Positions 1 to 64,000 of a DNA stretch of 64,000 bases are shown here, piece after piece. The stretch covers positions 2,390 to 66,389 of the forward strand of contig JAFDDG010000030.1 in assembly GCA_019310965.1 (NCBI GenBank), given 5' to 3'. Positions within the stretch are counted from its first letter, which is position 1. Each line of letters begins with the position of its first letter. Position numbers and translations under genes: made by a program. The notes beneath the pieces are model-generated. The model searched no databases. It saw only the letters and a program-made list of their open reading frames with translations, and was not told the origin of the DNA. The DNA is from Deltaproteobacteria bacterium. GTDB taxonomy: Bacteria; Myxococcota_A; UBA9160; SMWR01.

Positions 1-107
1 CAGACGCGCTCCAAGACGATCGCGAGAACCAGGACAGAGCCGATGGCCAACGGAATGACCGTCAGCCGCCCTATCCAGAGCAGATCGAGCAATTGCTGCG
101 AGTCCAA
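1..107 (-). CDS. MotA/TolQ/ExbB-family proton channel, 5' end only (runs off window start)
   Basis: Own minus-strand translation from TTG at 107 gives MDSQQLLDLLWIGRLTVIPLAIGSVLVLAIVLERV. This is the typical first TM helix ending A-I/V-x-x-E-R. GGAGG lies about 9 nt upstream. Divergent from the TonB-like gene. Too short for the ORF track. Confidence 0.55.
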   Translation of the reverse strand, partial: MDSQQLLDLLWIGRLTVIPLAIGSVLVLAIVLERV

Positions 108-429
108 GTCTCACCCCTCCTGGGCATTTTTTACGGAACGGCCGAGAGCCCGTTCCTCCCATCGGATCGGAAGGTTAGCGGAGCCTTTGCACCCCACCAC
201 AAGGCCGCAATCGCGTTGCACCCCCCGGGTGCCACGGGTACGCTTTTTGCGCCCGACAGCGGGATGAAGCCCTTGCGCTCCTGTTTCGTCGGACACGGCC
301 GGGATCTTGATTCCCGACAAAGGAATGAGAGACGGGGGCCGATCGGTCGATAGGCCCTGCGGTGGCGTGCGATCCGTTGCGCCGCTCGGGAACCGCGGGC
401 GCCGATGAGGGGTCCAGCCACACGGGGAG

Positions 430-1620
430 TTGTCGCAGCCGATGAGCCAGACGCTGACGCTCAAGCGCCGCGCGCGCCGAGGTCGCTCACCGGGCGTCCG
501 GCTGTCGCACGCCTTCGTGCCGGCCGCAGCCGGAGCCGGCGCGGCCGCAGCGGCGGATTTCCCCGGACTTTCGGAACACGCCGAGGGCGGCTCGCGCCGC
601 AGCTGGACGTCCGGCCTCCTCGCGCTCTTCCTGCACGGCGGCCTGCTGGGCCTGCTCTTCCTCTTCGCCGCGATGGCCCCCGAGGTGGTGAAGGAAATCC
701 TCGAGGTGCAACTGATCAGGGACCACGAGCCCGAGCCGGAAGCGCCCGCCCCGGCACCGATGGCCCTGGCCGAGCGGCGCCTGCCGAACTTTGCACCGCA
801 GGTGCAGACGGTGCAGCCACAGATCATCAACCCCCGCGTCATCGCCGATGCCGCGCCCGCAATCGACGCGGCGACCCTCGACATGGACGCGGTGGCCTCC
901 GTGGTGGCGCCGACCCGGCTCAGCACCAGCTCGGCGCCGGTGGTCGAGCGCGTCTCGGCGGTGCACTCGCCGATCGTGGCGCGGGCCTCGAAGGTCGACA
1001 TAACGGGAGTGGGCGGACCGGCCGTGCGCGGTCCGGTGAAGATCGATGCGCCGGTGGGTCCCTCCGTGGGCCCGCGCAAGATCGACGTCGCGACCTCGGG
1101 CCAGAGCTTCGGCACCGGCAAGCTCGAGATCGGTGGCCAGGGCTCTTCCGTGGCCGAGGGTCGCATCACCGGGCGCGACGTGGTGGGCACGCCCACCGGC
1201 ACGCCGCTCGTCAGCATCAGCACCGCCGTCGGCGATGGGCTGCTCGGCGGGGCCGGCGGCACCGGCAGCGGGCGCGGCCCGCTGGTCGCAACGTCCAGCA
1301 AGGCGTGTCTCGCCACACCGGCGGTGCAACGCTACATGGATTCGATCCAGCGCAAGACCCTCGACCGCTGGATCCTGCCGCCCGGCGTCGCCCCCGGCCA
1401 CGACGTGACGCTGCGCTTCCAGATCGATCCCGCCGGCTCGGCCATCTCGGTCTCGATGGTGAAGGCCTCCGACAACGCCCTCGGCGCCAGCTGCGTGGAT
1501 GCGCTGCGCGCCGCCGCCCCCTTCCCGCCCATGCCCGACGACGCGCGCTGCCTTGCGCGGCTCCCGATCATCGCAACGTTTACCAATCCTTCGGCTGCCG
1601 ACGGTCCTGTTGCGAACTGA
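430..1620 (+). CDS. tonB: TonB-family energy transducer (single N-terminal TM, long Pro/Ala/Val linker, TonB C-terminal domain)
   Basis: ORF 430..1620. TM segment is WTSGLLALFLHGGLLGLLFLFAAM. The C-terminus YMDSIQRKTLDRWILPPGVAPGHDVTLRFQIDPAGSAISVSMV...AAPFPPMP looks like a TonB_C fold. The start could be ATG 442. Confidence 0.7.
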   Translation: MSQPMSQTLTLKRRARRGRSPGVRLSHAFVPAAAGAGAAAAADFPGLSEHAEGGSRRSWTSGLLALFLHGGLLGLLFLFAAMAPEVVKEILEVQLIRDHEPEPEAPAPAPMALAERRLPNFAPQVQTVQPQIINPRVIADAAPAIDAATLDMDAVASVVAPTRLSTSSAPVVERVSAVHSPIVARASKVDITGVGGPAVRGPVKIDAPVGPSVGPRKIDVATSGQSFGTGKLEIGGQGSSVAEGRITGRDVVGTPTGTPLVSISTAVGDGLLGGAGGTGSGRGPLVATSSKACLATPAVQRYMDSIQRKTLDRWILPPGVAPGHDVTLRFQIDPAGSAISVSMVKASDNALGASCVDALRAAAPFPPMPDDARCLARLPIIATFTNPSAADGPVAN

Positions 1621-4600
1621 ATTCCTTTTGACCGTTGCTCTGCTCGTGAACATCAGCAGTGGCGCCAGCGCTGAAAAGTGCCGGACGGCAATCGAGCTGC
1701 GCTACGACGAGTTCGAGAACCTGGCCGAGAAGCACGTCGATTCGAACAAGGACTGCCAATTCGACCAGGTGGTCTACTACAGCGACGGCAAGGCCACGCA
1801 CGCCGAGATCGACAGCAACTTCGACGGCCGCATCGACACCTGGACCTTCTTCGAGGCCGACGGCAAGACCGTCGGCCGCCAGGAGTTCGATATCAGCGGC
1901 GACGGCAAGAAGGACCGCTGGATCGCGCACCGCGCGGGCAAGCCGGCCTCCCAGCTCGACGACAAGGACGCCGACGGCAAGGCCGACTCCACGCTGTACT
2001 ACAAGGACGGCGTGCCCCACCACATGGAGGAGGACACGGACCTCGACGGCCAGACCGACCGCTGGGTCGATTACCGCGGCGGCGAAGTGGCCGTGATCGA
2101 GGACGACACCAATGCCGACGGCAAGGCCGATGTGAGGGCCGAGTTCGACCCCTCCGGTGCCAAGATTCTCGAGCGCCAGGACACCACGCACGACGGCAAT
2201 TTCGACATCGCCATCCACTACCGCGAAGGCCAGAAAGTGCGCCTCGAGGAGGACACGAAGGGCAAGGGGCGGCCGGATGTGGTGACCCATTTCGACGGCG
2301 AGCAGATCGCCCGCAAGGAGGCCGACACCACCGGCGACGGCCACTTCGATTCGATCGCCTACTTCGAGAAGGGCATCGAGCGCCGCCAGACCCGGGACGA
2401 GGACGGCGACGGCAAGCTCGAGCTGGTGATCTATCTCGACAAGAGTGGCGCGAAGGAGCGAGAGGAAATCGATTCCAAGCAGGACGGCCAGCCCGACCTG
2501 GTTCGTTTCTTCTCACGGGGCCGCCGGGTGCGCGAGGAGGAAGACCAGAACGGCGACCGCAAGGCCGACGTCATCACCACGTACGACGACAAGCTGCCGC
2601 TTCTGCGCGAGGCCGACACGAACCTCGACGGCCGCAAGGACACCACGATCCAGTACCAGGACGGCAAGAAGCTGCGGCAGCAGGAAGACCGCAACGGCGA
2701 CAGCAAGCCCGACGCCAAATACGAGTTCGACGCCGCCGAACAGCTCGTCTTCGAAGAGCTCGACGAGAATTACGACGGATACTTCGAGGTCATCAACAAA
2801 TACGCGGATGGCAAGCTGGCGCGGCGCACGCTGGCTTCGCGCAAGACAGAGCGAGCGGAGCGCAACGAGTTCTTCGAGAACGGCAAGCTCGCCCGGGTGG
2901 AGATCGACGAGAGCGGCGACGGCAAGCCCGACCTCTGGAACTTCCACGCGCCGGACGGTGCGCTGATTCGCCAGGACCAGGATTCCAGCGGCGACGGCAA
3001 GGTCGACACCTGGCTCGAGCTCGACCCCGAGACGGGCAAGGAACGCACGGTGCGCCGGGACCGCAACGGCGACGGCAAGCCCGACCAGTGGCGCACCAAC
3101 AGCTCGACCGGCACGACCCTCAAGCTCGAGGAGGATCGCAACGGCGACGAGAAGCCCGACCGCGTGGTCTTCTTCGAGGCGGGCCTGCCGAAGCGCTTCG
3201 AAGAGGACAGCAACGGAGATGGCCGCCCAGATGTGCGCGGCGAGCTCGACGCGGCGGGCGAGACGCTGCGCGAGGCCCGAGACACCACCGGAGACGGTCA
3301 GTACGACGTCCGTGTCGCCTACACCGGCGGCCAGAGGACCCGGGAAGAGCGCGACACCCGGGGCGACGGCCAGTACGACGTGATCACGGACTACGCCGGC
3401 GGCGCGCCCTCGCGTCAGCAGCAGGACACCACCGGCGATGGCCAGCTCGACTCGATCCTGCAGTTCGAGAAGGGTCGCCAGAGCGTGCAGACGCGGGACA
3501 CGAACGCCAACGGCAAGCCGGACGTGGTACTGCGCTTCGACGCGCAGGAGCGGCCGGCTCGGGAGGAGATCGACCAGAACGACGATCAAAAGCCCGACCT
3601 GGTGAAGCTCTACGTAGAGGGGAAGCTCGTGCGCGAGGAGCGCGACGAGGACGGTGACGGCCGCTTCGAGCGCGTGACCGCCTACGACGGCGCCGAGGTC
3701 TCCCGCTCGGAGGCCGACATGAACGGCGACGGCACCGCGGACGTGGTCGCCTTCTACGCGGAGGGCCGAAAGCAGCGCCAGGAGGAGGACCGCAACTTCG
3801 ACGGGCGACCCGACGTGATCACGCTCTTCGACGATCAGGAGCGCGCGGTGCAGATCGACGAGGACGACGACCTGGACGGAAGGCTGGAGACCGTCACCAC
3901 CTTCGAAGGGGGCGTGAAGGTCCGCACCGACAAGGACCGCAACGGCGACGGCAAGTCCGACCTGACCGCCTGGTACGAAGGCGACCGCATCGTCCGGCAG
4001 GAAGAAGACACGGATTTCGATGGCGTGGTCGACCGGCGCAGCAGCGGCGGCGCCAAGGGCACGACGCTGCAGGAGGCCGACACCGACGGCAACGGCCGAA
4101 CGGATGTGTGGATCGTGGCCGACGCGGAGGGCAACGTGCTCGAGCGCCGTGAAGACCGCAGCGGAAACGGCGAAGCCGACTTCAAGGCCTGGTTCAAGGA
4201 TGGCAAGCTCGAGCGCGTCGAGCTCGATGCCACCGGCGACGGCTGCTTCGAGACGAAGGAGTGGTACACGAAGGCCGAGACCCTGCGAGCCAAGTACGAA
4301 GACACGACCGGCAACTGCAAGACCGACCTCTGGTCCTACGTCGCGGACGGCGCCGTGGTGCGCCAGGGACAGGACACCAGCGGCAACGGTCGGCCGGACA
4401 TCCTGATTCACTACACCAAGAACGGGAAGGCGACCGCACAGGAAGTGGCGAGCGGCGGCAAGACCCCGGACAAGAAGTTCCTGCTGGACGCCAGCGGCGC
4501 GGTGAAGGCCCAGTGCACCCTCGACGAGGCCGGCAAGAAGCTCAACACTCGCGCCAACGTCGATGCCAGCGGCACGGTGCTCGAGATGTTGACCGACACC

Positions 4601-4882
4601 ACCGGAAACGGCGTCGGCGACCAGCGCATCGTTTACGAAGGCGGCGTCGCCACGCGCCTGGATGTCGACACCAACGGCGACCGCAAGCCGGATGCCGCCA
4701 TCAGCTACGACGCTGGCGGCAACGCGACCCATCAGGACGAGGATGCCGACTTCGACGGCGTGATCGATCGGCGCTTCCAGGGCGATCAGCTCGTCGACAT
4801 CCCCGCCGGCACACGCCTCCCCGGAGCGGACTTCGGAGGCCTCGGCTGCGGCAGCTTCCACGGCTTCTGGTGGAAGCGCTAG
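1610..4882 (+). CDS. Secreted, highly acidic tandem-repeat protein with about 38 DxDxDG calcium-loop-like motifs
   Basis: In frame with ORF 1499..4882. TTG at 1610 gives a Sec-type signal, MRTEFLLTVALLVNISSGASA/EK; TTG 1628 is the alternative start. The body repeats E-x-D-x-[ND]-x-D-G-x-x-D followed by an aromatic-x-x-G hairpin about every 24-27 aa. Confidence 0.75.
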   Translation: MRTEFLLTVALLVNISSGASAEKCRTAIELRYDEFENLAEKHVDSNKDCQFDQVVYYSDGKATHAEIDSNFDGRIDTWTFFEADGKTVGRQEFDISGDGKKDRWIAHRAGKPASQLDDKDADGKADSTLYYKDGVPHHMEEDTDLDGQTDRWVDYRGGEVAVIEDDTNADGKADVRAEFDPSGAKILERQDTTHDGNFDIAIHYREGQKVRLEEDTKGKGRPDVVTHFDGEQIARKEADTTGDGHFDSIAYFEKGIERRQTRDEDGDGKLELVIYLDKSGAKEREEIDSKQDGQPDLVRFFSRGRRVREEEDQNGDRKADVITTYDDKLPLLREADTNLDGRKDTTIQYQDGKKLRQQEDRNGDSKPDAKYEFDAAEQLVFEELDENYDGYFEVINKYADGKLARRTLASRKTERAERNEFFENGKLARVEIDESGDGKPDLWNFHAPDGALIRQDQDSSGDGKVDTWLELDPETGKERTVRRDRNGDGKPDQWRTNSSTGTTLKLEEDRNGDEKPDRVVFFEAGLPKRFEEDSNGDGRPDVRGELDAAGETLREARDTTGDGQYDVRVAYTGGQRTREERDTRGDGQYDVITDYAGGAPSRQQQDTTGDGQLDSILQFEKGRQSVQTRDTNANGKPDVVLRFDAQERPAREEIDQNDDQKPDLVKLYVEGKLVREERDEDGDGRFERVTAYDGAEVSRSEADMNGDGTADVVAFYAEGRKQRQEEDRNFDGRPDVITLFDDQERAVQIDEDDDLDGRLETVTTFEGGVKVRTDKDRNGDGKSDLTAWYEGDRIVRQEEDTDFDGVVDRRSSGGAKGTTLQEADTDGNGRTDVWIVADAEGNVLERREDRSGNGEADFKAWFKDGKLERVELDATGDGCFETKEWYTKAETLRAKYEDTTGNCKTDLWSYVADGAVVRQGQDTSGNGRPDILIHYTKNGKATAQEVASGGKTPDKKFLLDASGAVKAQCTLDEAGKKLNTRANVDASGTVLEMLTDTTGNGVGDQRIVYEGGVATRLDVDTNGDRKPDAAISYDAGGNATHQDEDADFDGVIDRRFQGDQLVDIPAGTRLPGADFGGLGCGSFHGFWWKR
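1805..4775 (+). repeat. In-frame degenerate coding repeat array (period about 69-81 nt)
   Basis: Motifs such as EEDRNGDGKPD, EADTTGDGHFD and DKDRNGDGKSD recur. I counted about 38 units by eye. Strings like ggcgacggcaagcccgac recur at the nucleotide level. Confidence 0.8.
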
Positions 4883-4884
4883 CT

Positions 4885-5703
4885 CTGGAGGTTCGCGGCT
4901 TCTGTCTGGGCATCCTGCGCAACGGCGGCCTCGCCCACAAGCTGGCGCCGCCGCCGGGCGACCTGAGAGACGACGCCCGGGGCCCTGCCCTGCGCATCCG
5001 GCGCCCGAGGCGCGACGCCGAGCTCGCCTTTGCTCCGCACGCGCCGCGACTGCCGCGGCCCTCTCGACTCGACGATGCCGACGCCCGTGCCGCATGCCTC
5101 GCGCGCTTCGCGCACCACGAGCTGATGGCGGTGGAGCTCTTCGCCTGGGCGCTGCTGCGCTATCCGGCGTTGCCGGGCGCGCTGCGTCTCGGCCTGCTGG
5201 CGGCTCTCGCCGACGAGCAACGCCACTGCCACCTCTACCTCGAGCGACTCGCGGCCCATGGCTCGACGCTCGGCGAGCACCCGCTCTCGGACTATTTCTG
5301 GCGACACGAGCCGGCTCTGGCCGCATCTCACCAGGGCCCCCGCGCCTTTCTGTGCGCCATGGGGCTCACCCTCGAGCAGGCGAACCTCGACTTCTCGCTC
5401 GTCTACGCCGAGGGCTTTCGCGCGGCCGGCGACGAGGCCAGCGCGCAAGCCTGCGAGCTCGTGCAGCGGGACGAGATCCGCCACGTGCGCCTGGCCGCCG
5501 AGTGGCTGCCGCAGCTCGGCGGCCCCAAGGACCCGATCGCCGCCTACGAAGCTGCGGTGCCCTTCCCTCTGGAAGCCGCCCGGGCCAAGGGGCGCCGCTT
5601 CGACGCCGCCGCGCGGCGCGACGCCGGGCTCGCGCCGGAGTTCGTCGCCTACGTGCGCACGGCGCGCTCGAATGCGGAACGCAACCCGCGCTCCCGTGCC
5701 TGA
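4885..5703 (+). CDS. DUF455-like ferritin-fold (putative di-iron) protein
   Basis: This is the 3' part of ORF 4261..5703, after the upstream stop at 4882. Paired metal-ligand-like motifs are present: HHELMAVELFAW, DEQRHCHLYLERL, LEQANLDF and QRDEIRHVRL. The start is uncertain; CTG 4885 is the first in-frame codon after the stop. Confidence 0.5.
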   Translation: MEVRGFCLGILRNGGLAHKLAPPPGDLRDDARGPALRIRRPRRDAELAFAPHAPRLPRPSRLDDADARAACLARFAHHELMAVELFAWALLRYPALPGALRLGLLAALADEQRHCHLYLERLAAHGSTLGEHPLSDYFWRHEPALAASHQGPRAFLCAMGLTLEQANLDFSLVYAEGFRAAGDEASAQACELVQRDEIRHVRLAAEWLPQLGGPKDPIAAYEAAVPFPLEAARAKGRRFDAAARRDAGLAPEFVAYVRTARSNAERNPRSRA

Positions 5704-6796
5704 GCCGCTGCGCATCGCCAACATCGGCGCCGAGGAAGGCGTCGCGCCGGACGTTCCCGCGGTGCGTGCGGCGGCCGCACTCTGGCGCAGCCTGTTCGAC
5801 GCACCGCCCGCCTTCTCGTGGCTGCCCGAGGGCGAGGACGCTGCGGTCGCCTGGCTCAACACCCCGCAGGCCGCCGCAGAGGCCGCCGCCGCCGGGCGCC
5901 GACTCGCGGGAGCACGCCCCGAGGTGGTGGCGCGGGTGCACGACAAAGCGTTCGCCCACGACGTGGCGCGGCGCGAGGGACTCTTGCCCGCCTGCCTCGA
6001 AGGCGTCGTCACGGCGCTCTCGCCGGACGAGCTACTGGCGGCGGATGCCGTCCCGGCCCTGGCGCGACGCCTGGGCGCCTGGCCCGCGTGGGCTCGAGCG
6101 CACTTCACGCTGAAGCCGCGCTGGGGCTCGAGCGGACGCGGACGCGTCGCCGGCAGCGACGGCCGAGCCGACACGCCGGAGATCCGCGGCGCCCTCGAGC
6201 GGCTGGCCCGACGCGGCGGCGCCATGCTCGAGCCCTGGCTCGCGCGCGGCCGCGAGCTCTCGGTGACGTTCTGGATCGAGCCCGACGCCGCGCTGCGCCT
6301 GGTCGGCAGCGCCGACCAGCTGACGAATGCGTCGGGCCTGTATCGCGGCGCGCGCGGCAGCGTCGACGCGCGCGGCCGAGTTGCTGCGCACAGCGCATGG
6401 GACGAAGCCGCTCGCGAGCTGGCACTGCCCCTCGCCAACGCGGCTGCGGCGCAGGGCTACTCCGGCCCGCTCGGCGTCGACCTCTTCGCCTTCCGCACGC
6501 CGGAGGGCGACACGGCGCTGCGTCCGGTCGAGCTGAACGCGCGCTACACGCTGGGCTGCGTCGCGATGGGGCTGGTGCGCCGCCAGCTCCCGCGGCTGCG
6601 CGAAGAGCTCGGCCTCGCACCCGGCCGCCTGGTCCAGTTCGCCCTGCTCGTCTCCAGCCACGAGAGCGCCGACCCCGCGGTGTTGCAGCTGCCGCTCGCT
6701 CCGGAGCTGGGCCCTCGGGGCCCGGCGCTCTGCTTCGCCGACGCACCGGAGCCTCTCGACGCGCTGCTCGCGGAGCCCACGTCGCACAGAACCTGA
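5696..6796 (+). CDS. ATP-grasp-fold ligase-like protein
   Basis: In frame with ORF 5258..6796. GTG at 5696 overlaps the upstream stop by 8 nt. FTLKPRWGSSGRGRV resembles the ATP-grasp K-P-x-x-G-S-x-G-x-G loop. RPVELNARYTLG resembles the E-x-N-x-R Mg/ATP motif. Confidence 0.5.
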   Translation: MPEPLRIANIGAEEGVAPDVPAVRAAAALWRSLFDAPPAFSWLPEGEDAAVAWLNTPQAAAEAAAAGRRLAGARPEVVARVHDKAFAHDVARREGLLPACLEGVVTALSPDELLAADAVPALARRLGAWPAWARAHFTLKPRWGSSGRGRVAGSDGRADTPEIRGALERLARRGGAMLEPWLARGRELSVTFWIEPDAALRLVGSADQLTNASGLYRGARGSVDARGRVAAHSAWDEAARELALPLANAAAAQGYSGPLGVDLFAFRTPEGDTALRPVELNARYTLGCVAMGLVRRQLPRLREELGLAPGRLVQFALLVSSHESADPAVLQLPLAPELGPRGPALCFADAPEPLDALLAEPTSHRT

Positions 6797-6894
6797 GCAG
6801 ACCTGCCCAGAACCGAGGCAACCCGCCGCCTGTGACGCGTGAAACCGCACCCGGCGGCGCCAGAACGGAACGCCCCTTGCACAAGCGCCGCGGC

Positions 6895-7209
6895 GTGTCG
6901 GACAAAACCACCTTTGAAATCGAAGTCTCCATTGGTGAACTGTGCCTCAGCGAGCTCGAGGCGCGCGCTCGCGAAGCGAACGGGGGCCAGCCGCTCCCGC
7001 TGAAAGATTGGGTCGCCCTCGCCGAGGCGTGGCACATTGCCGCCGCGCTGCGCGCGAGCCGCGGCAACCGCTCGGCGACCGCCCGCGCACTCGGCATCGG
7101 CCGGCGCACGCTCTACGCAAAGATGGAGAAGCTCCGCCTGATTCCCGTCTGGGCCGTCCTCGCCCGCAACAACGGCCGCGCACACGACCCCGAGCAAGCG
7201 TCCGCCTGA
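6895..7209 (+). CDS. Small Fis-type helix-turn-helix DNA-binding protein
   Basis: This is the tail of ORF 5818..7209. GTG 6895 is the proposed start, with TTG 6877 as an alternative. The C-terminus [30 protein letters not shown] is a Fis/NtrC-type HTH. Confidence 0.6.
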   Translation: MSDKTTFEIEVSIGELCLSELEARAREANGGQPLPLKDWVALAEAWHIAAALRASRGNRSATARALGIGRRTLYAKMEKLRLIPVWAVLARNNGRAHDPEQASA

Positions 7210-7258
7210 AACGGCCCACCCGCGCACGCAGCCCCTTCGGCCGCTGCCTCGCGCTTGA

Positions 7259-9253
<1,995 letters not shown>

Positions 9254-9258
9254 TCGAT

Positions 9259-9292
9259 GGGGTGGGGGCGCCCTGCGGGGCGCCTCCACCCT
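9259..9292 (+). terminator. Strong GC hairpin after glnK (terminator or attenuator-like, no U tract)
   Basis: ggtgggggcgccc-tgcg-gggcgcctccacc forms a 13-bp stem with one G-U pair and a 4-nt loop. It is followed by cttcc rather than a T run. Confidence 0.45.
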
Positions 9293-9453
9293 TCCACGCT
9301 CCACTTCCCGGCCGGCCTCCCGCCGGCATCCGCTGGCCGTTCGCCACCACCCGCGGCCATGGGCGGCCCATTCGCCTCGCCTGGGCGCCCCGGGCAGCCG
9401 CACGCCGGCACATCCCTTGCTCTCCTGCAGCAGCTCACAGCAGGAGGCTCGGC

Positions 9454-10770
9454 ATGGCAGCCATTCGATCGGTTCTGTGGATCGGCAAGGCACGACACTT
9501 CGCGGCAGACATCGTCGCCGATGCGCCGAGTCTCGATGTCGTCTGGGAGCGCGATGCTGCCGAGGCAGCGCGCAGCAGCGGCGACGGCTTCCACGCCGTC
9601 GTCCTCGAAGCCGAGGACGCCGACCAGGCACTGGCAGCGTTGGCCAGCCTGGTCGCGAACCCGGGAGCACCGGTGCTGGTGCGCATTGCACCCCGTCAGG
9701 CCGAGCGCGCATCCGAGCTGTTGGAGGCCGGCGCGGCCGACGTGGCGTTGCGTGGGGGACCGAACGAGGAGAGCGACCTGCTCGCGCGCATCGAGCGCCT
9801 GGCGCGGCCCGGCCGGCGCAGCCCCGATCCTCGTATCATCGGAGGCGCGCCGGCCATGCGCCGGGTGCTCGGCCTGGTCGCCGTATCCGCGCGCTCGCGC
9901 ACCACGGTGCTGCTCTCCGGCGAAACGGGAACCGGCAAGGAGGTGGTGGCCCGCGCCATCCACGCCGCCAGCCCGCGGCGCGACGCGGCGTTCATCGCCG
10001 TCAACTGCGCCGCCTTTCCCGACACACTGCTCGAGAGCGAGCTCTTCGGCTACCAGCGCGGCGCGTTCACCGGGGCAGACCGCAACCAGCCGGGTCTCTT
10101 CGAAGCCGCCCACGGCGGCACGCTCTTTCTCGACGAGATCGGAGAGACCTCGGCTCCCTTCCAGGCCAAGCTGCTGCGCGTGCTCCAGGAGCGCGAGGTG
10201 CGTCGCATCGGCGCTGCGCGCAACCAACACGTGGATGTGCGGGTCGTGGCCGCCAGCAATCGGGAGCTGAGACGCGAGGCCAACGAGCAGCGCTTTCGCA
10301 TCGATCTCTACTATCGCCTGGCCGTCTTCCCGATCACGCTGCCTCCGCTGCGGGAACGCCCGGGAGACATCCTGGCCCTGGCGCACCACTTTCTCGCCCG
10401 GCACGGCCCCGACGAGGGACACCGCGAGGCGGCGCTCACGCCAGCAGCCGAACAGCTGCTGCAGGCCCACCGCTGGCCGGGCAATGTGCGCGAGCTCGAG
10501 AACGAAGTGCTGCGCGCGTTGGCCATGACCGAGCCGGGGGAGGCCCTCGCACCGGAGCATTTCTCCGAACGCCTCGGCGCGATTCTCGAGCCCATCGAGA
10601 GTCAAGTCGCGCCGGGCGACACGCTGCGCGAGACCCTCGGCCGCATCGAAGGCTTCCTGATCCGCAAGAACCTCGCGGCGCACGATGGCCAGCGCAGCGC
10701 CACCGCCCGCGCGCTCGGCATCACCCGCGAGGGCCTCTACAAGAAGATGAAGCGGTTCGGGATCGAGTGA
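9454..10770 (+). CDS. Sigma-54-dependent transcriptional activator (NtrC family) with a degenerate receiver-like N-terminus
   Basis: ATG 9454 with a caggagg RBS, in ORF 8851..10770. Walker A is GETGTGKE, and the GAFTGA motif (RGAFTGADR) and [11 protein letters not shown] are present. The C-terminal Fis HTH is [23 protein letters not shown]. Confidence 0.88.
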
Positions 10771-10820
10771 GGCCTGCGGCCGGGGTTGCAGGAAGTCCCG
10801 ACGTGGTACACGTTATACAC

Positions 10821-11039
10821 ATGAAACGCGCAAATCTTGTGCTTGATGAGGATACCCTCGAAGAGGCAACCCGCCTCTCCGGCGAGAAGACCTACTCGGC
10901 CGCCGTAATGCGCGCGCTCGAAGACTTCGTACGCCGGGCCAAGGCGCGGCAGATCCTCGAGCTTCGAGGCTCGGGCCTGTGGGAGGGAGATCTCCCTGAG
11001 ATGCGCGGAGACAAACGCCGCAAGAAGAAGACGTCGTGA
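10821..11039 (+). CDS. vapB: Type II antitoxin (VapB-like)
   Basis: ATG 10821 in the frame of ORF 9417..11039. The 72-aa product begins MKRANLVLDEDTLEEATRLSGEKTYSAAVMRALEDFVRR. Its stop overlaps the PIN gene start (GTGA). Confidence 0.7.
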   Translation: MKRANLVLDEDTLEEATRLSGEKTYSAAVMRALEDFVRRAKARQILELRGSGLWEGDLPEMRGDKRRKKKTS

Positions 11040-11425
11040 TCCTGGTCGACACCTCGGTCTGGATCGAGGTCTTCCGAGCTCGTCGCCCTCTCGATCTGGA
11101 GGCGAGCGTGGACCTCGACGAGGTCGTGACCTGCCTCCCGATCGTGCAGGAGATTCTCCAGGGATTCCGCGAGGAGAACGCCTACCGAAGAGCCCGCGAC
11201 TCCATGCTCTCGTTTCCGATCGTCGAGTCCCCCCTCGGGAGCGACGTCTTCCTGGACGCCGTCGGTCTCTACCGCGCCGTCCGCCGAAGCGGGAGAACGG
11301 TCCGATCTTCCGTGGACTGCCTCGTCGCGGCCTGCGCGATTCGGCACGACCTCGAAGTGCTGCACCGCGACCGGGATTATGCAGCGCTGGCACGGGTCTC
11401 TGCGCTGCGCCAGCGAACGCCATGA
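11036..11425 (+). CDS. vapC: PIN-domain toxin (VapC-like)
   Basis: ORF 11036..11425. MILVDTSVWIEVF is the PIN N-terminal acidic motif. The later D in DCLVAACAI and HRDRDY match PIN spacing. Confidence 0.8.
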   Translation: MILVDTSVWIEVFRARRPLDLEASVDLDEVVTCLPIVQEILQGFREENAYRRARDSMLSFPIVESPLGSDVFLDAVGLYRAVRRSGRTVRSSVDCLVAACAIRHDLEVLHRDRDYAALARVSALRQRTP

Positions 11426-11505
11426 TCACCGCCTCACCGGCTCGCCCCTAGAATGCCGAGCCGTCGCCCCGGACGGGCTGACCCCCCACACATCACCATA
11501 CTTGA

Positions 11506-11526
11506 TGCTGGTATCATTGCTGGTAT
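11506..11526 (+). promoter_or_regulatory. Direct repeat TGCTGGTAT x2 (candidate promoter/operator of the second TA pair)
   Basis: cttgaTGCTGGTATcatTGCTGGTATtcaac lies 18-38 nt upstream of ATG 11544. It is locally AT-richer than the flanks. Confidence 0.35.
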
Positions 11527-11543
11527 TCAACTAGGCTGTCGGC

Positions 11544-11747
11544 ATGGCGGAGAAGCGCAAGATCACCCTGGAGGTGCCGGCAGACCTGCTGGAACGCGCT
11601 CTCGCCTCGTCGGGCGAAGGCATCACGCAGACGGTGCGGCAGGGGTTGAAGCTGGTCGCCGCCGGACGCGCCTACGAGGAGCTGCGGCGGCTGCGCGGCA
11701 AAGTGAAGCTCGGCATCGACCTGGAAGCCCTGCGCGAGGACCGGTGA
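11544..11747 (+). CDS. Type II antitoxin (second pair)
   Basis: ORF 11544..11747, 67 aa, beginning MAEKRKITLEVPADLLERAL. Its stop overlaps the downstream PIN gene start. Confidence 0.6.
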   Translation: MAEKRKITLEVPADLLERALASSGEGITQTVRQGLKLVAAGRAYEELRRLRGKVKLGIDLEALREDR

Positions 11748-12127
11748 TCGCGGTCGACACCAGCTCCTGGATCGCCTTCTTCTCCGATCGCGACTCGCCG
11801 GGCGACGACACGGCACTCGTGGAGAGCGCGCTCGCAGACCACCAGGCTTGCTTGCCTCCGGTCGTCCTGACCGAGTTGCTGAGTGATCCGAAGCTCCCGC
11901 GCGCACTCGCCTCGCTCTTCCTGCAGCTCCCGCTCCTCGAAAGCGAGCCGGGCTTCTGGGAACGCGCCGGACGCTTGCGAGCCAAGCTGATCACGCGACG
12001 CCGCCGGGCCCGTCTGGCGGACACCCTCATCGCGCAGAGCTGCCTGGATCACGGCGTCCGTCTCGTGACCCGAGACGACGACTTCCGTCATTACGCTCGC
12101 CTCGGGGGCCTGCGACTCGCCCTTTGA
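11744..12127 (+). CDS. vapC: PIN-domain toxin (VapC-like, second pair)
   Basis: GTG 11744 in the frame of ORF 11453..12127. Recognisable strings are VIAVDTSSWIAFF, LPPVVLTELLS, ADTLIAQSCL and VTRDDDF. Confidence 0.78.
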   Translation: MIAVDTSSWIAFFSDRDSPGDDTALVESALADHQACLPPVVLTELLSDPKLPRALASLFLQLPLLESEPGFWERAGRLRAKLITRRRRARLADTLIAQSCLDHGVRLVTRDDDFRHYARLGGLRLAL

Positions 12128-12223
12128 AGAGGGCGAACGAGGGTTGCGCTCTCATCGCAAGGGGAAGGATCCAGCACGCACTGCCCGGGGCTGCTCGGCC
12201 TCGAACGCGATTTCGAATCAGGG

Positions 12224-13117
12224 TCAGCCGAGCGCCTTCAGTGCGATCTCTCCGAGTAGCTCGACCCGCTCGGGGTTGTGACCGTTCACGGGGAGATCCA
12301 CGGTGATTCCGTCCAGTCCCAGGCTAACGGCCTCGGCGATGCGCTCTCCGACCGTGTCCACATCGCCGAAGATCAGCACATTGCGAGCCATCTCCCGGGT
12401 CGCCCCATCCCAGCCCTTGACCTGCGCAATGGCCTCGAGGTCGGCCTCGAGCTCCTCCAGCGTCGGGGCCACGGCGACCATCAGGAGCTTCGTCACCGCG
12501 ATCTCCGAGCGGTCGCGTCCGAGTCGGTCGCAGTGCTCTGCAAGAACCTCCAGCTTGCGCGGAATGTCCTTCACCTCGCCCAGCAGGTTCGATTCGTCCG
12601 CATACTGCGCGACCATGCGCAGCGTCTTCTTCTCGCCCTGGCCGCCGATCATGATCGGAATCTTCGAGAGCGGCGCGGGGGAGTTCACTGCGTCGACGGC
12701 GGTGTAGTGCTTCCCGTGGAGAGTGGGCTGCTCTCCGCACAGCATCGGCACGATGATATGGAGCGCCTCCTCGAGCTTCTCGAAGCGTTCCGTGAAGGTC
12801 CCGAACTCGAAGCCCAGGGCGAGGTGCTCCGCTTCGAACCAGCCGGCACCGATGCCGAGCGTCGCGCGGCCGTGCGAGACGTGATCGAGGGTCGTGAGGG
12901 TCTTCGCGAGCAGGCCGGGGTTCCGGTAGGTATTGCCCGTGACCAGGGCCGAGAGCCGGACCTTCTCGGTGTGTTGCGCGATCGCCGAGAGCATCGAATA
13001 GCACTCGAACATCGGCTCCTCGGGCGCGCCGATGATGGGCAGCTGATAGAAGTGGTCCATCAGCATCACCCGGTCGTAGCCCGCGGCCTCTCGGTCCTCG
13101 GACGCAGTCGGTCCCAC
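12224..13117 (-). CDS. Luciferase-like monooxygenase (LLM) family oxidoreductase, probably F420- or flavin-dependent; N-terminus looks short
   Basis: ORF 12224..13117. Strings MDHFYQLP, RLSALVTGNTYRNPGLLAK, GRATLGIGAGWFEAEH and IPIMIGGQGEKKTLR are typical of LLM class oxidoreductases. Confidence 0.7.
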   Translation of the reverse strand: MGPTASEDREAAGYDRVMLMDHFYQLPIIGAPEEPMFECYSMLSAIAQHTEKVRLSALVTGNTYRNPGLLAKTLTTLDHVSHGRATLGIGAGWFEAEHLALGFEFGTFTERFEKLEEALHIIVPMLCGEQPTLHGKHYTAVDAVNSPAPLSKIPIMIGGQGEKKTLRMVAQYADESNLLGEVKDIPRKLEVLAEHCDRLGRDRSEIAVTKLLMVAVAPTLEELEADLEAIAQVKGWDGATREMARNVLIFGDVDTVGERIAEAVSLGLDGITVDLPVNGHNPERVELLGEIALKALG

Positions 13118-13154
13118 CGAAGGCAGACGAAAGCGGGGGGCCGTCGAGGTCGTT

Positions 13155-13979
13155 CTAGCTGGCAGCGGCGGGTGCCGCCTGTCTCGCGTTGCGGCATTCC
13201 GTGCAGTGGTAGTCCGGCCGCTCCGCCTCCTTCTCGCTCGGGGTGAGCCGCGTCGCGAACAGGATGTCCATGAAGGCCGTGAAGAAGCCGAAGTTGTGCT
13301 CCGGGCTGCTCGAGTGGTGCTCGTTGTGGTGCCAGGCGGAGACCAGGAAGCGGCTGTGCGGCGAAGGCATCCAGGGCGGATCGAAGCCGGCGTGGAGATA
13401 GATTCCGTAGATGAAGTTCAGCGACGCGAAGGTCCCGATCAGAGCCACGTCCCATATCGGGAAGAGAAAGGGAATCCAGAGGATCGGAGATGCCTTGATG
13501 AACATATCAACCGGGTGATCGGCCATCACGCCGAAGGGCGTCGGGTTCCCGTAGCGATGGTGCTGGCCGTGAACCTTCCGGAGCAGAGCGTTGCGGTGGC
13601 AGACCCAGTGGAAGGCCCACTCGAAGACCTCCATCACGAGGAACACGCCGAAGATGCTCAGCGGGATGTACCAGAGCGGGTGATCGGTGGGCGAAGCATA
13701 GAGGCGGTTGTAGCCGTGGTAGTAGCACCAGAAGGCGATCGCGACGGACCCCATCACCATGGACATCGCGAGCACGCCATCGAAAACTTCGCCCCTCACC
13801 TGCGCCGCGGGCGTGGGCTTGAGCTGGGTCTTGAAGCGCAGCGCAGTCTCGGCGTAGGCGGACCGATGCAGCAGAAAGTAGAGGCCGCCGCAAACCAGCA
13901 GGAACCAGGCTACACCGATCGCAGCCAGGGCGGGCCAGAGGAGATAGAAGGGGAGTCCGTCGAAGAGGTCGAGAAGCAT
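13155..13979 (-). CDS. Fatty acid hydroxylase / sterol desaturase superfamily membrane di-iron enzyme
   Basis: ORF 13155..13979. Three histidine boxes are present: HWVCH, HGQHHRYGNP and WHHNEHH. There are several TM helices. Confidence 0.75.
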   Translation of the reverse strand: MLLDLFDGLPFYLLWPALAAIGVAWFLLVCGGLYFLLHRSAYAETALRFKTQLKPTPAAQVRGEVFDGVLAMSMVMGSVAIAFWCYYHGYNRLYASPTDHPLWYIPLSIFGVFLVMEVFEWAFHWVCHRNALLRKVHGQHHRYGNPTPFGVMADHPVDMFIKASPILWIPFLFPIWDVALIGTFASLNFIYGIYLHAGFDPPWMPSPHSRFLVSAWHHNEHHSSSPEHNFGFFTAFMDILFATRLTPSEKEAERPDYHCTECRNARQAAPAAAS

Positions 13980-14051
13980 GTCGGGAGGATAACTGCCCGA
14001 ATGCGGCGAGCAATTCCGTGCGCCGGATGTCGAGCCGTCCCTTCGACTCGC

Positions 14052-14516
14052 TCAGGCGTTCGCATTCCAGTCGGCGATCAGCGTCTCTATCGTGACGTCC
14101 ATCACGGGCTTCATGTCCTCGTCGTACAACTCGTAGAGGATCCCGTCGCTGGCGTGACAGCCAAAGAAGGCGATCCCGCCCTCGTCTCCCCCTCGCTCGA
14201 GGTGCGGCAGTGGCGCATCCACCGTCAGCGCGTAGTCGCCGGCGCATCGCACCTTGGGCTCGGCGCGAGTTCCGTCCGGATGGATGTCCCACAGATGCTG
14301 TTCGCCCTCGAACACGAGGACGGTCGTGGTCGCGATGTGTCGATGGACCGGGCAATGACCGCCGTCGCCCTCCCACCGCACCACCATGTCGAGGGTGCCG
14401 GCGGCCAGGTCGTGACCGAGGATCGTGTATTCGTGGCTCACCTTGTAGGAAAGCCCGGGGTCGCCCGTCACCTTCCGCCACTTGTGACGCGCGGGATCGA
14501 AGAAGCTCTGGGCCAT
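14052..14516 (-). CDS. Cupin-domain protein
   Basis: ATG 14516 with an aaggaggg RBS, inside ORF 14052..14561. HCPVHRHIATTTVLVFEGEQ resembles a cupin metal motif. Confidence 0.5.
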   Translation of the reverse strand: MAQSFFDPARHKWRKVTGDPGLSYKVSHEYTILGHDLAAGTLDMVVRWEGDGGHCPVHRHIATTTVLVFEGEQHLWDIHPDGTRAEPKVRCAGDYALTVDAPLPHLERGGDEGGIAFFGCHASDGILYELYDEDMKPVMDVTIETLIADWNANA

Positions 14517-14618
14517 TGCAGGACCCTCCTTGGTTGAATCGTCCGTTTCAGTCACGAGCACCGAGCGCCTTCGCTCCGTTGTCGACCGGGGGCGGCGAAG
14601 CGCTGCGGCGAACGGGCT

Positions 14619-16451
14619 CTAGCGCAGCTCCAGCCCCTTCATCCCGCCGCCGGCGCGAACCTCCTCGAGAATCTCCGCGAACTCCCCTGGCCCGCCGAAG
14701 AAGAAGCCGTTCTGGCTGCTCTCCGGCCCAGGCTGGCCTTCGTTGTTGTAGTAGCTGGGTGTGCAGGTCGTCTGGAAATCGCCCGTGGTGTTGGAAAGAC
14801 GGATCACCGCGTCGACCCACTCGGCCTCGGCTTCGGCCGTGACCTCGAGCGACTGGATGCCCTGCTCGATGGCACGCTTGATGATGAAGCCGATGTGCGT
14901 GCCCGACTCACCGAGCCCGTGCGTAAAGTTCACGGTGAAGCCAGACTGCACGATGCTCACGATGAAGAAGCAGTTGGGAAAGCCGTGCGCCTGCATGCCG
15001 TGCAGCGTGCGCACGCCGTCGGCCCACTTGTCCGTCAATTTCTGACCGCCCCGCCCGACGGTCTCGTAGCCGGCCCGCCGCGGGTAGCTGGTCCCGACCT
15101 CGAAGCCGCTGGCGTAGATCAGGCAGTCGAGCTCGTACTCCCGTCCGTCGACGACCACGCCCTTCTCCGTCACCCGCTCCACGCCCTTGCCCTGGGTTTC
15201 CACGAGCGTGACGTTGTCGCGGTTGAAGGTCGGGAGGTACTCGTTGTGGAAGCACGGGCGCTTGCAGAACTGACGGTAGTAGGGCTTGAGGGCTTCCGCC
15301 GTCTCCGGGTCGTCCACCAGGGAGTCCACGCGGGCGCGGATCTGCTCCATCTTCTCGAAGTCAGCCAGCTCCATGATCTTCGCCAGGGCTTCCGGCGACG
15401 TGTCGGAGTCGCCCCCCTGCTGAAACTCGGCGAGGAGCTTGCGAATGACGTCGGTCCAGCCGTCGTTCACCAGATCCTCTGCCTGGAAGCCGCCGGCGGT
15501 GAGGAGCTTGAAGTTCTCCATTCGTTCCCGGTGCCAACCGGGCTGCAGGCTCTTCGCCCACTCCGGGTCGGTGAGATCGTTTTTCTTCACGTCGATCGAC
15601 GACGGCGTGCGCTGGAACACGTAGAGGTGTTCTGCCGCCTCGCCCACGTGCGGCACGCATTGCACCGCCGTTGCGCCGGTGCCGATGATGCCGACGCGCT
15701 TGCCCTTCAGCCCCGTCAGGTTCCCATCGGAATCACCGCCTGTGTAGTCGTAGTCCCAGCGGCTGGCGTGGAAGGCGTGGCCCTTGAAATCCTCGATGCC
15801 GGGGATGCCGGGCAGCTTCGGTTGGTTGAGGACGCCAATCGCCATGCACACGAAGTGGGCCTTCATTCGATCACCACGATCCGTCGTGATGATCCAGCGG
15901 GAGGCATCCTCGTCCCAGCGCACCTCCGTCACCTTGGTCTGGAAGCACGTATTCCGGTAGAGATCGTACTTCTTCGCGATCCTCTGACAGTGCTCGAGGA
16001 TCTCGGCCCCGGTGACGTACTTCTGCTTTGGCATGTAGTCGGTTTCTTCGAGCAGTGGCAAATAGATGTAGGACTCGATGTCGCAGGCCACGCCGGGGTA
16101 GCGGTTCCAGTACCAGGTGCCGCCGAAATCGCCGGCACTGTCGATGAAGCGGATGTCCTCGACGCCTTGATCGCGCAGCTCCGCGCCGACCAGCAGTCCG
16201 CCGAATCCGCCCCCGATCACCGCCACCTCGACCTCGTCCGTCAGCGGCTCGCGGCTGATGCTGGACTCGGCGTGGGGATCTTCCACGAAGTGCGCGTAGG
16301 CACCCTTGACCTCGATATACTGCTCGTTGGCATCATTGCGCAGGCGCTTTTCCCGCTCCTCGCGGTACTTCTCGCGCAGCGCGTCCGCGTCGTATCCGGG
16401 CCCGCCCGCCTCGGAAGCGGTCTGCGTAGAATCGTCGTTCTCGGTTGCCAT
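14619..16451 (-). CDS. Type I Baeyer-Villiger monooxygenase (FAD/NADPH)
   Basis: ORF 14619..16451. GGGFGG is the FAD-binding motif. The BVMO fingerprint FxGxxxHxxxWD is present as FKGHAFHASRWD. The second Rossmann motif is IGTGATAVQ. Confidence 0.85.
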   Translation of the reverse strand: MATENDDSTQTASEAGGPGYDADALREKYREEREKRLRNDANEQYIEVKGAYAHFVEDPHAESSISREPLTDEVEVAVIGGGFGGLLVGAELRDQGVEDIRFIDSAGDFGGTWYWNRYPGVACDIESYIYLPLLEETDYMPKQKYVTGAEILEHCQRIAKKYDLYRNTCFQTKVTEVRWDEDASRWIITTDRGDRMKAHFVCMAIGVLNQPKLPGIPGIEDFKGHAFHASRWDYDYTGGDSDGNLTGLKGKRVGIIGTGATAVQCVPHVGEAAEHLYVFQRTPSSIDVKKNDLTDPEWAKSLQPGWHRERMENFKLLTAGGFQAEDLVNDGWTDVIRKLLAEFQQGGDSDTSPEALAKIMELADFEKMEQIRARVDSLVDDPETAEALKPYYRQFCKRPCFHNEYLPTFNRDNVTLVETQGKGVERVTEKGVVVDGREYELDCLIYASGFEVGTSYPRRAGYETVGRGGQKLTDKWADGVRTLHGMQAHGFPNCFFIVSIVQSGFTVNFTHGLGESGTHIGFIIKRAIEQGIQSLEVTAEAEAEWVDAVIRLSNTTGDFQTTCTPSYYNNEGQPGPESSQNGFFFGGPGEFAEILEEVRAGGGMKGLELR

Positions 16452-16502
16452 GCCCTCGCCTTCTTAGTTTGTCGCCGGTCGGGCGACAATACCACGAACG
16501 GC

Positions 16503-18158
16503 TCAGAGATCTTCGATGCGGATGACGTGGTTCGGGCAGTAGCGGGCCGCCAGCTCGGCCTTCTTGCGCAGCTGCTTGCGCGGTGTCTCGTCCTTCACGT
16601 GCACCCGCTCGTCGGGACCCAGCTCGAAGATCTCGGGCGCCTCGCCGGTGCAGACCGCGTGCCCCTGACACAGGTCGGCATCCACGCAGACCCGGAACGG
16701 CAGCGCCGCCTCCTCTGCCTGCTCGCGCTGCTGAACTCGCTCCGCACTCGCAGCGCTGACCGCGCCGGCCTTGCGCGGACGGTGACGCACACGACACGGC
16801 TGCTTCAGGTGCACGACCATCTTCGAATGGTCGTCGACGTAGCTCTCGGAGGGCTGGGCGAACTCGAACTCGAAACGTCGCAGCATCAGGCTGAAGATGC
16901 CCTTCATCTGCATCAGCGCAAAAGCCGAGCCGATGCACTTGTGCCGGCCGCCTCCGAATGAAATCCAGGACCACGGGTTGCGCGCATCCTCGCGGCGATC
17001 GTCGCTGTAGCGCTCTGGATCGAATCGATCCGGCTCGGGAAAGATGTTGGGATCCCGATTGGAGACGGCCGGCGAGACGGCCACCAGGTCGCCGGCCTTG
17101 ACCGTGAAGTTCTTGAAGTGGAAGTCGTGCATCACCTTTCGCATCAGGATGATGAGCGGTGGGTGCATGCGCAGCGTCTCCTTGAGCACTCCCTCCAGCA
17201 GCGGGATCTCGCGCAGCGACTGGAAGCTCACCTGACGCCCATCGGCGTAGATGGCGTCGAGCTCTTCGACGACGCGCGCCATGACCTCCGGGTTTCGCAG
17301 CAGCTCGATGAGGGCCCAAGAGGCGGCGCCCTGGCTGGTGTGGTGGCCGGCCAACATCATCCCGATGATCATGCCGGTGATCTCGGAGCGGCTGTACCGC
17401 TTGTCGCCATTCTCGTTGATGAGTGAGTCCATGGCCTGCAGGAGATCCCGGCAGCGCCTGCCCTCCTCCTCGCGCGTGTCGAGGATCTCGGTGATCAGCT
17501 CGACGAGCTTGATGCGTGCCGCGTCGCGGGCGTGGAAGGAGGGGATGTCCATGTAGGGGTCGACGTAGGCGTAGGCGTCCGTGCCGCGCTCGAGATCTTG
17601 AAAGGCCGTCGCGAACTCGCTGCCCTTCTGGGCCAGGTCGTCGCGGAATTCCTGTCCGATCAGGGTGGCGGTCGAGGTGTAGGTGGTGAGCTCCCCGAAG
17701 AACTCGAGCAGGTCGAAATCATCCGAGCCCTGCAGGCGTTCGCACATCGCTTCGGTTTCGGCATTGATCACATCGGCGTGACGCCGCATGTATTCGTCGC
17801 GCAGGGCACGCGTGCGGATCGCATTCTTGCGCTGCTCTACCGGGAGGTCGAAGATGACGCCCGGGCCGAAGATCGGCTTCATGAAGGGATAGGCCGCCCC
17901 CTGGTCGAGCTGCTCGTCCGGCGCACGGAAGAACAGCTCCTGCGCCTCGGGCCCGTAGAGCAGGGTGATGTGGGTGCCCGCCAGGTTGATCTCGCCGACC
18001 TCGCCGCACTCGTTGCGCACCCGCCAGAAGAGCTCGACCGGCGCGGTGCGGAATTCTTCCAGGTGACCCACGTCGGGCTGCTCGTTCGAGAGACGCGGCG
18101 GAGCCTGTCCCCCGGGATGGCTGGCATGGGCGGCGCTGGCGACTGTCTTCTCGGGCAT
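16503..18158 (-). CDS. cyp51: CYP51-like cytochrome P450 fused to a C-terminal 3Fe-4S-type ferredoxin
   Basis: ATG 18158 with a GGAGGAG RBS, inside ORF 16503..18188. The product is collinear with M. tuberculosis CYP51 as I recall it: AGHHTSQGAASWALIEL, LKETLRMHPPLIILMR, FGGGRHKCIGSAF, DHSKMVVHLKQP. The tail carries CQGHAVC...YCP. Confidence 0.8.
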   Translation of the reverse strand: MPEKTVASAAHASHPGGQAPPRLSNEQPDVGHLEEFRTAPVELFWRVRNECGEVGEINLAGTHITLLYGPEAQELFFRAPDEQLDQGAAYPFMKPIFGPGVIFDLPVEQRKNAIRTRALRDEYMRRHADVINAETEAMCERLQGSDDFDLLEFFGELTTYTSTATLIGQEFRDDLAQKGSEFATAFQDLERGTDAYAYVDPYMDIPSFHARDAARIKLVELITEILDTREEEGRRCRDLLQAMDSLINENGDKRYSRSEITGMIIGMMLAGHHTSQGAASWALIELLRNPEVMARVVEELDAIYADGRQVSFQSLREIPLLEGVLKETLRMHPPLIILMRKVMHDFHFKNFTVKAGDLVAVSPAVSNRDPNIFPEPDRFDPERYSDDRREDARNPWSWISFGGGRHKCIGSAFALMQMKGIFSLMLRRFEFEFAQPSESYVDDHSKMVVHLKQPCRVRHRPRKAGAVSAASAERVQQREQAEEAALPFRVCVDADLCQGHAVCTGEAPEIFELGPDERVHVKDETPRKQLRKKAELAARYCPNHVIRIEDL

Positions 18159-18207
18159 CGGCTCTCCTCCTCTGGGATGGGAATCCATGCTATACCATTT
18201 ATCTGCG

Positions 18208-18220
18208 TTGTAAATTGTAA
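18208..18220. promoter_or_regulatory. AT-rich TTGTAA direct repeat in the cyp51/tetR divergent intergenic region (candidate operator/promoter)
   Basis: ttgtaaattgtaa sits in a 139-nt intergenic region. It is flanked at a distance by GGGATGGG (18174..18181) and its complement CCCATCCC (18246..18253). Confidence 0.3.
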
Positions 18221-18297
18221 TTTTGCCCCGTGGACCTGGAGAAGCCCCATCCCCTCTGAGATGGCCCCCGGGACTCGGAGCAGAGCGCGAGGCAGGA

Positions 18298-18936
18298 ATG
18301 AGCGAGCGGCTGGAGATTCCCCGGACTCAGCGGAAGCGGCGCAGCCACGCCGAGCGGAGCGCCGAGACCCAGAGCCGGATCAAGCGCGCCGTGGTCGAGG
18401 CCATTGCCGACCTCGGCTTCCACCGGACCACGGCGGCAGAGATCAGCCGCCGTGCGGGCGTGAGCTGGGGAGCGGCGCAGCATCATTTCGGCGACAAGGA
18501 CGGCATCCTGATCGCGGTGCTCGTCGACTCGTTCAACCGCTTCGCCGAGCGGCTCGCGAGCATCGCCGTCGAGGGCGCCCCGCTCGAAGAACGCGTGGCA
18601 ACCTTCGTCGACGCCGCGTGGGAGCACTTCGCAAGTCCCCACTACCGCTGCACGTTCGAGATCCTGCTCAACATGCCGTCTCCCGATTGGGCTTCGCGAG
18701 AGCTTCCGCTGCGGGATGCGACCCTCGACGCCTGGCGCAGCATCTGGCATCGCTTCTTCGGCGATGCGGGCCTGACGCCGCGCAAGACCGTCGCCGTGCA
18801 GTACTACACGATCTCGGTCCTGTCCGGCCTCGCGGCCATGAAGCGGTTCGAGGGCCCCACGGCGGAACGCCATCGCATCGAGCTCGGCCTCCTCGAGGAC
18901 ACTCTCGTTCGCGAGCTCGGTCGCGGGAGCGATTGA
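18298..18936 (+). CDS. TetR-family transcriptional regulator
   Basis: ATG 18298 in ORF 18223..18936. The N-terminal HTH is TQSRIKRAVVEAIADLGFHRTTAAEISRRAGVSWGAAQHHFGDKDGIL. Confidence 0.85.
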   Translation: MSERLEIPRTQRKRRSHAERSAETQSRIKRAVVEAIADLGFHRTTAAEISRRAGVSWGAAQHHFGDKDGILIAVLVDSFNRFAERLASIAVEGAPLEERVATFVDAAWEHFASPHYRCTFEILLNMPSPDWASRELPLRDATLDAWRSIWHRFFGDAGLTPRKTVAVQYYTISVLSGLAAMKRFEGPTAERHRIELGLLEDTLVRELGRGSD

Positions 18937-19035
18937 GCGTCAGCGACGAGCCGCCGAGTAGCCCCGCACGGCCTTCGCAGGCGCCACCGGCTTGCCCGCA
19001 GCACGCAGCGGTGCGCGCCACCGACCGCCGTGCCC

Positions 19036-19848
19036 TCAGGCGAGGCCCGAGAAGTCGATCTGGCCCGTGGTCATGAAGGCGCTGAAGCCCATGTCCACGT
19101 TCAGGTTCACACCGTTGACGTAACGCGCCGCATCCGCGCCGAGGAAGACCAGCGTGGTGGCGATGTCGGTGGGCGTGGCGATCGTCCCTCCGCACTGCTC
19201 GATGGTCCAGCTCATCGTCTTCTCGGTCATGGTCTCGTTGAACTCCGGGAGCAACGGCGTATCGATCGGCGCCGGGCACACGCTATTCGTGCGCACGCCG
19301 CGGGCAAGCGTCTGCTTGGCGCTCTTCAACGTGTAGACCTGCACGCACTCCTTCGAGAACCCATAGCCGTCGCCGACGAGATCCTTGTGCGAATCGCACC
19401 AGGCGAGCAGCTCCGCGCGATCTTCGATGGCAATCGCCTCCATCACCTCCGCCAGGTGGCCGGGCCACTGGCCGCCGGCGATCGACGCCGTGTTCACGAT
19501 GGCGCCTCCCTGCGGAATCTGCGGCAACAAGGCCTCGGACAGCTGACGCAGACCCAGCCAGTTCACGCTCATCACATCGGCGACCGGACGCGTCGCAGAG
19601 ATGCCGGCGTTGTTGAACAGCACGTCCACCCGGCCGTCGATCTGCTCGGCTGCAGCCGCCACGGCCGCCGCATCGCCCATATTGGTCTCGATGAACGAGC
19701 TGATGGGCCCGTCGGGGCGCTTGATGTCGAGGGCGATGACTTCCGCCGCACCGAGCTGCTGCAATACCTCGAGGCACGCCGCGCCCACGCCCGAGAAGGC
19801 TCCGGTGATGACGACGCGCTTGCCCGAATAGTCGAAGGGGTGGCTCAT
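19036..19848 (-). CDS. Short-chain dehydrogenase/reductase, 3-alpha-hydroxysteroid dehydrogenase / coniferyl-alcohol dehydrogenase-like subgroup
   Basis: ATG 19848 (alternative 19860) in ORF 19036..20139. Strings are KRVVITGAFSGVGAA and NNAG. There is a long insertion between ASIAG and the catalytic YGFSK, as I recall for the HsdA/CalA type. Confidence 0.7.
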   Translation of the reverse strand: MSHPFDYSGKRVVITGAFSGVGAACLEVLQQLGAAEVIALDIKRPDGPISSFIETNMGDAAAVAAAAEQIDGRVDVLFNNAGISATRPVADVMSVNWLGLRQLSEALLPQIPQGGAIVNTASIAGGQWPGHLAEVMEAIAIEDRAELLAWCDSHKDLVGDGYGFSKECVQVYTLKSAKQTLARGVRTNSVCPAPIDTPLLPEFNETMTEKTMSWTIEQCGGTIATPTDIATTLVFLGADAARYVNGVNLNVDMGFSAFMTTGQIDFSGLA

Positions 19849-20065
19849 GGGGGGCTCCATTGGATTCGTCGCGAAAGGCGGACGAGGCCCGAAGGCCGGG
19901 GACGAACGATAGCAGCCTCCGCGCAGCCGGGGCCGCCGCACTCGCCCGACTCCCAACGCCCGGCAGCACTCCAGCAGCTCGCAGCGGCAGGGGCGAAGCC
20001 TTGGGGTAGGCTCAAGGCTCGATGCACGAGCCGAGCGGTGCCCATCGCGGGAAGCGTGGCGACCG

Positions 20066-22075
20066 ATGAGCCGCCTGCCGGAGCAGGCCCCCGAGCCTGC
20101 GCGCCTGCCGCTGTGGAAGCGCGTGCTCTTCGCGATCACTCCGCTGTGCGCGAGCCTGCTGCTGCTGGAGAGCTGCGCCGCGCTGCTCGGTTTCGAGGCG
20201 GACCGATCCGGCGACCCCTTCGTGGGCTTCTCCAGTCGGTCGCGGCTCTACGAGCCCGTGCCGGACGCCGCACCGGAAACACTCCTCGAGACGGTGCCCG
20301 CCCGCCGGGGTTGGGTCCACTACGGGCGTTTCACGCCGAACAAGCCGCACGGGCAGTTCCGCATCTTCACCCTCGGTGGCTCGACGACCTACGGGCGGCC
20401 CTACGATGGCGATGTCGTGTCGTTTCCGGGCTGGCTGCGCGAGCTGCTGCCCGCAGTCGACGCATCGCACCATTGGGAGGTCATCAACGCCGGCGGCATC
20501 AGCTATGCGAGCTACCGCGCCGCGCTGGTCATGGAGGAGCTGGTCGCCTACCAGCCGGACCTCTTCATCGTCTACACGGGTCACAACGAGTTCCTGGAGC
20601 GGCGCACCTACTCGGCACTGCTGTCGGCCCCGCCGCTCGTGCTCGACCTGGCATCGCTGTTGCGCAGCACGCGCAGCTGGGCGCTTCTGGCCTCCTGGCT
20701 CGCGCCGAGCGCCCAACCGTCTCAGCCCCTGAGCCAGGAGCCCGCCGCAATTCTCGACGGAAGCGTCGGCCCCGATGCCTACACGCGCGATGACGAGTGG
20801 GCGGCCGAGGTTGCCGCGCACATGCGCTTCAACCTGCGGCGCATGGTGGATCTCGCCGAGGGGGCGGGCGCGCGCATTCTCTTCGTCACGCCCGCCTCGA
20901 ATCTCGCGGCCTTCTCGCCGTTCAGGAGCGAAGCCAGCGACTCGCTCGACGACAGCACATCCGCACGGGTGGCGGCGCGCAGCCGGGCGGCGGACCGTGC
21001 CGAGGCAGGCGGCGAGCTGGCGGCCGCGCTGCGCGCCCTCGATACGGCCGTCGCGCTCGACCCTCGCAACGCCAGCCTGCACTACCGTCGCGGCAGACTC
21101 CTGCTGGCACTCGGGCGCCACACCGAGGCCGCCGCGGCCCTGACCCGCGCGCGCGACGAAGACGTGTGTCCGCTGCGGGCGCCGAGCGCCATCGTGAGCG
21201 TCGTGCGGGAGGTGGCCGCCGAACGCGAGGTGCCGCTGGTCGATTTCGAAGCGCGCGCGGGCGGCCTCTCGCCCGACGGGGTGGCCGGCGCAGCCCAGTT
21301 CCTCGATCACGTCCACCCGGACGCGGCTACCTACGAACAGCTCGCCGAGTGGATCATCGACGCGTTGGCAGAGATGGGCATCGTCGCCTCCCGCCCGAAC
21401 TGGGGAGAGCCCCGCCACGCAGCTCTGCGTGAGGCGGTGATGGCGCGCATCGACCGCGCGGCCGAGGCCGCTGCACTGCGCAACCTGGCCAAGGTTCTCG
21501 GCTGGGCCGGACTCGTCGACGAGGTCGAGGCCCTGCTGAACCGCGCGCTCGAACGCAATCCCGACGACATCGACGCTTTGATCAGCTTGAGCAATGTCTT
21601 CCTGGGACGCGACGATCCGAACGCCGCGGCCAAGGCACTGGCCCATGCCGCGCAGCTCGAACCCGACAACGCGACGGTCCGAGACTTCCACGCGGATGCG
21701 CTGCTCGCGGCCGGACGCACCGCCGCATCGCTCGTCGAGTACCGAGCGCTTCTGGCATTGAACGAGCGTTCGGCCTGGACTCACAACAACCTGGCGTGGA
21801 TCCTGGCCAACGCGCCCGATGCCGAGCTGCGAGATCCGCAAGCGGCGCTGGCTCACGCCGAGCGTGCGAGCGCACTGCACGGCCAGGCGGATCCCTACCT
21901 GCTCGACACCCTCGCCGCGGCCCAGACGGCTCTGGGGGATCGCGACGCGGCGCTGGCGTCGGTGGATGCCGCCATCGCGCTGGCCCGGAGCCAGGGCGAT
22001 GCGGACCAGACCGCGACCCTCGAGCGCCATCGCAGCCGCTACGCGGCGGGACGAGCCGCGCCGCTCGTCGACTGA
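20066..22075 (+). CDS. SGNH/GDSL-like hydrolase domain fused to C-terminal TPR repeats, N-terminal TM
   Basis: ORF 20066..22075. FRIFTLGGSTTYG is a block I-like motif, followed by INAGGISYAS and DLFIVYTGHNEF. The C-terminal half has TPR-like Ala/Leu repeats, for example NASLHYRRGRLLLALGRHTEA. Confidence 0.55.
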   Translation: MSRLPEQAPEPARLPLWKRVLFAITPLCASLLLLESCAALLGFEADRSGDPFVGFSSRSRLYEPVPDAAPETLLETVPARRGWVHYGRFTPNKPHGQFRIFTLGGSTTYGRPYDGDVVSFPGWLRELLPAVDASHHWEVINAGGISYASYRAALVMEELVAYQPDLFIVYTGHNEFLERRTYSALLSAPPLVLDLASLLRSTRSWALLASWLAPSAQPSQPLSQEPAAILDGSVGPDAYTRDDEWAAEVAAHMRFNLRRMVDLAEGAGARILFVTPASNLAAFSPFRSEASDSLDDSTSARVAARSRAADRAEAGGELAAALRALDTAVALDPRNASLHYRRGRLLLALGRHTEAAAALTRARDEDVCPLRAPSAIVSVVREVAAEREVPLVDFEARAGGLSPDGVAGAAQFLDHVHPDAATYEQLAEWIIDALAEMGIVASRPNWGEPRHAALREAVMARIDRAAEAAALRNLAKVLGWAGLVDEVEALLNRALERNPDDIDALISLSNVFLGRDDPNAAAKALAHAAQLEPDNATVRDFHADALLAAGRTAASLVEYRALLALNERSAWTHNNLAWILANAPDAELRDPQAALAHAERASALHGQADPYLLDTLAAAQTALGDRDAALASVDAAIALARSQGDADQTATLERHRSRYAAGRAAPLVD

Positions 22076-22082
22076 GCGGCGC

Positions 22083-22865
22083 CTATTGCTTCCGCCCGCG
22101 GTCGATCACACCTTCGCGGCGCTTGGCAATCTGCGAGCTGTCGATGCGCTTCGCAGACTCGACGCCGGCCTCGAACTCGAATTGCATCGCATCGTCGAAG
22201 TGCATCGACGCGCCGCGATCGATCAGGCGCTTGTAGTCCCTCACGACCTCCGGCACACAGGAAGCCATGTCGCGCGCCAGCTCGCACGCCGCCTCGACCA
22301 GTTCCTCCGGCGCGACGACGCGGTTGACGAGCCCCCATTCGTAGGCGCGCTCGGCATCCAACGCATTGCCCGAGAGGCTGAGCTCCTTGGCGCGGGCGAT
22401 GCCGATGCGCCGCGGCAACCGCTGGCTCAGGCCCCAGCCGGGCAGCATCCCGACGCGGGCGTGGGTGTCGAGAAACTTCGCCCGCTCCGATGCAAAGATC
22501 AGATCGCAGGCCAGCGCGAGCTCGAAGCCCGCGGTCGCACAGGCGCCGTTCACCGCGGCAATCACCGGGCCCGAGAACTCCGCGATGCCGTCGCGCATCT
22601 CCTGCTGACCGGCGACGCTGAGCTCGAACCCGGACACCCCCGCGCCCCCACTCGACAGCTCCTTCAGGTCCATCCCGGCACAGAAGGCGCGTCCCGCGCC
22701 CGTCAGGACGACGGCGCGCACATCCGCATCGGCCTCGAGCTCGCGAAAGGCCGCGCCGATCGCGAGCCGCAGCTCCGTCGAGAGTGCGTTCATCTGGTCG
22801 GGACGGTTCAGCGTGACAACGGCGATCGGGGCATCTCGCTCGATCGACAAGACGGACTCGGACAT
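22083..22865 (-). CDS. Enoyl-CoA hydratase/isomerase family protein
   Basis: ATG 22865 in ORF 22083..22973. Recognisable strings are IAVVTLNRPDQMNAL and VVLTGAGRAFCAGMDLKE. Confidence 0.85.
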   Translation of the reverse strand: MSESVLSIERDAPIAVVTLNRPDQMNALSTELRLAIGAAFRELEADADVRAVVLTGAGRAFCAGMDLKELSSGGAGVSGFELSVAGQQEMRDGIAEFSGPVIAAVNGACATAGFELALACDLIFASERAKFLDTHARVGMLPGWGLSQRLPRRIGIARAKELSLSGNALDAERAYEWGLVNRVVAPEELVEAACELARDMASCVPEVVRDYKRLIDRGASMHFDDAMQFEFEAGVESAKRIDSSQIAKRREGVIDRGRKQ

Positions 22866-22884
22866 GGGCGACAGTCCTCCGGGT

Positions 22885-23574
22885 TCAGGTGAGCTCGGCG
22901 CGCAGAAATGCCAGCAAGCGATCCCAACCGCGTTCAGCCGCAGCGGCGGCGTAGCGGTCCGGACGGGCAGCATTCATGAATGCATGCCCGACGCCGGGCT
23001 CGACGATGAAGGTGGCCGATTTGTCCGCGGCCTGGAAATCTCGGCGCAGCTCCTTCACGATGTCCGCACCGACGTACTCATCGTTCTCGGCGAAGATGCC
23101 GAGCACCGCCGCCTCGATCCCGGCGATGTCGACCGGCACGCCCAACGGCGCACCGTAGAAATCGACGGCGGCTGCCACCCGCTGGTTGCGAGCGGCGGTG
23201 ACCAGTGACAGGTGTCCCCCCATGCAGAAACCCAGCACTCCGATGCGCCCACCATCGACCGAGTGGTGATTGAGCAGCGCAGCCACCGCGGCGTCGAGAT
23301 CCGGGCCCACCGCATCCGAAGCGAGGGCACGAACCCGCTCGTGCGCTTCCGCTTCCGTCTCGGCGATCGCACCGCGAAACAGATCCGGAGCCAGCGCAAC
23401 ATAGTCTGCGCGAGCCAGCCGGTCGCACACATCTCGGATGTCGTCCACCAGCCCCCAGGCCTCGTGCAGCACCAGCACACCAGGACCCCGCCCGCGGGCG
23501 GGTAGCGCCAGATAGCCCGGCAGCGGCGCGCTGTCGGTGAGAATCTCGAATCCGTTACCGGCGTGTTGGGACAT
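22885..23574 (-). CDS. Dienelactone hydrolase family protein
   Basis: ATG 23574 in ORF 22885..24210. Recognisable strings are GPGVLVLHEAWGL, the nucleophile elbow GVLGFCMGG, and GVGHAF. Confidence 0.8.
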   Translation of the reverse strand: MSQHAGNGFEILTDSAPLPGYLALPARGRGPGVLVLHEAWGLVDDIRDVCDRLARADYVALAPDLFRGAIAETEAEAHERVRALASDAVGPDLDAAVAALLNHHSVDGGRIGVLGFCMGGHLSLVTAARNQRVAAAVDFYGAPLGVPVDIAGIEAAVLGIFAENDEYVGADIVKELRRDFQAADKSATFIVEPGVGHAFMNAARPDRYAAAAAERGWDRLLAFLRAELT

Positions 23575-23635
23575 GGGAGGAGAAGATACCCAAGCTCGGG
23601 CCACGCCACGCCCGCAAGTCGTTACACTGCGCCGC

Positions 23636-24865
23636 ATGGACGCAAATCCCGTGCGGGTCGAGCTCGAGCTCGACGGAGTCCCCAGCGCCGTCCGCAACCT
23701 CGTCGAAACTCTCGAGGCCGCCGGCCATCCGAGCTTCGTGGTGGGAGGCGGAGTGCGGGACCTGCTCTGCGGCCGCCGGCCGGGAGATTTCGACGTGGCC
23801 ACCGCCGCGCCGGCCGAGACGCTGCTCACACTCTTCCCCCGTGCGATTCCCATCGGTCTGAAACACGGCACAGTCATGCTTCCGACCGTGGACGGTCCGG
23901 TGGACGTCACCTCATTTCGCAGCGGATCCCGAGTCGAGGATGACCTCGCACACCGCGACTTCACCATCAACGCCATGGCCTGGCATCCCATCCGCCGGGA
24001 GCTGATCGACCCGCACGACGGCCAGGGGGACCTGACGAAGGGACGGCTGCGCGCGGTCCGGGACGCCGACGCGCGCTTCGCCGAGGATCCGCTGCGCGCG
24101 CTTCGCGGCATCCGGCTGGCGGCCGAGCTCGAGCTCGAAGTGCCGGAGACCCTGCTCGGCGCCATGCGGCGTGCGGCGCCGGCGCTCGTCTCCGTGGCCC
24201 GGGAACGCATCCGCTACGAGCTCAAGAGCGTTCTACTCTCGGCACGCGTCGCCGCCGGGCTGCACCTGTTGCGAGCCGCGGGGCTCGAGACCACTCTGGC
24301 GCCGGGTGTGCGCGACGATGCAGCCGACGTGGTTGCCGCACTGCCCGCAGAGCTCGAGCTGCGGCTGGCCGGCTGGCTGCGCGGCACGCGCTGCACTTCG
24401 ATCCTGCGCAACCTGCGCTTCTCGCGGCGCACGACCCAGGCCGTCGAGCGCCTGCTGCGCTGGCATCCGATCGAGGCCGGCGTCGATCCGTCCCGGGACG
24501 CCCATGTGCGCCGGCATCTCAAGCGCGTGGGGCGGGATCGCGTGGCCGGTCTTCTCGCACTGCGCCGGGCCGAGCTCTCCCACGACGCGGCCGGCACAGC
24601 CGACGATCTCGCTGCGCTGGTGGCCGGCATCGCGCGGGTCGAGGCGGCGGGCCGCGTCGCCCTGCAGCGCCAGGATCTCGCCATCGACGGGCGCCAGGTG
24701 ATGGAGACGTTGGGCCAGGGCCCCGGGCCACACGTCGGCCGCGCCCTGTCGTGGCTGACGGATCACGTGCTCGAAGAACCGTCTCTGAACACACCGCAGT
24801 GCCTGCGGCAGCTCCTCGCGAGCTTCGCCACAGAGCAGAAGAAGTCGGGAGGCCAATCAGCATGA
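23636..24865 (+). CDS. cca: CCA-adding enzyme / poly(A) polymerase family tRNA nucleotidyltransferase
   Basis: ATG 23636 in ORF 23537..24865. Recognisable strings are FVVGGGVRDLLCGRRPGDFDVAT, GLKHGTV and RDFTINAMA. Confidence 0.8.
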   Translation: MDANPVRVELELDGVPSAVRNLVETLEAAGHPSFVVGGGVRDLLCGRRPGDFDVATAAPAETLLTLFPRAIPIGLKHGTVMLPTVDGPVDVTSFRSGSRVEDDLAHRDFTINAMAWHPIRRELIDPHDGQGDLTKGRLRAVRDADARFAEDPLRALRGIRLAAELELEVPETLLGAMRRAAPALVSVARERIRYELKSVLLSARVAAGLHLLRAAGLETTLAPGVRDDAADVVAALPAELELRLAGWLRGTRCTSILRNLRFSRRTTQAVERLLRWHPIEAGVDPSRDAHVRRHLKRVGRDRVAGLLALRRAELSHDAAGTADDLAALVAGIARVEAAGRVALQRQDLAIDGRQVMETLGQGPGPHVGRALSWLTDHVLEEPSLNTPQCLRQLLASFATEQKKSGGQSA

Positions 24866-25599
24866 GTCTGCGCGCGGGGGTCATCGGAGCGGGGGTGATG
24901 GGCAGCGGCATCGCACAGTCGCTGGCGACCGGAGGCATCGATACCGTGTGCACCGACATCTCGCGCGACGCACTGGCCAGCGCACGAGAGCAGGTCCAAA
25001 CTGGCCGCTTCGGCTTCGAGCGCGCAATTCAGCGCGGCAAGTTGTCCCAGGAGGATGCGGAGGCCGCCTTCGCGCGTCTCACATTCACCGACGAGTTCGA
25101 CGCCGCCGCCAACACCGACGTGGTGATCGAGTGCGTACCCGAGCGGCTCGACCTGAAGGTGCGCATCTTTCGCGATCTCGATGCCGCCGCACCGGAGAGC
25201 AGCGTGCTGGCCTCGAACTCGTCCGGGTTTCCGATCGCGGCGTTGAGTGCCGCGACCGAGCGGCCGACGCGCGTGATTGGCTGGCATTGGGCGTCGCCGC
25301 CGGTGATCATGCGCTTCGCCGAGATCGTGGTCACGCAAGAGACCGATCCCGCCGTCGTGAGACGCGTCGAAGAGGCCGCCCGCGCCTGCGGCAAGAACCC
25401 GATCGTCGTCCAGGACGCGCCGATGGCGTGGGGCTATGTCGCCAACCGCGTCTACTTCGCGATGCTCAGGGAAGCCCAGCGCGTCGTGGATGAGGGAGTC
25501 GCCAGCCCCGAGCAGGTGAACGCCTTGATGGTCGATTGCTACAACTGGCCCGTGGGGCCGTTCGCGATGATCAAGGGGGCCGGCTCCGGCTGGCAGTAA
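24862..25599 (+). CDS. 3-hydroxyacyl-CoA dehydrogenase (NAD-binding)
   Basis: ATG 24862 overlaps the cca stop (ATGA). Recognisable strings are GVIGAGVMGSGIAQ, VIECVPERLDLKVRIF and ASNSS. Confidence 0.82.
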   Translation: MSLRAGVIGAGVMGSGIAQSLATGGIDTVCTDISRDALASAREQVQTGRFGFERAIQRGKLSQEDAEAAFARLTFTDEFDAAANTDVVIECVPERLDLKVRIFRDLDAAAPESSVLASNSSGFPIAALSAATERPTRVIGWHWASPPVIMRFAEIVVTQETDPAVVRRVEEAARACGKNPIVVQDAPMAWGYVANRVYFAMLREAQRVVDEGVASPEQVNALMVDCYNWPVGPFAMIKGAGSGWQ

Positions 25600-25706
25600 T
25601 CCGCTCCCACCGCCGGTGCACCCCGAGGGGATTCAACCCTTCCAGCGGCCGGTCGATACGCTTCGTAGCCGCCCGCGAGAGCGACGGTAGGGGGGAGAAG
25701 CGTCAG

Positions 25707-26393
25707 ATGGTTGGTGGCGCACACCGGACTCGCGATCTCATGCTGCTGGCGAGCCTCGCGCTCGCCCTGCCCAGCTGCGCCAGCTACCAGGCTCAGATCG
25801 ACGAGGTCTGCGCCCGCAAGGCGACATCCCGCGCCGACGACTCGGCCGTCTACCGCAGCGCATCGGCAGGCCGGGACGCCCACTTCGAGAGCGAGTTCGC
25901 GCGACTGCGCAAGGACCTCCAGCAGGCCGAGCAACAGCTCGCCGCCATCGAGTCCGGCTTGAGCTCCACACATACCCGGGCCGACGCCGTATCGGCCATC
26001 GCCGATGCGCGCATCGCGGTCGAGCGCGCGAACCGGCGCGCAGCGTGGCGAGCCAACGACACCGCCCAGGCACGCTCGAAGCTCGCCGAAGCCGAGCGCC
26101 AGCTCGAGGCCGGGCTCATCGGCGTCGCCGTCTTCTTCGCATCTCGCGCCGCACGCTTGGCCTCCGACATCGACGCCGAGGCGACCGAGGTGGAGCGCCA
26201 CGCGAACGCGCGCTTCGTCGACGCACCCCGGGTCAACCTGCGGGCGGGACCCTCCACGACGTATCGGGTCATCGACGTGCTCACTGCGGCGACACCGGTC
26301 TTCCCGGAACGGCTCGAGGGTGAGTGGATGCTGGTGCGAGCTGTGAACGGACCGGTGGGCTGGGTCCACACGGCACTCGTGCGCCAACGTTGA
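25707..26393 (+). CDS. Lipoprotein with coiled-coil region and C-terminal bacterial SH3 domain
   Basis: ATG 25707 in ORF 25536..26393. The lipobox is LALALPSC. The C-terminus VNLRAGPSTTYRVIDVL...GEWMLVRAVNGPVGWVHTALV is SH3b-like. Confidence 0.55.
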   Translation: MVGGAHRTRDLMLLASLALALPSCASYQAQIDEVCARKATSRADDSAVYRSASAGRDAHFESEFARLRKDLQQAEQQLAAIESGLSSTHTRADAVSAIADARIAVERANRRAAWRANDTAQARSKLAEAERQLEAGLIGVAVFFASRAARLASDIDAEATEVERHANARFVDAPRVNLRAGPSTTYRVIDVLTAATPVFPERLEGEWMLVRAVNGPVGWVHTALVRQR

Positions 26394-26405
26394 GCGCCGC
26401 CCGCG

Positions 26406-28130
26406 TCACTCCTCTTCCGCCACGATCACGCAGTCCTTGCCGCTGTCCTTGGCGACGTAGAGCGCGCGATCCGCGTCGTTGAAGAAGGCCTTGGCGTCGC
26501 CGCGGAAGCGGGCCACGCCGAACGAGGCCGTGACATGAACTTCGCCCGGCCCCTCGAGCTCGATCTGCTCGAAGCACGCGCTGCCGATCGCCACACGGAT
26601 CTTCTCCGCCAGTACTACGGCGCCCGCGAGATCCGTTTGCGGCGCCAACAAGGCGAACTCCTCCCCACCGTACCGTGCCAGCAGGTCCATATCGCGCACC
26701 GACGCGTTCATGACCGCGCCCACCTTGCGCAGCACGGCATCACCGGCCGCGTGGCCGAAGCGATCGTTCAGCACCTTGAAGTCGTCGATATCGACCAGGA
26801 TCAGGCAGAGCGACTCACCGAAACGCACCGCGCGACTGATCTCACGCGGCAGGTGCTCCTGGAAGTAGCGATGATTGTGAAGCTTCGTCAGCTCGTCGGT
26901 GATCGACAGCTGCAGAAAGACCTCGTTCACGCGCTGCAACTCGCGGTTCTGGAGCAGGAGCTGCGAGTTGGCGTTCTCCACCTCTCGACGACTGCCCTCG
27001 AGCGCGGCCTGGTTCTCGCGCAAGCGCTCCGCCATGGTGTTGAAGGCGCGGAGCATGACTCCGATCTCGCCGTCGGATGCCTTGGCCTCGATCACCACGT
27101 CGATCTCGCCGTCGGCGATGCGCAGCGCCCCTGCCGAGAGCGCCAGAATCGGCCGCACGATCGAGCGCGCCATCTGGAACGCGATCAGGACGAAGACCAG
27201 AACGATCCCCAGGTTGATGAGGAGGAGATTTCGTGAGGTGTCCACGACCGGGGCGAACGCCACGTCGTAGGGCTCTTCCACGACGAGCCGCCAGCCAAAG
27301 CGCGAGAAGGGCAACACGGTGCCGACGACCCGCGCGCCGGTGGCATCCTGGTAATCCGCGACCTCTGCCGCTCCGGTCGACGCGGGGAGATCGTGCGCGT
27401 AGCGCTCCCTGTGCGGCGCGCCGGTCGAGCGATAGATCACCTCACCGGACACGTCGACCACATAGACACCACTGCGCGGCCCCAGACCCTCCGAGCGCAG
27501 CGCTGCATCCACCTCCGACCCTCGCAGCACAGCGTGGAGGCTGGCCAGGGGCTGGCCTGCGGCGTCGTTGACCCGCGCCGAAACGATCTGAACGCGCTGC
27601 CCGCCAATCTGGTAGGGCCGCTCCAGCCGCGCACCCGCAGCGCTCGCCAGTCGCTTGCGGTAGACAGCCGGCAGCGTCAGCTCGGTGCCGGCTTGCATCA
27701 AGCTCGTACCGTCGCGCTCCAACAGGAACAGCGTCTCGTACTGCGGGAACTGCTCGAGCACGTAGCCCAGGTAGCGAGTCAGCTCGTCACGGCTGGAGCC
27801 CGAATCGCGGGCAAGCCCGCGCAGGCTCTCCACCACCGTGGCACTGCGAGCGAAGGTCGCCACGTCGATCTCTCGCTGCGAAAACCAGAGCTCGCACCGC
27901 TCCGCCGTGTTGCGCAGAATCACGGGGAACTTCTGATCGATCTTCGCGCGCAAGAAGGCCTCGGTGGACTGCGTGGAGATCCACGTGACGGCGAGCCCGG
28001 TCACCAGCGCCGCACCGAACACCGACAGCGCGACCCGCGAGGCCAGGCTGTCGAGCGGACGCTTCAGAGCGCCCGCAATCCGCCTCCAGCGGAGGCCTCG
28101 CAGTACAGCTGCAATGTTTCTCACGTTCAT
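26406..28130 (-). CDS. Membrane sensor diguanylate cyclase (periplasmic sensor, HAMP, GGDEF)
   Basis: ATG 28130 in ORF 26406..28292. Two TM helices flank a roughly 270-aa sensor. The HAMP-like segment is RSIVRPILALSAGALRIADGE. The active-site motif GGEEF is present, with no RxxD I-site check done. Confidence 0.85.
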   Translation of the reverse strand: MNVRNIAAVLRGLRWRRIAGALKRPLDSLASRVALSVFGAALVTGLAVTWISTQSTEAFLRAKIDQKFPVILRNTAERCELWFSQREIDVATFARSATVVESLRGLARDSGSSRDELTRYLGYVLEQFPQYETLFLLERDGTSLMQAGTELTLPAVYRKRLASAAGARLERPYQIGGQRVQIVSARVNDAAGQPLASLHAVLRGSEVDAALRSEGLGPRSGVYVVDVSGEVIYRSTGAPHRERYAHDLPASTGAAEVADYQDATGARVVGTVLPFSRFGWRLVVEEPYDVAFAPVVDTSRNLLLINLGIVLVFVLIAFQMARSIVRPILALSAGALRIADGEIDVVIEAKASDGEIGVMLRAFNTMAERLRENQAALEGSRREVENANSQLLLQNRELQRVNEVFLQLSITDELTKLHNHRYFQEHLPREISRAVRFGESLCLILVDIDDFKVLNDRFGHAAGDAVLRKVGAVMNASVRDMDLLARYGGEEFALLAPQTDLAGAVVLAEKIRVAIGSACFEQIELEGPGEVHVTASFGVARFRGDAKAFFNDADRALYVAKDSGKDCVIVAEEE

Positions 28131-28251
28131 GCGACTCGCGGCTCGTAGCTCGGTTCGCCACGAGCATCGGCCTCTCCCGCATCCGGCTTGATGCGGAATT
28201 ATCTCGCCGGATCGCGGAGTTGGGGCCGATGCCGGGCTCGGAGCCGCGGCG

Positions 28252-30546
28252 TCAGCGAAGCGGTGTCGCGCCCCCGAGCATCGAGCGCGCAACGCCGTCG
28301 ATCTCGGCCGGCGCCATCACCTCGAGCTGCGGCAGAGCCGTGCCTGCGGGCACGCCAGCGGTGCGCGCGACGACGAGCCCAGCGCCGGGCGGCGTGCCCC
28401 CGCGGTGCACGACAAGACGTCTGGAGCGCAACTCCAGGACGAGCTGCCGGCCATCGACGAGTCGCGCCTGCGACAGACAGGTGATGCGGGGGATCGCTTC
28501 GCCGGAGGCCAGTGTGTAGCGGAGTGCAACCGACTGGCCCGCCGCCAGCCGCCACGAAGCGCGCAGCGCAACGCGGCGGCGCGGGAAGCGCAGCAGATGC
28601 TCGAGCTCGACGGCGCCCTGCCCCACCGCGCGCACCTCCAGCTCCACCTCGAGCCACTCGCCGGGCGCCAACGCCACCGGTGTGCCGTGGACGAGCTGCC
28701 AGCCGCGCCCGTCGACCACGAAGCGCGCGTCTCCGACGAGGGCCAGGGCCAGCTCCGGCTCGTCGGTGCCCGGCCCGCTCGCCGCCGCGACGTCCAGCGC
28801 GAGAGTCTCGAGCTCGGGACGCCGCGCCAGGGACCGCAACGTCGGCGCGAACATGCGACCGCTGAAGGCATCGAAGCCCGCGCAGTCAGCACCACCCTCG
28901 CTGCAATGCAAGAGGTAGCCGTCCGGCGCGAGTGCGCTCAGCGTGCGCAGGTTCACGTTGCCGAAGAACAGGTGGCGCCCGACGGCATAGCGGCGAAACA
29001 GGCTGCGCCCGTGCAAGCCATCGGCGGCAGCGGCCAACCCCAGGTAGTCGAGCACCGAGAGGGCGACGTCCGACTGCGCGTGGGGAACGTCGATCCGCTC
29101 GCGCTCACGCTCGGGCAACAACGCCGCGAGAAAGCCCCAGTTCTGGGTCAACTCCGCCGTCACGGTGTCCGACGTTCCGGGCCACAGGCCGGCCGCCTCG
29201 TCCGAGGTAATCAACACGAGCGTATCGTCACGCACACCGGCGCCTTCGAGCCAGACCAGGAACTCGCCGATGGCGCCATCGAGGCTGTCGAAGGCCGCTC
29301 CCGCGCCACCTCCGCCACCAGCCGTCGCCGGCACGACGTAGGGATGGTGCGTGCCGACGCTGAGCAGCGTCAGGAACCAGGGATCCGGCTCCGCGCGGAG
29401 CGCCTCGATCAGGCGCGTGGCACCCGCGAAGAACGAGCGATCGTCGACCCCCCAGAGCGTGCGCAGGGTGTAGTGCTCGAACCAGTCGGTGCCCAGCACC
29501 TGCTGGAAGCCAGCACGGGGCAAGAACTGATCCTTGGCCATGAAGGACAGGGGCGCCGCTTGCAGGTAGAGCGTCCGGTAGCCGCGTTCGCGCAGCCGTT
29601 CCGGCAGACAGCGCCGCCCGAGACCGCGCGAAGCTACCGTCATCTTGGGCAGACCCTGGATGAGACTCGGCATCTCGCCGCACAAGAGCGCATAGAGGCC
29701 GCGATCCGTGCGCCGGTTGTGATTCAGGAAAGTGGCGTAGCCGACGTTCTCGGCAAAGATCGCGTCGAGTCGCGGCAGGGGATGCGCGGCGCGCCGTCCG
29801 TGCGCCCGCGCCGCGGTCGCGAGGTCCGCTCCGGAGACCCCTTCCAGCACCACGAGCAGGACGTTGCGGCCCTCGCTGCCCAGCGCGAAGCGCGGCTCGC
29901 CGGAGAGATCGCCCAGCAGAGCGGGGTGGCGGGCGGCCAACCCACCGTCCTCCGCACCCGGAGCCGTGCGGCGGTTCGCGAGCCAGACCGCGTTCTGCGA
30001 GATCGCGTTGACCTGTCGCCAGGTCGCGATGCGCGCATCGCTCGCCGGGAGCGACGCGCCGCCGAGAAAGAGGAGGCTTGCGCCAACGATCGCCGCGACC
30101 GCGCGCGGACCCAGACCCGAGAACCCGTACCACGCCGCAACCCCACCGGCGCCCGTCAACGCGACCCATAGCAACGGACGCATTGGCGCCAGCACCGAGC
30201 CGCCAAAGAAGGTGGCGTCGCCGAGAAAGCCGGCATCTGCGAAGTTCACGACCGCGCGCAGCGCCCGCACCGTCTCGTAGTTCGCATAGTGAACACCCGT
30301 CAGCAGCACCACGCCCAGCAATGCAACGCTCCGGAGCCGCCGCGCCGGCCACCACAGGGCGCCGAGACACAGACCGGCCACGCCGACATCCGCCGCCAGG
30401 CCGCGCAAGTCGCCCCAGCCTGGCTCCGCTTCCACGTCGATGAGAGCGATGCCGCGCAACACCAGCGGAGCGGCCAGCAACGCCAGCCATGCGAGCGCCG
30501 CGGTTCCAACCGGCCGGTGCCCCTCGCGTGCCTGCCGTGCTGCCAC
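28252..30546 (-). CDS. LtaS/OpgB-like membrane phosphotransferase (alkaline-phosphatase superfamily) with about 270-aa C-terminal extension
   Basis: ORF 28252..30546, 764 aa. N-terminal TM bundle, then NVLLVVLEGVSG, NHNRRTDRGLYALLCGE and LSVGTHHPYVVP. It is a paralog of 38831..41164. Confidence 0.7.
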   Translation of the reverse strand: MAARQAREGHRPVGTAALAWLALLAAPLVLRGIALIDVEAEPGWGDLRGLAADVGVAGLCLGALWWPARRLRSVALLGVVLLTGVHYANYETVRALRAVVNFADAGFLGDATFFGGSVLAPMRPLLWVALTGAGGVAAWYGFSGLGPRAVAAIVGASLLFLGGASLPASDARIATWRQVNAISQNAVWLANRRTAPGAEDGGLAARHPALLGDLSGEPRFALGSEGRNVLLVVLEGVSGADLATAARAHGRRAAHPLPRLDAIFAENVGYATFLNHNRRTDRGLYALLCGEMPSLIQGLPKMTVASRGLGRRCLPERLRERGYRTLYLQAAPLSFMAKDQFLPRAGFQQVLGTDWFEHYTLRTLWGVDDRSFFAGATRLIEALRAEPDPWFLTLLSVGTHHPYVVPATAGGGGGAGAAFDSLDGAIGEFLVWLEGAGVRDDTLVLITSDEAAGLWPGTSDTVTAELTQNWGFLAALLPERERERIDVPHAQSDVALSVLDYLGLAAAADGLHGRSLFRRYAVGRHLFFGNVNLRTLSALAPDGYLLHCSEGGADCAGFDAFSGRMFAPTLRSLARRPELETLALDVAAASGPGTDEPELALALVGDARFVVDGRGWQLVHGTPVALAPGEWLEVELEVRAVGQGAVELEHLLRFPRRRVALRASWRLAAGQSVALRYTLASGEAIPRITCLSQARLVDGRQLVLELRSRRLVVHRGGTPPGAGLVVARTAGVPAGTALPQLEVMAPAEIDGVARSMLGGATPLR

Positions 30547-30569
30547 TGCGCGCGAGGATACCGCGCGCC

Positions 30570-31952
30570 TCAGCGCACGTACCCCAGCTCCCGCAGCGAA
30601 CGTTCGACGTCCGGGTCCATCTCGCCGCGCGGCGGCGGCAGCTCGGTGAGCGCAGTGCCGTGCTCCTCCAGGAGCGCGTTCAGTCTGCGCTCCAGCGCCT
30701 TCGCGACTTCGGGCTCGTCCGCCACGAGATTGCGCGTCTCGCGGGGATCGGCGACGACATCGTAGAGCTCGTGTCGCCCGTCGGAGCCCCAGATGAGCTT
30801 GTGCGGCCCGACCCGCAGCGAGCGGATGAGGCGGAGATACGGCGCCAGCGACGCGCCTTTGCGCGCCTCTTCGGGGAAGTAGGCGATGAACTGCTTCGGG
30901 TAGTAGTACTCGCCCACCACCGGGCGGTCCTGCGGCAGCGCCGCGGCCAGGAGATCGCTGCCCACGCCCGGGGCGCTCACCCCCGCGGCTGCAGCAACCG
31001 TCGCAAACACGTCGGTCAGCTGCACCGGCTCACTCCGACGCGTCCCGGCGCCCGCCCCACCGGGCGGGCGAATCGCCAGCGGTACCCGCAGCGTCGAGTC
31101 GTAGAGAACGAACGAGTGCCCCTGGTGGTCATTGTCGCCCAGGTTCTCGCCGTGATCCGAAACGGCAACGACGAGGCTCGCATCTTCGAGCCCGCGATCG
31201 CGCAGCATCCGCAACAGATTGCCCAAAGCCTGATCGACGGTCGCCACCTCGGCGTGATACAGGCGCTGGCGCAGCGGCAGGAGGCTCTCGTCGATCGAGT
31301 CGCGGTCGATGTACCAGTCAATCACACCGAAGTTCGCCTCTCCGCGCTCGGCCTTCGAGACGTCCGCCGAGACGAAACGCGCCTGCATCGACGCTGGCGC
31401 GTCGTAGGGCCAGTGCGGTTCGATGTAATTCACGAAGAGGAAGAACGGTCGCTCGTCCTGGCGCGCATCCAACCAGAGCTCAATGGCCTTGTTCGTGCGC
31501 GCCGCCTGCCCCGGTCCAGGCAGACGCCAGGCCTCCGCGACGTTCTCGAAACCCTGCGTCAGGTTCGCGCGATCTCCGACCCATGCGTTGTTCGAGAATG
31601 CGACGGTCTCGTAACCGGCGTCACCGAGCAGCTCGGCCAACGTCTCGTGTTCGCCGGCCAGATACTGACTCACCTGATTGGCACCGTGAGTCATCGGATA
31701 CAGGCCCGTGAAGAGCGACGCATGGGAGGGCACCGTCCAGCTCGAGGTGGCGAACGCATTCTCGAAGAGCACGCCGCTCGCCGCCAGGGCGTCGAAGTGC
31801 GGAGTCTTCGCCTCGGCGTAGCCGTAGGCCGAGAAGTGATCCGCACGCGTCGTGTCGAACACCACCATCACGACGTGAGGCCGCGCCGGAGCCCCACTGC
31901 AGCCCAGCGCCGCAGCCAGCCCCAGGACACAGGCCGCTTCGCCCCAGCGCAT
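30570..31952 (-). CDS. Sulfatase-fold lipoprotein with non-canonical T-x-P-x-H active-site motif
   Basis: ATG 31952 in ORF 30570..33467. The lipobox is LAAALGC. Recognisable strings are HVVMVVFDTTRADH, SSWTVPSHASLFTG and AVSDHGENLG. Confidence 0.75.
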   Translation of the reverse strand: MRWGEAACVLGLAAALGCSGAPARPHVVMVVFDTTRADHFSAYGYAEAKTPHFDALAASGVLFENAFATSSWTVPSHASLFTGLYPMTHGANQVSQYLAGEHETLAELLGDAGYETVAFSNNAWVGDRANLTQGFENVAEAWRLPGPGQAARTNKAIELWLDARQDERPFFLFVNYIEPHWPYDAPASMQARFVSADVSKAERGEANFGVIDWYIDRDSIDESLLPLRQRLYHAEVATVDQALGNLLRMLRDRGLEDASLVVAVSDHGENLGDNDHQGHSFVLYDSTLRVPLAIRPPGGAGAGTRRSEPVQLTDVFATVAAAAGVSAPGVGSDLLAAALPQDRPVVGEYYYPKQFIAYFPEEARKGASLAPYLRLIRSLRVGPHKLIWGSDGRHELYDVVADPRETRNLVADEPEVAKALERRLNALLEEHGTALTELPPPRGEMDPDVERSLRELGYVR

Positions 31953-33373
31953 CACGGAGCCATCCCGCGCACGAAGGGAAAGCCCGCGCCGCCGGTGGCC
32001 AGCAGATCGACGAGCAGCGGAAGATCCCGCGCCCAGGCGAGAAGCAGCCAAGCGGCCGTCGCCACGCAGAGACCCGCGGCCTGGTGATCGCACCGCAGGC
32101 GCTCGAGCGCGGCTTGGCGGCTCGTCACGAGCCATGCGCAGCCGAGCAGGAAGAACGGCCGCAGCGGCACGGCGTAACGCGAGAGCGAGTACGTGAGGCC
32201 GAAGAGCACGACGGCGTGCAGCAGCGCCATGAGCGCGATGCCACGGAGCGGCGAGGCTGGCTGGAGAATCAGGCCCGCGCTCCCGCCGGCGTAGAGCAAC
32301 GCAGTCCACAGGACACACCACACGGTGAGCAGCGCCGTCAGGGAGGGAGAAGATGCCACGCCGTACCAGTCGTTGCGCAGATGCCGCAGCACGAAGTTGT
32401 CGAGAGTGAAGAGGTGCACCGCCTCCCACAGAGACTTCCGCACGAAGCGGCCCGGCGCTTCGGCGATGCGCCGCCCGGCGCGGCGCAGCGCCAGGCGCTG
32501 TGCCGCGCCGGGGTCGCGCTCGGCGGCCACCATGTAGTGAAGATTGCCGATGGCAGCCCAGGCCGGGCTCCAGCGGTCGTCCTTGTCGACGCGATGCGCT
32601 CCCGGCTCGGTGCCGACCAGCACGTTGTAGGGCCCGTTGGTATCGACCAGAAAGAATGCGCCGGTCTGCCGCGCATTGCGCAACGACCAGGGCAACACCA
32701 CGGCACAGGTCGAGCAGGTCAGGGCGACGAAGGCGATCGCAGCCGGGCGCAGCTGAGCCGTTCCGCGCCGGCGGGCCACGAGCCAGGCCCAGGGCAGCAG
32801 CAGCGGCAAGAAAGTCAGGAGCTGCGGGCGCGCCAGAGCAGCCAGGCCAAAACACAAGCCGCCGACAGCCCAATGTGCCGGGCGCACGCGCCGTGCATCG
32901 AAGACGAGCGCGGCAATGCCGCCCAGCAAGAGCGCGATGTAGAGAGTCTCGGACCAGAGCAGGTGAGAGAAGCCGATCAGCACCGGGTCGAGAGCGAAGC
33001 CGAAGCCCGCGACCCTCGCCGCCACGCGACCCGAGAGCCGCTCTGCAAGCCATGCGATCGCAAAGACCGAAAGCGCGCCCAGCAGCGCCTGCACGGCTCG
33101 TACGGCGACCGCCCCGGGACCTAGCTCCACGAAGAACGACATGAACGCCGGATGCAGCGGCGGACGAAAATTCGACCCGAAGCCCTCCCCCCGCGCCAGT
33201 CCTTCCGCGAGTCGCCAGTAGTCGATCTCGTCGTTGACCGGCGTCGGGTCGGGGAACCACGCGACGAGACCGCCGCGCAGCAGCAGAGCGAGGCCGAACG
33301 CCCCGAGGATCCAGGGATCGCGCAGACAACTCGGATTGGCGGGACTCTCGACCGGCATGATGGGCACCGCCAT
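31952..33373 (-). CDS. GT-C fold glycosyltransferase (ArnT/PMT-like, GT39/GT83-type)
   Basis: ORF 31952..33397; start ATG 33373 or 33358. There are many TM helices. The first-loop motif is NDEIDYWRLAEGLARGEGF. Its stop overlaps the downstream ATG (TGATG). Confidence 0.65.
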   Translation of the reverse strand: MAVPIMPVESPANPSCLRDPWILGAFGLALLLRGGLVAWFPDPTPVNDEIDYWRLAEGLARGEGFGSNFRPPLHPAFMSFFVELGPGAVAVRAVQALLGALSVFAIAWLAERLSGRVAARVAGFGFALDPVLIGFSHLLWSETLYIALLLGGIAALVFDARRVRPAHWAVGGLCFGLAALARPQLLTFLPLLLPWAWLVARRRGTAQLRPAAIAFVALTCSTCAVVLPWSLRNARQTGAFFLVDTNGPYNVLVGTEPGAHRVDKDDRWSPAWAAIGNLHYMVAAERDPGAAQRLALRRAGRRIAEAPGRFVRKSLWEAVHLFTLDNFVLRHLRNDWYGVASSPSLTALLTVWCVLWTALLYAGGSAGLILQPASPLRGIALMALLHAVVLFGLTYSLSRYAVPLRPFFLLGCAWLVTSRQAALERLRCDHQAAGLCVATAAWLLLAWARDLPLLVDLLATGGAGFPFVRGMAP

Positions 33374-33435
33374 GGTAGCCGGCCCGCCGCGGCACAAGGG
33401 CTCTGGTATGATCGCCGACTCGACCGCACGAGGAG

Positions 33436-33651
33436 ATGAGGGCGTTGCCCGGCCTGCACGATTTCACGGCTCAGCGAAACGACGGCGATCTGCAGTCGCT
33501 CGGCGGCTGTGCCGGCAAGGTCTGCCCGATGGGGAAGGTCGCCTCGACGTTCCCGCTCGATGGACCGGCAGCCGCCGTGACGCGCTTCGAACCACCGGCG
33601 GAGCCCGGGGCGTCGGAGTTGCTGGCTGCCATCGAGTCCGCGCTCGGGTGA
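33436..33651 (+). CDS. Small ORF (71 aa) with faint SelD/PurM-N-terminal-like GCAGK motif; may be a gene remnant or non-coding
   Basis: ORF 33436..33651. Third-codon positions are G/C-rich like real genes. LQSLGGCAGKVCPMGKV weakly recalls the SelD motif GxGCxxKxxPxxL. Confidence 0.25.
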   Translation: MRALPGLHDFTAQRNDGDLQSLGGCAGKVCPMGKVASTFPLDGPAAAVTRFEPPAEPGASELLAAIESALG

Positions 33652-33673
33652 GCGGGCGCCGTCGCGCGCGACC

Positions 33674-35035
33674 ATGCCGGCGCGTCGCCTCGCCCCCTGG
33701 CTCGCTCTCGCGCTGCTCGCAGGAAGCGTGCGCTGGGGCGCATTCGAAACGGCGCAGCCCGTCGCGCTGCTGGGCGACGAGAACTACTACGTCGAGGTCG
33801 CCGACAATCTGGCGCGAGGACGCGGTCACCTCTACGTCGGCCAGCTGGAAGGCGAGGCGCGGGCCTGGCGCCCACCCGGCCACGCATGGTTGCTCTCGCT
33901 CGGCATCGACACGCAACGGCCGGCGCGAGAGGCGCCGGAGCTGGACACGGCCGTCGTCGCACGACTGCAGCGCTCGCAAATCTGGCTCGGCACCGCGCTG
34001 GTACTGCTCACCGCCGCGCTCGGCCGCTCGCTCTTCGACGCGCGCAGCGGCTGGCTGGCCGGCGGCCTGGCGGCGCTCTATCCGGCCCTGATTGCCCACA
34101 GCCACTATCTCTGGTCGGAAACCTGGTTCTCGGTTCAGCTGCTCGCTGCGCTGTGGGCGGCCGTCAAGACGGCGGAGCGGCCGGGCCCGGCGGGTGTGGT
34201 GGCCACGGGCCTCGCATTCGGTGTGGCGGCGCTGACCCGCGAGCAGGCGCTGGTGGCGGCGGCAGCCTGCGGGCTCTGGTGGCTCAGCGAAGCGGACGGG
34301 CGCCGCGCCGCACTCGTCCGCGCAACGGCCATGCTGGCTCTGGCCTTCGCGGTGACCCTGCCGTGGATGGCGCGCAATCACACGAGCTTCGGGCGCTGGA
34401 TCGGCATCTCGACGGTCGGCTGGTTTGCGGCGGCCGAGGGCAACAGCCTCGAGTCACCCGAGTGGTGGCGGCGCCGCGGCCCGGTGCAGGGCCAGTTTCA
34501 CGCCGACTACTTCTCGACGCGGAACGAGGGCGAGCGGCTCGACCTGGCACGCGAGCACGCTATCGCACGCATCGTGGCAGAGCAGCCGGCGTGGCTCTTC
34601 AAGAAGAGCGTCCGCAATCTGGCGCTTCTCGCGAACCCCGACTCCGTCGTTCGCACCAAGGTTCGCAACGGAGCCTACGGGGACCGCCCGGCAGCCCCGG
34701 CGCGCTGGCTCCTGGCCGCAAGCACGCCGGCCTGGCTCGCCCTGGCGAGCTGCGCGGCGCTCGGGATCGCCGCGTCCCGGGCGGGAGGACGTCGGCTCTT
34801 GGCAGTGCTGCTGCTGGGTGCGGTGGCCGCGCTTCACATTGCCACCAACGCCACACCACGCTTTCGCGTGCCGTGGCTGCCGCTGCTGTGCGTCTACGCC
34901 GCACACGCCGTCTGGCTGGGTCGCGGGCTCTTCGCCCGCCTCGACCGCCGGGGGCTCGCGGGCGCGGGCATCGCCCTCGTCTTCCTCTTCGGCGTCGCCC
35001 TGCCCTACTACTGGATGTGGGGCGGTCGGCCCTGA
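33674..35035 (+). CDS. GT-C fold glycosyltransferase (ArnT/PMT-like)
   Basis: ORF 33674..35035. The first-loop motif is GDENYYVEVADNLARGRG. It is polytopic, with a HYLWSETWF motif paralleling HLLWSETLY in 31952..33373. Confidence 0.65.
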   Translation: MPARRLAPWLALALLAGSVRWGAFETAQPVALLGDENYYVEVADNLARGRGHLYVGQLEGEARAWRPPGHAWLLSLGIDTQRPAREAPELDTAVVARLQRSQIWLGTALVLLTAALGRSLFDARSGWLAGGLAALYPALIAHSHYLWSETWFSVQLLAALWAAVKTAERPGPAGVVATGLAFGVAALTREQALVAAAACGLWWLSEADGRRAALVRATAMLALAFAVTLPWMARNHTSFGRWIGISTVGWFAAAEGNSLESPEWWRRRGPVQGQFHADYFSTRNEGERLDLAREHAIARIVAEQPAWLFKKSVRNLALLANPDSVVRTKVRNGAYGDRPAAPARWLLAASTPAWLALASCAALGIAASRAGGRRLLAVLLLGAVAALHIATNATPRFRVPWLPLLCVYAAHAVWLGRGLFARLDRRGLAGAGIALVFLFGVALPYYWMWGGRP

Positions 35036-35045
35036 GTGCCGATCG

Positions 35046-35636
35046 TCACTCGCCGCGCAGGTGCGCCGTCTCGTTCAAGCTCAACACGCTGCGCTCCCCC
35101 GAGCTGGCAGCCAGGTAGCGACTCACACTCGTGTATACCGGCTCGAAGAGAAAGAGGCGCTCGAGCCCGAGCAGGTGCGAAGTCCAGGCGTTGATGACGC
35201 CCCCGTGGCAGACCACAGCGACGCGAACACCCGGATGGGCAGCGATGATCCGCTCGAGCGCTGCGACCACGGTCGCGCGGAACGTCTCGGCTTCTCCTTC
35301 GAGATAGAAGCCGCTGCTGACGAGAGCCTTCCAACGCGCAGGGTCCTGCGCCTTCAGCTCTTCCAGCGGCACGTAGTGATCCGCCGCCGCATCGAACTCC
35401 GTCACCCCCACCTCGATACGCGCGTCGAGCCCGTGCACCGCCGCGACGGGCTGCGCGGTCTCGCGCGCACGTCGCAGGGGACTCGCGTAGAGCGCATCGA
35501 TGGGCTCGCCGCCGAGCCAGCGACCGAGCGCCGCCGCCTGGGAGCGACCCCGCGCCGACAGCGGCGGATCGGCGGCACTGCCATCGTCCGTGACCCGCCG
35601 GACGGGCAGGCCGTGGCGGATGAGGCAGAGCTGCAC
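35046..35636 (-). CDS. Histidine phosphatase family protein (phosphoglycerate-mutase-like)
   Basis: ORF 35046..35636. The catalytic RHG is in MQLCLIRHGLP, followed by LSARGRSQAAALG, SPLRRARETA and VVCHGGVI. Confidence 0.8.
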   Translation of the reverse strand: MQLCLIRHGLPVRRVTDDGSAADPPLSARGRSQAAALGRWLGGEPIDALYASPLRRARETAQPVAAVHGLDARIEVGVTEFDAAADHYVPLEELKAQDPARWKALVSSGFYLEGEAETFRATVVAALERIIAAHPGVRVAVVCHGGVINAWTSHLLGLERLFLFEPVYTSVSRYLAASSGERSVLSLNETAHLRGE

Positions 35637-35651
35637 TCCCGATCCCGGCGC

Positions 35652-36461
35652 TCAGTCGAGGTACATGCCGCCGTTGGCGGCGAAGACCTGTCCCGTCGTA
35701 AAACCGAAGAGCTTCGGGTCCGAGATCGCACAGATGGTGGCGGCGATCTCCTCGGGCTGCGCGATGCGCCCGACCAGGGTCATGCGCTCAAAGGCCCTGC
35801 GACCCTCTTCGGGAACCTGCGCGAGCATCGGCGTATCCACCGGCCCCGGCGCAATCGCGTTGACGCGCGCGCCGTAGCCGGAGAACTCGCGAGCGGTCGT
35901 GCGGGTGACTGCTTCGATGGCACCCTTGGCGGCGGTGTAATCGACTTGTCCGATGTTGCCGTTGCGCGCGCTCACCGACGAGAAATTCATGATGCAGCGG
36001 TTGACGCCATCGTCGAGCCGCTGGTTGCCATTCGCCTTGAAGAGCGGGTGCCAGTGCTGGTTCGCAACCTCTCGGGTGAACAGGAACGTGCCGTGCAGGT
36101 GCACCGCCACGACGGCCTTGAAGTCGTCGAGGGTCTTCTTCGTGATGCGCGCGTCGCGGGTAATGCCCGCCACATTGACGAGGCCATTGATGCAGCCACT
36201 GGCCTCCATCACCGTGCCGACGGCGCGCACCACATCCGCCTCTTCAGTGACGTTGGCCGCAACGGCCAGCGGCTCGACGGCGCCCTGGGCCTTGATCTCG
36301 TCGCGCACCTCCGCGACCCGGCCGGCGTCGAGATCGATCACTGCCACCTGGGCGCCGTGGGCGGCCAGCGCGGTCGCAACGCAGAGACCGATGCCCTGTC
36401 CGGCCCCCGTCACGATGTGGGTCTCGCCCTCGAAAGCTCCATCGCGCAGCCACCGCTCCAT
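35652..36461 (-). CDS. SDR family oxidoreductase (FabG-like)
   Basis: ATG 36461 in ORF 35652..36704. Recognisable strings are VTGAGQGIG, NVAGI and YTAAKGA. It lies 15 nt upstream of the phosphatase gene. Confidence 0.82.
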   Translation of the reverse strand: MERWLRDGAFEGETHIVTGAGQGIGLCVATALAAHGAQVAVIDLDAGRVAEVRDEIKAQGAVEPLAVAANVTEEADVVRAVGTVMEASGCINGLVNVAGITRDARITKKTLDDFKAVVAVHLHGTFLFTREVANQHWHPLFKANGNQRLDDGVNRCIMNFSSVSARNGNIGQVDYTAAKGAIEAVTRTTAREFSGYGARVNAIAPGPVDTPMLAQVPEEGRRAFERMTLVGRIAQPEEIAATICAISDPKLFGFTTGQVFAANGGMYLD

Positions 36462-36691
36462 ACACGCTCTCCTCTCCAGCCCGTCGCCGCGGGCGGGGGC
36501 GAAACATCGCGGATGAGGACCGCACACACAAGCCGCACACCGCGCGGCGAGCGCGCTGGGCCGCCCTCCCCCTGGGGGGAGCGGCGTCCATCGGGGTCCG
36601 CCGGGTTTGGGCTCCAGCGGCGCGCTATTCATTGGCTCCATTGCATCCCGGGCGGGGGAGCCGGTGGATGCGGCGGTGTGAGTTCCGAACG

Positions 36692-37327
36692 ATGCGATCC
36701 GCACGCCAATCTCGTCCTTCTCGCGGGCGGCGCTTCGCCGAGCGACTGCTCGCCGTGCTCGTCGCGTTGGATGCGGCCTTCGTGGTGTGGATCTGGCTGC
36801 ACGGCCCGTTCAAGCTCGACGTCGGCAGGCTGCCGTTCGGGATCGAGCAGGCGAACCCGCTGCACGTGCTCCCCGTGCTGGGGCTCGCATGGTGCGCGCT
36901 CACCTGGCGCAACCGGCGAAGCTGGCTTGGCCTGGCTCCCGAACACACCTTGCATCTGCGCGGCGTCCACCCGTTGGCATGGCTGATCCTGCCTCTGTCT
37001 GCGGCATTGCTCGGCGCCCAGCTGCTCGCGCCGCTGGTTCGAGGCCTCGTACAGCGCCCCTCACCGGAGCCGGTCGTCGTGTGGATCGACGACCTCGATC
37101 GCCGCGGCCATTCGGCGGCGTTCTACCTCTATCCGAGACTCATGTTGATGGAGCCCGCACAGCGACGCTGGACGCTCCAGCAGCGCATGACGGTACGCGG
37201 CGGCCCCAATCCGCACTTCCGGATCGGACACCGACCGTCGGAAGCCCGCTCCCGGGCCTTCGCCAAGGAACGCGGAGCCGAGCTCGTATTCGCAAAACGC
37301 GCGGGCGGGCAGCAAGCCAGTCCATGA
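36692..37327 (+). CDS. Hypothetical membrane protein
   Basis: ORF 36632..37327; start ATG 36692, 36668 or 36632. The TM segment is LLAVLVALDAAFVVWIWL. Its stop overlaps the next start (ATGA). No family recognised. Confidence 0.4.
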   Translation: MRSARQSRPSRGRRFAERLLAVLVALDAAFVVWIWLHGPFKLDVGRLPFGIEQANPLHVLPVLGLAWCALTWRNRRSWLGLAPEHTLHLRGVHPLAWLILPLSAALLGAQLLAPLVRGLVQRPSPEPVVVWIDDLDRRGHSAAFYLYPRLMLMEPAQRRWTLQQRMTVRGGPNPHFRIGHRPSEARSRAFAKERGAELVFAKRAGGQQASP

Positions 37328-38757
37328 GCGATAGCTGGGCACTGGGTCTCCTGATGTTCGCGATCCCCGCCGCGGGGTGGGCACTGCTCTGCCTGCTGCG
37401 CTGTCGCATCACCTCAGTGCCTCTGGGCTGGGCGCTGGCCGTGGCCGCGGGCTTCGCGGCGATCGCACTGTCTTCGTATCTGCCGTTCGTGGCAACGGGC
37501 AGAGTGACCTTCTGGCCCGCACTCGCAGTGGTCGCCGGCGGCGCCGTATGGACGCTCGGCAGCGCCATCGGCAGCTGGCGCCGCAGCGCGGCGCTGCTGC
37601 GCAACCCCTTCTGGGTCGGTCTGGCGGTGCTTGGCGTCGTTCTCGTTTTCTGTGCGCGCACAGCGCCCTTTTGGGGGTACGACGCCAAAGCCATCTACGG
37701 CATCAAGGCCAAGGCCCTGCTGCACGAGCGCAACCTGGAGGGGCCGATATTCCAGGATTCCGACGTAATCCACTATCACGCCGACTACCCGCTGGGTCTG
37801 CCACTCATCATGGCGTTCTCGGGCTGGGTGACGGCGGGCGATCCCGAGGACCCGACGGGCGCCGAGCCCGCGCTGACGATCGCCGGGTGGCTCCGGCGTC
37901 ACGGCTCGGTAAGCGCGTATTCGAGTGTCGCGTGCCTCTGGATCCTCGGGTTGCTGGGCTTCGTCGTCCACTGGGCCCGTGAGTGGACGAGCGGTCGCGT
38001 CCCCATCATCGCACTCAGCGCCATCGCGCTCCCCATCGCCGTCGTGTTTCCGTGGGTCGGGGGTCGCAGCTGGAGCCTCGAGGGCGCGGACATGCCGCTG
38101 GCGCTGACACTCGGCGCCTGCGCCTTCCTGCTGCTGGAAAACCTGCGCACCGCGAACCGCGGCGCCCTCGTAGCCGGCGTGGGTCTCGCAGCGGCCGCGA
38201 TGTTGCTCAAGAGCGAAGCGTCGATCGCGCTGGGTACCTTGCTCGCCGCGGCCGCCCTCTGCCACGGTCCGCGCAAGCTGTGGCGGCCGGCGCTGGCGGT
38301 GGTGCTGGGCGCCGGACTCGCCGGACTCGTCGCCGCGAGCCTCGCGGCGACGACGGCGGGCGCACCGTTCGATGAGCACTACGTCGCGGCCCTGGCCGAC
38401 ATGGACATGGCCCGACTGACACAGCGCGTGCCGCTGCTGCTGCAGTCCACCCGCAGCGTGCTCGAAAAGCGCGAGATGCTGCCTTATTGGGTCTTCGTAT
38501 TGTGCGTGGCAGTGCCGTGGTGCCTACGCTTCGGGGGCACCACGCGCGTCTGGGCGCTCTGGGTGCTGGGCCACTTATTCGCGACGCTGGCGGTCTTTCT
38601 CGTGACCCCGAACAGCGTCACCTGGCACGTCACCACAGCCTTGCCGCGCCTTTGGTGCCACGTGGCGGTCCCCGCCTCGGCCATCGTCGTCTGCACGGTC
38701 GCGAGCGCCTGGAGCCAGCTGGTGCGGGTCGCCGAGCCGCCGGCGCGCCCGAGCTAG
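37324..38757 (+). CDS. Polytopic membrane protein, possibly GT-C / polymerase-like
   Basis: ATG 37324 in ORF 36787..38757. I judged at least 10 hydrophobic segments by eye. A loop reads FWGYDAKAIYGIKAKALL. The function call is tentative. Confidence 0.45.
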   Translation: MSDSWALGLLMFAIPAAGWALLCLLRCRITSVPLGWALAVAAGFAAIALSSYLPFVATGRVTFWPALAVVAGGAVWTLGSAIGSWRRSAALLRNPFWVGLAVLGVVLVFCARTAPFWGYDAKAIYGIKAKALLHERNLEGPIFQDSDVIHYHADYPLGLPLIMAFSGWVTAGDPEDPTGAEPALTIAGWLRRHGSVSAYSSVACLWILGLLGFVVHWAREWTSGRVPIIALSAIALPIAVVFPWVGGRSWSLEGADMPLALTLGACAFLLLENLRTANRGALVAGVGLAAAAMLLKSEASIALGTLLAAAALCHGPRKLWRPALAVVLGAGLAGLVAASLAATTAGAPFDEHYVAALADMDMARLTQRVPLLLQSTRSVLEKREMLPYWVFVLCVAVPWCLRFGGTTRVWALWVLGHLFATLAVFLVTPNSVTWHVTTALPRLWCHVAVPASAIVVCTVASAWSQLVRVAEPPARPS

Positions 38758-38830
38758 CGGGCTGCTGAAATAGCTCGTCGCGCTTGGCCATGGTCGGGGG
38801 CGAAGGCGGTGTCGTGCTCATGCGCCGGAG

Positions 38831-41164
38831 TCAGAGCTCGCCTTCCGGATCCAACTCCTCTTCGTCGCGGAATCCCTTCTCGACCCGCCGCTGGAGATAG
38901 CCGGCGTGGTTCTCGATGGGCGTCACCGTGTACTGCATCCGCACCGGAGCGGAGGGAGGCGGATCCATCTCGATCCGGGCGAGCTGGATACCCTGGGGTG
39001 GGCGATCGCCGGCACGCTTGATCTCGAAGCGACGTTTGCGGAAGATGAGCTCCGCCTCACCCGGCTCGGCCAGCTTTGCACGAGTGCGCACGCTCGACCG
39101 CGTAACCGGAATGTCACTGGCCAGCGTGTAACGCAGCTTGAAGACCTGCTGCGGTTCGAGGTGGATCCACGACGTCAGCACGAACCGCTGCTTGCCAACA
39201 TTCACGCGATGGTTCAAGACGACGGGAGTCGGCCCGCGGGACTCTACCTCGATGTCGACCTCGACCCACTCGTCGGGTTCGATCGCGAGCTGGGAGACAC
39301 TCTGGACCCAGAGCCATTCCGGCTGAGGCACGGTGACCACGCGCTGCGCGATGAGCGGCACCTGCAGAGCCGCACTGGCGGTGGGCGGCAGGCTGCGTTG
39401 CCCCATGTCACGGACCGTCTCCGCAAAGCGCTCGTCGTCGTGGATCCGGCGCAGACGCGGACCGAAGATCTTGCCACCCGGTGCCTGGTAGTGCGCACAG
39501 CGCCGCCCCTCCTGCTTGCATTGTACGAGCGTACCGTCGGGCTTGAGCCCCCCCACCATGCGATCATTCAGATTGCCATAGAACAGGACGCGCCCGCGAT
39601 CGTACGTGCGGAAGATGCTGCGCCCGAAGAAATCCAGGCCCCGGTGATCGATCCCGAGGTAGTCGACCACGGACAGCGCAACGTCGCTCTGAGCGAACGG
39701 CTCTCCGACGACGCGCCGCTCGCGTTCCGGCAGCATGGCCACGAGAAAACCCCAGTTCTGACTCAGCAGGGCCGCGGTGCCATCCTCGAGTTCGCCAAAA
39801 CTGCCACGCGACTCGTCCGAGGTGACGAGAATCAACGTGTCTTCGCGCAGCCCCCGCGCGTCCAATGCCTGGAAGAATCTCATCAACGCATCGTCGAGAT
39901 AGGAGAACGCGCGGCGCACGTCCGTGCGGTACGGCGACTCGTAGGAAGGCGGAACGACGAACGGATGGTGCGTGCCCGCATTCAACAGGGTGAGGAACCA
40001 CGGCTCGTCGCGTGCCTCGAGCTCGTCGAGCTTCGTGAGTGCCTGCTCGAAAAAGGCGCGATCGTCGACGCCCCACTCCGTGCGATGATAGGCGCGTTGA
40101 AACCATCCATCGCCGAGCGTCTCGTCGAAACCTATCGCCGGCATGAAGCTGTCCTTCTGCATGAAACCGAGCGGAGCCGTCTGGAGATAAACGGTGTGGT
40201 AGCCGTGTGCGGCCAGCACGCCGGGCAGGCAACGGCGCCAGGGCCGGCCCGCCGCCACGGCCATCTTCGGCGTGCCCGCCAGCAGCCGCGGATACTCGCC
40301 ACAGAGAAGCGAGTACAGGCCGCGATTGGTGCGGCGGTTGTGCGTGAAGAAGGTGGCATAGCCGACGTTCTGGGCGAAGCGTTGATCGAGCAGGGGCATC
40401 CGATTGCGGGGGCTGCGCCCTTGATACTTCGCTGCCGTATCCAGGTAATTGCCCGACACCGACTCGAGCACGATCAGCAGCACGTTCTTTCCCCGACCGT
40501 CGACCGGAAAGGCGCGTGGCGCATCGAGATCGGCGCCGACAGCGGGAACCAGGTCACGCATCGCCGACACCGACGTGGCGAAATCGTTGGCATCGCTGCG
40601 CCCGGCCAGCCAGTCGGTGTTGTAGGCAATGACGTTCTCCTGACGCCATGTGGAGCGCGTCACGTCCACTGGCCACAGCAGCACGCCCCCGAGCAGAAAA
40701 CCGCCCAGCAAGAGCGGAGCCACGGCATCCCGGAGCGCCGCCGTTCTCAGACCCCAGGCTGCCAGCCCGAACGAGGCGAGCACCCCGGCAGCGAGTGCCA
40801 GCGGGTGCATCAGGGCGAGCGCCGAGCCTCGCACGAACGTCGGGGCGTCGAAGTACTTGAGGTCCAGAGGCGAAGCGATCATCCCCAGGGCCTGAACCGT
40901 TTCAAAGTTCGCGTAGTAGCCGAGTGCGAGCAACGCGGCGCACACCGCCGCCGGCCAGCGCGAGATGCGCCCCAACGACAAGAGGAACGCGAGCGTCAGC
41001 GCTGCGATCGCCGCATCGGCAACGAAACCCCGCAAGTCCGCCACGCCGACGACCGCTGACACTTCGGCCATGGCGAGCGCGCGGTAGGCCCAGGGCGCGA
41101 GCAGCACCGCAAGAACGGCTGCAGCGCGGCGCTTCGTCCTGCGTTCGTTCGGTCCGGGCGCCAC
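38831..41164 (-). CDS. LtaS/OpgB-like membrane phosphotransferase, paralog of 28252..30546
   Basis: GTG 41164 in ORF 38831..41389, chosen by alignment with the paralog N-terminus. Recognisable strings are NVLLIVLESVSG, THNRRTNRGLYSLLCGE and LNAGTHHPFVVP. A shared C-terminal string is LRYTLAS. Confidence 0.7.
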   Translation of the reverse strand: MAPGPNERRTKRRAAAVLAVLLAPWAYRALAMAEVSAVVGVADLRGFVADAAIAALTLAFLLSLGRISRWPAAVCAALLALGYYANFETVQALGMIASPLDLKYFDAPTFVRGSALALMHPLALAAGVLASFGLAAWGLRTAALRDAVAPLLLGGFLLGGVLLWPVDVTRSTWRQENVIAYNTDWLAGRSDANDFATSVSAMRDLVPAVGADLDAPRAFPVDGRGKNVLLIVLESVSGNYLDTAAKYQGRSPRNRMPLLDQRFAQNVGYATFFTHNRRTNRGLYSLLCGEYPRLLAGTPKMAVAAGRPWRRCLPGVLAAHGYHTVYLQTAPLGFMQKDSFMPAIGFDETLGDGWFQRAYHRTEWGVDDRAFFEQALTKLDELEARDEPWFLTLLNAGTHHPFVVPPSYESPYRTDVRRAFSYLDDALMRFFQALDARGLREDTLILVTSDESRGSFGELEDGTAALLSQNWGFLVAMLPERERRVVGEPFAQSDVALSVVDYLGIDHRGLDFFGRSIFRTYDRGRVLFYGNLNDRMVGGLKPDGTLVQCKQEGRRCAHYQAPGGKIFGPRLRRIHDDERFAETVRDMGQRSLPPTASAALQVPLIAQRVVTVPQPEWLWVQSVSQLAIEPDEWVEVDIEVESRGPTPVVLNHRVNVGKQRFVLTSWIHLEPQQVFKLRYTLASDIPVTRSSVRTRAKLAEPGEAELIFRKRRFEIKRAGDRPPQGIQLARIEMDPPPSAPVRMQYTVTPIENHAGYLQRRVEKGFRDEEELDPEGEL

Positions 41165-41261
41165 GCGGTCACGATAGCACCCGATGGGAAGAGCAAGCCC
41201 ACGCCAAACGTGCGCTCCGACATCGTGCGACACGATGGTGCCAGCGTTACCCTCCGACCGC

Positions 41262-42572
41262 ATGCAGGGCTGGGTTTCCGACGACGCGGCAGAGAGCGAG
41301 GCCGCACAGCAGCGGCTGCGGACGGCCATCCGCACGAACCGATGGATCATCGCCGCCCTCGTGGTGGCTGTGGCGTCGCCGCTCTTCATTCACTACACGG
41401 GCTTCAAACCGGCGAAAGAACTCTCGGGACTCACCTACCCGAAGATCTTCAAGTACTCGTATCGCACGACGCCGGGCCGGGCGCCGCATCACGGCATCGA
41501 CTTCAGCCAGATCTGGCTTTCGGCGGGCAGGCTGTCGGCGGGCCAGCCGGTCTACCATCCGGTCGACAAAGCGAAATGGCGACGGAGGTGGAGCTCCACC
41601 TACCACCCGGTCATCCACTGGCTCTACGTACCACTGGGCAGGGTCGCTTTTCCAACAGCTCTCGTCGTACACAACCTGGCGGGGATCGGACTGCTGTTGC
41701 TGGTTTCCGCCCTGGCGTTGCGCCGCGCCGGCTGCACGCAGGCAATCCCGAGCGTCCTCGTGGCAATCCTGGCGGCGATGTACCTGACCCCGGTTGGGCT
41801 CTTCCACCTGGAACGCGGGCAGCTGGACGTGTTCGTCGCTGCCTCCATCGTCTGTGTGGTGACCGCTTTCGTGCGTGGCGGTTCGGCCTGGGCGATCGCG
41901 GCTGGCGCGATCTCGATGCTCAAGGTACAGGCCTGGATCTTCGTGGGCTTTTTCTGGCTGGTGGCCGCCGCGCTCTGGGGTTTGCGCGATCGCAATGTCT
42001 GGTGGGTACCTGCCACCATCCTCGGCCTCAACCTGATCTTCCTGTATCAGGTGATCGACTGGGTGCCGTCGTTTCTCTACGTTGCGAACAATACGTCCTA
42101 CTTCGGTCCGACTTTCACGCGGATCCTTCCCAGATGGTTCGCGTTCGGCCTGCCGTTCGTCAGCACGGCCCTCGTGGGAGTGTGCGCCTACGCCGCGCTT
42201 GCGGCGCGCGGACAGCTCGCGGACACAGATGCGCGCCGACAGCTGCTGGCGCGCATCTCATTTCCCTTCGCCGCGGCGCTGACGTTGCAGACCGTCTGCG
42301 GCACACCCGTCACTCACGACTACCGCCTGATCGCATTGCTCGGCCTACTGCCGGTACTGGCAACCTGGTGCGCCCGAGGCGAAGGAGTGCCCGCGTGGTT
42401 GAGGCGCGCGAGCTGCATCGGATTCGGGTTGATGCTGATGTTCGCCCTGCGCGTCGCCCCACTGACGACACTCTCGTTTCTCAACGTCGCGCAGCTCCTG
42501 CTGGCCTTCTCGCTGTTGTTCTTGCTCGCGACGTTGACTCTGGCGGTCCGGCGCGGCACCACTTCTGCCTGA
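41262..42572 (+). CDS. DUF2029 / GT87-like polytopic glycosyltransferase
   Basis: ATG 41262 (alternative 41235) in ORF 41184..42572. The loop motif is GIDFSQIWLSAGRLSAGQPVY. There are many TM helices. Confidence 0.5.
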   Translation: MQGWVSDDAAESEAAQQRLRTAIRTNRWIIAALVVAVASPLFIHYTGFKPAKELSGLTYPKIFKYSYRTTPGRAPHHGIDFSQIWLSAGRLSAGQPVYHPVDKAKWRRRWSSTYHPVIHWLYVPLGRVAFPTALVVHNLAGIGLLLLVSALALRRAGCTQAIPSVLVAILAAMYLTPVGLFHLERGQLDVFVAASIVCVVTAFVRGGSAWAIAAGAISMLKVQAWIFVGFFWLVAAALWGLRDRNVWWVPATILGLNLIFLYQVIDWVPSFLYVANNTSYFGPTFTRILPRWFAFGLPFVSTALVGVCAYAALAARGQLADTDARRQLLARISFPFAAALTLQTVCGTPVTHDYRLIALLGLLPVLATWCARGEGVPAWLRRASCIGFGLMLMFALRVAPLTTLSFLNVAQLLLAFSLLFLLATLTLAVRRGTTSA

Positions 42573-42673
42573 TACGAGGCGCAGCATCGCCGCGGCCCAG
42601 CCCCGAGGCATCCGCGCTACACTGCGTGCCCTCCACCGGCGGCGCGCCGGCCAACGAGAATCAGGAGCAGCAG

Positions 42674-43117
42674 ATGGCGAAGCCGCGGAAGCCGGCGGTC
42701 GAAGGTTGGTTCACGATGGACGAGGCAGCGCCCGAGCTGATCGGCGTGCGCGGCAAGCAGACCGGGAGCTACTTCTTCCCGCCCAGCGGCGCCATCGCCG
42801 CCGACCCCAGCGCTCCGTTCGAAGAGCGCGAAGAGGTGAAGCTCTCGCGTCGCGGCCGGGTCTGGTCCTGGACCACGGGCAACTACAAGCCGCCGGCGCC
42901 CTATATCGCGCCGGAGCCCTTCGAGCCCTACTCCGTGGTGGCCGTCGAACTCAATGAAGAGAAGATGGTGATTCTCGGGCAGCTCGCCGACGGCTACAGC
43001 CCGGACGACATCTCGCTCGGCCAGGAGATGGAGCTGGTGCTCGGCACGCTCTTCGAGGACGACGAGAACGAGTACCTGATCTGGAAGTGGCGCCCGGCCG
43101 ACGCGGCGACCGCCTGA
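42674..43117 (+). CDS. DUF35-like OB-fold protein (no Cys4 zinc ribbon visible)
   Basis: ATG 42674 in the frame of ORF 41210..43117, 147 aa. Recognisable strings are GSYFFPP, GRVWSWTT and YSVVAVELNEEKMVILGQL. Confidence 0.4.
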   Translation: MAKPRKPAVEGWFTMDEAAPELIGVRGKQTGSYFFPPSGAIAADPSAPFEEREEVKLSRRGRVWSWTTGNYKPPAPYIAPEPFEPYSVVAVELNEEKMVILGQLADGYSPDDISLGQEMELVLGTLFEDDENEYLIWKWRPADAATA

Positions 43118-43130
43118 GACGAGCCCGCCC

Positions 43131-44798
43131 ATGAGCGGCGACGACTTCCTGTTGGAGCGCCACCCGGGCTTTGCCGGTGTCGAGGGCCCGGTGGTCGTCT
43201 GCGTGATGGACGGCGTCGGCATCGGCCGGCGCGACACGGGCGATGCGGTGTGGCAGGCGCGCACGCCGCACCTGGACTGGTTGGCTGCCAACGCGCCGAC
43301 GACGGCACTCGCGGCGCACGGCATCGCCGTCGGCATGCCCAGCAACGACGACATGGGCAACAGCGAGGTCGGCCACAATGCCATCGGCGCCGGCCGCATC
43401 TTCGACCAGGGTGCGAAGCTCGTGCAGCAGGCGATCCGCGCGGAGACGCTCTTCGAAGGTGAAACCGGGGCGGTGTGGCAAGCGCTGACGGAGCGGGTGC
43501 GCGAGAGCGGCGAAGCCTTCCACTTCATCGGACTGCTCTCGGACGGCAACGTGCACAGCCATATCCAGCACTTGTTCGCCCTGCTCCAGCGCTGCGACCG
43601 GGAAGAGGTGCGCAAGGTCCGCGTGCACATCCTGATGGACGGCCGCGACGTTCCCGAAACCAGTGGGCTGGACTACATCGACGCGCTCGAGGCGCAGCTC
43701 GACACGCTGAACGAGAAGGGCGACCGCGACTACCGCATCGCTTCGGGCGGCGGGCGCATGGTCGTGACCATGGATCGCTACGAGGCGGATTGGGCCGTCG
43801 TGGAGCGCGGCTGGCAGACCCACGTCCACGGTCAGGCCCGCGGCTTTGCCAGCGCACGCCAGGCGATCCAGACCCTGCGCAGCGAAGAGCCGGGCATCGG
43901 CGACCAGAACCTGCCGCCCTTCGTGATCGACGGCGACGACGGCAAGCCGCTCGGGCCGATCGGCGACGGGGCCTCGGTGGTGCTCTTCAACTTCCGCGGC
44001 GACCGCGCCATCGAAATCAGCCGCGCCTTCGAAGCAGACGACTTCGACGGCTTCGACCGCGGCACCCGCCCGAAGGTCGGCTACGCCGGCATGATGGAGT
44101 ACGACGGCGACCTGCAGGTGCCGAGCCAGTATCTGGTGGCCCCGCCGGCGATCGACCGAACCCTCGGAGAGCACCTGGCCCGCAATGGCATTCACCAACT
44201 CGCCATCAGCGAGACGCAGAAGTACGGCCACGTCACCTATTTCTGGAACGGCAACCGCAGCAGCAGCTTCGACGACGACCTCGAGCGCTACATCGAAGTG
44301 CCGAGCGACACCCTGCCCTTCGAGGAACGGCCGTGGATGAAGGCCGCCGAGATCACGGACCGGCTGCTCACCGAGCTCGCGACCGGAGGCTACCGCCACG
44401 CACGCGTCAACTTCGCGAACGGTGACATGGTGGGGCACACGGGGCGCTACGAAGCCTCGATCCAGGCGGTGGAAGCCGTCGACCTGCAGCTCGGTCGGCT
44501 GCTCCCGGCGATCCGAGCGCTGAACGGCGCGTTGCTGGTGACGGCGGACCACGGAAACGCGGACGAGATGTTCGAGCTCGACCAGCGGGGAGCGCCCAAG
44601 CTCGACGCCGAGGGCCAGCCGAGGTGCCGCACCAGTCACACGCTGAACGCGGTGCCGCTTCACGTGTTCGCGCCGGGACACGACCTGCGGCTGAAGCCGG
44701 GCCGGAAGGTGGGGCTCGCGAATCTCGCCGCGACCGTTCTCCAGCTGCTCGGCTATGCGGCCCCCGCGGACTATCACGCCTCGCTGCTGGAGGACTGA
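43131..44798 (+). CDS. gpmI: 2,3-bisphosphoglycerate-independent phosphoglycerate mutase, long (plant-like) form
   Basis: ORF 43131..44798, 555 aa. Recognisable strings are VCVMDGVGIG, NDDMGNSEVGHNAIGAGRI, GLLSDGNVHSH, FANGDMVGHTG and TADHGNA. Confidence 0.88.
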   Translation: MSGDDFLLERHPGFAGVEGPVVVCVMDGVGIGRRDTGDAVWQARTPHLDWLAANAPTTALAAHGIAVGMPSNDDMGNSEVGHNAIGAGRIFDQGAKLVQQAIRAETLFEGETGAVWQALTERVRESGEAFHFIGLLSDGNVHSHIQHLFALLQRCDREEVRKVRVHILMDGRDVPETSGLDYIDALEAQLDTLNEKGDRDYRIASGGGRMVVTMDRYEADWAVVERGWQTHVHGQARGFASARQAIQTLRSEEPGIGDQNLPPFVIDGDDGKPLGPIGDGASVVLFNFRGDRAIEISRAFEADDFDGFDRGTRPKVGYAGMMEYDGDLQVPSQYLVAPPAIDRTLGEHLARNGIHQLAISETQKYGHVTYFWNGNRSSSFDDDLERYIEVPSDTLPFEERPWMKAAEITDRLLTELATGGYRHARVNFANGDMVGHTGRYEASIQAVEAVDLQLGRLLPAIRALNGALLVTADHGNADEMFELDQRGAPKLDAEGQPRCRTSHTLNAVPLHVFAPGHDLRLKPGRKVGLANLAATVLQLLGYAAPADYHASLLED

Positions 44799-44802
44799 CG
44801 CT

Positions 44803-46149
44803 TCAGTAGACCCGAACCTCCGCAACCGCCGGTCCACGGCTGCGCACGAAGAGCACCAGGGCGATCGCCACCACCGCGAGCCCACCGGCCAGCCCCCACC
44901 AGATGCCGGCCAGCCCCCAACCCCGGCGCAGCGCCAGCCAACCCCCGATCGGCAGTCCGAGCACCCAGTACCCGAGCAGGTTGAAGAGCGCGGCCGGACG
45001 CACCCGCCCCATGCCGCGCAGGATTCCACAACCCACCACCTGGGTGCCGTCGAAGATCTGGAAGGCGGCCGCGATCGGCAGGACGGCCGCACAGGCGGCA
45101 ATCACGTCGAGCTCGCTCGTGTACAGACGCGGCAGCCACTCCCGCAGCACGACGAAGAGCAGTGCCGAGAGGCACATCACGCCGGCCCCCATTGCAAACG
45201 AAACCCAGGCCGCGCGCTGCGCCGCCGCCGGCTCGCCGGCGCCGAGCAGGTTGCCCACCCGTGTGGCTGCACCCTGGGAGATCCCCAGCGGCAACATGAA
45301 CGCCAACGCGGCCATGTTCAACGCAACCGTATGCGCGGCCAGCGCCACCGCGCCCAAGCGTCCCGCCAGCAACGCCGCTGCCCCAAACGCCCACATTTCG
45401 AGTGACATCTGCACCGCGACGGGGAAACCGATCGCAGCCAGCGCGCCGAGTGCACGCGGGCTCAGCGCAGACCGGCTCCACGCCACCCACGCACCGTCGT
45501 GAAGGCGAAAGATCCGCACGTACGCGATCAGCCCGATGCAGGAAAAGATGCGCGTGATCGTCGTCGCGATGCCGGCACCGAGCAGACCCAGCGCGGGGCT
45601 GCCCAGATGCCCGAAGATCAGCGCCCAGTTGGCGACCACGTTCAGGACATTGGCCACCAGGATCACCCACATGGCGGGCCGCATGTGCTCCCGCGCCTGC
45701 AGATACTGGCGCAGCGCGCTGTACACGAGGAAGAAAGGAATCCCCGGAATCTGGACGAAGGTGTACTCGGCGGCCATCCGTACGAGCTCTGGATCCTGAC
45801 CGCTGAGCAACAGGAAGCGCTCGGTTTCCGTCCACAACCAGGCCACCGCGACGCTGAGCAGCAGCGCCATGCCGACGCCCGTCTGCAGCGCGCGGGCGGC
45901 CCGCTCTTCGTCCCGCGCCCCGTGGGCCTGGGCGACGATCGGATCGAGCCCGAACAACACGCCGCCCATGAACATCAACGTCCCGAAGATCCAGACGTTG
46001 GCCAGGGCCGCCGCCGCCATGGCCTCGACGCTGACGCGGCCGACCATCACGGTGTCGACCACGCCCAGCGCCATCGTGCTGAGCTGGGTCGCTGCCACGG
46101 GCAGTGCCAGGGCGGCCATTTTGCGGATTTCCGAGCGCAGGGCAGACAC
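44803..46149 (-). CDS. MATE family efflux transporter
   Basis: GTG 46149 in ORF 44803..46362. The N-terminus is VSALRSEIRKMAALALPVAATQL. It has 12 TM-like segments and a repeated MATE half. Confidence 0.8.
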   Translation of the reverse strand: MSALRSEIRKMAALALPVAATQLSTMALGVVDTVMVGRVSVEAMAAAALANVWIFGTLMFMGGVLFGLDPIVAQAHGARDEERAARALQTGVGMALLLSVAVAWLWTETERFLLLSGQDPELVRMAAEYTFVQIPGIPFFLVYSALRQYLQAREHMRPAMWVILVANVLNVVANWALIFGHLGSPALGLLGAGIATTITRIFSCIGLIAYVRIFRLHDGAWVAWSRSALSPRALGALAAIGFPVAVQMSLEMWAFGAAALLAGRLGAVALAAHTVALNMAALAFMLPLGISQGAATRVGNLLGAGEPAAAQRAAWVSFAMGAGVMCLSALLFVVLREWLPRLYTSELDVIAACAAVLPIAAAFQIFDGTQVVGCGILRGMGRVRPAALFNLLGYWVLGLPIGGWLALRRGWGLAGIWWGLAGGLAVVAIALVLFVRSRGPAVAEVRVY

Positions 46150-46362
46150 GGCGCGGCTCCTGGTGCGAGCGGCGGAGCTTAGGGCACCGGCGCGCACCGG
46201 CGGGGCGGCGGCAGGGAAGATGCAACTCGGGTCGAAGCGCGCGCAGATGCGGGTGGCAGAGCGGGGGAAGGGATCCGATGCGCTCAAGCGGCACTGCAGG
46301 TCGCCGATACGTGGGTTTCCCCCCACACACAGTGACGTGCGGCCCGGGGAAGGGAGACGCAC

Positions 46363-47109
46363 ATGATGAATCGGTTCTTGCTGCTGCTCGTCGTCTTCGC
46401 ACCGCTGGCGTGCAGCTCACCGACCCCGAACCCCGACGCCCTGACCGGGATCCGAAGCCAGGATCGCGTGATCGTGGCGCCGCTCAACCTGGCGCTGCGC
46501 ATGCCCGCCGAGGTCGACGGCATGGAGGAGCCGGTCTGGCACGCACTCCTCGATCACTTCGAGACGCGAGGACGCGCGGTGCAGCGGATCGAAGCCGCCG
46601 ACGCGCGCAGCCTCTGGCACAGCGTCGTGAGCGAGATGGGCGAATCGCGCGAACTCGCTGGCGCGACGAGCAACTTCGCACGCCAGCTGGCCGCACACAG
46701 CGAGTTCGACTTGCTGGTGATGCCCGCCGTCGTGATGCGCCGGGCGGCGCTGCGCGGGCACCACGCCTACTGGGACGGCGTGCGACGCCGCGTGAGGGTA
46801 GACGGGGCCTGGGACGGCCCGATCGATGAAATCGGCGGGCCCGGGGATCTGACATACGTGCGGGGATTGAACGGTCAGCTGGCCGGTGCCTCGCTCTACG
46901 TCGCCGTACTGACCCCGGATGGCCGCTCCGTCTATCAAGGTCTCGGTGGTCTCGACCTGCTGCAAGAAGCCAAACAAGCACGGCACGCCAAGCGTGGAGT
47001 GTGGCGTGTGGTGCTGCGCGAGGCACCCTTCGCGACGCCCCGCCACCTGCAAGAAGGCATCGGCTTGGCGCTCGAGCGCGAGCTGCCACGCACTGCACGC
47101 GCCTGGTAG
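46363..47109 (+). CDS. Hypothetical lipoprotein
   Basis: ORF 46363..47109. MMNRFLLLLVVFAPLAC is a signal peptide plus lipobox. Confidence 0.55.
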   Translation: MMNRFLLLLVVFAPLACSSPTPNPDALTGIRSQDRVIVAPLNLALRMPAEVDGMEEPVWHALLDHFETRGRAVQRIEAADARSLWHSVVSEMGESRELAGATSNFARQLAAHSEFDLLVMPAVVMRRAALRGHHAYWDGVRRRVRVDGAWDGPIDEIGGPGDLTYVRGLNGQLAGASLYVAVLTPDGRSVYQGLGGLDLLQEAKQARHAKRGVWRVVLREAPFATPRHLQEGIGLALERELPRTARAW

Positions 47110-47111
47110 CC

Positions 47112-47134
47112 CGCCGCGCGCCGCGCCCGCGGCG
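47112..47134. terminator. GC hairpin between convergent genes
   Basis: CGCCGCG-cgccgcgcc-CGCGGCG forms a 7-bp perfect stem. Confidence 0.3.
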
Positions 47135-47139
47135 TAGGA

Positions 47140-47652
47140 TCAGCTGCCCGTCAGGCGGCGCGGTGGAACCTGCTCGAGCAGCTCCGCCAGCGTCTCCTCC
47201 AGGTGCGGCGCGAACTCGCCCCGCACCTCCCGGCGGTGCTCCGCACTCCAGACGATCTCGCGAGCGAGGGCGTCGCGGATGCCGACCGTCAGGTGCACGT
47301 CCTCGTATGCCACATGTTCGATGGTACTCGGCCGGTCGAGGTTGTAGCTCTGCCCACCGCGGCCCCAGGTGCTGTCGAGCGTCTCCCGCGCGTGGGCCTG
47401 GGTGCGCAGCTGCTGCGAGGCATTCACGGAGACGTGAAACGTCACGAAGAAATCCGGCAGCTCACTCGCATCGACCTGGACGTAGCCGCGCTCGACGAGG
47501 CCCCGGGCGAGAAGTTCCTCGGTCCGTGGCGCCAGCGCGGGATCGCCTGTCGCATCCGGCGATGCCCGAGGCAGCCAGGCCCAGGTGCGGTAGCTGGAAA
47601 AGTCGTGATTCTCCGCGGCCTCGATCGAAATGAGTCGGGCGAAGCGTGTCAT
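47140..47652 (-). CDS. DUF4136-like protein (no signal peptide seen)
   Basis: ORF 47140..47652 with a GGAGGG RBS. FSSYRTWAW and the overall beta-rich pattern recall DUF4136. The call is tentative. Confidence 0.4.
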   Translation of the reverse strand: MTRFARLISIEAAENHDFSSYRTWAWLPRASPDATGDPALAPRTEELLARGLVERGYVQVDASELPDFFVTFHVSVNASQQLRTQAHARETLDSTWGRGGQSYNLDRPSTIEHVAYEDVHLTVGIRDALAREIVWSAEHRREVRGEFAPHLEETLAELLEQVPPRRLTGS

Positions 47653-47994
47653 AGCTTCCCTCCGCGCGGAAACCGTCCAACACAGGATACCGCGTCCGCT
47701 CGCGTCCCTCGAACGCCAGCGGGCTGGAGTCGCTCGGGGAGCGCTGCCAGGGCCGGGGGCGGCGGCCGGCGCATGGCCGACGCCGCCGCACGAGGTTCAT
47801 GGTAAGCCTCCGCGTTGGGTCAGACCCGTAGGTCAGTCTACGCCCATCGCTTGGCTCGGCTGGCGCTGCGCAGCGTGACCTTCAGCGCGCGGCGTGCCGG
47901 GCCACGGCGTTGCCAGGAGCACGCGGGGCGCCCAGCTCGGAGTTTCCCGGGCGGAAGGCTCGCGCAAACGCGGCCCGCTCTGGCAGAATCGGGC

Positions 47995-48972
47995 GTGAGC
48001 GGGGAGGCGCGGGAGTCGTTGTTGCGGTTGTGGGGCCCTGTCATTCCAGGAGTGCTGGCTGCGCTCTCGTTCGCTGTCGCGGGGCCCGGGCGCGCGGCGC
48101 CCCCCGAAGCACCGGAGGCCGCCGGGCCGCCGGGCGGCGAGCCCGACTACAGCGAGCTCTGGCTCAGTGCCGGCATTCGCTACAACAACAACTTCTCGAT
48201 CAACCCCGACCGGATCGAGTTCACCAGCTCTCCGGTGCAGGAGCTGGGCGTGGTTGCCTACGACGATCGCGCGCTCTGGGGCTCGCGCTTCCGTAGCAAC
48301 GGAGCGATCGAGATCTACACCGACCTGGAAGATTCCGGTCGCGACGTCCAGCTGCTGTCGGCGTCTACCGGGCCGGTCTTCGAGCTCGGCGAGAGCTGGC
48401 GCCTCCACACCGCGGTGGGCGGCGAGGCCTCGTGGTTCGGCTACGAGTTCTACACCGGCCTGGGTGTGGCGTACTTCACGCTCGAGCGGGAGGGCTCCAC
48501 GTTGCGCCAGGTGGAGCTCGACGTCGGGGTGGAGGCCTTCGGCAAGGAGTTCGGGGGCGACAACGTGCCGTGGCTCGACCTCTACGTAGACCTGGCGTGG
48601 GACAGCCTCCTCTGGCAGGACGACGAGCTCGCCGCGCGAGTCTTCTTCGAGCACTACCACGCCGACGAAGCGAGCTTCCGCTACAGCCAGGTCGCACTGA
48701 CGCTAGGCCACGACGCGCCCCTGGCGGGCCAGCTCAGCGGGGCGGCTTCGCTGACGGGCTCGCGGCAGTGGTACTATGGCTCGGATCCGGGGGTGTCGGG
48801 GGACCGGCGCGACACGACGCTCACCGCCATTGCCTCGTTCACCTGGTCGGGGCTCTTCCTGGAGCCGCTGTCGGCCGAGCTTCGCGGGCTCTACGAACGC
48901 GACTGGTCGAACGACGACTTCCAGGACTACGACGGACAGTCGGTGGTCTTCTATCTGCATTGGAGGTTCTGA
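47995..48972 (+). CDS. Outer-membrane beta-barrel protein (family not recognised)
   Basis: GTG 47995 (uncertain by about 30 nt) in ORF 47815..48972. It has a signal-like segment, VIPGVLAALSFAVAG. Alternating beta-strand pattern, with a C-terminal YLHWRF ending in Phe. Confidence 0.55.
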   Translation: MSGEARESLLRLWGPVIPGVLAALSFAVAGPGRAAPPEAPEAAGPPGGEPDYSELWLSAGIRYNNNFSINPDRIEFTSSPVQELGVVAYDDRALWGSRFRSNGAIEIYTDLEDSGRDVQLLSASTGPVFELGESWRLHTAVGGEASWFGYEFYTGLGVAYFTLEREGSTLRQVELDVGVEAFGKEFGGDNVPWLDLYVDLAWDSLLWQDDELAARVFFEHYHADEASFRYSQVALTLGHDAPLAGQLSGAASLTGSRQWYYGSDPGVSGDRRDTTLTAIASFTWSGLFLEPLSAELRGLYERDWSNDDFQDYDGQSVVFYLHWRF

Positions 48973-50099
48973 TGGGCGGGAGCCGGACTCTCGCACACCG
49001 GGGAGAACCAATGGCGGCGCTGCGGTCTGCACTACTCGGGGCGCTTGTCGCGCTGGGCGTGCTCGGCGCGACGGAGCCAGCCGCTCTCGGCGCCGAGGGC
49101 ATCTGGATCCTAGACCAGGAGCCGGGCACGAAGGACGACCTGTGGCACTACCGGACGATCCCGCAGGTCTACGGCACCGTGCCGGAGTCGGACTTCGCTG
49201 CTCCCCGCGACGTGGCGGTCGCCCCCGACGGCCGCATCTGGGTGCTGGCCGACGCCCCGGGCAGCGCCGAGGACCTCTGGGTGTACGACCCGTCGAACGG
49301 CAGCTGGAGCGCGCTCCCCAGCTCCGACTTCATCAATCCCCGAGCCTTCACCTTCGCGCCGGACGGGAGGCTCTGGATCCTCGACGAAGACAGCGGCACG
49401 GACGACGAGGTCTGGAGCTACGACTTCGACACCGAATTCTACGAAACGCTGCCCGATTCGTATTTCGTCGACCCCCAGGACATCGTCTTCGGGCCGGACG
49501 GGAAGCTCTGGATCCTCGATCGCGAGGCCGGCGCGGTCGACGAGGTCTGGAGCTACGACTTCGGCACGAACTTCTACGAGACCATCGCCGGCTCGTCGTT
49601 CGTGGATCCGCGGGAGCTGGCATTCGCTGCCGACGGCCGGCTCTGGATCTTGGACCAGGAGGCGGGTACGACCGAGGACATCTGGGCCTACGAATTCGTG
49701 GGCCAGACCTACGCGACGTTGCCCGGCTCGGATTTCCTCGATCCCCGCCACCTCGCATTCGACGCGTCGGGGATGTTGTGGATTCTCGCCCAGGAGGCGG
49801 GCAGCAACGACGACCTCTGGCGCTACGACTTCGGAACGGAAACGTACGAGACCCTGGCCGGCTCCGGCTTCGTCGACCCCCGGGCGTTTGGCTTCAGCAC
49901 GGCCTTCGTGCCGCCGGTACCGGCGCTCGGCCCCGGGGGCGGAGCTCTCCTGGCGGGTCTGCTTGCGCTCGCTGGTGCGCGCCGGAGACGGGCAGTCAGG
50001 CGACGCGTGGGACGCAGCGGCGCTGCCAGCGGGGACCGCGCGCCTGTGGGTCGAGGTCCCGCGGGGAAGCACCATCGAGCAATGCCGCTTGTCGCGTGA
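48972..50099 (+). CDS. Secreted six-repeat (45-aa) beta-propeller-like protein with PEP-CTERM-like tail
   Basis: ATG 48972 overlaps the upstream stop (TGATG); the alternative start is ATG 49011. The signal peptide is MAALRSALLGALVALGVLGA. There are six repeats of LWILDxExGxxDxxWxYDFxTxxYETLxxSxFVDPRxxxFxxDG. Confidence 0.7.
   Translation: MGGSRTLAHRGEPMAALRSALLGALVALGVLGATEPAALGAEGIWILDQEPGTKDDLWHYRTIPQVYGTVPESDFAAPRDVAVAPDGRIWVLADAPGSAEDLWVYDPSNGSWSALPSSDFINPRAFTFAPDGRLWILDEDSGTDDEVWSYDFDTEFYETLPDSYFVDPQDIVFGPDGKLWILDREAGAVDEVWSYDFGTNFYETIAGSSFVDPRELAFAADGRLWILDQEAGTTEDIWAYEFVGQTYATLPGSDFLDPRHLAFDASGMLWILAQEAGSNDDLWRYDFGTETYETLAGSGFVDPRAFGFSTAFVPPVPALGPGGGALLAGLLALAGARRRRAVRRRVGRSGAASGDRAPVGRGPAGKHHRAMPLVA
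49098..49907 (+). repeat. 6 x 135-bp in-frame tandem coding repeats
   Basis: Units start GIWILDQ, IWVLADA, LWILDED, LWILDRE, LWILDQE and LWILAQE. Confidence 0.8.
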
Positions 50100-50154
50100 C
50101 ACCCACGTGGTGCATCATTAGTGCACCCCGGCTCGTGTTGGACAGGAGCGGCCC

Positions 50155-51162
50155 ATGCAGCGCCGGCTCGCCAATTTGCCTCCGACCCCCGACGCAGCGG
50201 CTCTAGACGAGGAGCCCGGCGGGGCCGCCGATCCGGGTGGAGCCGGCTTGTTGGTCGTACACCGCGAGCGCCTCGATCCGCCGGCTGCAGAAGACGAAGG
50301 CGAGGAGCCCACCTGTCCTGCGGACGCCGCCCAGCTCTCGAGCTTCGGTCTCGTCGGCTCGCTGGTGTGGCGGCTGCGCAAGGGCGACCTCTGGGTGCTG
50401 GCCCCCGAGAGCGCGTTCCTGTTCACGAACTGCTGGCGCAAAACGCTGCTGCGCGAGGCGTGGATGCTCGAGCGCGAGACGTCTCCGCGGCAGGCCTATG
50501 CCGAGGGTGTCGCCACCATGGCGCGCCGCTGGATCACGGGCGAGCCCATGCTCCTCGATCTCTACGAGGCAGGGAGCGACGGGGCCGAGCTCGGCATCAG
50601 CTCCGACGAGCTCGGCGGCAACCTCTACGCCACCCGTGTCGATCGCGGGCCTGTCATCTGCCGCAAAGCGGTGCACTTCGGCAGCCAGAAGGGCCTGATG
50701 CTGCGGCCCACGAGCCCGTTGCGGGAGCTGTCGCGTGGTGCCTCGTGGGCGGAGACCCTGCACCACCTGAAGCGCGCCGCCTACGGGCCCGGCTGGATCT
50801 TCCAGCGTTTCACCCGGCGGGACAGCGACGAGGACACCCTGATCCTCGAGATCGACGGCGACATCTACTACCGCGAGCTCGAAGCCGGCGAGACGCTTCG
50901 CACCGACCCGCGCCACTCCTACGCGTGGGACGAATCGGTCTCCTGGAAGCTGGTGCGCTTCGGCAACGTCAGCGATCGCCTGCTGCGCGGAAGCATTCCG
51001 TTCCAGATCGAGTTCGAGGGGCCCGGACGCCTCTGGCTCTCGAACATGTCGTTCGGCGACGGCTACCTGGGAAGCGTGTTCACGCCGTCGCATTGGTTCT
51101 TCTACGCGCAGCAACTGGTGCTGCGCGTATTGCGCGCACTCAACCCGTTCACCTGGATTTGA
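50155..51162 (+). CDS. AIM24/DUF124-like protein with acidic N-terminal extension
   Basis: ORF 50155..51162. The C-terminal LEAGETLRTDPRHSYAWDESV...IPFQIEFEGPGRLWLSNMS resembles the AIM24 GE-x-l-x-vd / GpG-x-vwlq pattern. Confidence 0.45.
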   Translation: MQRRLANLPPTPDAAALDEEPGGAADPGGAGLLVVHRERLDPPAAEDEGEEPTCPADAAQLSSFGLVGSLVWRLRKGDLWVLAPESAFLFTNCWRKTLLREAWMLERETSPRQAYAEGVATMARRWITGEPMLLDLYEAGSDGAELGISSDELGGNLYATRVDRGPVICRKAVHFGSQKGLMLRPTSPLRELSRGASWAETLHHLKRAAYGPGWIFQRFTRRDSDEDTLILEIDGDIYYRELEAGETLRTDPRHSYAWDESVSWKLVRFGNVSDRLLRGSIPFQIEFEGPGRLWLSNMSFGDGYLGSVFTPSHWFFYAQQLVLRVLRALNPFTWI

Positions 51163-51226
51163 GGGGAACCGGGGCGGCTTGCCCCGGACTGTAGAGGGCA
51201 CCCACTCGGCAGAGGAGGAGGAAAGC

Positions 51227-51379
51227 ATGGCAGCAAGGAAGAAGGCAGCGAAGAAGAAGGCAAGGAAGAAGGCCGTCCGGAAGAAGACCAACTACAAGAA
51301 GAAGACCAACTACAAGAAGAAGACGCGCAAGAAGGCCGGCAAGAAGAAGGCCCGCAAGAAGAAGGCGAGGAAGAAGTAG
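51227..51379 (+). CDS. 50-aa polycationic Lys-rich protein (histone H1-like / nucleic-acid-binding candidate)
   Basis: ATG 51227 is preceded by ggaggaggaaagc. The product is MAARKKAAKKKARKKAVRKKTNYKKKTNYKKKTRKKAGKKKARKKKARKK. I counted 25 Lys, 6 Arg and no acidic residues. Lys is encoded almost only by AAG. Confidence 0.6.
   Translation: MAARKKAAKKKARKKAVRKKTNYKKKTNYKKKTRKKAGKKKARKKKARKK
51281..51316 (+). repeat. Exact 18-bp tandem duplication (aagaagaccaactacaag x2), in frame
   Basis: Read directly at 51281..51298 and 51299..51316. It encodes KKTNYK twice. Confidence 0.9.
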
Positions 51380-51388
51380 TCGAGTCGT

Positions 51389-51433
51389 GTCCAGCGCGTA
51401 CCGGGTCGCTCGACGGCCCGGTGCGCGCTGGAC
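51389..51433. terminator. Hairpin between convergent genes (10-bp outer stem with nested inner stem)
   Basis: GTCCAGCGCG...CGCGCTGGAC is a perfect stem. Inside it, ACCGGG...CCCGGT forms a nested stem. Confidence 0.45.
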
Positions 51434-51437
51434 GGCG

Positions 51438-51465
51438 GCTGAGCCCGGCGCTCTGGGGGCTCAGC
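51438..51465. terminator. Second hairpin, 9-bp perfect stem
   Basis: GCTGAGCCC-ggcgctctg-GGGCTCAGC. It overlaps the stop codon of the minus-strand gene. Confidence 0.4.
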
Positions 51466-53584
51466 GGAGCAGCAGCTGGGTGAGGTTGCTGTAGTCGTCC
51501 GTCCAGGGGCGGATCTCGGCGATCTCCCGACGAAGCTCCTCGTCGACCTCGGCGCTCGCGTTCCACACCTCGGGCTGCTCGATCCATGCGGGATCGCGCG
51601 AGAGCACGATCCAGTCTGCATCGTAGAGACCACGCTCTGCGTCGGCCGGGCCCTCGAAGAGGGCGGGCTCCACGCCTCTTTCCTCCACCAGCTTCCAGAC
51701 CAGTGACGTCAGGTCCACGAAGCTGTTCGAGACGTTCACCGCCAAGAGCCCGTCGGGCGCCAGGTGGCTCAGATAGAGGTCGAAGGCCTCTCGTGTGAGC
51801 AGATGGGCGGGCGGCGCGTCGCCGCTGAAGGCGTCGAGGATCAGCAGGTCGTAGCCCCGGCCGCGGCCTCCCGAGGCGGCGAGCTCGCGCTCGAGGCTCA
51901 GGCGCCCGTCGCCGAGCACCACGTCCCAGCGGGCCGGGGTGTCGGCCAGATAGCTGAAGCGCTCCGTCGCGAGGCGGACCACGAGCGGGTCGATCTCGTA
52001 GAAGCGGATCTCGTCCCCCGGCCGGGCATAGACGGCCAGGGCCCCGGCGCCGAGTCCCAGCACGCCGATGCGCCGCGCGGAGTCCGGTTTGTGCAGGCGC
52101 GCCGCGAGGCCGGCCCCGGTGTCGGCCCCGTAGTAGGCCACGGCCAGACGCCGATTCTCGTCGGCCTGGTACTGGAAGCCGTGGTCGACGGCGCCGTGCA
52201 GCAGCACCCGGGCGTCGTCGCCGAACTCCTCGTCGGGCTCGGTATAGGTGCGCAGGATGCCGTAGAAGTTGCGGTCGACGGTGTCGTAGCCGTCGGTGGC
52301 ATAACGGATGACCTGCCAGTTTCCGGCGACGTAGAGCGCCGTCAACGCAAGCAGCGCCGTCCATGCCAGGCGTGGCCGGCCGCGGAAGAGAGAGGAGCCG
52401 GCGTCGCGCGCGACGCACACCAGGAAGAGCACCACGGTTCCCAACAGGGCGAGGGGAAGCTCGAGGTAGGTATCGAAGAGGCGGGGGGCCACCGCGCCCA
52501 CGAAGATTCCCCCGAGTGCGCCGCCCAGCGACACGGCCAGATAGAAGGCGGTGAGCGCGGTGGTGGGCGGGCGGAGCCGCACGAGCTCGCCGTGGCAGAG
52601 CATGCAGCAGCCGAAGAGGCTCAGGCAGTAGACGACGGCCTGGGCGACGAAGGGCAACAGGTCGACTGTGTCCATCACCCAGAGCAGGGCCCCCAGACAG
52701 AGCGCCGTCGATGGTGCGAAGGCGGCCCGGTGGTAGGCGCGGTCGTCGGCAAACGTGACGATGAACGAGATCAGGTAGAGGGAGAGCGGCAATACCCAGA
52801 GCAAGGGCACCACCGCCACGTCCTGGCAGAGCTGGTTCGTCGTCGCCAGCAGAAGCGCGGACGCACAGGCCGGCAGCAGCACCCAGAGCAGTGCGTCCGA
52901 GCGGGAGAAGGGCGTGGGGGAGAGCGGCTCGGCTGTGCCGGCGGCCGTGGGGGCCGCGGCTTCCTCCGAAGCAGCGCTCGACGCAGACGGCGCCCCGGCT
53001 GGAACGGCTCGCCAGAGCAGTGCCCCGCAGCCGGCGAACCCTAACGCGTAGAGGCCGAAGCCTCCGGACCAGAGCCACGCCTGGCTCTGCAGCCGGAGCC
53101 ATGGCTCGATCACGAACGGGTAGCTCAGGAGCCCCACCAGCGAGCCCGCGTTCGAGAGCGCGTAGAGGCGGTAGGGCGAGGTCGTGGGGAACGCACGCGC
53201 GAACCACGCCTGCAGCAGCGGCGACGTCGTGGCCAGCACGAAGTAGGGAAGGCCCACCACGGCGCCGAGCAGCAGCAGGATGCGCAGCGTGGGGTTGTCC
53301 TCGGCGTCGGGCTTCCAGCCCGCGTCCGGCACGATGGGCAGCACTGCCAAGGCAGCGAGGAGTAGCATCCCCTGCGCGATCACCTGGCGCCGTGCCGAGA
53401 GCCGCCGCGCACTCCAGTCGGCCCACGCGTAGCCCACCAGCAGCAGCATCTGGAAGAAGAGCATGCAGCTGGTCCAGACCGCCGGAGCGCCGCCGAACCA
53501 CGGCAGGATGAAGCGCGCGATCAGCGGCTGCACCTGGAAGAGCAGGAAGGCCCCAATCAGGATCGTCAGCGCGTAGGGCAGCAT
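51461..53584 (-). CDS. Fused polytopic membrane domain / spermidine-synthase-like methyltransferase-fold protein
   Basis: ORF 51461..53584. The N-terminal roughly 450 aa are polytopic (FLLFQVQPLIARFILPWFGG). The C-terminus has RIGVLGLGAGAL, YDLLILDAFSGD and PDGLLAVNVSN. Confidence 0.75.
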   Translation of the reverse strand: MLPYALTILIGAFLLFQVQPLIARFILPWFGGAPAVWTSCMLFFQMLLLVGYAWADWSARRLSARRQVIAQGMLLLAALAVLPIVPDAGWKPDAEDNPTLRILLLLGAVVGLPYFVLATTSPLLQAWFARAFPTTSPYRLYALSNAGSLVGLLSYPFVIEPWLRLQSQAWLWSGGFGLYALGFAGCGALLWRAVPAGAPSASSAASEEAAAPTAAGTAEPLSPTPFSRSDALLWVLLPACASALLLATTNQLCQDVAVVPLLWVLPLSLYLISFIVTFADDRAYHRAAFAPSTALCLGALLWVMDTVDLLPFVAQAVVYCLSLFGCCMLCHGELVRLRPPTTALTAFYLAVSLGGALGGIFVGAVAPRLFDTYLELPLALLGTVVLFLVCVARDAGSSLFRGRPRLAWTALLALTALYVAGNWQVIRYATDGYDTVDRNFYGILRTYTEPDEEFGDDARVLLHGAVDHGFQYQADENRRLAVAYYGADTGAGLAARLHKPDSARRIGVLGLGAGALAVYARPGDEIRFYEIDPLVVRLATERFSYLADTPARWDVVLGDGRLSLERELAASGGRGRGYDLLILDAFSGDAPPAHLLTREAFDLYLSHLAPDGLLAVNVSNSFVDLTSLVWKLVEERGVEPALFEGPADAERGLYDADWIVLSRDPAWIEQPEVWNASAEVDEELRREIAEIRPWTDDYSNLTQLLLR

Positions 53585-53717
53585 GTCTTAGCGCGCGGAG
53601 GTCGCGCGGACTGGGAAGTTGCTCATCCGCCGCATTGTCTCACGTTCGGTGGCAGACGCGCGGCGCAACGTCATGGGCAACACAGGCTCGCGCCCCGCGC
53701 CGAAGGGCCTGCGCTCA

Positions 53718-56700
53718 TCAAGCGCCGAGCGTCGGCTCACCGGTCAGCGTGGGACGTGGGCGGCTCAGCTTTGCCGCCGCGCGTCGCGCGCCGCCGCGAA
53801 GGTCTTCGGCGATCACCATCGCTGCCGGCACCAGAAACAGCGTGAAGGCCGTGGCGACCAGCACGCCGAAAGCCAACGAGACCGCCATCGGCTTCACGAA
53901 CTGCGCCTGGGTGCTGCGCTCGAGCATGATGGGCGTGAGCCCGGCAAAGGTGGTCAGCGAGGTGAGCATGATGGCACGAAAGCGCGACTGACCGGCCTGC
54001 ACCGCCGCGGCTTCGAGCTCCATGCCACCCGCGCGCAATCGATTCAGGAAGGTGACCAGGACCAGGCTGTCGTTCACCACGACGCCGGCGCAGGCCATGA
54101 CTCCCGTCGCCGACAGGAAGCTCATCTGCACGCCGGTCAGAAAGTGCCCGAGTACGGCCCCCACGTAGCCGAACGGAATCACCAGCATGATGATCACGGC
54201 CTGAAGGTAGGAGCGCAGCGGCACGGCCAGCAGCGTGAAGATCGAGAGCAGCGCCACGAGGAAGCCAATGCGCAGGCCGGCGTAGGCCTCGCGGCTCTGC
54301 TTCTGCTCGCCCTGGAGCGAATACTGGACCCCGGGGAACTCCCGCATGAGCGCCGGCAGATCCTTCTCTTCGAGGCTGGTCACCACTTCATTGGCATTGG
54401 CGACGCCGTCGTCGATGTCGGCGATCACGTTGACCCGGCGGGAGCGATTTCGCCGCCGGATCGAGGCCGCCCCCCGACCGAACTCGGCCTGCGCCACCAA
54501 GCGAAACGGCGCCGACGAGCCGTCGGGAAGCCGGATGCGCATGTTCTCGACGTCGGCGAGTGAGCGCCGCTCTTCGAGAGGCCGGCGCACCATCACCTTC
54601 AACTCGTCGGCTCCACGCTGAATGCGCTGGGCCTCGGCGCCGTAGAAAGCCTGACGCACCTGACGTCCGAGATCCTCGAGAGTCAGCCCCTGGGCCTCGG
54701 CCTCGGGCAGGATGCCGAGCTTGAGCTGGCGCTTGCCGTCTCGATTCGAGTCGCGGATGTCGAAGACCCCGGGGTAGGCGGACAGCGCCCCGATCACGGC
54801 GTCCGCCGCCGCCTGGAGCTCGTCGAGGTCGTCGCCCCCCAGCTCGACGTTGATCGGATCGCCGAAGCGTTTGAATGCGCCGACGAAGGTGATCTCTTCG
54901 ACGCCCGGGATCGAGCCGGTGAGCTCGCGCCAGCGATCCGCGATGTCCGAGGCCCGCGATGTCCGAGGCTGTCAGGCTGCGCTCCTCGCTGGCACTCAGC
55001 TCCAGGGTGACCTGACCCAGGTGCGTCCGCCCCGTCGCAACGCGCCGGCCGCTCGCGACGCTGGTACCGTGGTGCTGCCCCAGCGTCGTGAGCGTGTGCA
55101 GCAGCATCGATGGCTCTTCCGGCTCGCTCATCTCGTCGAGCTCCCGAGTGAGCCGCACCGCCGCGGCCTCGAGCTGGGCGACCGCGCCCTCGGTCTGCTC
55201 GGTGGGCGTGCCGAGGGGCATGGTGAGCTGCGCCCGCACGCTGTCGGCCTGCATGGTCGGCGCCATCGACGACTTCACATGCCCGCTCTGGGCCAGACTC
55301 AGACACACGATGAAGCAGCCGAACGACACCGCCGCGGTGAGGTAGCGCCACTCCACGCAGGCGCGCACCGCCGGACCGTAGACACCCTCGGTAAAGGCGC
55401 GCAGCCGCTTCGCGACGCGCGACTGAAAGCGCGCCCAGGCCTTCGAGATCCGTCGCCGTGGCGGCGGCCCGCCGCCGAAGTGCGCCAGGTGCGACGGCAG
55501 CACCAGCTTCGACTCGACCAGCGAGAAGCCGAGAGCCACCATCATCACACCGCTGATGCCGAGCGCCATGAAGCGCGCGTGGCCACCCACCATGGTGAAG
55601 GGCGCGAAGGCGGCGATGGTGGTGAGCACGCCGAAGACCACCGGCGTTGCGACCTCCTGCGTGCCGCGAATCGACGCTCCCAACGGGTCGCCGGGTTGGC
55701 GTTCCTGGTGGGTGTAGATGTTCTCGCCGGTGACGATGGCATCGTCGACCAGGATGCCGAGCGCCATGATGAAGGAGAAGACCGTGAGGATGTTGATGTC
55801 GATGCCCAGCGGCGACATCAACGCCAGCGCTCCACACACCGAGACCGGCACGCCCATCGCCACCCAGAACGCGACTCGCAGCTTCAAGAAGACCGCCAGC
55901 AACACGAGCACCAGCACGAAGCCTCCGGCGGCGTTGCGCAGCATCATGCCGATGCGGTCGGCCAGGTAGAGGGAGTCGTCGTCCCAGACCGTGAGGGTGA
56001 TGCCCGCGGGCAGCCAGAGCCGCGCCGTCTCGATGTAGGCCCGCACCCGGGCCGCGATCTCCAGGGCCTGCTGGTCGCCAACCCGGAAGACCTGCACGAA
56101 GACCGCCGGCTGGCCGTCGAAGCGCGCGTACTTGCCGGTCTCCTCGAAACCGTCCTTCACTTCGGCCACATCACCGACCGTCACCCGCGAGCCGTCTCTC
56201 GCGGTGAGCAGCGGAATGCGCTCGAACTCGACACGGCGATAGGCCTGGCCTTCCGTGCGCAGCAGGATCTCGCCAGCCTGCGTCTTGACCGATCCGCCGG
56301 GAAGGTCGAGCGAGGAGCGTCGGATCGCGAGCACCACGTCGTCGAAGCGCAGGCCACGACGCTGAAGCTCCCTCTCCGACACCTCGATCGAGATCTCGTA
56401 GGGGCGCACGGCGGCCAGCTCGACGTTGGTCACGCCGGGCAACTTGGCGATGTCGTCTCGCACCTTCTGCCCGATGCGCGTGAGCGTGCGCTCATCCGCG
56501 GCGCCGTAGATCGCGATGTCGAGCACCTGGCCCGAGAACTTGACATCCGAGACGACCGGCTCCTCGGTCTCCTTCGGCAGCGTGGTGATGCCGTCGATGC
56601 GCGCCTCGATATGGTCGAGGGCGCGGCCCAGGTCCGCGCCGTCTTCGAGTTCGACGCTGACGTTGGTGGCTCCCTCGTTCGCGGAAGACGTCACATCGAC

Positions 56701-56934
56701 GATGCCCTCGACGCCCTCGATCTCCTCCTCGATGCGGATCGTCACGGACTTCTCCACGTCTTCGGGCGAAGCGCCGGGATACACAACGGTGGCGGAGACG
56801 TAGTTGATCTCGAAATCCGGCCAGACGGACTGCTTGATGTAAGGAGCGGAGAGGAGCCCCGCGATGATGATCGCCATCATCAGCAGGTTGGCGGCGACGT
56901 GGTTCTCGGCGAACCACGCGATGGCCCGGTTCAC
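53718..56934 (-). pseudogene. RND (AcrB/HAE-type) efflux transporter, reading frame broken by a 16-bp tandem duplication
   Basis: GTG 56934 overlaps the MFP stop (GTGA). The N-terminal 655 codons lie in the frame of ORF 54388..57321. After 54954 the AcrB-like sequence continues in the frame of ORF 53718..54797. Removing one 16-bp copy gives one continuous 1066-aa product. Confidence 0.85.
54938..54969 (-). repeat. Exact 16-bp tandem duplication (gene sense GCCTCGGACATCGCGG x2)
   Basis: Plus strand ccgcgatgtccgaggc occurs at 54938..54953 and again at 54954..54969. Confidence 0.95.
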
Positions 56935-58172
56935 GGCGCCCCGCTGGCGGCGGCGCGCAGCTGCATGCCCTCGATGGCGAAGCGCATCGGCGAGACGACC
57001 ACGCGATCGGCGGGCTCGAGGCCCCCGGCGATGATGACCTGGTCGCGCTCCCGTCGCACCAGCTGGACCGGGCGGATCAGGAGCTTGTCGGCCGCGTCGA
57101 GCAAATAGACCCGATCGCCCTCGCGCAGTGCGATCGACGGCAGCACGTACACCCCTTCGAGCTCCCTGCCGGCGATCTCTCCGCGTACGAAGAGCCCCGC
57201 CGGCAGGGGCAGGTGGTCGCTGCCCTGGCGCGCGTACGGATCGTCCACTCGCGCCACCACGTGCAACATGCGCGTGCGCTCGTCGATCTCGCCCTCCGTG
57301 CGCACCAGCCGCGCAGGCCACTCCTGCTCGCGGCCCGCGAGGCGGGCGGTCAGGCGCACGGGGGCGCCGGTCGCGACATCGCCGACGCCGAGCGGCAGCT
57401 CGAGCAGCGCCAGATCGTCGCTCTCGAGGGGCAGGCGCACCTCCGCGAAGTCGACCGCGTAGATGCGCGCGAGCTTGGCACCGAGATTCACGAACTGGCC
57501 GACGTCGACGCTGCGTTCGCGCACGCGGCCGGCAAACGGCGCGCGCAGCACGGTGCGCTCGAGGTCGAGCTGGGCCTGGGCCAGCAGGGCGCGGGCTTCG
57601 TCGAGGGATGCGGACGCTCCGAGCGCCTTCGCCTCGAATTGTTCGAGATCAGCGGCGCTGGCGGCACCGCGCTCGGCCAGCGCCCCGCGACGCTCGGCAT
57701 CCGCGCGCGCGAGCCTGGCCTCGCTGCGGCGCAGCTGCACGGCGGCCCGCGCGCGATCCACGGAGATCCGATGCTCCCGCCCATCCAGCCGCAGCAGCTC
57801 GTGGCCCTCCGCAAAGAAGCCTCCGGCCACCAGTGCGGGCGACACCCAGGTGACGCGACCGTGCACCTCGGCCACGAGATCACTCTCGGTGCGCGGGGAC
57901 ACCGTGCCGTGGGCGACGATCTGCACGCGCAGTGTCTGGGGCTGCGCCTCCAGAACGCGCACCAGCGGAATCAGCGGCTCCGGCTCGACCCGCACCGCCG
58001 TGGGCCGCGTCGCGAAGAGCAGAAACGAGATGGCTGCGGCCGTGGCCAGGGCGGCCAACGGGAGCAACCTCCTGAGGCGCCGCAGGCGCTTGTCCGGCAC
58101 CCGACCCTCGAGCGCGCCCAACGCCGGCTGGGCCTCGTCACGCGCCTCGGCCGACAGCGGATCGCTGCTCAT
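56931..58172 (-). CDS. RND efflux membrane fusion (periplasmic adaptor) protein
   Basis: ATG 58172 with a gggagg RBS, in ORF 56931..58310. It has an N-terminal TM helix and an alpha-hairpin region. RAPFAGRV is the lipoyl-like motif, and the C-terminal domain is beta-rich. Confidence 0.8.
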   Translation of the reverse strand: MSSDPLSAEARDEAQPALGALEGRVPDKRLRRLRRLLPLAALATAAAISFLLFATRPTAVRVEPEPLIPLVRVLEAQPQTLRVQIVAHGTVSPRTESDLVAEVHGRVTWVSPALVAGGFFAEGHELLRLDGREHRISVDRARAAVQLRRSEARLARADAERRGALAERGAASAADLEQFEAKALGASASLDEARALLAQAQLDLERTVLRAPFAGRVRERSVDVGQFVNLGAKLARIYAVDFAEVRLPLESDDLALLELPLGVGDVATGAPVRLTARLAGREQEWPARLVRTEGEIDERTRMLHVVARVDDPYARQGSDHLPLPAGLFVRGEIAGRELEGVYVLPSIALREGDRVYLLDAADKLLIRPVQLVRRERDQVIIAGGLEPADRVVVSPMRFAIEGMQLRAAASGAP

Positions 58173-58401
58173 CGTCTGCCTCCCGCACCGCTCCCGACGA
58201 CAGCGCGCCCGAACCGGGGCCCGCGGCACGCCGCGTACTGCGATCGTGTGCGTCGTTCGAACTCGCGGGACGAACGGCGGGCCGTCCCGGCTCCAGGGGC
58301 GCCCCGACATGATACGCCTCGAACCCCGGGGGGTCCAACAGCGGGGTGGCCCGACGCCCTCTGCCCGGCCGGCCGAACGCGGCCCGCCCCACCGCGTCGG
58401 C

Positions 58402-58758
58402 TCAGTGGCCCTGGCTGGGATCGTGGACGACGTGGATCACGCTCAGCCTGCCGCTGTAGCGGTTGCGCGCGAACACCACGCGGCCCCGGCTGTCGTAGAC
58501 CCAGTCCGTGCGAGCGGTATCCGACCCGTAATAGAATGGGTTCCAGCCCTTCCATGTCTGGTAGGAGCGCGAGCTGTCGGGTTCGCCGAGCACTTCGCGC
58601 ACGTCGACTTCGTTCATCCCGCGGTCGATCTTCGCGAGCGGGCTGCCGGCCGGCCCCAGCTGCGCGCTGGCAGCGCCATCGGACGCACACGCGGCGAGCG
58701 CCACCGCCAGCAGGAGCAGCACGCCCAGGAGAGCGCCGCGCTTCGACCCGACCCGCAT
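58402..58758 (-). CDS. Small lipoprotein, SmpA/OmlA (BamE)-like
   Basis: ATG 58758 in ORF 58402..59007. The lipobox is VALAAC. GMNEVDVREVLGEPD recalls the BamE-family motif. Confidence 0.5.
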   Translation of the reverse strand: MRVGSKRGALLGVLLLLAVALAACASDGAASAQLGPAGSPLAKIDRGMNEVDVREVLGEPDSSRSYQTWKGWNPFYYGSDTARTDWVYDSRGRVVFARNRYSGRLSVIHVVHDPSQGH

Positions 58759-58939
58759 TCTCTCGACCTCCCGACACCGAGCGCTCTGCGCGGGAGCGCG
58801 GCAGCTGGCCTCCGGCAGCCGCGCAAGCGCGGGGCCGCCACGGAATCGCAAGAGCTGAGAGAGCCCCATCGCACGCAGCTTATCAGCATTCGCGCAGCAG
58901 ACTCCCGTAGGCTGCACGGCGACCCCGCAGGAGGTCCCG

Positions 58940-59839
58940 GTGCACGCCATCCTGGAAGTCCAGATCCACTCCATGCTCTGGCTGCAGCAGTTCCACACCC
59001 ACGCCATCGACGAATTCTTCGAGGTGTTCAGCTTCTTCGGAGGCCAGGGCTACTCACTGCTGATCCCGCTGGTGCTGTGGTGCGCGGACTACCGGACGGG
59101 TCTCAAGATCACCGGGATCATGGCCATGACGCTCTTCGTCAACACCACGCTCAAGAACTGGGTACAGGCGCCGCGCCCCTTCCAGGTCGACCCGCGCATC
59201 CTCTCGCCCGGCGAGCAGGGCTACAGCTTTCCCAGCGGCCACGCGATGCTGGTGGTGGCCTACTGGGGAACCCTCGGCGCCTGGGTGCAACGCAGGGCAT
59301 TCTGGTGGCTCGCCTGCGCCGTGATGTTGCTGATGGCCACCTCGCGCGTGCACCTGGGCGTACACTTCCCCCTCGACGTGACCGTCGGACTGCTGCTCGG
59401 GGGCATCACGCTGTGGGCCTTCCTGCGCCACCAGCAGGCACTGGAGGCGTGGCTGGCGGCGCACCCGCTGGCGCAAAAGATCAGCGTGGCCTTCGCCCTC
59501 GGCGCGGTGCTCTTCGTCTTCAACGCGCTCTGCGTCCCCGACCCGCTGCACGAACAACTGAACGTCGGCGCCGCGGGCTTTCTGGCGGGGGCCGGCGCCG
59601 GCGCCGCGCTTGGCCTGCAGCACCTCTCCTTCACTGGCCGCGGGGTGTGGTGGAAGCGCGCGCTGCGATTCGTCGTCGGCGCGGTGCTGAGCAGAGGCGT
59701 TCTCGCCGGCATGCGCAAGCTCGGCATTTCAGAAGGCCTCATCGGCGACGTGCTGACCGCGCTCACCCTCGCCGTCTTCGGGCTGTGGATCACCTTCGCA
59801 ATGCCCTGGCTCTTCGAACGCATCCACCTGTCCGACTGA
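58940..59839 (+). CDS. PAP2-family phosphatase (membrane)
   Basis: ORF 58940..59839, GTG start with an aggagg RBS. The three PAP2 motifs are present: KNWVQAPRP, PSGH and SRVHLGVHFPLD. Confidence 0.85.
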   Translation: MHAILEVQIHSMLWLQQFHTHAIDEFFEVFSFFGGQGYSLLIPLVLWCADYRTGLKITGIMAMTLFVNTTLKNWVQAPRPFQVDPRILSPGEQGYSFPSGHAMLVVAYWGTLGAWVQRRAFWWLACAVMLLMATSRVHLGVHFPLDVTVGLLLGGITLWAFLRHQQALEAWLAAHPLAQKISVAFALGAVLFVFNALCVPDPLHEQLNVGAAGFLAGAGAGAALGLQHLSFTGRGVWWKRALRFVVGAVLSRGVLAGMRKLGISEGLIGDVLTALTLAVFGLWITFAMPWLFERIHLSD

Positions 59840-59858
59840 CGCGCTACACCAGTACGCC

Positions 59859-60788
59859 ATGGCTCTTCATCGCACCAGCGGGCGGCGCGGACTCGGCGCC
59901 GCCCTCGCCTCCACGACCATGCTCCTGTGGGGCGTGCTCCCCCTTGCACTGGAGGCGACGCTCGTCGAGATCGACGCGCTGACACTCACCTGGGCGCGCT
60001 TCGCGGGCTCCGCGCTGGTGCTCTTCGCCGTGCTCGCGGCTCGACGGAACCTGCCATCCCTGCGCGGCCTCGAGCGCGGTCACATCGCACTGGTTCTGGT
60101 CGCGACGCTATTTCTCGCGCTCAACTACGCCGCCTACATCATCGGTCTCGAGCGCACGAGTGCCGCCGACGCACAGGTGGTGATCCAGCTGGCGCCCGTG
60201 TTGCTGGCCGTGGCGGGCGTCTTCGTGTTTCGGGAGCCCTTCACCCGCTTGCAGTGGACGGGCCTCGGGGTGTTGATCGGCGGGCTCGCTCTATTCGTCG
60301 CCGGGCGTGGGGGAGATGCCGGCGCCAACCCCACGCTTCCGGTCGGCCAGGCCATCATCGTCTTCGCCGCGCTCACCTGGGTCGTCTACGGCCTGGCCCA
60401 GAAGCAGCTGCTCCACGGCTGGAGCTCGTTCCACATCACGCTCTATATCTACGTGGGCTGCACACTGGCCTTCACGCCGTTCGCCGAATTCGGCCGTCTG
60501 GCCGGGCTCGAGGCGCCAGGCTGGTGGCTGCTCGCCTTCTGCGCCGCAAATACCATCGTGGGCTACGGCGCCTTTGCCGAGGCCCTCGAGCACTGGGAGG
60601 CCTCGCGGGTGGGAGCCGTGCTGGCGCTGGTGCCGCTCGTGACCCTCGGCTGCTCGGCACTGCTCTCGTCGCACTGGCCAGGGAGCGTGCCGCCCCAAAC
60701 TCTCTCTGCCAGCAGCTGGGCGGGCGCCCTGCTCGTCGTGGCAGGAGCCCTCGTCGCCGCACTCGCGGCACGCAACGAGGCGGCGTAA
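59859..60788 (+). CDS. EamA/DMT-family transporter
   Basis: ORF 59859..60788. It has ten TM-like segments in two EamA-like halves. Confidence 0.75.
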   Translation: MALHRTSGRRGLGAALASTTMLLWGVLPLALEATLVEIDALTLTWARFAGSALVLFAVLAARRNLPSLRGLERGHIALVLVATLFLALNYAAYIIGLERTSAADAQVVIQLAPVLLAVAGVFVFREPFTRLQWTGLGVLIGGLALFVAGRGGDAGANPTLPVGQAIIVFAALTWVVYGLAQKQLLHGWSSFHITLYIYVGCTLAFTPFAEFGRLAGLEAPGWWLLAFCAANTIVGYGAFAEALEHWEASRVGAVLALVPLVTLGCSALLSSHWPGSVPPQTLSASSWAGALLVVAGALVAALAARNEAA

Positions 60789-60879
60789 CGGGGACGGTGT
60801 TGCCTTCTTGCCTTTTTCAGGACCTGCTTGCTAACGCCACCGCTCAGCTGAAAAAGGCAAGAAGGCAACACCGTCCCCG
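60789..60879. repeat. Perfect 32-bp inverted repeat with 27-nt loop between convergent genes
   Basis: cggggacggtgttgccttcttgcctttttcag (60789..60820) is the exact reverse complement of 60848..60879. The arms are AT-richer than the surroundings. Confidence 0.9.
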
Positions 60880-60918
60880 CTTGGTTGGGGGGAGGGGGCG
60901 TCGGCGTCTGGCGTCGCG

Positions 60919-61689
60919 TCAGTTTTGGGGCAGGCTGCTGCCAACGCGGTAGCGATCCGCAGCGGCGTGGGCCTGCTGCAAGAGATCGGTCCCGAGGTTC
61001 TCGAACGCAAGCCCGCGGTCGCGCTCGAACTGCTGGAGCAGCGCGTCTGCAACGTTCGAGAGCTGCGTCTCGCCACACTCGCCCTCGACGCTGCCGAAGC
61101 TGGCCGGATCGAGATCGAGATCGAGCGCTGCGTACACCGTGACCAGCACGTCGCGCACCGCCGCAGCCTCGCGCACCAGCAGTACGCCGCCCACGTGAGC
61201 GGCGCCGCGCACGACCCTCTGCCCGACCCCCATCAGCTTGACGCGACCGCGCGCGTTCACGCTGAAGTCGCCGGGACAGAATTCACCGGCGACCTCACCC
61301 ACCCGCGCATCGACACCGAGCTTCACCAGCGCTGCAACCACCCGCCGCGCGAGATCCGCAAAACGCGCCTCGATGCCGCTCCGGGCATTCGGCGCGGGCT
61401 GGGTCCAGACGAAGGCAAGCAGGGACGGCGCATAGACGGCGGCGTGGCCACCCGCCAGGCGCAGGAACGGCTCGAAGCCCAGCGCACGCGCCGCCGCGGC
61501 GGCGTTGGGAAAGCCCGGCCGCGTGCGGTCGATGGCCGAGAACGCGAGGGCCGCGTCGGGCTGCCACAGCCGCAGGCATTCGCCCCGCACACCGCTCGCC
61601 ACCTCGTCGAGGAGCAGCCGCGAAACGGCGGTGTCGACGGCGGGCCCGCCGGCCACGGACTCCCGCAGCACGCTGAGAGGCGCTTTCAT
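60919..61689 (-). CDS. Lipoate/biotin protein ligase (LplA/BPL_LplA_LipB) family protein
   Basis: ATG 61689 in ORF 60919..61860. Recognisable strings are LRLWQPDAALAFS, RLAGGHAAVY and KLMGVGQR. Confidence 0.6.
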   Translation of the reverse strand: MKAPLSVLRESVAGGPAVDTAVSRLLLDEVASGVRGECLRLWQPDAALAFSAIDRTRPGFPNAAAAARALGFEPFLRLAGGHAAVYAPSLLAFVWTQPAPNARSGIEARFADLARRVVAALVKLGVDARVGEVAGEFCPGDFSVNARGRVKLMGVGQRVVRGAAHVGGVLLVREAAAVRDVLVTVYAALDLDLDPASFGSVEGECGETQLSNVADALLQQFERDRGLAFENLGTDLLQQAHAAADRYRVGSSLPQN

Positions 61690-61711
61690 GGCAACAGCGT
61701 AGCCAGTCGCG

Positions 61712-62944
61712 TCAGGGATACAGACGCGCGAGGAGCGGGCCAATGCTGAGCCCCTGCACGAGGATCGAGAAGCACACCACGATGTAGGTGATGGCCACCA
61801 GCAGATCGCGCTCCGGACCTTCCGGCAGCGAGAGCGCCAGAGCGACGGAGATGCCGCCACGCAGGCCGGCCCAGGTGAGCGTCTTCACCGCGTGGGGGCT
61901 GAACGTGCGCCAGCGGCGCAGCAGCCAAACCATCGCGCCGACACTGCTGCCGCGCGCCGCCAGGACCAAGGGGATCACCAGCAAGCCGACCGCGATCCAA
62001 CGCAATTCGAAATCCAGGATCAGGACTTCGAGCCCGATCAACACGAAGAGGATCGCATTCAAGAACTCGTCGACCAGCTCCCAGAACGCGTCGAGGCGTT
62101 CGCGGGTGCGCTCGCTCATGGCGAGGCGGCGACCGTGGTTGCCGATCAGGAGCCCTGCCACCACCATCGCCAGCGGCCCGGAGACATGCAGCGCGTGGGC
62201 CGCCGAATAGCCGCCGGTGACGATGGCCAGGGTGATCAGGGTCTCGACCTGGTACTGATCGACGCTGCGCAGCATGCGATAGGCGAGCCAGCCGAGACCC
62301 AGCCCGAATGCGACGCCACCCGCCACCTCGACCACGAGCAGCTCGAGAACGTCGCCAATGGCCGGCGCACCGCCCCGTCGGGCAACTTCGAGCAGCACCA
62401 GGAAGACCACCACCGAGACACCGTCGTTGAAGAGCGACTCGCCGGCGATCTTGATCTCCAGACTGCGCGGCACCCGCAGGTGCTTCAGAATGCCGAGCAC
62501 GGCGATCGGATCCGTGGGCGAGATCAGCGCGCCGAAGAGCAGGCACGTGACGAGCGATAGCGGGAGACCCAACGCTCCGAACAGGGCCCAGGCGCCGAAG
62601 CCAACCAGCGCCGTCGAGAGCAGTGTGCCGCCGCTCGCGAGCAGCGCGATCAACCCCTTCTGCGATGCCAGCTCGTTGAGATTCAGGTGCAGCGCACCGA
62701 CGAAGAGCAGGGCTCCGAGCATGCCGTGAAGCAGTGCCTCGTCGAAATCCACCGCCCGCAGCAGCACTTCGACGCCCGCGCCCAGGTGTATTCCGAGCGC
62801 GCCGAGCGCCACCAGGCCCAGCGAGAAGAGCAGCGCGAGCAGCATCACGCCGATGCTGGGCGGCAGCCGGACATAGCGGTGATTGAGCCACGCAAAGAGC
62901 GCCGCCAGCGTGGTCAACACCGAGAGAATCTCGAACACGTCCAT
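61712..62944 (-). CDS. Na+/H+ (cation:proton) antiporter, CPA1/NhaP type
   Basis: ORF 61712..62965; start ATG 62944 or the codon at 62965. Recognisable strings are FGALISPTDPIAV and AGESLFNDGVSVV. Confidence 0.82.
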   Translation of the reverse strand: MDVFEILSVLTTLAALFAWLNHRYVRLPPSIGVMLLALLFSLGLVALGALGIHLGAGVEVLLRAVDFDEALLHGMLGALLFVGALHLNLNELASQKGLIALLASGGTLLSTALVGFGAWALFGALGLPLSLVTCLLFGALISPTDPIAVLGILKHLRVPRSLEIKIAGESLFNDGVSVVVFLVLLEVARRGGAPAIGDVLELLVVEVAGGVAFGLGLGWLAYRMLRSVDQYQVETLITLAIVTGGYSAAHALHVSGPLAMVVAGLLIGNHGRRLAMSERTRERLDAFWELVDEFLNAILFVLIGLEVLILDFELRWIAVGLLVIPLVLAARGSSVGAMVWLLRRWRTFSPHAVKTLTWAGLRGGISVALALSLPEGPERDLLVAITYIVVCFSILVQGLSIGPLLARLYP

Positions 62945-63010
62945 GCGTGGCTTCGTCACTAGCACAGGGTGAGTGCCGGGAGCCTGCCCGCGGCACGCGA
63001 CGGCCGGTGC

Positions 63011-64000
63011 TCAGTTGCGCTGGCCGCCCAGCAGCCCTTCGAGACCTTGACGCAGCAGCTCGCTGCCGACCTCTTCCGGCGTCGGCGCCCGCTCGGGCGT
63101 GGGCGCCGGCTCGGGCTCCCGCTCGGGCTCGGCGGCCGGCGGCTGCGGGGCGGGCTCCTGCCCCAGCGCTTCGCCCAGGATGCCGCCGAGCAGCCCGCCG
63201 GGCTGGGCCGGCGCAGGCGCACCCGCGCCCTCCGGTCTCGCGGGTTCGACGCCGAGGGCATCGCCGAGCACGTCCATCAGTGCCTCCCGCGCCACGTTGC
63301 CCGCCAGCTTCGAAACGTCCGGCACCACGGCCACCTTCGGCGGCGCGCCGCGCAGCGCTACCGGCAGCGCGACGCGGCCATCGCGGTTGCGGATGTAACG
63401 CAGGCCCGGCTCTGCGGCGAGTAGCTCCTGACTCAGCTGCTCGCCGAAGACCAGCGCCATCTTGAAATCGAGCTCTCCGGCCAGCGAGTAGCGGCCCGCT
63501 CCGTTCAACACGTACTGCGTCGTGCGCACCACCAGCTCGCGCACCTGCAACCAGCCCTGGCGAATCTCGAAGTGCGAAACGAGATCGTCGATGCGGGTGT
63601 CTCCCCTGCCGAGTAGCTCGGGGTGCGCCTCGAGCACGCGGCCGATGCCGCTTCCGCCAACCCCGGGAATCACCATCAAGGCGCGCAGCGTGTCACCCGC
63701 GGGATTGAAGTCCTTGAGCACGCCATCCGAAAGCCTGAGCTCGCCAGCACCGGTGATCACCTGCCGGATCTGCTCCCAGCCATTGCCGGAGCCGTTCAGA
63801 TCGACTCGGGCGTCGATGTTGCCGTTCAGCAGCCGCGCCGCGCGGCCGGCCACCATCTCCAGCAGCGATTCGATGCGCATGCCCGAGAGCTGGGTGTCGA
63901 AGTCGAAGCGCGGAGCTGCATCGGGGCGCAACTCGACACGGCCGCTGCCGCGCAGCGTCCCGTCGAAAGCGTTCGCGGTGAGGCTCTCGATCTCATAGCG
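63011..64000 (-). CDS. AsmA-family protein, C-terminal part (gene continues beyond window end)
   Basis: In the frame of ORF 63011..63931, which stays open to 64000. AsmA-like C-terminal strings are LNGSGNGWEQI, GELRLSDGVLKDFN and VLNGAGRYSLAGELDFKM. A Pro/Glu/Ala-rich tail follows. Confidence 0.65.
   Translation of the reverse strand, partial: RYEIESLTANAFDGTLRGSGRVELRPDAAPRFDFDTQLSGMRIESLLEMVAGRAARLLNGNIDARVDLNGSGNGWEQIRQVITGAGELRLSDGVLKDFNPAGDTLRALMVIPGVGGSGIGRVLEAHPELLGRGDTRIDDLVSHFEIRQGWLQVRELVVRTTQYVLNGAGRYSLAGELDFKMALVFGEQLSQELLAAEPGLRYIRNRDGRVALPVALRGAPPKVAVVPDVSKLAGNVAREALMDVLGDALGVEPARPEGAGAPAPAQPGGLLGGILGEALGQEPAPQPPAAEPEREPEPAPTPERAPTPEEVGSELLRQGLEGLLGGQRN

Follow-up and report, generated by a model that had tools for sequence, protein, structure and literature searches.

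The locus

The repeat gene studied here reads from a TTG at position 1610 to a stop at 4880-4882 on the forward strand of the window, by which we mean the whole stretch of DNA that was analysed, 64,000 nucleotides in length, and it encodes 1,090 amino acids. The GC content at third codon positions is 0.90 in this frame (1610-4882) as compared with 0.67 in the long antisense open reading frame at 2513-5326, which argues that the forward frame is the coding one. The gene starts within the one that precedes it, one of the two options given in the initial annotation. Namely, its TTG overlaps the stop codon of a TonB-like gene (1618-1620) by 11 nt, and the same overlap, together with Arg or Ala at residue 2, is found in seven closer orthologous loci (L003, L006, L010, L014, L019, L027 and L029). 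An alternative start at TTG 1628 was set aside, as it would give a signal peptide lacking an n-region. A scan for promoters and terminators was uninformative, with no sigma-70-like consensus found in the divergent intergenic region. The features of the locus are collected in Table 1.

Table 1. Features at the left end of the window, with the evidence on which each was placed
Feature	Position	Strand	Basis
Divergently oriented ExbB/TolQ-family gene, 5' part, truncated by the left window edge	1..107	-	N-terminal match to the MotA_ExbB gene of locus L001
Presumed promoter region separating exbB from the divergently oriented TonB-like gene	108..429	.	Position only
TonB/TolA-family protein, 396 aa from TTG 430	430..1620	+	Pfam TonB_2, NCBIfam tonB_Cterm
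Sec signal peptide of the repeat protein (MRTEFLLTVALLVNISSGASA)	1610..1672	+	-11 overlap and AxA signals kept in orthologues
N-terminal edge strand of the mature repeat protein, C-x-x-x-[IV]-E-L-x-Y-D-E-x-E	1679..1717	+	Predicted strand 28-32; conserved across orthologues
Repeat array: beta-hairpins of 24-26 aa, about 42 in all, 38 of them detectable	1739..4795	+	HMM, spacing, consensus, AF2 model, shuffles and autocorrelation
C-terminal region with four Cys (C879, C903, C969, C1080)	4244..4852	+	Each conserved in at least 90% of 46 orthologues
C-terminal tail motif C-G-x-F-x-x-F-W-x-[KR]-R	4847..4879	+	Comparison of the C-termini of orthologues

From a cytoplasmic N-terminus, the TonB-like protein runs through a single transmembrane helix and a long linker to a TonB-type domain at its C-terminus; both Pfam TonB_2 (33 bits, cut-off 22) and NCBIfam tonB_Cterm (31.8 bits, cut-off 27.1) recognise it. 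The protein also matches tolA_full at 37 bits, under the cut-off for that model, and its C-terminal domain lies at approximately equal distance from solved TonB and TolA structures. Orthologue alignments start at its residue 5, and ATG 442 is a likelier start than TTG 430. On the other strand, the translation MDSQQLLDLLWIGRLTVIPLAIGSVLVLAIVLERV at the window edge matches the N-terminus of a Pfam-annotated MotA_ExbB gene in the orthologous locus L001, and such MotA_ExbB and ExbD genes are found both there and in the P0002 contig.

The repeat protein carries the Sec signal that had been noted in it, with the cleavage site placed between MRTEFLLTVALLVNISSGASA and EK, and clear AxA-type signals are likewise present in its orthologues. 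The mature protein is a 119.7 kDa chain with a pI of 4.55. Aspartate makes up 14.2% of residues, and 250 acidic residues stand against 159 basic ones, an excess of 91 that, by our own arithmetic, is approximately the charge of 40 bound divalent ions. The N-terminal edge strand holds the first Cys of a covarying pair, C24-C49, both members of which are present in 27 loci and both absent in 36, with one alone in a single locus. Judging from their conservation in sequence, the four C-terminal Cys likely form two further disulfides. The tail motif is specific to the giant form of the protein in Myxococcota and is absent in the half-size relatives of Desulfobacterota. We considered it as a sorting signal of the MYXO-CTERM type and ruled this out, the tail having no hydrophobic transmembrane segment.

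The repeat and its relatives

Each repeat consists of a strand, an [FY]-[DE]-x-G turn, a second strand and then a nine-residue D-x-[DN]-x-D-G-x-x-D loop. An HMM built from strict repeats finds 38 units at a spacing of 24-26 aa, in keeping with the anatomy and the count first proposed, and degenerate units in gaps of 48, 49 and 74 aa bring the total to about 42. The period is visible in the autocorrelation of aspartate as well, which peaks at lags of 24, 49 and 73. What is more, the strict motif D.[DN].DG..[DE] occurs 16 times, as against a mean of 0.09 and a maximum of 2 in 2,000 composition-preserving shuffles. TRF found no DNA-level tandem repeat, which argues that the array is old and diverged rather than an artefact of assembly. 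The calcium-type D-x-[DN]-x-D-G core described earlier is indeed there, in the longer D-x-D-x-D-G-x-x-D form that is typical of integrin/FG-GAP hairpin loops. Over 372 repeat units, the consensus comprises D3 (99%), [ND]5 (73%), D7 (87%), G8 (88%) and [DE]11 (99%), and conservation at the ligand positions of the loop is at least 83-99%.

Repeat number, length (about 1,054 aa) and the identity of individual repeats are conserved across orthologues. In particular, orthologous repeats are 40-42% identical, as compared with 28% between repeats within the protein, and the difference persists if one counts non-motif positions only (29-32% as against 16%). The distance between the N-terminal and C-terminal motifs clusters at 1,053-1,062 aa among orthologues.

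In the initial annotation, the period and the aromatic-Gly hairpin of this repeat fitted none of the calcium-loop families considered there. In Pfam, a search with the full protein gave no family at threshold, the sub-threshold matches being FG-GAP_3 (17.8 bits, threshold 26.9), FG-GAP (10 bits, threshold 22.1) and noise. In the same collection the window protein has no match to MORN, MORN_2, RHS, EF-hand or DUF6802 (at E <= 1 for MORN, MORN_2 and DUF6802). Among the curated NCBIfam models, NF050087, the Lsa25.6 family adhesin, is the nearest and recognises seven stretches of the protein (130.6 bits, E 5.3e-38, cut-off 150 bits); the repeat is thus not without a family. All relatives tested also match this model, at 25-88 bits. 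On the sequence comparison, the repeat is common to Lsa25.6, but the window protein is not an equivalog of it. Namely, the two share the repeat unit, and both are exported without a Pfam domain (PMC9694704, Table 1). They differ in size, about 25 kDa for Lsa25.6 (model length 196) as against 120 kDa and about 42 repeats here. In addition, Lsa25.6 has been described, on the basis of binding in vitro, as an adhesin for host matrix, and no link of it to TonB has been reported. A search for Leptospira Lsa25.6 starting from a low-GC relative gave many small repeat proteins and no Leptospira entry.

The resemblance to MORN/YwqK repeats that had been remarked upon is borne out as well. MORN and MORN_2 repeats (YwqK, COG2849) have a period of 23-24 aa and the same aromatic-x-x-Gly hairpin turn; half-size relatives are named 'antitoxin component YwqK' (COG2849) by JGI, the repeats of one relative (P0123) fall in register with the SET7/9 MORN domain when the two are aligned (E 0.004), and another (P0005) matches MORN_2 weakly, at 15.4 bits with a cut-off of 29.6. 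The AF2 models, too, are MORN-like in predicting consecutive hairpins that form an elongated antiparallel sheet with a 24-aa period. However, consecutive hairpins of MORN repeats are connected by a short Gly-rich turn, whereas here the nine-residue DxDxDGxxD loop lies between them. With integrin/FG-GAP/VCBS repeats (PF01839, PF13517) the situation is the reverse: the loop consensus D-x-[DN]-x-D-G-x-x-D is identical and is likewise predicted to lie between beta-strands, but FG-GAP units are four-stranded propeller blades of approximately 60 aa, while the unit here is modelled as a two-stranded hairpin of 24-26 aa in a meander, with no propeller. Pfam DUF6802 (PF20615), a family for which we found no paper mentioning it, matches the half-size Desulfobacterota relatives at 51.9 bits (threshold 27), unlike the window protein. 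Finally, the profile of the half-size family matches the EF loops of lanmodulin (E 0.002) through motif and loop spacing. Lanmodulin is a lanthanide-binding protein with a loop spacing of about 24 aa, with loops that lie between helices and carry Pro at loop position 2, whereas the models of the present family are predicted to be all-beta, with no helix-loop-helix, and that Pro is absent.

AF2 predicts that the repeat protein forms one continuous flat antiparallel beta-meander, neither a solenoid nor a propeller, so that the beta-solenoid first envisaged is not supported. The model of the window protein has 84 strands (pLDDT 81, pTM 0.35) and that of a half-size relative, made with 60 sequences, is more confident (pLDDT 92, pTM 0.69). 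In both, hairpins with strands of 6 and 7 residues are linked by exactly the nine-residue DxDxDGxxD loop. On these models, the full-length protein may stay open as a ribbon, wind into a superhelix or close into a shell. In the PDB, Foldseek ranks Rhs effectors, teneurin YD shells and TcB/TcC cocoons highest for both models, at E-values down to 1.8e-21, and propellers appear only among matches of low probability. The Rhs, teneurin and Tc matches share the local geometry of a long strip of consecutive beta-hairpins; in view of their TM-scores of 0.05-0.16 (at most 0.11 for the full-length model), at an rmsd of about 50 A, we rejected them as matches of the global fold. A PDB sequence search with the window protein gave nothing useful, only ThreeFoil at E 0.16, and searches with its relatives gave marginal matches to the SET7/9 MORN domain and lanmodulin. 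The predicted architecture, a single beta-ribbon in which every hairpin contributes a cation site to the same edge, has no counterpart among the solved structures searched.

A four-gene neighbourhood

Orthologous loci were gathered by a genome scan; a word-indexed protein search gave five true orthologues, its candidates being swamped by FG-GAP proteins, hundreds of which come up as weak matches because the loop consensus is identical. Of all that was initially proposed, the coupling to a TonB-type system is the most strongly supported. Namely, a TonB-like gene lies directly upstream of the repeat gene on the same strand, often overlapping it, in 62 of the 62 Myxococcota-type loci for which 1.3 kb or more of upstream sequence is available, and the linkage recurs in Desulfobacterota. 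Where the upstream sequence extends to at least 3 kb, divergent exbB and exbD are present in 47 of 54 loci, and in six of the remaining seven exbB follows closely downstream. In most loci the repeat gene starts between -17 and +37 nt from the TonB-like stop, and overlaps of -11, -14 and -4 recur, which argues for co-transcription and probably for coupled translation of the two genes. Conservation of the neighbourhood is restricted to four genes (exbB, exbD, the TonB-like gene and the repeat gene). In the Myxococcota loci inspected, the module contained no TonB-dependent transporter or Pal-like gene, and the downstream genes are not conserved.

The half-size relatives in Desulfobacterota are the first gene of repeat-exbB-exbD-tonB operons, with a TonB-dependent transporter next in four loci, and in one Acidiferrales locus tonB-exbB-exbD lies downstream of the repeat gene. 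That said, the presence of the repeat does not by itself indicate a Ton system, since a small protein with the same repeat has no linkage to TonB in the one case checked. An apparent fusion of a repeat protein with TonB (P0195) was set aside as evidence, being topologically odd and a single sequence. We found no description of the linkage in the literature on DUF6802, on MORN/YwqK with TonB, or on ExbB/ExbD/TonB/Myxococcota with a periplasmic repeat protein.

A putative periplasmic partner of a Ton/Tol-like motor

We see about an even chance that the repeat protein is a periplasmic, calcium-stiffened ribbon and the dedicated partner of a Ton/Tol-like motor. Following this reading, the disulfide-containing protein would be exported by Sec, most likely to the periplasm, where its approximately 42 hairpin repeats would build one long antiparallel beta-ribbon. 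The integrin/FG-GAP-type loops would all lie on the same edge of the meander, which suggests a row of about 40 sites for Ca2+ or a similar hard cation along that edge, and metal binding after export would fold and stiffen the ribbon. The ribbon would thereby be a dedicated fourth component of a proton-motive-force module of the ExbB-ExbD-TonB/TolA type, made together with the TonB-like protein by way of the overlapping genes and serving as its periplasmic partner, that is, as a rigid element with a fixed length that acts as scaffold or spacer or transmits force.

A useful comparison here is TolB of the Tol-Pal system, whose N-terminus docks on TolA by strand augmentation. Like TolB, the repeat protein is a large, apparently all-beta and probably periplasmic protein, with its gene directly after a TolA/TonB-family gene of a TolQR/ExbBD-type motor cluster. 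By analogy, the conserved beta-strand at its mature N-terminus could also dock by strand augmentation, and this exposed edge may bind the TonB-type C-terminal domain in the manner of the TolB N-terminus or a TonB box. However, the protein is not related to the TolB beta-propeller in sequence or fold, genes for Pal and CpoB are absent, and exbB-exbD is divergent instead of lying upstream in the same operon.

All carriers found, across dozens of species-level genomes, are uncultured bacteria, and our claims consequently rest on comparative genomics and structure prediction. It is from these that we infer metal binding, residence in the periplasm rather than on the surface, contact with the TonB-like protein and a mechanical role. 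The gene linkage would also fit a repeat protein that the Ton-like system handles as substrate or cargo and that is not one of its components. One can also extend the ribbon reading further, to a periplasm-spanning, force-bearing element of an undescribed class of Ton/Tol-like machine, in which the ExbBD motor and the TonB/TolA-like arm act on a calcium-stiffened beta-ribbon of fixed length and not directly on an outer-membrane transporter, with the giant form in uncultured Myxococcota and a half-length version at classical TonB-transporter operons in Desulfobacterota; we regard this extension as unlikely.

Could the protein instead be a surface-exposed or secreted adhesin of the Lsa25.6 type, binding external polymers or surfaces, with the adjacent Ton-like module powering its passage through the outer membrane or its display? 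The TonB-dependent transporter Oar serves the secretion of PopC in Myxococcus xanthus, and the tight Ton linkage would fit a role in export too. Adhesins usually vary in repeat number, and the fixed length and per-repeat identity found here speak against one, as does the composition of the Myxococcota module, with no gene for an outer-membrane transporter. Nor did the sequence, Pfam matches or C-termini yield a lipobox, a beta-barrel, or an autotransporter, T9SS or MYXO-CTERM-like sorting signal. The NF050087 match, although it spans seven stretches and extends to all relatives tested, falls short of the cut-off and reflects the shared repeat, not an orthologous 25-kDa protein. Finally, Lsa25.6 (LIC13059) of Leptospira, the one relative of the repeat that has been characterised, is reported to be surface-exposed (PMC7662565, PMC9694704), which counts against a periplasmic location, and in vitro it binds laminin, plasminogen and fibrinogen (PMC7662565, PMC8657130, PMC9694704), but the adhesin assays were of the ELISA type and used recombinant protein after refolding (PMC7662565). 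Taken together, we consider the adhesin reading unlikely.

We consider it quite improbable that the protein stores or buffers Ca2+, or some other hard cation such as lanthanides, at high capacity in the periplasm, with the neighbouring Ton system driving the uptake of the ions. The DxDxDGxxD loops, about 40 in number, and the net charge of -91 would suit such a function, as would the lanmodulin match of the half-size family and the operons that the Desulfobacterota relatives share with a TonB-dependent transporter. However, a buffer requires neither a fixed number of repeats nor conserved repeat identity at non-ligand positions, and this role, like the mineral-binding one also put forward initially, leaves per-repeat identity, fixed length and the obligatory TonB/ExbBD linkage unexplained. 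In the AF2 model each loop is predicted to be an integral connector of the beta-sheet, and such loops play a structural connector role in integrin/FG-GAP proteins. What is more, periplasmic Ca2+ presumably tracks the medium, so that buffering would bring no obvious benefit; the lanmodulin match is at the level of the motif only, with the loop-position-2 Pro missing; and the Myxococcota module has no transporter gene.

Scarcely credible, and largely refuted, is an Rhs/YD-type encapsulation shell, in which the hairpin strip would close into a hollow cocoon around a cargo or toxin: the Foldseek ranking and the similar size (about 1,000 residues of hairpin repeats) point towards it, but the TM-scores and rmsd given above speak against it, there is no Pfam RHS_repeat match or YD signature, no DPxGL aspartyl-protease motif, and neither a plug domain at the N-terminus nor a toxin at the C-terminus, the surrounding genes are of the Ton/Exb and not of the T6SS or Tc kind, and to our knowledge Rhs shells have no Ca-loop repeat.

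The repeat protein thus looks less like a free calcium buffer than like an undescribed periplasmic partner of a membrane-energy system. In Gram-negative bacteria it is mainly through Ton and Tol systems that the energy of the inner membrane reaches the outer membrane, and the known parts of these systems are few, namely ExbB/TolQ, ExbD/TolR, TonB/TolA, and TolB-Pal or transporters. If the ribbon is indeed a fourth component, it would add to such machines a part not known before, very large, strictly co-inherited, present in two architectures across phyla and, judging by its loops, apparently metal-dependent. It could explain how, in these lineages, Ton/Tol-like systems span the periplasm or gauge its width. 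Moreover, it would provide a testable function for a widespread repeat that is now labelled 'adhesin', 'YwqK antitoxin' or DUF, labels that may be misleading.

The repeat gene and its Ton/Tol-like neighbourhood

The codon-position G+C of the repeat-gene frame (0.68/0.41/0.90) fits a genuine gene in this high-GC genome, the window as a whole having a G+C content of about 70%. An antisense ORF of 937 aa over the same gene (window 2513-5326, minus strand; GC3 0.67, GC1 0.89) was set aside as a high-GC artefact, since its codon-position G+C mirrors that of the true frame. The likely start codon is the TTG at 1610, which gives an 11-nt overlap with the TonB-like gene (stop 1618-1620); the same overlap of -11 recurs in 7 of the closer orthologous loci, with a TTG or GTG start and a residue 2 that is basic or small. 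In the TonB-like product, the C-terminal domain exceeds the cut-offs of both Pfam TonB_2 and NCBIfam tonB_Cterm and has a weak likeness to TolA.

The repeat gene and its neighbours in the window
Feature	Position	Strand	Remarks
ExbB/TolQ homologue, N-terminal part	107-1	-	continues beyond the window edge
TonB-like gene	430/442-1620	+	cytoplasmic N-terminus, one TM helix, long linker, C-terminal domain at residues ~290-396
Repeat gene ORF	1610-4882, stop 4880-4882	+	ORF translation; 1,090 residues

Is this arrangement peculiar to one contig? Two metagenomic orthologues whose surrounding genes are Pfam-annotated have the layout of the window, namely ExbD and ExbB on one strand, diverging from the TonB-like gene and the repeat gene on the other. 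We scanned 185,579 species-representative genomes and, of the 175 relatives found, kept the best 80, corresponding to 79 distinct loci, about 70 of which hold full-length or contig-truncated orthologues at 34-63% identity. The orthologue carriers are nearly all MAGs labelled Myxococcota, Deltaproteobacteria or Myxococcales, and no cultured strain is found among the carriers of these 79 best-matching loci. Neighbours were surveyed by tblastn, the TonB-like gene being scored where at least 1.3 kb of upstream sequence was available and exbB/exbD where there was at least 3 kb. The position downstream of TonB, to which the initial annotation had drawn attention, proved decisively conserved: the TonB-like gene lies directly upstream on the same strand in 62 of 62 testable loci, with the repeat-gene start -17 to +37 nt from its stop in most loci. 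Divergent exbB and exbD were found in 47 of 54, and the orthologous loci have no further broadly conserved neighbour beyond these three genes.

Of the seven loci that lack divergent exbB/exbD, six group together as a subclade in which exbB lies just downstream and a second, smaller protein with the repeat is encoded. In this subclade (L057:4513-14113, also L059, L062, L069, L070 and L078), the TonB-like gene is followed by the gene for a 1,149-aa repeat protein and then by one for a 451-aa protein, in which a lipoprotein-like signal, a glycine zipper, an acidic stretch and approximately 8 repeats of identical type are found; exbB lies downstream on the opposite strand and adjoins ORFs judged by eye to be vWA-like and OmpA-like. 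In about 30 orthologous loci, a large ABC_transp_aux gene (GldG-like, 'ABC-type uncharacterized transport system') is found past exbD, for instance at L022:802-3351 and on the contig of the relative P0002, which may be due to shared synteny in the lineage or to some looser functional tie. One 965-aa relative (P0004, locus L002) is a frame-shifted chimera running from a TonB-like C-terminus into the repeat gene; its frameshifts probably stem from assembly or sequencing errors, and it mixes real with out-of-frame translation, the TonB-then-repeat order still being visible. Further along the window itself, inspection by eye points to what looks like an ordinary nitrogen-regulation cluster (6942-10770), with an Amt-type ammonium transporter ORF reaching 8894; the ORFs that end at 9253 and 10770 look PII (GlnB/GlnK)-like and sigma-54-dependent response-regulator-like, respectively.

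The linkage is seen independently in the half-size relatives, Desulfobacterota-type proteins of about 550-630 aa. Namely, operons of the order repeat-exbB-exbD-tonB, with the repeat gene first, occur in Desulfobacterales, Syntrophobacteraceae and Thermodesulfobacteriota, and four of them (L071, L076, L080, L081) have a TonB-dependent transporter gene next; at an Acidiferrales locus, tonB-exbB-exbD lies downstream of the repeat gene. At L071:4442-5470, a gene for a membrane-anchored Peptidase_MA_2 protein (HExxH) directly precedes the half-size repeat gene, and was not found at the other loci. A single NCBI-sourced protein from outside the window (P0195, 398 aa) reads as the C-terminal repeats of a half-size protein fused in frame to a TonB part consisting of a TM helix and TonB_C; it may be real or else an artefact of deletion or assembly, and its topology would be odd, with periplasmic repeats ahead of a cytoplasm-to-periplasm TM helix.

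The repeat array, its relatives and its constraint

The initial annotation described about 38 DxDxDG repeats, and this was accurate: an HMM seeded from strict-motif units detects 38 units with a start-to-start spacing of 24-26 aa, and the few gaps of 48, 49 and 74 aa contain degenerate units, bringing the array to approximately 42. The autocorrelation of Asp peaks at lags 24, 49 and 73, and the strict motif D.[DN].DG..[DE] occurs 16 times; in 2,000 shuffles it turned up 0.09 times on average and never more than 2 times. From 372 units of the window protein and nine orthologues we drew the 24-residue consensus E-E-D-T-[ND]-G-D-G-[KR]-[P/hydrophobic]-D-h-h-h-x-[FY]-[DE]-x-G-x-x-h-R-x, in which D3 (99%), D7 (87%), G8 (88%) and [DE]11 (99%) are the conserved positions. 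The loop thus has the form D-x-[DN]-x-D-G-x-x-D, which is that of the beta-hairpin Ca2+ sites of integrin/FG-GAP proteins. TRF found no DNA-level tandem repeat in the gene, and the array is therefore old and diverged. Acidic residues number 250 against 159 basic ones in the protein, the mature form of which (119.7 kDa) has a pI of 4.55.

The N-terminus, MRTEFLLTVALLVNISSGASA/EKC, resembles a Sec signal cleaved at an AxA site, and the orthologues have unmistakable Sec signal peptides of the AxA type. Six cysteines are present (24, 49, 879, 903, 969 and 1080). Cys24 and Cys49 covary among orthologues (both in 27, neither in 36, a single one in 1), and at least 90% of 46 full-length orthologues keep each of the other four, a pattern that points to disulfides and hence an extracytoplasmic location. 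The Myxococcota proteins terminate in a conserved tail, C-G-x-F-x-x-F-W-x-[KR]-R; no lipobox, barrel or recognised outer-membrane sorting signal was found in the repeat protein.

What is the repeat related to? Pfam gives only a sub-threshold FG-GAP_3 match (17.8 bits against a cut-off of 26.9) and noise on the window protein. The NCBIfam model NF050087, 'Lsa25.6 family adhesin', matches seven stretches of it (E 5.3e-38) at 130.6 bits, which is below the 150-bit equivalog cut-off, and also matches every relative tested. The half-size relatives carry the JGI label 'antitoxin component YwqK' and frequently match Pfam DUF6802; COG2849 (YwqK) is the MORN-variant repeat, and one half-size relative aligns in register with the SET7/9 MORN domain (E 0.004). 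The database names for the repeat are thus limited to Lsa25.6-like, YwqK-like and DUF6802. The repeat is a hairpin like that of MORN/YwqK, but with the inter-hairpin turn replaced by an FG-GAP-type putative cation loop. In the lanthanide-binding EF-hand protein lanmodulin (PDB 6mi5 and 8fns), the EF loops are also matched by the profile of the half-size family (A2; E 0.002), because both have DxDxDGxxD loops approximately 24 aa apart. We do not take this for kinship: the loops of lanmodulin stand in a helical context, and the coincidence of motif and spacing is probably convergence.

A phmmer search run exhaustively over 1.84 billion cluster representatives gave 3,944 matches at E <= 1e-3, most of them FG-GAP-like proteins having the loop in common, and only 82 at E <= 1e-30, nearly all orthologue fragments or members of the half-size family. 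Small proteins (210-290 aa) with the identical hairpin-plus-loop repeat are numerous (P0227-P0319, L082:6001-6654), with carriers including Anaeromyxobacter and Enhygromyxa. In the one context read, that of P0272, the neighbours are an RHH_3 gene and unrelated ones, with no TonB/ExbBD nearby, and so the Ton association belongs to the large and medium-sized forms and not to the repeat as such.

The sole studied relative, Lsa25.6 (LIC13059) of Leptospira interrogans, is an approximately 25 kDa protein reported to be surface-exposed, and the refolded recombinant form binds laminin, plasminogen and fibrinogen (PMC7662565, PMC8657130); it is without a Pfam domain (PMC9694704, Table 1). Its reported location favours reading the repeat protein as an adhesin on the cell surface, whose export the Ton module may assist. 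We nevertheless consider this unlikely, as the constraint on the array argues against a variable adhesin stalk. Namely, orthologue repeats align collinearly, unit by unit, and same-position repeats are 40-42% identical between orthologues of 35-37% overall identity (29-32% at non-motif positions), as against 28% for different repeats inside the window protein (16% at non-motif positions). What is more, the N-terminal strand motif and the C-terminal tail motif lie a median of 1,054 aa apart, with the values clustering tightly at 1,053-1,062, and conservation is roughly uniform along the length. Such a fixed count of repeats, each conserved in its own right, favours a defined structure that offers many specific surfaces, and speaks against a generic polyanion; a metal store is somewhat less probable still.

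Predicted fold

The AlphaFold2 model of the window protein, built from an alignment with three orthologues (A1), has a mean pLDDT of 81 and a pTM of 0.35, and DSSP assigns it 84 strands and practically no other element. In the modelled unit, a strand of 6 and then one of 7 residues are connected by a 2-residue turn at [FY]-[DE]-x-G, and the 9-residue DxDxDGxxD loop after the second strand leads on to the following hairpin (for example strand 61-67, loop D68-D76, strand 77-81). The half-size P0123, modelled from 60 sequences, has the same architecture at pLDDT 92 and pTM 0.69. The predicted fold is a beta-meander, a topology that would place all loops along one sheet edge and all tight turns along the opposite one.

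The top Foldseek matches in the PDB, with E down to 1.8e-21, are Rhs effectors, teneurin YD shells and TcB/TcC cocoons, which share a strip of consecutive hairpins; their TM-scores of 0.05-0.16 at an rmsd of about 50 Å show the likeness to be local only, so that an Rhs-like shell is very improbable. The highest target-normalised TM values (0.23-0.35) belong to engineered single-layer OspA sheets, and Foldseek found no solved structure in the PDB alike in global form.

Proposed role

The best-supported reading is that of a periplasmic, metal-stiffened beta-ribbon serving as a dedicated partner of an ExbB-ExbD-TonB/TolA-like module. Given the conserved operon partnership, the repeat protein would bind the C-terminal domain of the TonB-like protein by edge-strand augmentation, and the ribbon would act as a rigid spacer or force transmitter; both suggestions take the TolA-TolB and TonB-TonB-box pairs as their model. 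Binding of 40 divalent ions would roughly cancel the 91 surplus acidic charges. RTX proteins undergo cation-dependent folding only after export from the low-Ca2+ cytoplasm, and by analogy it is plausible that such folding may keep the 84-strand sheet unfolded until Sec export.

Taken one by one, the calcium-type loop, the hairpin and the Ton module are familiar; a conserved, giant calcium-loop hairpin protein as the fixed fourth gene of a Ton/Tol-like module was not found in the searchable literature. The functional reading proposed here proceeds from genes and predictions in uncultured carriers, and the comparative-genomic signal is solid and, for the Ton/Tol field, unexpected.

Follow-up and report, generated by a model that had tools for sequence, protein, structure and literature searches.

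The TetR gene, a putative operator and the CYP51-ferredoxin fusion gene (CYP51-Fdx) of an uncultured marine Myxococcota bacterium (myxobacterium) constitute a conserved unit, and a Baeyer-Villiger monooxygenase (BVMO) and a cupin form a second conserved pair that is independent of the CYP51 array. In the window, i.e., the whole 64-kb stretch of DNA analyzed here, the fusion gene and this pair belong to an array of five minus-strand genes which is not conserved as a whole: apart from the source contig, it was absent from the ~190 loci compared. Our tentative reading is that the array serves the inducible oxidation of a sterol-like lipid, and it is possible that it is lineage-specific and was stitched together from independently conserved modules.

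Gene layout

The preliminary description had listed seven genes, five of them on the minus strand, and this layout was reproduced (Table 1): once the gene starts are fixed, the gaps measure 51, 102, 72 and 37 nt and the TetR/CYP51 spacer 139 nt. The chosen starts agree with the JGI gene calls for the source contig, and strong ribosome binding sites (RBSs) precede the CYP51-Fdx (ATG at 18158, GAGGAGGAG) and cupin genes (ATG at 14516, AAGGAGG). A terminator scan detected no intrinsic terminator-like sites in the internal gaps of the array, and no promoter-like sites lie between its five genes; these short, terminator-free gaps indicate that the array is probably co-transcribed. For the 51-nt CYP51-BVMO gap, ViennaRNA gives a minimum free energy of −23.3 kcal/mol, and its hairpin was not called by the terminator scan. 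Codon-position GC content is uniform between the array genes and the window, so that there is no sign of recent foreign insertion. The LLM end of the array is directly flanked by two VapBC toxin-antitoxin modules.

Table 1. Genes and sequence elements of the array and its flanks (positions in the window).
Feature	Position	Strand	Remarks
LLM gene	12224-13117	minus	
FA_hydroxylase gene	13155-13979	minus	
Cupin-like gene	14052-14516	minus	ORF open to 14561
BVMO gene	14619-16451	minus	
GC-rich hairpin without T-run, CYP51-BVMO gap	16465-16494	minus	ViennaRNA
CYP51-Fdx gene	16503-18158	minus	ORF open to 18188
C-terminal 3Fe/4Fe ferredoxin domain of CYP51-Fdx	about 16515-16691	minus	Pfam Fer4_15/Fer4_13
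CYP51 promoter	18187-18214	minus	−35 TTTACA 18209-18214; 16-nt spacer; −10 TAGCAT 18187-18192
Putative TetR operator ATTTAC-N7-GTAAAT	18197-18215		one mismatch; overlaps CYP51 promoter (−35/spacer)
TetR gene	18298-18936	plus	divergent from CYP51-Fdx
SDR gene	19036-19848	minus	opposite to TetR (convergent), 99 nt between

The TetR-CYP51 unit

The proposed identity of the first array gene as a genuine CYP51-ferredoxin fusion was confirmed by Pfam (p450, E = 1e-70, plus Fer4_15/Fer4_13), by solved relatives and by sequence signatures. The P450 matches mycobacterial CYP51B1 structures (7tef, E = 1.5e-156; 1e9x, E = 8e-152), its residues 23-558 match the Methylococcus CYP51-ferredoxin fusion 6mcw, the CYP51 signatures AYPFMKPIFGPGVIFD, AGHHTSQG and FGGGRHKCIG are present, and residues Y76, H258/H259 and C394 (M. 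tuberculosis numbering) align. It falls into a sub-clade, 'a', that is distinct among ferredoxin-linked bacterial sterol 14α-demethylases; identities are at least 65% among its members and no more than 59% to all other hits, except for a partial match with 96% over half of the query.

The ferredoxin-linked CYP51 clade carries out C-14 demethylation of lanosterol in Methylococcus, and Mycobacterium, a sterol degrader, has functional CYP51 enzymes together with active 8,14-Bsr homologs (PMC13277303). In contrast to this published partnership, the co-evolving 8,14-Bsr is mostly absent beside sub-clade 'a' CYP51, and in one locus (L183/184) the sub-clade 'a' gene lies 2 kb from a canonical pair of CYP51-Fdx and 8,14-Bsr. 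Thus, sub-clade 'a' CYP51 behaves as an accessory paralog.

TetR itself was recognized by Pfam (TetR_N, E = 2.4e-9), and its orthologs (65-84% identity) are divergent from and adjacent to the CYP51-Fdx ortholog in nine of the 14 sub-clade contexts. Among solved structures it is closest to FadR-type TetRs, with most of the alignment falling in the DNA-binding domain, and comparison with profiles and solved structures revealed no special similarity to the sterol-sensing KstR. The spacer between the two genes had been called AT-rich, which holds for a core of ~45 nt, whereas the whole 139 nt have a GC content of 58%. Within the spacer lies the CYP51 promoter, the sole sigma-70-like match in the region from 11.9 to 20.2 kb. 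The operator-like site overlapping it occurs once in 64 kb, compared to 0.01 sites expected by chance, and the promoter/operator block is kept in eight loci, in which the rest of the flanking intergenic sequence is unalignable.

The BVMO-cupin pair

As suggested from its fingerprint and N-terminal segment, the BVMO is a type I enzyme of the polycyclic-ketone (PockeMO-like) subgroup. It carries the motifs FKGHAFHASRWD, ALREKYREEREKRLR and GGTWYWNRYPGVACD, and its best solved relative, PockeMO (5mq6, E = 8e-134, aligned from residue 23), is the only one that aligns with the N-terminal extension. Orthologs with 60-82% identity were found in at least 80 metagenome loci. The neighboring gene had been described as a cupin; the fold stands, based on the predicted structure, and a family-profile match was found in neither Pfam nor NCBIfam. 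The predicted fold (AF2 pLDDT 88.8) matches many cupins with a Foldseek probability of 1.0, with best TM-scores of 0.71/0.73 to the acetylacetone dioxygenase Dke1 (3bal). Among the 120 listed of its 831 homologs, nearly all share its length of 154 aa (range 149-161), with identities of 71-81% apart from an exact match. Residues H54, H58, H60, H74, H105, E72 and E107 are invariant, and a 3-His metal site is probable.

The cupin lies directly beside a BVMO ortholog in eight of 19 informative loci, and also in L174-176. Elsewhere, the pair occurs with P450s, Ltp2-like thiolase/DUF35, MaoC hydratases and a CoA-transferase, and it is typically found in a catabolic, CoA-dependent cluster organized around a different P450; this context resembles steroid or isoprenoid side-chain catabolism. 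The closest BVMO ortholog (82%, L090) has neither a cupin nor a CYP51 nearby.

FA_hydroxylase, LLM and SDR

The next array gene encodes a membrane FA_hydroxylase-superfamily di-iron oxygenase, in agreement with its earlier assignment to the sterol-desaturase/fatty-acid-hydroxylase superfamily; both the Pfam match (FA_hydroxylase, E = 1e-22) and the three His boxes (HWVCH, HGQHH, HHNEHH) are evident. Its motif ...HGQHHRYGNPTPF...HPVD... may resemble that of SC5D/ERG3. A structure search found no solved relatives. Apart from an exact match, the protein has 74 close homologs (58-82% identity), many of them labeled 'lathosterol oxidase' by JGI and some sources naming a sterol desaturase. Orthologs with 71-79% identity occur in three unrelated neighborhoods, and elsewhere they never adjoin CYP51, BVMO or LLM.

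The last gene does encode an LLM-family oxidoreductase (Pfam Bac_luciferase; TIGR03560 F420-LLM, 266 bits vs. a cut-off of 231). Its Pfam match begins at position 33 of 314 even with the frame extended upstream, no upstream start codon is present, and an RBS is absent before either candidate start; judged from the sequence, the gene may be 5′-truncated and its product short at the N-terminus. The SDR beside TetR belongs, as proposed, to the 3α-HSD/CalA (carbonyl reductase-coniferyl alcohol dehydrogenase) family, with 257 bits to NF009092 (cut-off 242) and an end-to-end alignment to its best solved relatives, the 3α-HSD/carbonyl reductases 1fjh and 2dkn, which takes in the insertion before YGFSK. 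SDR homologs with 42-43% identity lie beside CYP51-Fdx/Bsr in L023, L024, L029 and L030, four loci more distant than the sub-clade 'a' contexts.

Neighborhood conservation

Conservation of the five-gene neighborhood with the CYP51 ortholog was not observed. The surroundings of sub-clade 'a' CYP51 are highly variable, and even at 91% CYP51 identity (L001/L177) TetR is the sole syntenic gene. Because the TetR-CYP51 pair alone recurs in relatives, the array appears to have been pieced together in this lineage and not to represent a fixed pathway. At the family level, FA_hydroxylase-superfamily genes are found near sub-clade 'a' CYP51 in five of 14 contexts (the window, L002, L004, L181/182 and L183/184), those outside the window being of a different subfamily with 25-31% identity to the window's. 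Three contexts (the window, L005 and L091) have this BVMO at a distance of less than 5 kb from CYP51, each time in another arrangement, and L005 and L185 share a gene for a ferritin-like di-iron protein in the CYP51 neighborhood. This family-level recurrence suggests a real oxidative theme, so that sterol/polycyclic-lipid oxidation stays the most plausible one. The sterol, steroid or terpenoid oxidation cluster proposed in the preliminary description thus survives as a theme, and not as a conserved operon.

It is doubtful that the genes have no common pathway and became neighbors by rearrangement in a flexible region, serving different processes. TetR-CYP51-Fdx would then be a self-contained two-gene unit, BVMO-cupin would be displaced from its usual catabolic cluster, the FA_hydroxylase would be a stand-alone membrane-lipid enzyme and the LLM a truncated remnant, and co-transcription, if any, would be incidental. 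Such a mosaic is in line with the separate retention of every module in other contexts, with the variable neighborhoods and with the two VapBC modules; the LLM lacking its N-terminus and the FA_hydroxylase-LLM junction lacking an RBS are consistent with a rearrangement scar. However, the recurrence of the BVMO in three arrangements and of the FA_hydroxylase family in five of 14 contexts exceeds the expectation for unrelated genes, and the tight packing without intervening terminator- or promoter-like sites as well as the uniform codon-position GC content argue against it.

A possible model for the array

For inducible oxidation of a sterol-like lipid, TetR, the operator/promoter and the CYP51-ferredoxin fusion would make up the first module, and the PockeMO-type BVMO with the cupin, the FA_hydroxylase and the short F420-type LLM the downstream ones, with the SDR gene on the other side, beside TetR. 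TetR would sit on ATTTAC-N7-GTAAAT, over the −35/spacer of the CYP51 promoter, until a lipid ligand releases it, and the transcript would then cross the four short gaps. CYP51-Fdx, which would be self-sufficient for the last electron-transfer step, would oxidize a polycyclic lipid resembling a sterol, with 14α-demethylation as the most likely reaction, and the di-iron enzyme could perform further desaturation or methyl/C-H oxidation. The SDR, or possibly the LLM, would act as the dehydrogenase that supplies a ketone, which the BVMO would convert into a lactone or ester, with the cupin catalyzing an oxygenolytic or isomerizing follow-up. We infer the ligand, every substrate, the action of the modules on one compound and, with it, the status of the five genes as a pathway; in agreement with the preliminary description, the literature searched contained no described pathway with this gene set. 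If true, the array would mediate the inducible remodeling or degradation of a 14-methyl sterol or triterpenoid rather than core sterol synthesis. As noted before, no cyclase or squalene epoxidase is found among the window genes scanned, and a lactone/ester hydrolase and classical steroid-core genes are absent from the array.

Dispersed de novo sterol biosynthesis, as in other Myxococcota, is an unlikely role. Here, C-14 demethylation would fall to CYP51-Fdx, the FA_hydroxylase would act as a C-5 desaturase of the ERG3/SC5D type or as a C-4 methyl oxidase, and the remaining genes would either have no part in the pathway or catalyze late tailoring. Among bacteria, Myxococcota are the principal sterol producers, with MAGs carrying many CYP51 and Osc genes (PMC12004948), the ferredoxin-fused CYP51 clade is biosynthetic in Methylococcus (PMC13277303), and the FA_hydroxylase orthologs named lathosterol oxidase are widespread and conserved. 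Nevertheless, Osc, squalene monooxygenase, SdmAB, C-14 reductase and 8,14-Bsr were not found in the window, a divergent TetR together with a putative operator over the promoter is an arrangement typically seen in inducible genes for catabolism or detoxification, and the accessory behavior of the sub-clade, as in L183/184, points away from core synthesis.

Terpenoid tailoring, in which the P450 and a PtlE-like BVMO would oxidize a cyclized terpene (e.g., a pentalenolactone-like sesquiterpenoid), is highly improbable: although the best NCBIfam model of the BVMO is the neopentalenolactone/pentalenolactone D synthase PtlE and those of the P450 include CYP170A1 and pentalenene oxygenase, terpene cyclase, prenyl-diphosphate synthase and Fe/2OG dioxygenase are absent among the scanned window genes, the PtlE score of 856 bits falls short of the equivalog cut-off (1100), the BVMO orthologs usually lie in a catabolic, CoA-dependent rather than biosynthetic context, and the P450 reaches 122-139 bits in NCBIfam against cut-offs of 700-800, compared to at least 500 bits with CYP51 structures.

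Organization and conservation of the array

Profile and structure searches upheld the family assignments that the preliminary description had made for the seven genes, i.e., the five minus-strand genes of the array (CYP51-Fdx, BVMO, cupin, FA_hydroxylase, and LLM) and the flanking TetR and SDR genes, and all seven open reading frames were confirmed at their places. The array is tightly packed: the gaps of 51, 102, 72, and 37 nt and the divergent spacer of 139 nt were reproduced with starts of CYP51-Fdx and the cupin gene fixed from RBS positions and JGI gene calls, the true start of CYP51-Fdx lying 10 codons downstream of the start of the 561-aa ORF. A terminator scan called no terminators in the internal gaps, and the sole promoter-like site lies in the TetR/CYP51 spacer. 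The SDR gene is outside the five-gene transcription unit, since it lies beyond TetR and is convergent with it.

Between the stop codon of CYP51-Fdx and the BVMO gene (51 nt) lies a strong GC-rich hairpin with an 8-bp core stem (TTGTCGCC/GGCGACAA) and no T-run, which could be a processing/stability element or a partial attenuator.

Conservation was analyzed in 80 genome loci fetched around CYP51 relatives and 80 metagenome loci fetched around BVMO relatives, plus FA_hydroxylase, cupin, and further CYP51 contexts, all of which were searched with the seven window proteins. The preliminary description had named conservation with the CYP51 orthologue as its own first refutation test, and here it failed: the five-gene set was found in 0 of 13 other contexts of the ‘a’ sub-clade, the CYP51-Fdx group to which the window gene belongs. 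Across the 14 ‘a’ contexts including the window, a divergent orthologous TetR gene is present in 9, an FA_hydroxylase superfamily gene of any type in 5, and the window-type BVMO in 3 (the window, L005, and L091), in three arrangements. The cupin, the window-type FA_hydroxylase, and the window-type LLM are found among these 14 only in the window. Even around the 91%-identical CYP51 genes of loci L001 and L177, nothing in ±10 kb beyond CYP51-TetR matches the 64-kb window. The five-gene set is thus not conserved while its modules are conserved elsewhere; the array is a combination, specific to this lineage, of modules that are each conserved on their own.

The company of ‘a’-type CYP51 genes is consistently oxidative and lipid-related, though the exact partners are not conserved. 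A second FA_hydroxylase type (224–235 aa, 25–31% identical to that of the window) adjoins TetR-CYP51 in L002, L004, L181/182, and L183/184, with 66% identity between the L181 and L183 copies; a ferritin-like di-iron protein adjoins the CYP51 gene in L005 and L185, and Coq4-like genes, other P450s, LLMs, and ACAD/thiolase/DUF35 genes recur nearby.

Foremost among the alternatives to a joint function is a functionally unconnected mosaic, which we regard as rather unlikely but serious. It is favoured by the independence of the modules, the variable neighbourhoods of ‘a’-type CYP51, the toxin-antitoxin genes that adjoin the array, and the clipped LLM gene. The LLM protein scores above the cut-off of TIGR03560, the model of F420-dependent LLM oxidoreductases (266 versus 231 bits), with a match that begins at model position 21 (position 33 of 314 in Pfam). 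About the first 20–32 profile positions are missing, there is neither an RBS nor an in-frame upstream start codon, and the N-terminus was not found in other frames or by upstream extension of the ORF, which adds nothing. Judged from these sequence features, LLM is possibly a pseudogene or the scar of a rearrangement. An in-frame peptide upstream of it (...PRFRLPS...) might represent what is left of an MRFGL-type N-terminus after decay.

The FA_hydroxylase (Pfam E = 9.7e-23) carries the three His boxes HX3H, HX2HH, and HX2HH as HWVCH, HGQHH, and HHNEHH, and resembles ERG3/SC5D and ERG25/SMO in its domain, its boxes, and its N-terminal membrane segments. One of its motifs may resemble ERG3-SC5D; its homologues are auto-named ‘lathosterol oxidase’ by JGI. 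No curated NCBIfam model and no solved structure matches the protein, and its orthologues (71–79% identity) occupy three unrelated neighbourhoods, none of them linked to sterol genes.

Assignment of the SDR to the 3α-HSD/CalA type also held (NF009092, 257 bits versus 242; pre-Tyr insertion present). Its best solved relatives are 3α-HSD/carbonyl reductases, foremost that of Comamonas testosteroni (1fjh), which aligns full-length (residues 12–261, including the inserted segment and YGFSK) yet is distant (E = 1e-18). The window SDR is missing from the closest CYP51 contexts; an SDR 42–43% identical to it lies just after the CYP51-Bsr pair, i.e., CYP51 and the 8,14-sterol reductase gene, in L023, L024, L029, and L030.

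Coordinates of features in the window and in related loci (L-numbers denote loci fetched from other genomes and metagenomes)
Feature	Sequence	Position	Remark
ORF lacking a Pfam match	window	1499-4882	1127 aa
ORF lacking a Pfam match	window	9046-10683	probably mis-called frame
Tandem VapBC modules	window	~10700-12130	PIN toxin + antitoxin
LLM region	window	12224-13154	N-terminus missing
Cupin gene start	window	14516	minus strand
Hairpin	window	16465-16494	3' of CYP51-Fdx
CYP51-Fdx start	window	18158	minus strand
Putative operator	window	18197-18215	one mismatch
Sulfatase/PMT_2 region	window	28252-41389	
ORF lacking a Pfam match	window	47815-48972	385 aa
ORF lacking a Pfam match	window	51461-53584	707 aa
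Usual home of the BVMO-cupin pair	L170-L173	~1860-15000	
Two CYP51-ferredoxin fusions	L183	8001-13278	L184 alike
Coq4-family gene	L091	1812-2582	
Coq4-family gene	L174	10559-11230	
Coq4-family gene	L116	~2248	
Coq4-family gene	L177	3959-4588	
Coq4-family gene	L177	10357-11079	
Coq4-family gene	L004		

The CYP51-ferredoxin fusion

The P450 reaches the CYP51 family level, with >40% identity to established CYP51s across the whole P450 domain. Residues 29–474 match the structures 7tef (E = 1.5e-156) and 1e9x (E = 7.8e-152) (mycobacterial CYP51B1), identity to Nocardia CYP51 is 54–57% (tblastn), and the Methylococcus CYP51-ferredoxin fusion 6mcw aligns through both domains (residues 23–558), the Fer4_15/Fer4_13 domain corresponding to residues 500–558 of the 561-aa ORF. 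The B'-helix/B'C-loop signature and the I-helix His-Thr-Ser triad that define a CYP51 (Lamb et al. 2020, PMC7947880) are present as AYPFMKPIFGPGVIFD and AGHHTSQG, together with the Cys loop FGGGRHKCIG, and Y76, H258/H259, and C394 (M. tuberculosis numbering) are aligned. Related fused and mycobacterial CYP51s catalyse 14α-demethylation (PMC13277303).

Within this family, the ‘a’ sub-clade is set apart by ≥65% identity of the window protein to the listed full-length members, as compared to ≤59% for other matches, the exception being one partial match with 96% identity over half of the query. Seventeen group-specific substitutions consistently part it from the canonical group, among them the I-helix positions 250, 252, 261, and 262 (M. 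tuberculosis numbering), with the catalytic signatures intact. Because only these 17 positions differ consistently and the signatures are kept, the substrate should be of the sterol type, although the specificity may have changed. Myxococcota MAGs of marine or hydrothermal origin contain the closest CYP51 relatives, and the sub-clade is frequent in ocean metagenomes; for the 91%-identical relative alone, the collection has 132 indexed blocks. MAGs with an ‘a’-type CYP51-Fdx include JASMKC01, JAFDDH01, JAFDEI01, JAAELW01, JAFDDA01, and PBFW01.

The TetR protein matches TetR_N at its N-terminus (E = 2.4e-9). An alignment of the TetR/CYP51 spacers of eight loci showed that these are unalignable save for a block of ∼40 nt, which comprises a −35 box (TTTACA), a 16-nt spacer, and a −10 box (TAnnnT). 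An inverted repeat, ATTTAC-N7-GTAAAT, overlaps the −35 box and spacer in the 8 loci, and the window copy, which has one mismatch, is the only operator-like site in the 64 kb, where 0.01 would be expected by chance. Searching the window spacer alone for inverted repeats gave nothing, and the putative operator became visible only after the eight-locus alignment. Repressor gene, repeat, promoter, and CYP51 form one conserved unit, and the block has the anatomy of a TetR-repressed promoter, from which we infer binding of the repressor and control by a ligand. A KstR-like sterol sensor is not supported, the matches of TetR being only to generic TetR/FadR-type proteins.

A single clade unites the ferredoxin-fused or -linked CYP51s of Methylococcaceae, Mycobacteriales, and uncultured Myxococcota; its co-evolving and co-localised partner is an NTF2-fold 8,14-sterol reductase, 8,14-Bsr (Lee, Giner & Welander 2026, PMC13277303). 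The window protein has the same architecture of P450 and C-terminal ferredoxin as members of this clade (Methylococcus capsulatus CYP51fx, the M. tuberculosis CYP51B1 locus, and uncultured Myxococcota), in which TetR-CYP51-Bsr arrangements also occur, e.g., L006 and L016. In contrast to the published loci, the genes downstream in the window are BVMO, cupin, FA_hydroxylase, and LLM.

A gene for a ∼187-aa SnoaL-fold protein lies directly 3' of CYP51-Fdx in L006 and in 23 of the 24 loci L010–L033 (not L028), and immediately 3' of CYP51(-Fdx) in 16 loci among L034–L080. With an offset of one residue, its Tyr and Asp positions correspond to Y37/Y43/Y78/Y80/D133/D136, the residues mutated in PMC13277303. 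On the grounds of motif, fold family, and position, we take it to be 8,14-Bsr. Such a gene is found behind CYP51-Fdx in Myxococcota, Actinomycetota, Binatia, and in MAGs with the labels Spirochaetales or Gammaproteobacteria, apparently a broader range than that given in PMC13277303. Neither tblastn nor a profile HMM detected an 8,14-Bsr in the 64-kb window, and most members of the ‘a’ sub-clade likewise lack the gene within ±10 kb; compared to the published pair, the window thus shares the ferredoxin but not the co-localised Bsr. The cupin was rejected as a hidden 8,14-Bsr analogue, its fold being that of a cupin rather than NTF2 and no Bsr profile matching in the window.

Both types of CYP51-Fdx occur side by side in L183 and L184. 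One copy is ‘a’-type (79% identical to the window protein), with a divergent TetR gene and an FA_hydroxylase gene downstream. The other, 2 kb away, is 53% identical to the window protein and 63–67% to the canonical clade, has its own TetR and an SDR and another P450 upstream, and is followed by a Bsr gene 78% identical to the L030 copy. The two fusions are 52% identical to each other. Because L183 and L184 hold an ‘a’-type CYP51-Fdx beside a canonical CYP51-Bsr pair, the window CYP51-Fdx has the character of an accessory paralogue to the canonical demethylase. This paralogue evidence, the repressor architecture, and the lack of a Bsr in the window argue against dispersed de novo sterol biosynthesis, in which CYP51 would act with an ERG3-like desaturase, and make that explanation unlikely. 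As the preliminary description had remarked for cyclase and squalene epoxidase, no oxidosqualene cyclase, squalene epoxidase, SdmAB, or terpene cyclase is present among the window genes scanned.

A conserved BVMO-cupin pair

Type I BVMOs are recognized by the motifs FxGxxxHxxxW[P/D] and [A/G]GxWxxxx[F/Y]P[G/M]xxxD and by two GxGxxG Rossmann motifs, all of which are found in the translation (FKGHAFHASRWD, GGTWYWNRYPGVACD, and the Rossmann motifs GGGFGG and GTGATA). At least 30 solved BVMOs match at E < 1e-50, the best being PockeMO (5mq6, E = 8e-134), as compared to 1e-84 for PAMO. The type I fingerprints and an N-terminal extension are common to the window BVMO and the polycyclic/large-ring ketone BVMOs, i.e., PockeMO (5mq6) and PtlE/PenE/PntE of pentalenolactone biosynthesis, and the extension is alignable only to PockeMO. 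With 856 bits, the protein stays below the equivalog cut-off of 1100 of the PtlE NCBIfam model. Terpenoid (pentalenolactone-like) tailoring, terpenoids being the second option of the preliminary description, is very improbable and was rejected, given this score, the absence of a cyclase among the window genes scanned, and a P450 that is clearly a CYP51 (≥500 bits versus 122–139 for terpenoid P450 models).

What distinguishes the window BVMO from PockeMO and PtlE is its pairing with a 154-aa cupin, of which we found no description in the searched literature. The cupin matches no Pfam or NCBIfam model. Its predicted fold (AF2 pLDDT 88.8, pTM 0.82) has 609 PDB matches at E < 1e-3 in Foldseek, the top-ranked listed being cupins, and the best TM-scores (0.71/0.73) are to the acetylacetone dioxygenase Dke1 (3bal). 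In the model, a double-stranded β-helix and a putative His-rich metal site place the protein in the cupin superfamily. The family comprises 831 members; the 120 listed are nearly all 154 aa long (149–161) and 71–81% identical, bar the exact match, with H54, C55, H58, H60, E72, H74, H105, and E107 invariant. The fold is like that of Dke1 (3bal), with an identity of only ∼10%, and H58, H60, and H105 presumably correspond in position to the Dke1 metal ligands H62/H64/H104. In contrast to Dke1 and other 3-His cupin dioxygenases, the family has the extra invariant residues H54, C55, H74, E72, and E107.

In 8 of 19 informative loci (BVMO ≥68% identical; window counted), the cupin gene directly follows the BVMO gene, and in L174–176 it precedes it; the two proteins form an orthologous pair. 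Their usual home, a well-conserved cluster (L170–L173, also L101, L103, L104, L092, L099, and L100), has the order MaoC x2/CoA-transferase/TetR/BVMO/cupin/P450/Thiolase_C_1/DUF35/Amidohydro_2/LLM/PhyH, with the CoA-transferase on the opposite strand, a P450 of 416 aa, a ChsH2-type DUF35 protein, and an LLM of 297 aa. The P450, TetR, and LLM of this cluster are not orthologous to the window genes. In L170–173, L101, and L103/104, the pair is accompanied by the P450, two MaoC-type hydratases, Thiolase_C_1, the ChsH2-type OB/zinc-ribbon protein, and the CoA-transferase. By analogy, this cluster resembles steroid or isoprenoid side-chain catabolic operons, presumably those of the igr type (P450, MaoC, and Ltp2-like thiolase/DUF35). 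The window contains none of the CoA-dependent genes just named, and the P450 of the usual home is not a CYP51.

Coq4-family genes recur beside BVMO orthologues and ‘a’-type CYP51-Fdx. In L005 and L185 the ferritin-like di-iron protein is Coq7/PaaA-like, and L005 also has an FAD oxidoreductase; the combination of Coq4, di-iron, and FAD proteins is reminiscent of quinone-ring hydroxylation enzymes.

Possible function of the array

Our preferred reading, which we put forward tentatively and at somewhat less than even chances, is that the array serves the inducible oxidation of a sterol or polycyclic lipid. A lipid ligand would free TetR and allow a single transcript from CYP51-Fdx to LLM. CYP51-Fdx would then carry out a 14α-demethylation or similar oxidation of a sterol-like lipid, to which the di-iron enzyme might add a desaturation or methyl oxidation. 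A ketone supplied by a dehydrogenase (SDR or LLM) would be lactonised by the BVMO, and the cupin could follow with an oxygenolytic or isomerising step. Of the classical steroid-core catabolic genes, no KshA Rieske, KstD flavoprotein, or Hsa meta-cleavage genes were found among the Pfam-scanned window genes or the JGI calls in ±10 kb.

A broader proposal, which we consider a long shot, concerns the ‘a’-type CYP51 as such: in abundant uncultured marine Myxococcota, a TetR-gated paralogue uncoupled from Bsr might repeatedly recruit a PockeMO-type BVMO with its 3-His cupin, an FA_hydroxylase, and ferritin-like di-iron enzymes as an undescribed inducible attack on sterols or triterpenoids of the 14-methyl (and 4-methyl) type, against which the classical 9,10-seco pathway is of little use. 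For example, C-14 demethylation could lead to a hindered 3-ketone and then to Baeyer-Villiger opening of ring A. If so, bacteria would have a new entry point into ocean sterol turnover. Every part comes from a known family, and bacterial CYP51 with a fused ferredoxin has already been published; neither a TetR-gated CYP51 paralogue sub-clade without Bsr nor a recurrent BVMO/FA_hydroxylase association of a CYP51 paralogue was found described in the searched literature.

Bacterial CYP51 outside sterol producers is a long-standing puzzle: the mycobacterial enzyme is active in vitro, with no known physiological role, and the co-evolving partner 8,14-Bsr was identified only in 2026 (PMC13277303). 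The window locus represents a third situation, in which repressor and operator are kept, the Bsr neighbour is mostly lost, and the oxygenase neighbours change. Should the array act on one substrate, it would point to a new kind of modification or degradation of methylated sterols in marine bacteria, with a bearing on the interpretation of sterol biomarkers and as a source of new biocatalysts. If it does not, it calls for caution, as a neat co-directional ‘operon’ in a MAG can turn out to be a mosaic of recent origin. In either case, the analysis yields a large, Pfam-unannotated family of 154-aa cupins tied to BVMOs, and an apparently uncharacterised CoA-dependent catabolic cluster around that pair.

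Genomic surroundings

The window matches a 44-kb JGI metagenome contig and a MAG of a ‘Deltaproteobacteria bacterium’ at NCBI. The genes that flank the array have no relation to it and are of the housekeeping or accessory kind. On the LLM side, these are two VapBC toxin-antitoxin pairs and the genes for a sigma-54 activator, PII, and an ammonium transporter; on the SDR side, they encode a GDSL-lipase/TPR protein, an enoyl-CoA hydratase, a dienelactone-hydrolase-like protein, and the CCA-adding enzyme. The tandem VapBC modules directly adjoin the LLM end of the array and lie between it and the sigma-54 activator/PII/ammonium transporter group.

The G/C content of the window is ∼69%. It falls to 0.645 at 12–18 kb versus ∼0.69 elsewhere, a deficit that stems from the first and second codon positions, with GC3 (0.82–0.88) the same as in the remaining window. 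Since GC3 is unchanged, a recent horizontal insertion of this block is not supported.

Rfam and tRNA scans of the window gave no match. Six window ORFs had no match in the Pfam scan, including the probably mis-called frame; the other three listed in the table have a good codon-position GC bias. The AT skew is unusually high (0.36) in the 2–4 kb region. At 28–41 kb, two PMT_2 glycosyltransferase-like genes and an SDR gene alternate with genes for two big membrane proteins that carry sulfatase domains (764 and 852 aa), in what may be a cell-envelope modification locus.

Follow-up and report, generated by a model that had tools for sequence, protein, structure and literature searches.

The window analysed here, a 64-kb stretch of DNA from an uncultured "Deltaproteobacteria bacterium" metagenome-assembled genome (MAG) and not from an actinobacterium, carries at 16503..18158, on the minus strand, a gene that encodes a CYP51 fused to a ferredoxin (CYP51fx; 551 aa plus the stop codon). 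The gene is supported by its open reading frame (ORF), by Pfam and PDB matches and by an identical public gene call; in fact, the exact protein has already been deposited (MBW2268856.1). Although the longest ORF extends to 18188 (561 aa), the 551-aa start that had been chosen in an earlier inspection of the letters (the sequence-only reading) is the correct one, as it is preceded by a Shine-Dalgarno sequence (GGAGGAG, ~18162-18170), the upstream ATG at 18188 lies within the -10 hexamer of the sole sigma-70-like promoter match, and the independent public call likewise gives 551 aa. All the strings quoted in that reading are found in the translation. As a side observation, the MAG contains at least one frameshifted gene, AcrB.

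The P450 domain comprises residues ~20-462 (16773..18101, minus strand), as defined by alignments to 7tef and 1e9x, by invariant residues and by an AF2 model, and the Pfam p450 match covers residues 26-452 (E=1e-70). Its recognizable parts are the B'/BC-loop AYPFMKPIFGPGVIFD (Y90, F92, F103), Y198, the I-helix AGHHTS (H272, H273, T274) and the heme-thiolate loop FGGGRHKCIG, which contains C408, matches FxxGxHxCxG and is invariant in 64 fusions. The first and third of these elements are the B'-helix/B'C-loop signature and the I-helix HT(S) triad that have been described for CYP51 (PMC7947880), and both are present; Y90, F92, F97, G98, V101, F103, D104, H272, H273 and T274 are also invariant in the 64 fusions.

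The likeness to M. tuberculosis CYP51 that had been recognized by eye holds when it is measured, as the protein is 54.3% identical to CYP51B1 over 442 aligned residues, above the 40% required for family membership and just below the 55% subfamily line. M. marinum CYP51B1 gives the same value over the same number of residues, and the corresponding structures, 7tef (M. marinum, E=1e-156) and 1e9x (M. tuberculosis, E=7e-152), are matched along with 6mcw, the M. capsulatus CYP51-ferredoxin fusion, which aligns across residues 13-548. A structure prediction, which had been suggested as a check, produced an AF2 model with a pLDDT of 84 and TM scores of 0.93-0.96 to M. tuberculosis CYP51 (52-54% identity by Foldseek), and all of the best 50 structural matches from Foldseek are CYP51s. 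Similarly, in a phmmer search of the PDB, CYP51s score 152-525 bits versus 113 bits for the best P450 of another family. By aligning one segment, Y198, E190 and H272/H273 were equated with Y186, E178 and H259/H260 of the M. capsulatus enzyme; thus, the contacts known from lanosterol-bound M. capsulatus CYP51 (PMC9519919) are retained at Y198 (hydrogen bond to the 3-OH), E190, H272/H273 and T274. The marker residues F92/F103 are of the "F/F" type of non-sterol-producing Actinobacteria, whereas most sterol-producing Myxococcales have L/Y or I/Y at these positions. We are nearly certain that the protein is a CYP51fx, that is, a soluble P450 of the sterol 14α-demethylase type with a tethered C-terminal ferredoxin, and, judging from the conserved residues and from what its relatives catalyse, it probably has sterol 14-demethylase chemistry.

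Where the CYP51 alignment stops and before the Fer4 match begins, the chain forms an Ala/Glu/Gln-rich linker (residues ~463-488; 16695..16772, minus strand), for which AF2 predicts, with lower confidence, a helix at 469-484. The linker had been noticed previously, but the length of ~35 aa given at that time must be reduced to ~25 aa according to the domain boundaries. In the CYP51fx class, linkers of 20-30 aa and ferredoxins of 64-82 aa with three invariant cysteines have been described (PMC7947880); the linker fits this range and the ferredoxin domain, with 63 aa instead of the ~65 aa first estimated, is one residue below it. This 3Fe-4S-type domain (residues 489-551; 16506..16694, minus strand) matches Pfam Fer4_15 at 490-548 (2e-9) and also Fer4_13, which, together with the p450 match in the same ORF, bears out the fusion originally proposed, which is of the M. 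capsulatus type (MCCYP51FX). The CxxHxxC...CP pattern seen in the first inspection is also confirmed, as C497-x2-H500-x2-C503 ... C541-P542 (C497-QG-H500-AV-C503), and these five residues are invariant in the 64 sequences. The motif CXXHXXC(X)nCP, with its conserved Pro, defines the 3Fe-4S ferredoxins that are partners of P450s, among them the ferredoxin domain of 6mcw and the M. tuberculosis ferredoxin Fdx (Rv0763c), the proven partner of CYP51B1 (PMC9868604). Both were recovered here, the former as the best PDB match of the tail (30/61 core positions identical) and the latter as its best free-standing match (8AMP, 39% identity). The domain is modelled confidently (pLDDT ~80-87), and this predicted fold and the motif are consistent with the binding of an Fe-S cluster and with reduction of the fused heme.

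[quoted passage not shown] In a neighbour-joining tree (Kimura distances, 100 bootstraps), the protein falls in a seven-member subclade (100% bootstrap) on a long branch, nested in a larger clade that comprises 26 fused proteins of Gram-negative MAGs; an Actinomycetota clade to which M. tuberculosis belongs forms the second main branch. The protein thus groups with relatives whose ferredoxin is fused or adjacent, a placement that matches the published ferredoxin-linked Cyp51 clade (PMC13277303). A literature search on the MAG names of the closest relatives returned no papers. The statement that bacterial CYP51s are rare, made in the sequence-only reading, is outdated, as they are known from >1,000 bacteria of nine phyla, and Lamb et al. 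2020 catalogue >50 natural CYP51-ferredoxin fusions (PMC7947880). Consequently, the architecture is already known, with dozens of published cases and hundreds in metagenomes, and the fusion by itself is no novelty: its class dates from 2002, has been crystallised, occurs in >50 genomes, and this very protein had been deposited.

Downstream of CYP51fx, the genes are closely packed, with five co-oriented genes separated by gaps of 37-72 nt. Taking spacing alone as the criterion, CYP51fx probably heads an operon with a Baeyer-Villiger monooxygenase (BVMO), a cupin, a sterol-desaturase-family protein and an F420-dependent oxidoreductase. The type I BVMO (14619..16451, minus strand; FMO-like/Pyr_redox) begins 51 nt downstream of CYP51fx. 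Its best PDB match is 5mq6 (450 bits, with PAMO, STMO and CHMO at 288 bits or less), which we take to be the polycyclic-ketone monooxygenase PockeMO, and it scores 856 bits with the PtlE-type model of NCBIfam, below the cutoff of 1100; in these two best relatives it resembles the bulky-substrate BVMOs (PtlE/PntE, PockeMO). Bulky substrates have been reported for the PtlE-type clade (PMC6058054).

The third gene (14052..14516, minus strand) codes for a 154-aa metal-binding cupin that matches no Pfam or NCBIfam family and is modelled with a cupin fold (AF2, pLDDT 92); it has 831 homologues, and the 120 of them that were listed are 71-81% identical. It is a conserved partner of the BVMO, as it adjoins a homologue of the latter (60-69%) in the loci L089-L094. 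These sister BVMO-cupin cassettes include genes for CYP125/CYP142/CYP124-like P450s, Thiolase_C_1, ChsH2-like, TetR and luciferase-like (LLM) proteins, and are similar in this to the actinobacterial sterol side-chain clusters (CYP125/CYP142/CYP124, thiolase/ChsH2, TetR), a resemblance of gene families only. The catabolism of non-steroid lipids likewise involves thiolase/ChsH2-like and CYP125-like genes. The two remaining genes, both on the minus strand, code for a membrane FA_hydroxylase (13155..13979; PF04116, named "sterol desaturase family" by NCBI), which has no relative in the PDB, and for an F420-dependent luciferase-like oxidoreductase (12224..13117; Bac_luciferase), the last of the co-oriented genes, which scores 266 bits with TIGR03560 of NCBIfam, above its cutoff of 231.

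On the other side of CYP51fx there is a divergent TetR-family regulator (18298..18936, plus strand; TetR_N), of 212 aa according to the public call, although its ORF possibly starts at 18223. A short-chain dehydrogenase/reductase (SDR) related to 3alpha-hydroxysteroid dehydrogenase/carbonyl reductase lies convergent with it (19036..19848, minus strand). The SDR scores 255.6 bits with PRK12428 of NCBIfam (cutoff 242), and its best PDB matches are 1fjh and 2dkn (70.5 and 64.8 bits), which align with residues 12-261 of 270; it is loosely associated with the CYP51fx unit, as a putative member at most. When BVMO, FA_hydroxylase, LLM and SDR genes were considered as conserved neighbours of CYP51fx, they had to be discarded, since only the TetR gene is conserved, except that in L005/L087 a BVMO homologue (75%) lies close to CYP51fx, though differently arranged. 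Even the closest relatives have different genes downstream of CYP51fx, so that the link in an operon is recent and could be incidental.

The TetR gene adjoins CYP51fx in L001-L007 (65-83% identity) and lies ~0.1-4.6 kb from it in L011, L013, L015-18, L021 and L033 (48-69% identity). An alignment of the relatives' intergenic regions also revealed a conserved, AT-rich promoter/operator-like element, TTTACAACGCAGATAAATGGTAT (18187..18215, minus strand), with the half-sites TACAAT/ATTGTA in the relatives. The palindrome is imperfect in the window, where a repeat search found no exact inverted repeat in the TetR-CYP51 spacer, and it is only apparent when the relatives are aligned. The element is overlapped by the sigma-70-like sequence TTTACA-16-TAGCAT, the sole promoter-like match in 11400-19200. 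A scan of 3.5 Mb of DNA for its pattern gave 12 matches, every one of them 50-100 nt upstream of a CYP51fx gene of the window's subclade. This pairing of a TetR gene and an operator-like element suggests that CYP51fx may be induced by a ligand. Orthology of the regulator with the actinobacterial Rv0767c-like TetR was also considered, and the hhalign match (96% probability, 23% identity) was judged to carry no information, as a similar score is to be expected between any pair of TetR families.

With regard to the sterol pathway, Pfam searches detected neither oxidosqualene cyclase (OSC) nor squalene monooxygenase (SQMO) among the ORFs of the window, and a scan for OSC/SHC motifs, run without a positive control, matched no ORF in the window or in 88 related loci. 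Bacterial sterol genes are often scattered and the same Cyp51 clade contains true biosynthetic enzymes, such as those of M. capsulatus and Sandaracinus; thus, the absence of OSC from 64 kb says little, and OSC, SQMO, SdmAB, 8,14-Bsr and a reductase could all be encoded outside these 64 kb. Neither a ferredoxin reductase nor a complete steroid-degradation pathway (KstD, KshAB and Hsa genes) was seen in the window. Additionally, members of the ferredoxin-linked Cyp51 clade normally have a neighbouring gene for an NTF2-type 8,14-sterol reductase, 8,14-Bsr (PMC13277303). In fact, in relatives down to 48% identity, a SnoaL/NTF2-like gene directly follows the fused or separate ferredoxin, and most other members of the clade keep this adjoining gene, but within the window's subclade only L006 does so. 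An HMM of this 186-aa SnoaL-like neighbour family found no homologue in the six frames of the 64-kb window (best E=2.4). The cupin ORF (169/154 aa) was examined as a candidate for this reductase and rejected, as it had no SnoaL match by HMM or hhalign, belongs to no Pfam or NCBIfam family, and has a cupin fold instead of NTF2. The missing partner is a point against the role on exogenous sterols considered below, which does not explain what becomes of the Δ8,14-diene product.

Two enzymes provide the best comparisons, and the sequence-only reading had rightly cited both. The fusion of Methylococcus capsulatus, MCCYP51FX (Jackson et al. 2002; PDB 6mcw, 7snm, 7jj1), shares with the window protein the domain order, the total of 551 aa, the class of linker, the ferredoxin motif, the residues Y186, E178 and H259/H260 and the need for a separate reductase; its P450 domain is 44-45% identical (TM 0.87-0.94). 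By contrast, the M. capsulatus enzyme serves biosynthesis in an organism that produces sterols, its I81 corresponds to F92, and the window gene is paired with a TetR gene and heads a set of oxygenases, with no gene for sterol synthesis or 8,14-Bsr nearby. M. tuberculosis CYP51B1 (Rv0764c) is the closest solved relative, has the F/F markers, a partner ferredoxin of the same family and a TetR regulator in its cluster, and comes from an organism that is not known to make sterols. However, its ferredoxin is encoded by a separate gene beside CYP51B1, and the order TetR-P450-SDR-CYP51-Fdx-SnoaL-ADH is absent from the window. The SnoaL-like gene of that cluster is presumably Rv0762c. Lee, Giner and Welander (2026) proposed, for sterol degraders, that exogenous lanosterol is what the ferredoxin-linked, 8,14-Bsr-associated Cyp51 clade acts on (PMC13277303). 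The window protein resembles this clade in its fused ferredoxin and overlapping taxa and differs from it in that no co-localised NTF2 8,14-sterol reductase gene is found within the 64-kb window. Neither the TetR/operator pairing nor the link to BVMO and cupin genes is described in the accessible text of Lee et al. 2026 or of Lamb et al. 2020.

If the protein works like its counterparts in M. capsulatus and M. tuberculosis, the ferredoxin domain would receive its electrons from an unlinked NAD(P)H-ferredoxin reductase encoded outside the window, would then dock for a short time on the P450's proximal face and would pass single electrons to the heme. With these, the P450 would oxygenate the 14α-methyl of a 3β-hydroxy sterol, for example lanosterol or a 4-methyl sterol, three times in succession, with release of formate and formation of a Δ14 double bond. 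From its context, CYP51fx is most likely not a housekeeping enzyme of sterol synthesis here, and would instead be the first gene of a substrate-inducible operon, controlled by TetR, whose products would act on environmental 14-methyl sterols or triterpenoids, either modifying or degrading them. Such a role on exogenous sterols, to which the genomic context gives about an even chance, is supported by the TetR gene with its operator-like element, the BVMO-cupin-type companions, the adjacent 3α-HSD-like SDR, the lack of OSC/SHC-like ORFs in the window and the 88 loci, the F/F markers and the proposal of Lee et al., and the gene set has more the look of a set for breaking sterols down than of one for making them. 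For identity, chemistry and role taken jointly, we consider the chances to be evenly balanced. More tentatively, and with considerable doubt, it is possible that this marine deltaproteobacterial CYP51fx, uncoupled from the 8,14-sterol reductase, is the entry enzyme of a TetR-gated oxidative cassette that comprises a bulky-ketone BVMO, a cupin of a new family, the sterol-desaturase-family protein and the F420-dependent oxidoreductase and that degrades or remodels 14-methyl sterols found in the environment (lanosterol, cycloartenol or 4-methyl sterols, for example); bacteria would then have a dedicated route for sterol precursors that is hitherto undescribed.

The enzyme could, alternatively, serve de novo sterol synthesis as its C-14 demethylase, like the enzymes of M. 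capsulatus and sterol-producing Myxococcota. The genes for cyclase, epoxidase and reductase would then be located in other parts of the genome, and the neighbouring oxygenases would either be unrelated or tailor the cell's own sterols. The fused architecture and the clade are, after all, shared with the physiologically validated M. capsulatus enzyme (PMC13277303), the sterol-contact residues are intact, a "sterol desaturase family" gene lies within the operon, and L006 retains an 8,14-Bsr-like SnoaL gene; relatives are also labelled Myxococcota/Deltaproteobacteria, and sterol synthesis is deep in Myxococcota according to the accessible part of PMC12004948. This explanation is nevertheless rather unlikely, as OSC/SQMO were found in neither the window nor the 88 loci, no 8,14-Bsr homologue lies within 64 kb, the regulatory pairing suggests ligand induction, the markers are like those of non-producers, and the companions are of a BVMO-cupin type that is found elsewhere with CYP125/142-like P450s and thiolase/ChsH2-like genes.

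It has also been argued by Lamb et al. that the CYP51s of non-producers may have gained new lipid functions (PMC7947880). Following this argument, a neofunctionalised CYP51, comparable to oat CYP51H10, would oxidise a non-sterol polycyclic or methyl-branched lipid, and the BVMO, cupin, di-iron hydroxylase and F420 oxidoreductase would process the product. The long branch of the subclade, its loss of the adjacent 8,14-Bsr and the generic nature of the operon's oxygenases for bulky ketones and lipids agree with such a change. However, the catalytic and sterol-binding positions, including the 3-OH-binding Tyr, the HT(S) proton relay and the B'-loop signature, are all invariant across the 64 fusions, and M. 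tuberculosis CYP51B1 is a working sterol 14-demethylase in vitro (PMC7947880, PMC9868604), which makes a new substrate class improbable. Finally, an assembly chimera or a frameshift could have joined separate CYP51 and ferredoxin genes, given their adjacency in most Mycobacteriales, the frameshifted AcrB gene of the MAG and the proposal that stop-codon loss was the evolutionary origin of the fusion (PMC9868604). Such an artefact is effectively refuted by the agreement in length and domain order with 117 of the 120 relatives listed, which stem from many independent samples, by the presence of the identical 551-aa product in two assemblies, and by a linker and ferredoxin domain that are in frame, conserved and confidently modelled.

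The gene bears on a question of long standing, the function of CYP51 in bacteria for which no sterol synthesis is known, as it is tied to a putative ligand-responsive repressor and to catabolic-type oxygenases and not to cyclase or epoxidase genes, a context that fits the proposal that its clade processes sterols that are taken up (Lee et al. 2026). If this is true, it would point to a microbial turnover of 14-methyl sterols in marine sediments, with a bearing on the preservation of sterol biomarkers. Additionally, the locus offers for testing a compact, partly self-sufficient candidate demethylase together with a candidate operator/repressor pair.

A single gene of the window (CYP51fx) codes for an intact CYP51 domain joined by a linker to a ferredoxin domain of the 3Fe-4S type, and is embedded in DNA with a G+C content of ~68%. 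The longest open reading frame of this gene runs from 18188 to 16503 on the minus strand (561 aa), and the 551-aa version that the sequence-only reading had given begins at the ATG at 18158. The 551-aa start is the correct one, because a GGAGGAG ribosome-binding site sits 5′ of ATG 18158, because the upstream ATG at 18188 is embedded in the −10 hexamer of a sigma-70-like promoter match, the only one in 11400-19200, and because an independent public gene call for an identical protein is also 551 aa long. Pfam assigns residues 26-452 to a P450 domain (E=1e-70) and residues 490-548 to a single-cluster ferredoxin domain (Fer4_15, 2e-9; Fer4_13, 1e-7). The fusion in one product that had been read by eye is thus borne out, and all the strings quoted for it are found in the translation; as for its layout, the coding strand is the minus strand, and the linker comprises about 25 residues, not the 35 or so originally estimated.

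When CYP51fx was compared with all PDB sequences, M. marinum CYP51B1 came first (7tef, 525 bits) and M. tuberculosis CYP51B1 second (1e9x, 510 bits), followed by the CYP51-ferredoxin fusion of M. capsulatus (6mcw, 483 bits), whose alignment spans residues 13-548 and includes the tail. Eukaryotic CYP51s scored 152-235 bits and the first non-CYP51 P450 only 113 bits. The identity with M. tuberculosis CYP51B1 (54.3% over 442 residues) exceeds the >40% of the P450 family rule. An AlphaFold2 model built from 64 homologues (pLDDT 84.4, pTM 0.85) retrieved CYP51s as all of its top 50 Foldseek matches, with TM-scores of 0.93-0.96 and 52-54% identity to M. tuberculosis CYP51, TM-scores of 0.87-0.94 and 44-45% identity to the M. 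capsulatus P450 domain, and 25-31% identity to eukaryotic CYP51 structures. Additionally, the B′/BC-loop AYPFMKPIFGPGVIFD, the I-helix AGHHTS and the Cys loop FGGGRHKCIG are all present, and they are invariant in 64 fusion proteins. Mapping on the lanosterol-bound M. capsulatus structure equates E190 with E178, H272/H273 with H259/H260, and Y198 with Y186, a residue that makes an additional hydrogen bond to the sterol 3-OH (PMC9519919). By every feature assessable in silico the P450 domain is a CYP51, and its catalysis is predicted.

For the tail alone, the top match is the ferredoxin part of 6mcw (E=5e-12), with identity at 30 of 61 core positions; 8AMP comes next (39% identity). 8AMP is the M. 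tuberculosis ferredoxin Rv0763c, a 3Fe-4S protein that carries the CXXHXXC(X)nCP motif and is proven to act as redox partner of CYP51B1 (PMC9868604). The CxxHxxC...CP pattern reported for the tail is confirmed as C497-QG-H500-AV-C503 ... C541-P542, each position being invariant across the family. In the model, this domain reaches a pLDDT of about 80-87, and the linker is a helix predicted with lower confidence.

The architecture is not new, and the central claim of the sequence-only reading is correct but ordinary. CYP51 genes are known from >1,000 bacteria in nine phyla, so the earlier remark that bacterial CYP51s are rare no longer holds; natural CYP51fx fusions number >50, in Proteobacteria (including Myxococcales), Actinobacteria and Spirochaetes, with linkers of 20-30 residues and ferredoxins of 64-82 (Lamb et al. 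2020, PMC7947880), and such fusions “are not rare” (PMC9868604). The 120 best relatives in a collection of 5.8 billion proteins are 54-91% identical and about 550 aa long, and 117 of them share this architecture. The exact protein has been deposited as MBW2268856.1/MBW2361143.1 under the name “cytochrome P450 [Deltaproteobacteria bacterium]”, and its JGI cluster-mates bear the annotation “sterol 14-demethylase”. At species level, the closest genomes come from uncultured organisms, as MAGs with the labels Deltaproteobacteria, Myxococcota or Proteobacteria (86-71%), with more distant relatives in Spirochaetaceae, Binatia and many Actinomycetota.

A TetR gene and a conserved cis element go together with CYP51fx, which is followed by co-oriented oxygenase genes. 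The divergent TetR gene (18298-18936) accompanies it in the related loci L001-L007, where TetR is 65-83% identical, and in more distant fused loci (48-69%). The spacer between the two genes is GC-rich and divergent apart from one conserved AT-rich element, TTTACAAyGCA...AAATTGTAT, with inverted half-sites TACAAT/ATTGTA, which in the window (18187-18215) overlies the promoter-like TTTACA-16-TAGCAT. Across 3.5 Mb of retrieved DNA, its pattern has 12 matches when both strands are counted, and all 12 are located 50-100 nt 5′ of CYP51fx starts in the window's subclade. We infer that the element is a putative TetR operator overlapping the promoter, and expression of CYP51fx may therefore be ligand-inducible. 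Beside the TetR gene and convergent with it is an SDR gene (19036-19848, minus strand) that passes NCBIfam PRK12428; among solved structures, its product is most closely related to 1fjh and 2dkn, which are 3α-hydroxysteroid dehydrogenase/carbonyl reductases.

Four genes follow CYP51fx in the same orientation (minus strand), with gaps of 37-72 nt. The first encodes a type I BVMO (14619-16451, 610 aa), whose top NCBIfam model is PtlE-type (856 bits, under the 1100 cutoff) and whose closest relative in the PDB, by a wide margin, is 5mq6 (450 bits, versus <=288 for PAMO, steroid monooxygenase and CHMO), which we take to be the polycyclic-ketone monooxygenase PockeMO. The PntE/PockeMO clade takes bulky substrates (PMC6058054). 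The second product (14052-14516, 154 aa) has no match in Pfam or NCBIfam and is modelled as a metal-binding cupin (pLDDT 92) with an invariant HxH...E...H set (H58, H60, E72/H74, H105); its family counts 831 proteins, 71-81% identical among the 120 matches listed. The third gene encodes an FA_hydroxylase protein, named “sterol desaturase family protein” by NCBI, and the fourth (12224-13117) an F420-dependent LLM oxidoreductase that scores above the cutoff of TIGR03560. A member of this F420-dependent (Rv1855c) family is notable in a MAG labelled Deltaproteobacteria.

In every other context examined (L089-L094), the cupin gene adjoins a BVMO gene (60-69% identical, about 610 aa) and a P450 gene, and the BVMO and cupin look like an undescribed enzyme pair. 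One arrangement is P450-cupin-BVMO-Coq4 and another is TetR-BVMO-cupin-P450-Thiolase_C_1-ChsH2-like-amidohydrolase-LLM-PhyH, the P450 of the latter being closest to CYP125, CYP142 (steroid C26-monooxygenase) and CYP124. Around CYP51fx itself, the closest relative (L001, 91%) has a CYP130/CYP125-like P450 nearby, together with acyl-CoA dehydrogenase, thiolase, ChsH2-like, AMP-ligase and enoyl-CoA hydratase genes, and L005/L087 (86%) carry three BVMO/FMO genes, one 75% identical to that of the window, and a KshA-like Rieske oxygenase gene. In the 72% relative L007, the gene directly 3′ of CYP51fx (11685-12206, plus strand) encodes a 173-aa protein that is glyoxalase/VOC-like by eye; it is neither SnoaL nor cupin, and consequently this slot is variable in the subclade. 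Single neighbours thus vary, and the theme of oxygenases with lipid/steroid-type catabolic genes recurs.

Lee, Giner and Welander (2026, PMC13277303) showed that an NTF2-superfamily 8,14-sterol reductase (8,14-Bsr) reduces the Δ8,14-diene product of Cyp51 and that it co-localises with, and has co-evolved with, a separate Cyp51 clade in which every Cyp51 has its ferredoxin fused to it or encoded alongside; the clade spans Methylococcaceae, other Proteobacteria, uncultured Myxococcota and Mycobacteriales. The CYP51fx of the window is a member of this ferredoxin-linked bacterial clade. In a midpoint-rooted neighbour-joining tree of P450 domains (100 bootstraps), it falls in a 7-member subclade nested in a clade of 26 fusions from Gram-negative MAGs, both with 100% bootstrap, and the second main branch is an Actinomycetota clade that includes M. 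tuberculosis. Clustering of all ORFs from 84 related loci and the window revealed a 186-aa SnoaL-like protein (Pfam SnoaL_4, 1e-5; Tyr42), the candidate 8,14-Bsr counterpart, encoded directly 3′ of fused CYP51fx genes in related loci and, in Mycobacteriales, about 200 nt 3′ of CYP51 with a separate ferredoxin gene between; actinobacterial loci keep the M. tuberculosis order, TetR-P450-SDR-CYP51-Fdx-SnoaL-ADH. Within the window's subclade, only L006 retains it. No homologue was detected in the 64 kb of the window (hmmsearch with all filters off, best E=2.4), and the co-localised 8,14-Bsr typical of the clade is therefore missing from this stretch.

Judging from characterised relatives, an unlinked reductase would reduce the ferredoxin domain, which would dock transiently at the proximal face of the P450 and supply electrons to the heme, as in the M. 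capsulatus fusion, which is slow but reliable (PMC9519919); the P450 would then remove the 14α-methyl of a 3β-hydroxy sterol through three oxygenations. The genomic context suggests that expression is induced by a ligand, that the enzyme would act on a 14-methyl sterol or related triterpenoid of exogenous origin, and that the product may be handed to the BVMO, cupin, desaturase-family and F420 enzymes. An exogenous substrate agrees with the role in sterol degraders that Lee et al. propose for the Cyp51 clade (PMC13277303), and a dedicated cassette for degrading sterol precursors is a more novel reading, which we consider less likely than not.

De novo sterol biosynthesis, somewhat improbable in our judgement, is a serious rival to a role on exogenous sterols. 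Among the window ORFs there is no oxidosqualene/squalene-hopene cyclase, squalene epoxidase, SdmAB-like pair or ferredoxin reductase, and a motif scan of the ±10 kb around CYP51 in each of the 88 fetched loci found no ORF resembling a cyclase; these absences are a weak negative, since in bacteria the sterol genes are often scattered. At the marker positions of Lamb et al. (Table 1) the window has F92/F103, an F/F type listed for Actinobacteria and the Spirochaeta fusion, most of the listed sterol-producing Myxococcales being L/Y or I/Y (PMC7947880). That CYP51fx has shifted to a non-sterol substrate, while keeping the CYP51 motifs and the counterpart of Y186, seems quite unlikely.

Some other features of the window deserve mention. 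L088, a second public assembly with an identical CYP51fx protein, has a cupin to desaturase-family spacer of 210 nt (L088 14107-14318) versus 72 nt in the window (13979-14052) and a slightly different desaturase-family protein; therefore, two closely related populations were assembled. Directly beyond the end of the putative operon are PIN-domain (VapC-like) toxin genes with VapB-type antitoxins (11036-11425, plus strand, and about 10.7-11.9 kb); two PIN genes are called in L088. Long spurious ORFs are typical of high-GC DNA, and those at 14895-16961 (+), 9046-10683 (−) and 16333-17319 (−) are of this kind, lying opposite real genes or in another frame, the second (545 aa) overlapping a sigma-54 activator called on the plus strand in L088. 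The ORFs at 1499-4882 (+), 51461-53584 (−) and 41184-42572 (+), of 1127, 707 and 462 aa, have coding-like GC3 and no Pfam match at E<=0.001. An AcrB/RND transporter gene (53718-57321, minus strand) is split over two reading frames, with ACR_tran positions 4-586 in ORF 54388-57321 and 695-1018 in ORF 53718-54797, and is either a frameshift pseudogene or an assembly error; a HlyD-type adaptor gene (56931-58310) lies upstream. Finally, two large sulfatase-domain proteins and two PMT_2-type glycosyltransferases are encoded in a cluster (28252-30546, 38831-41389 and 31952-33397, minus strand; 33674-35035, plus strand) that may be a cell-envelope modification region.
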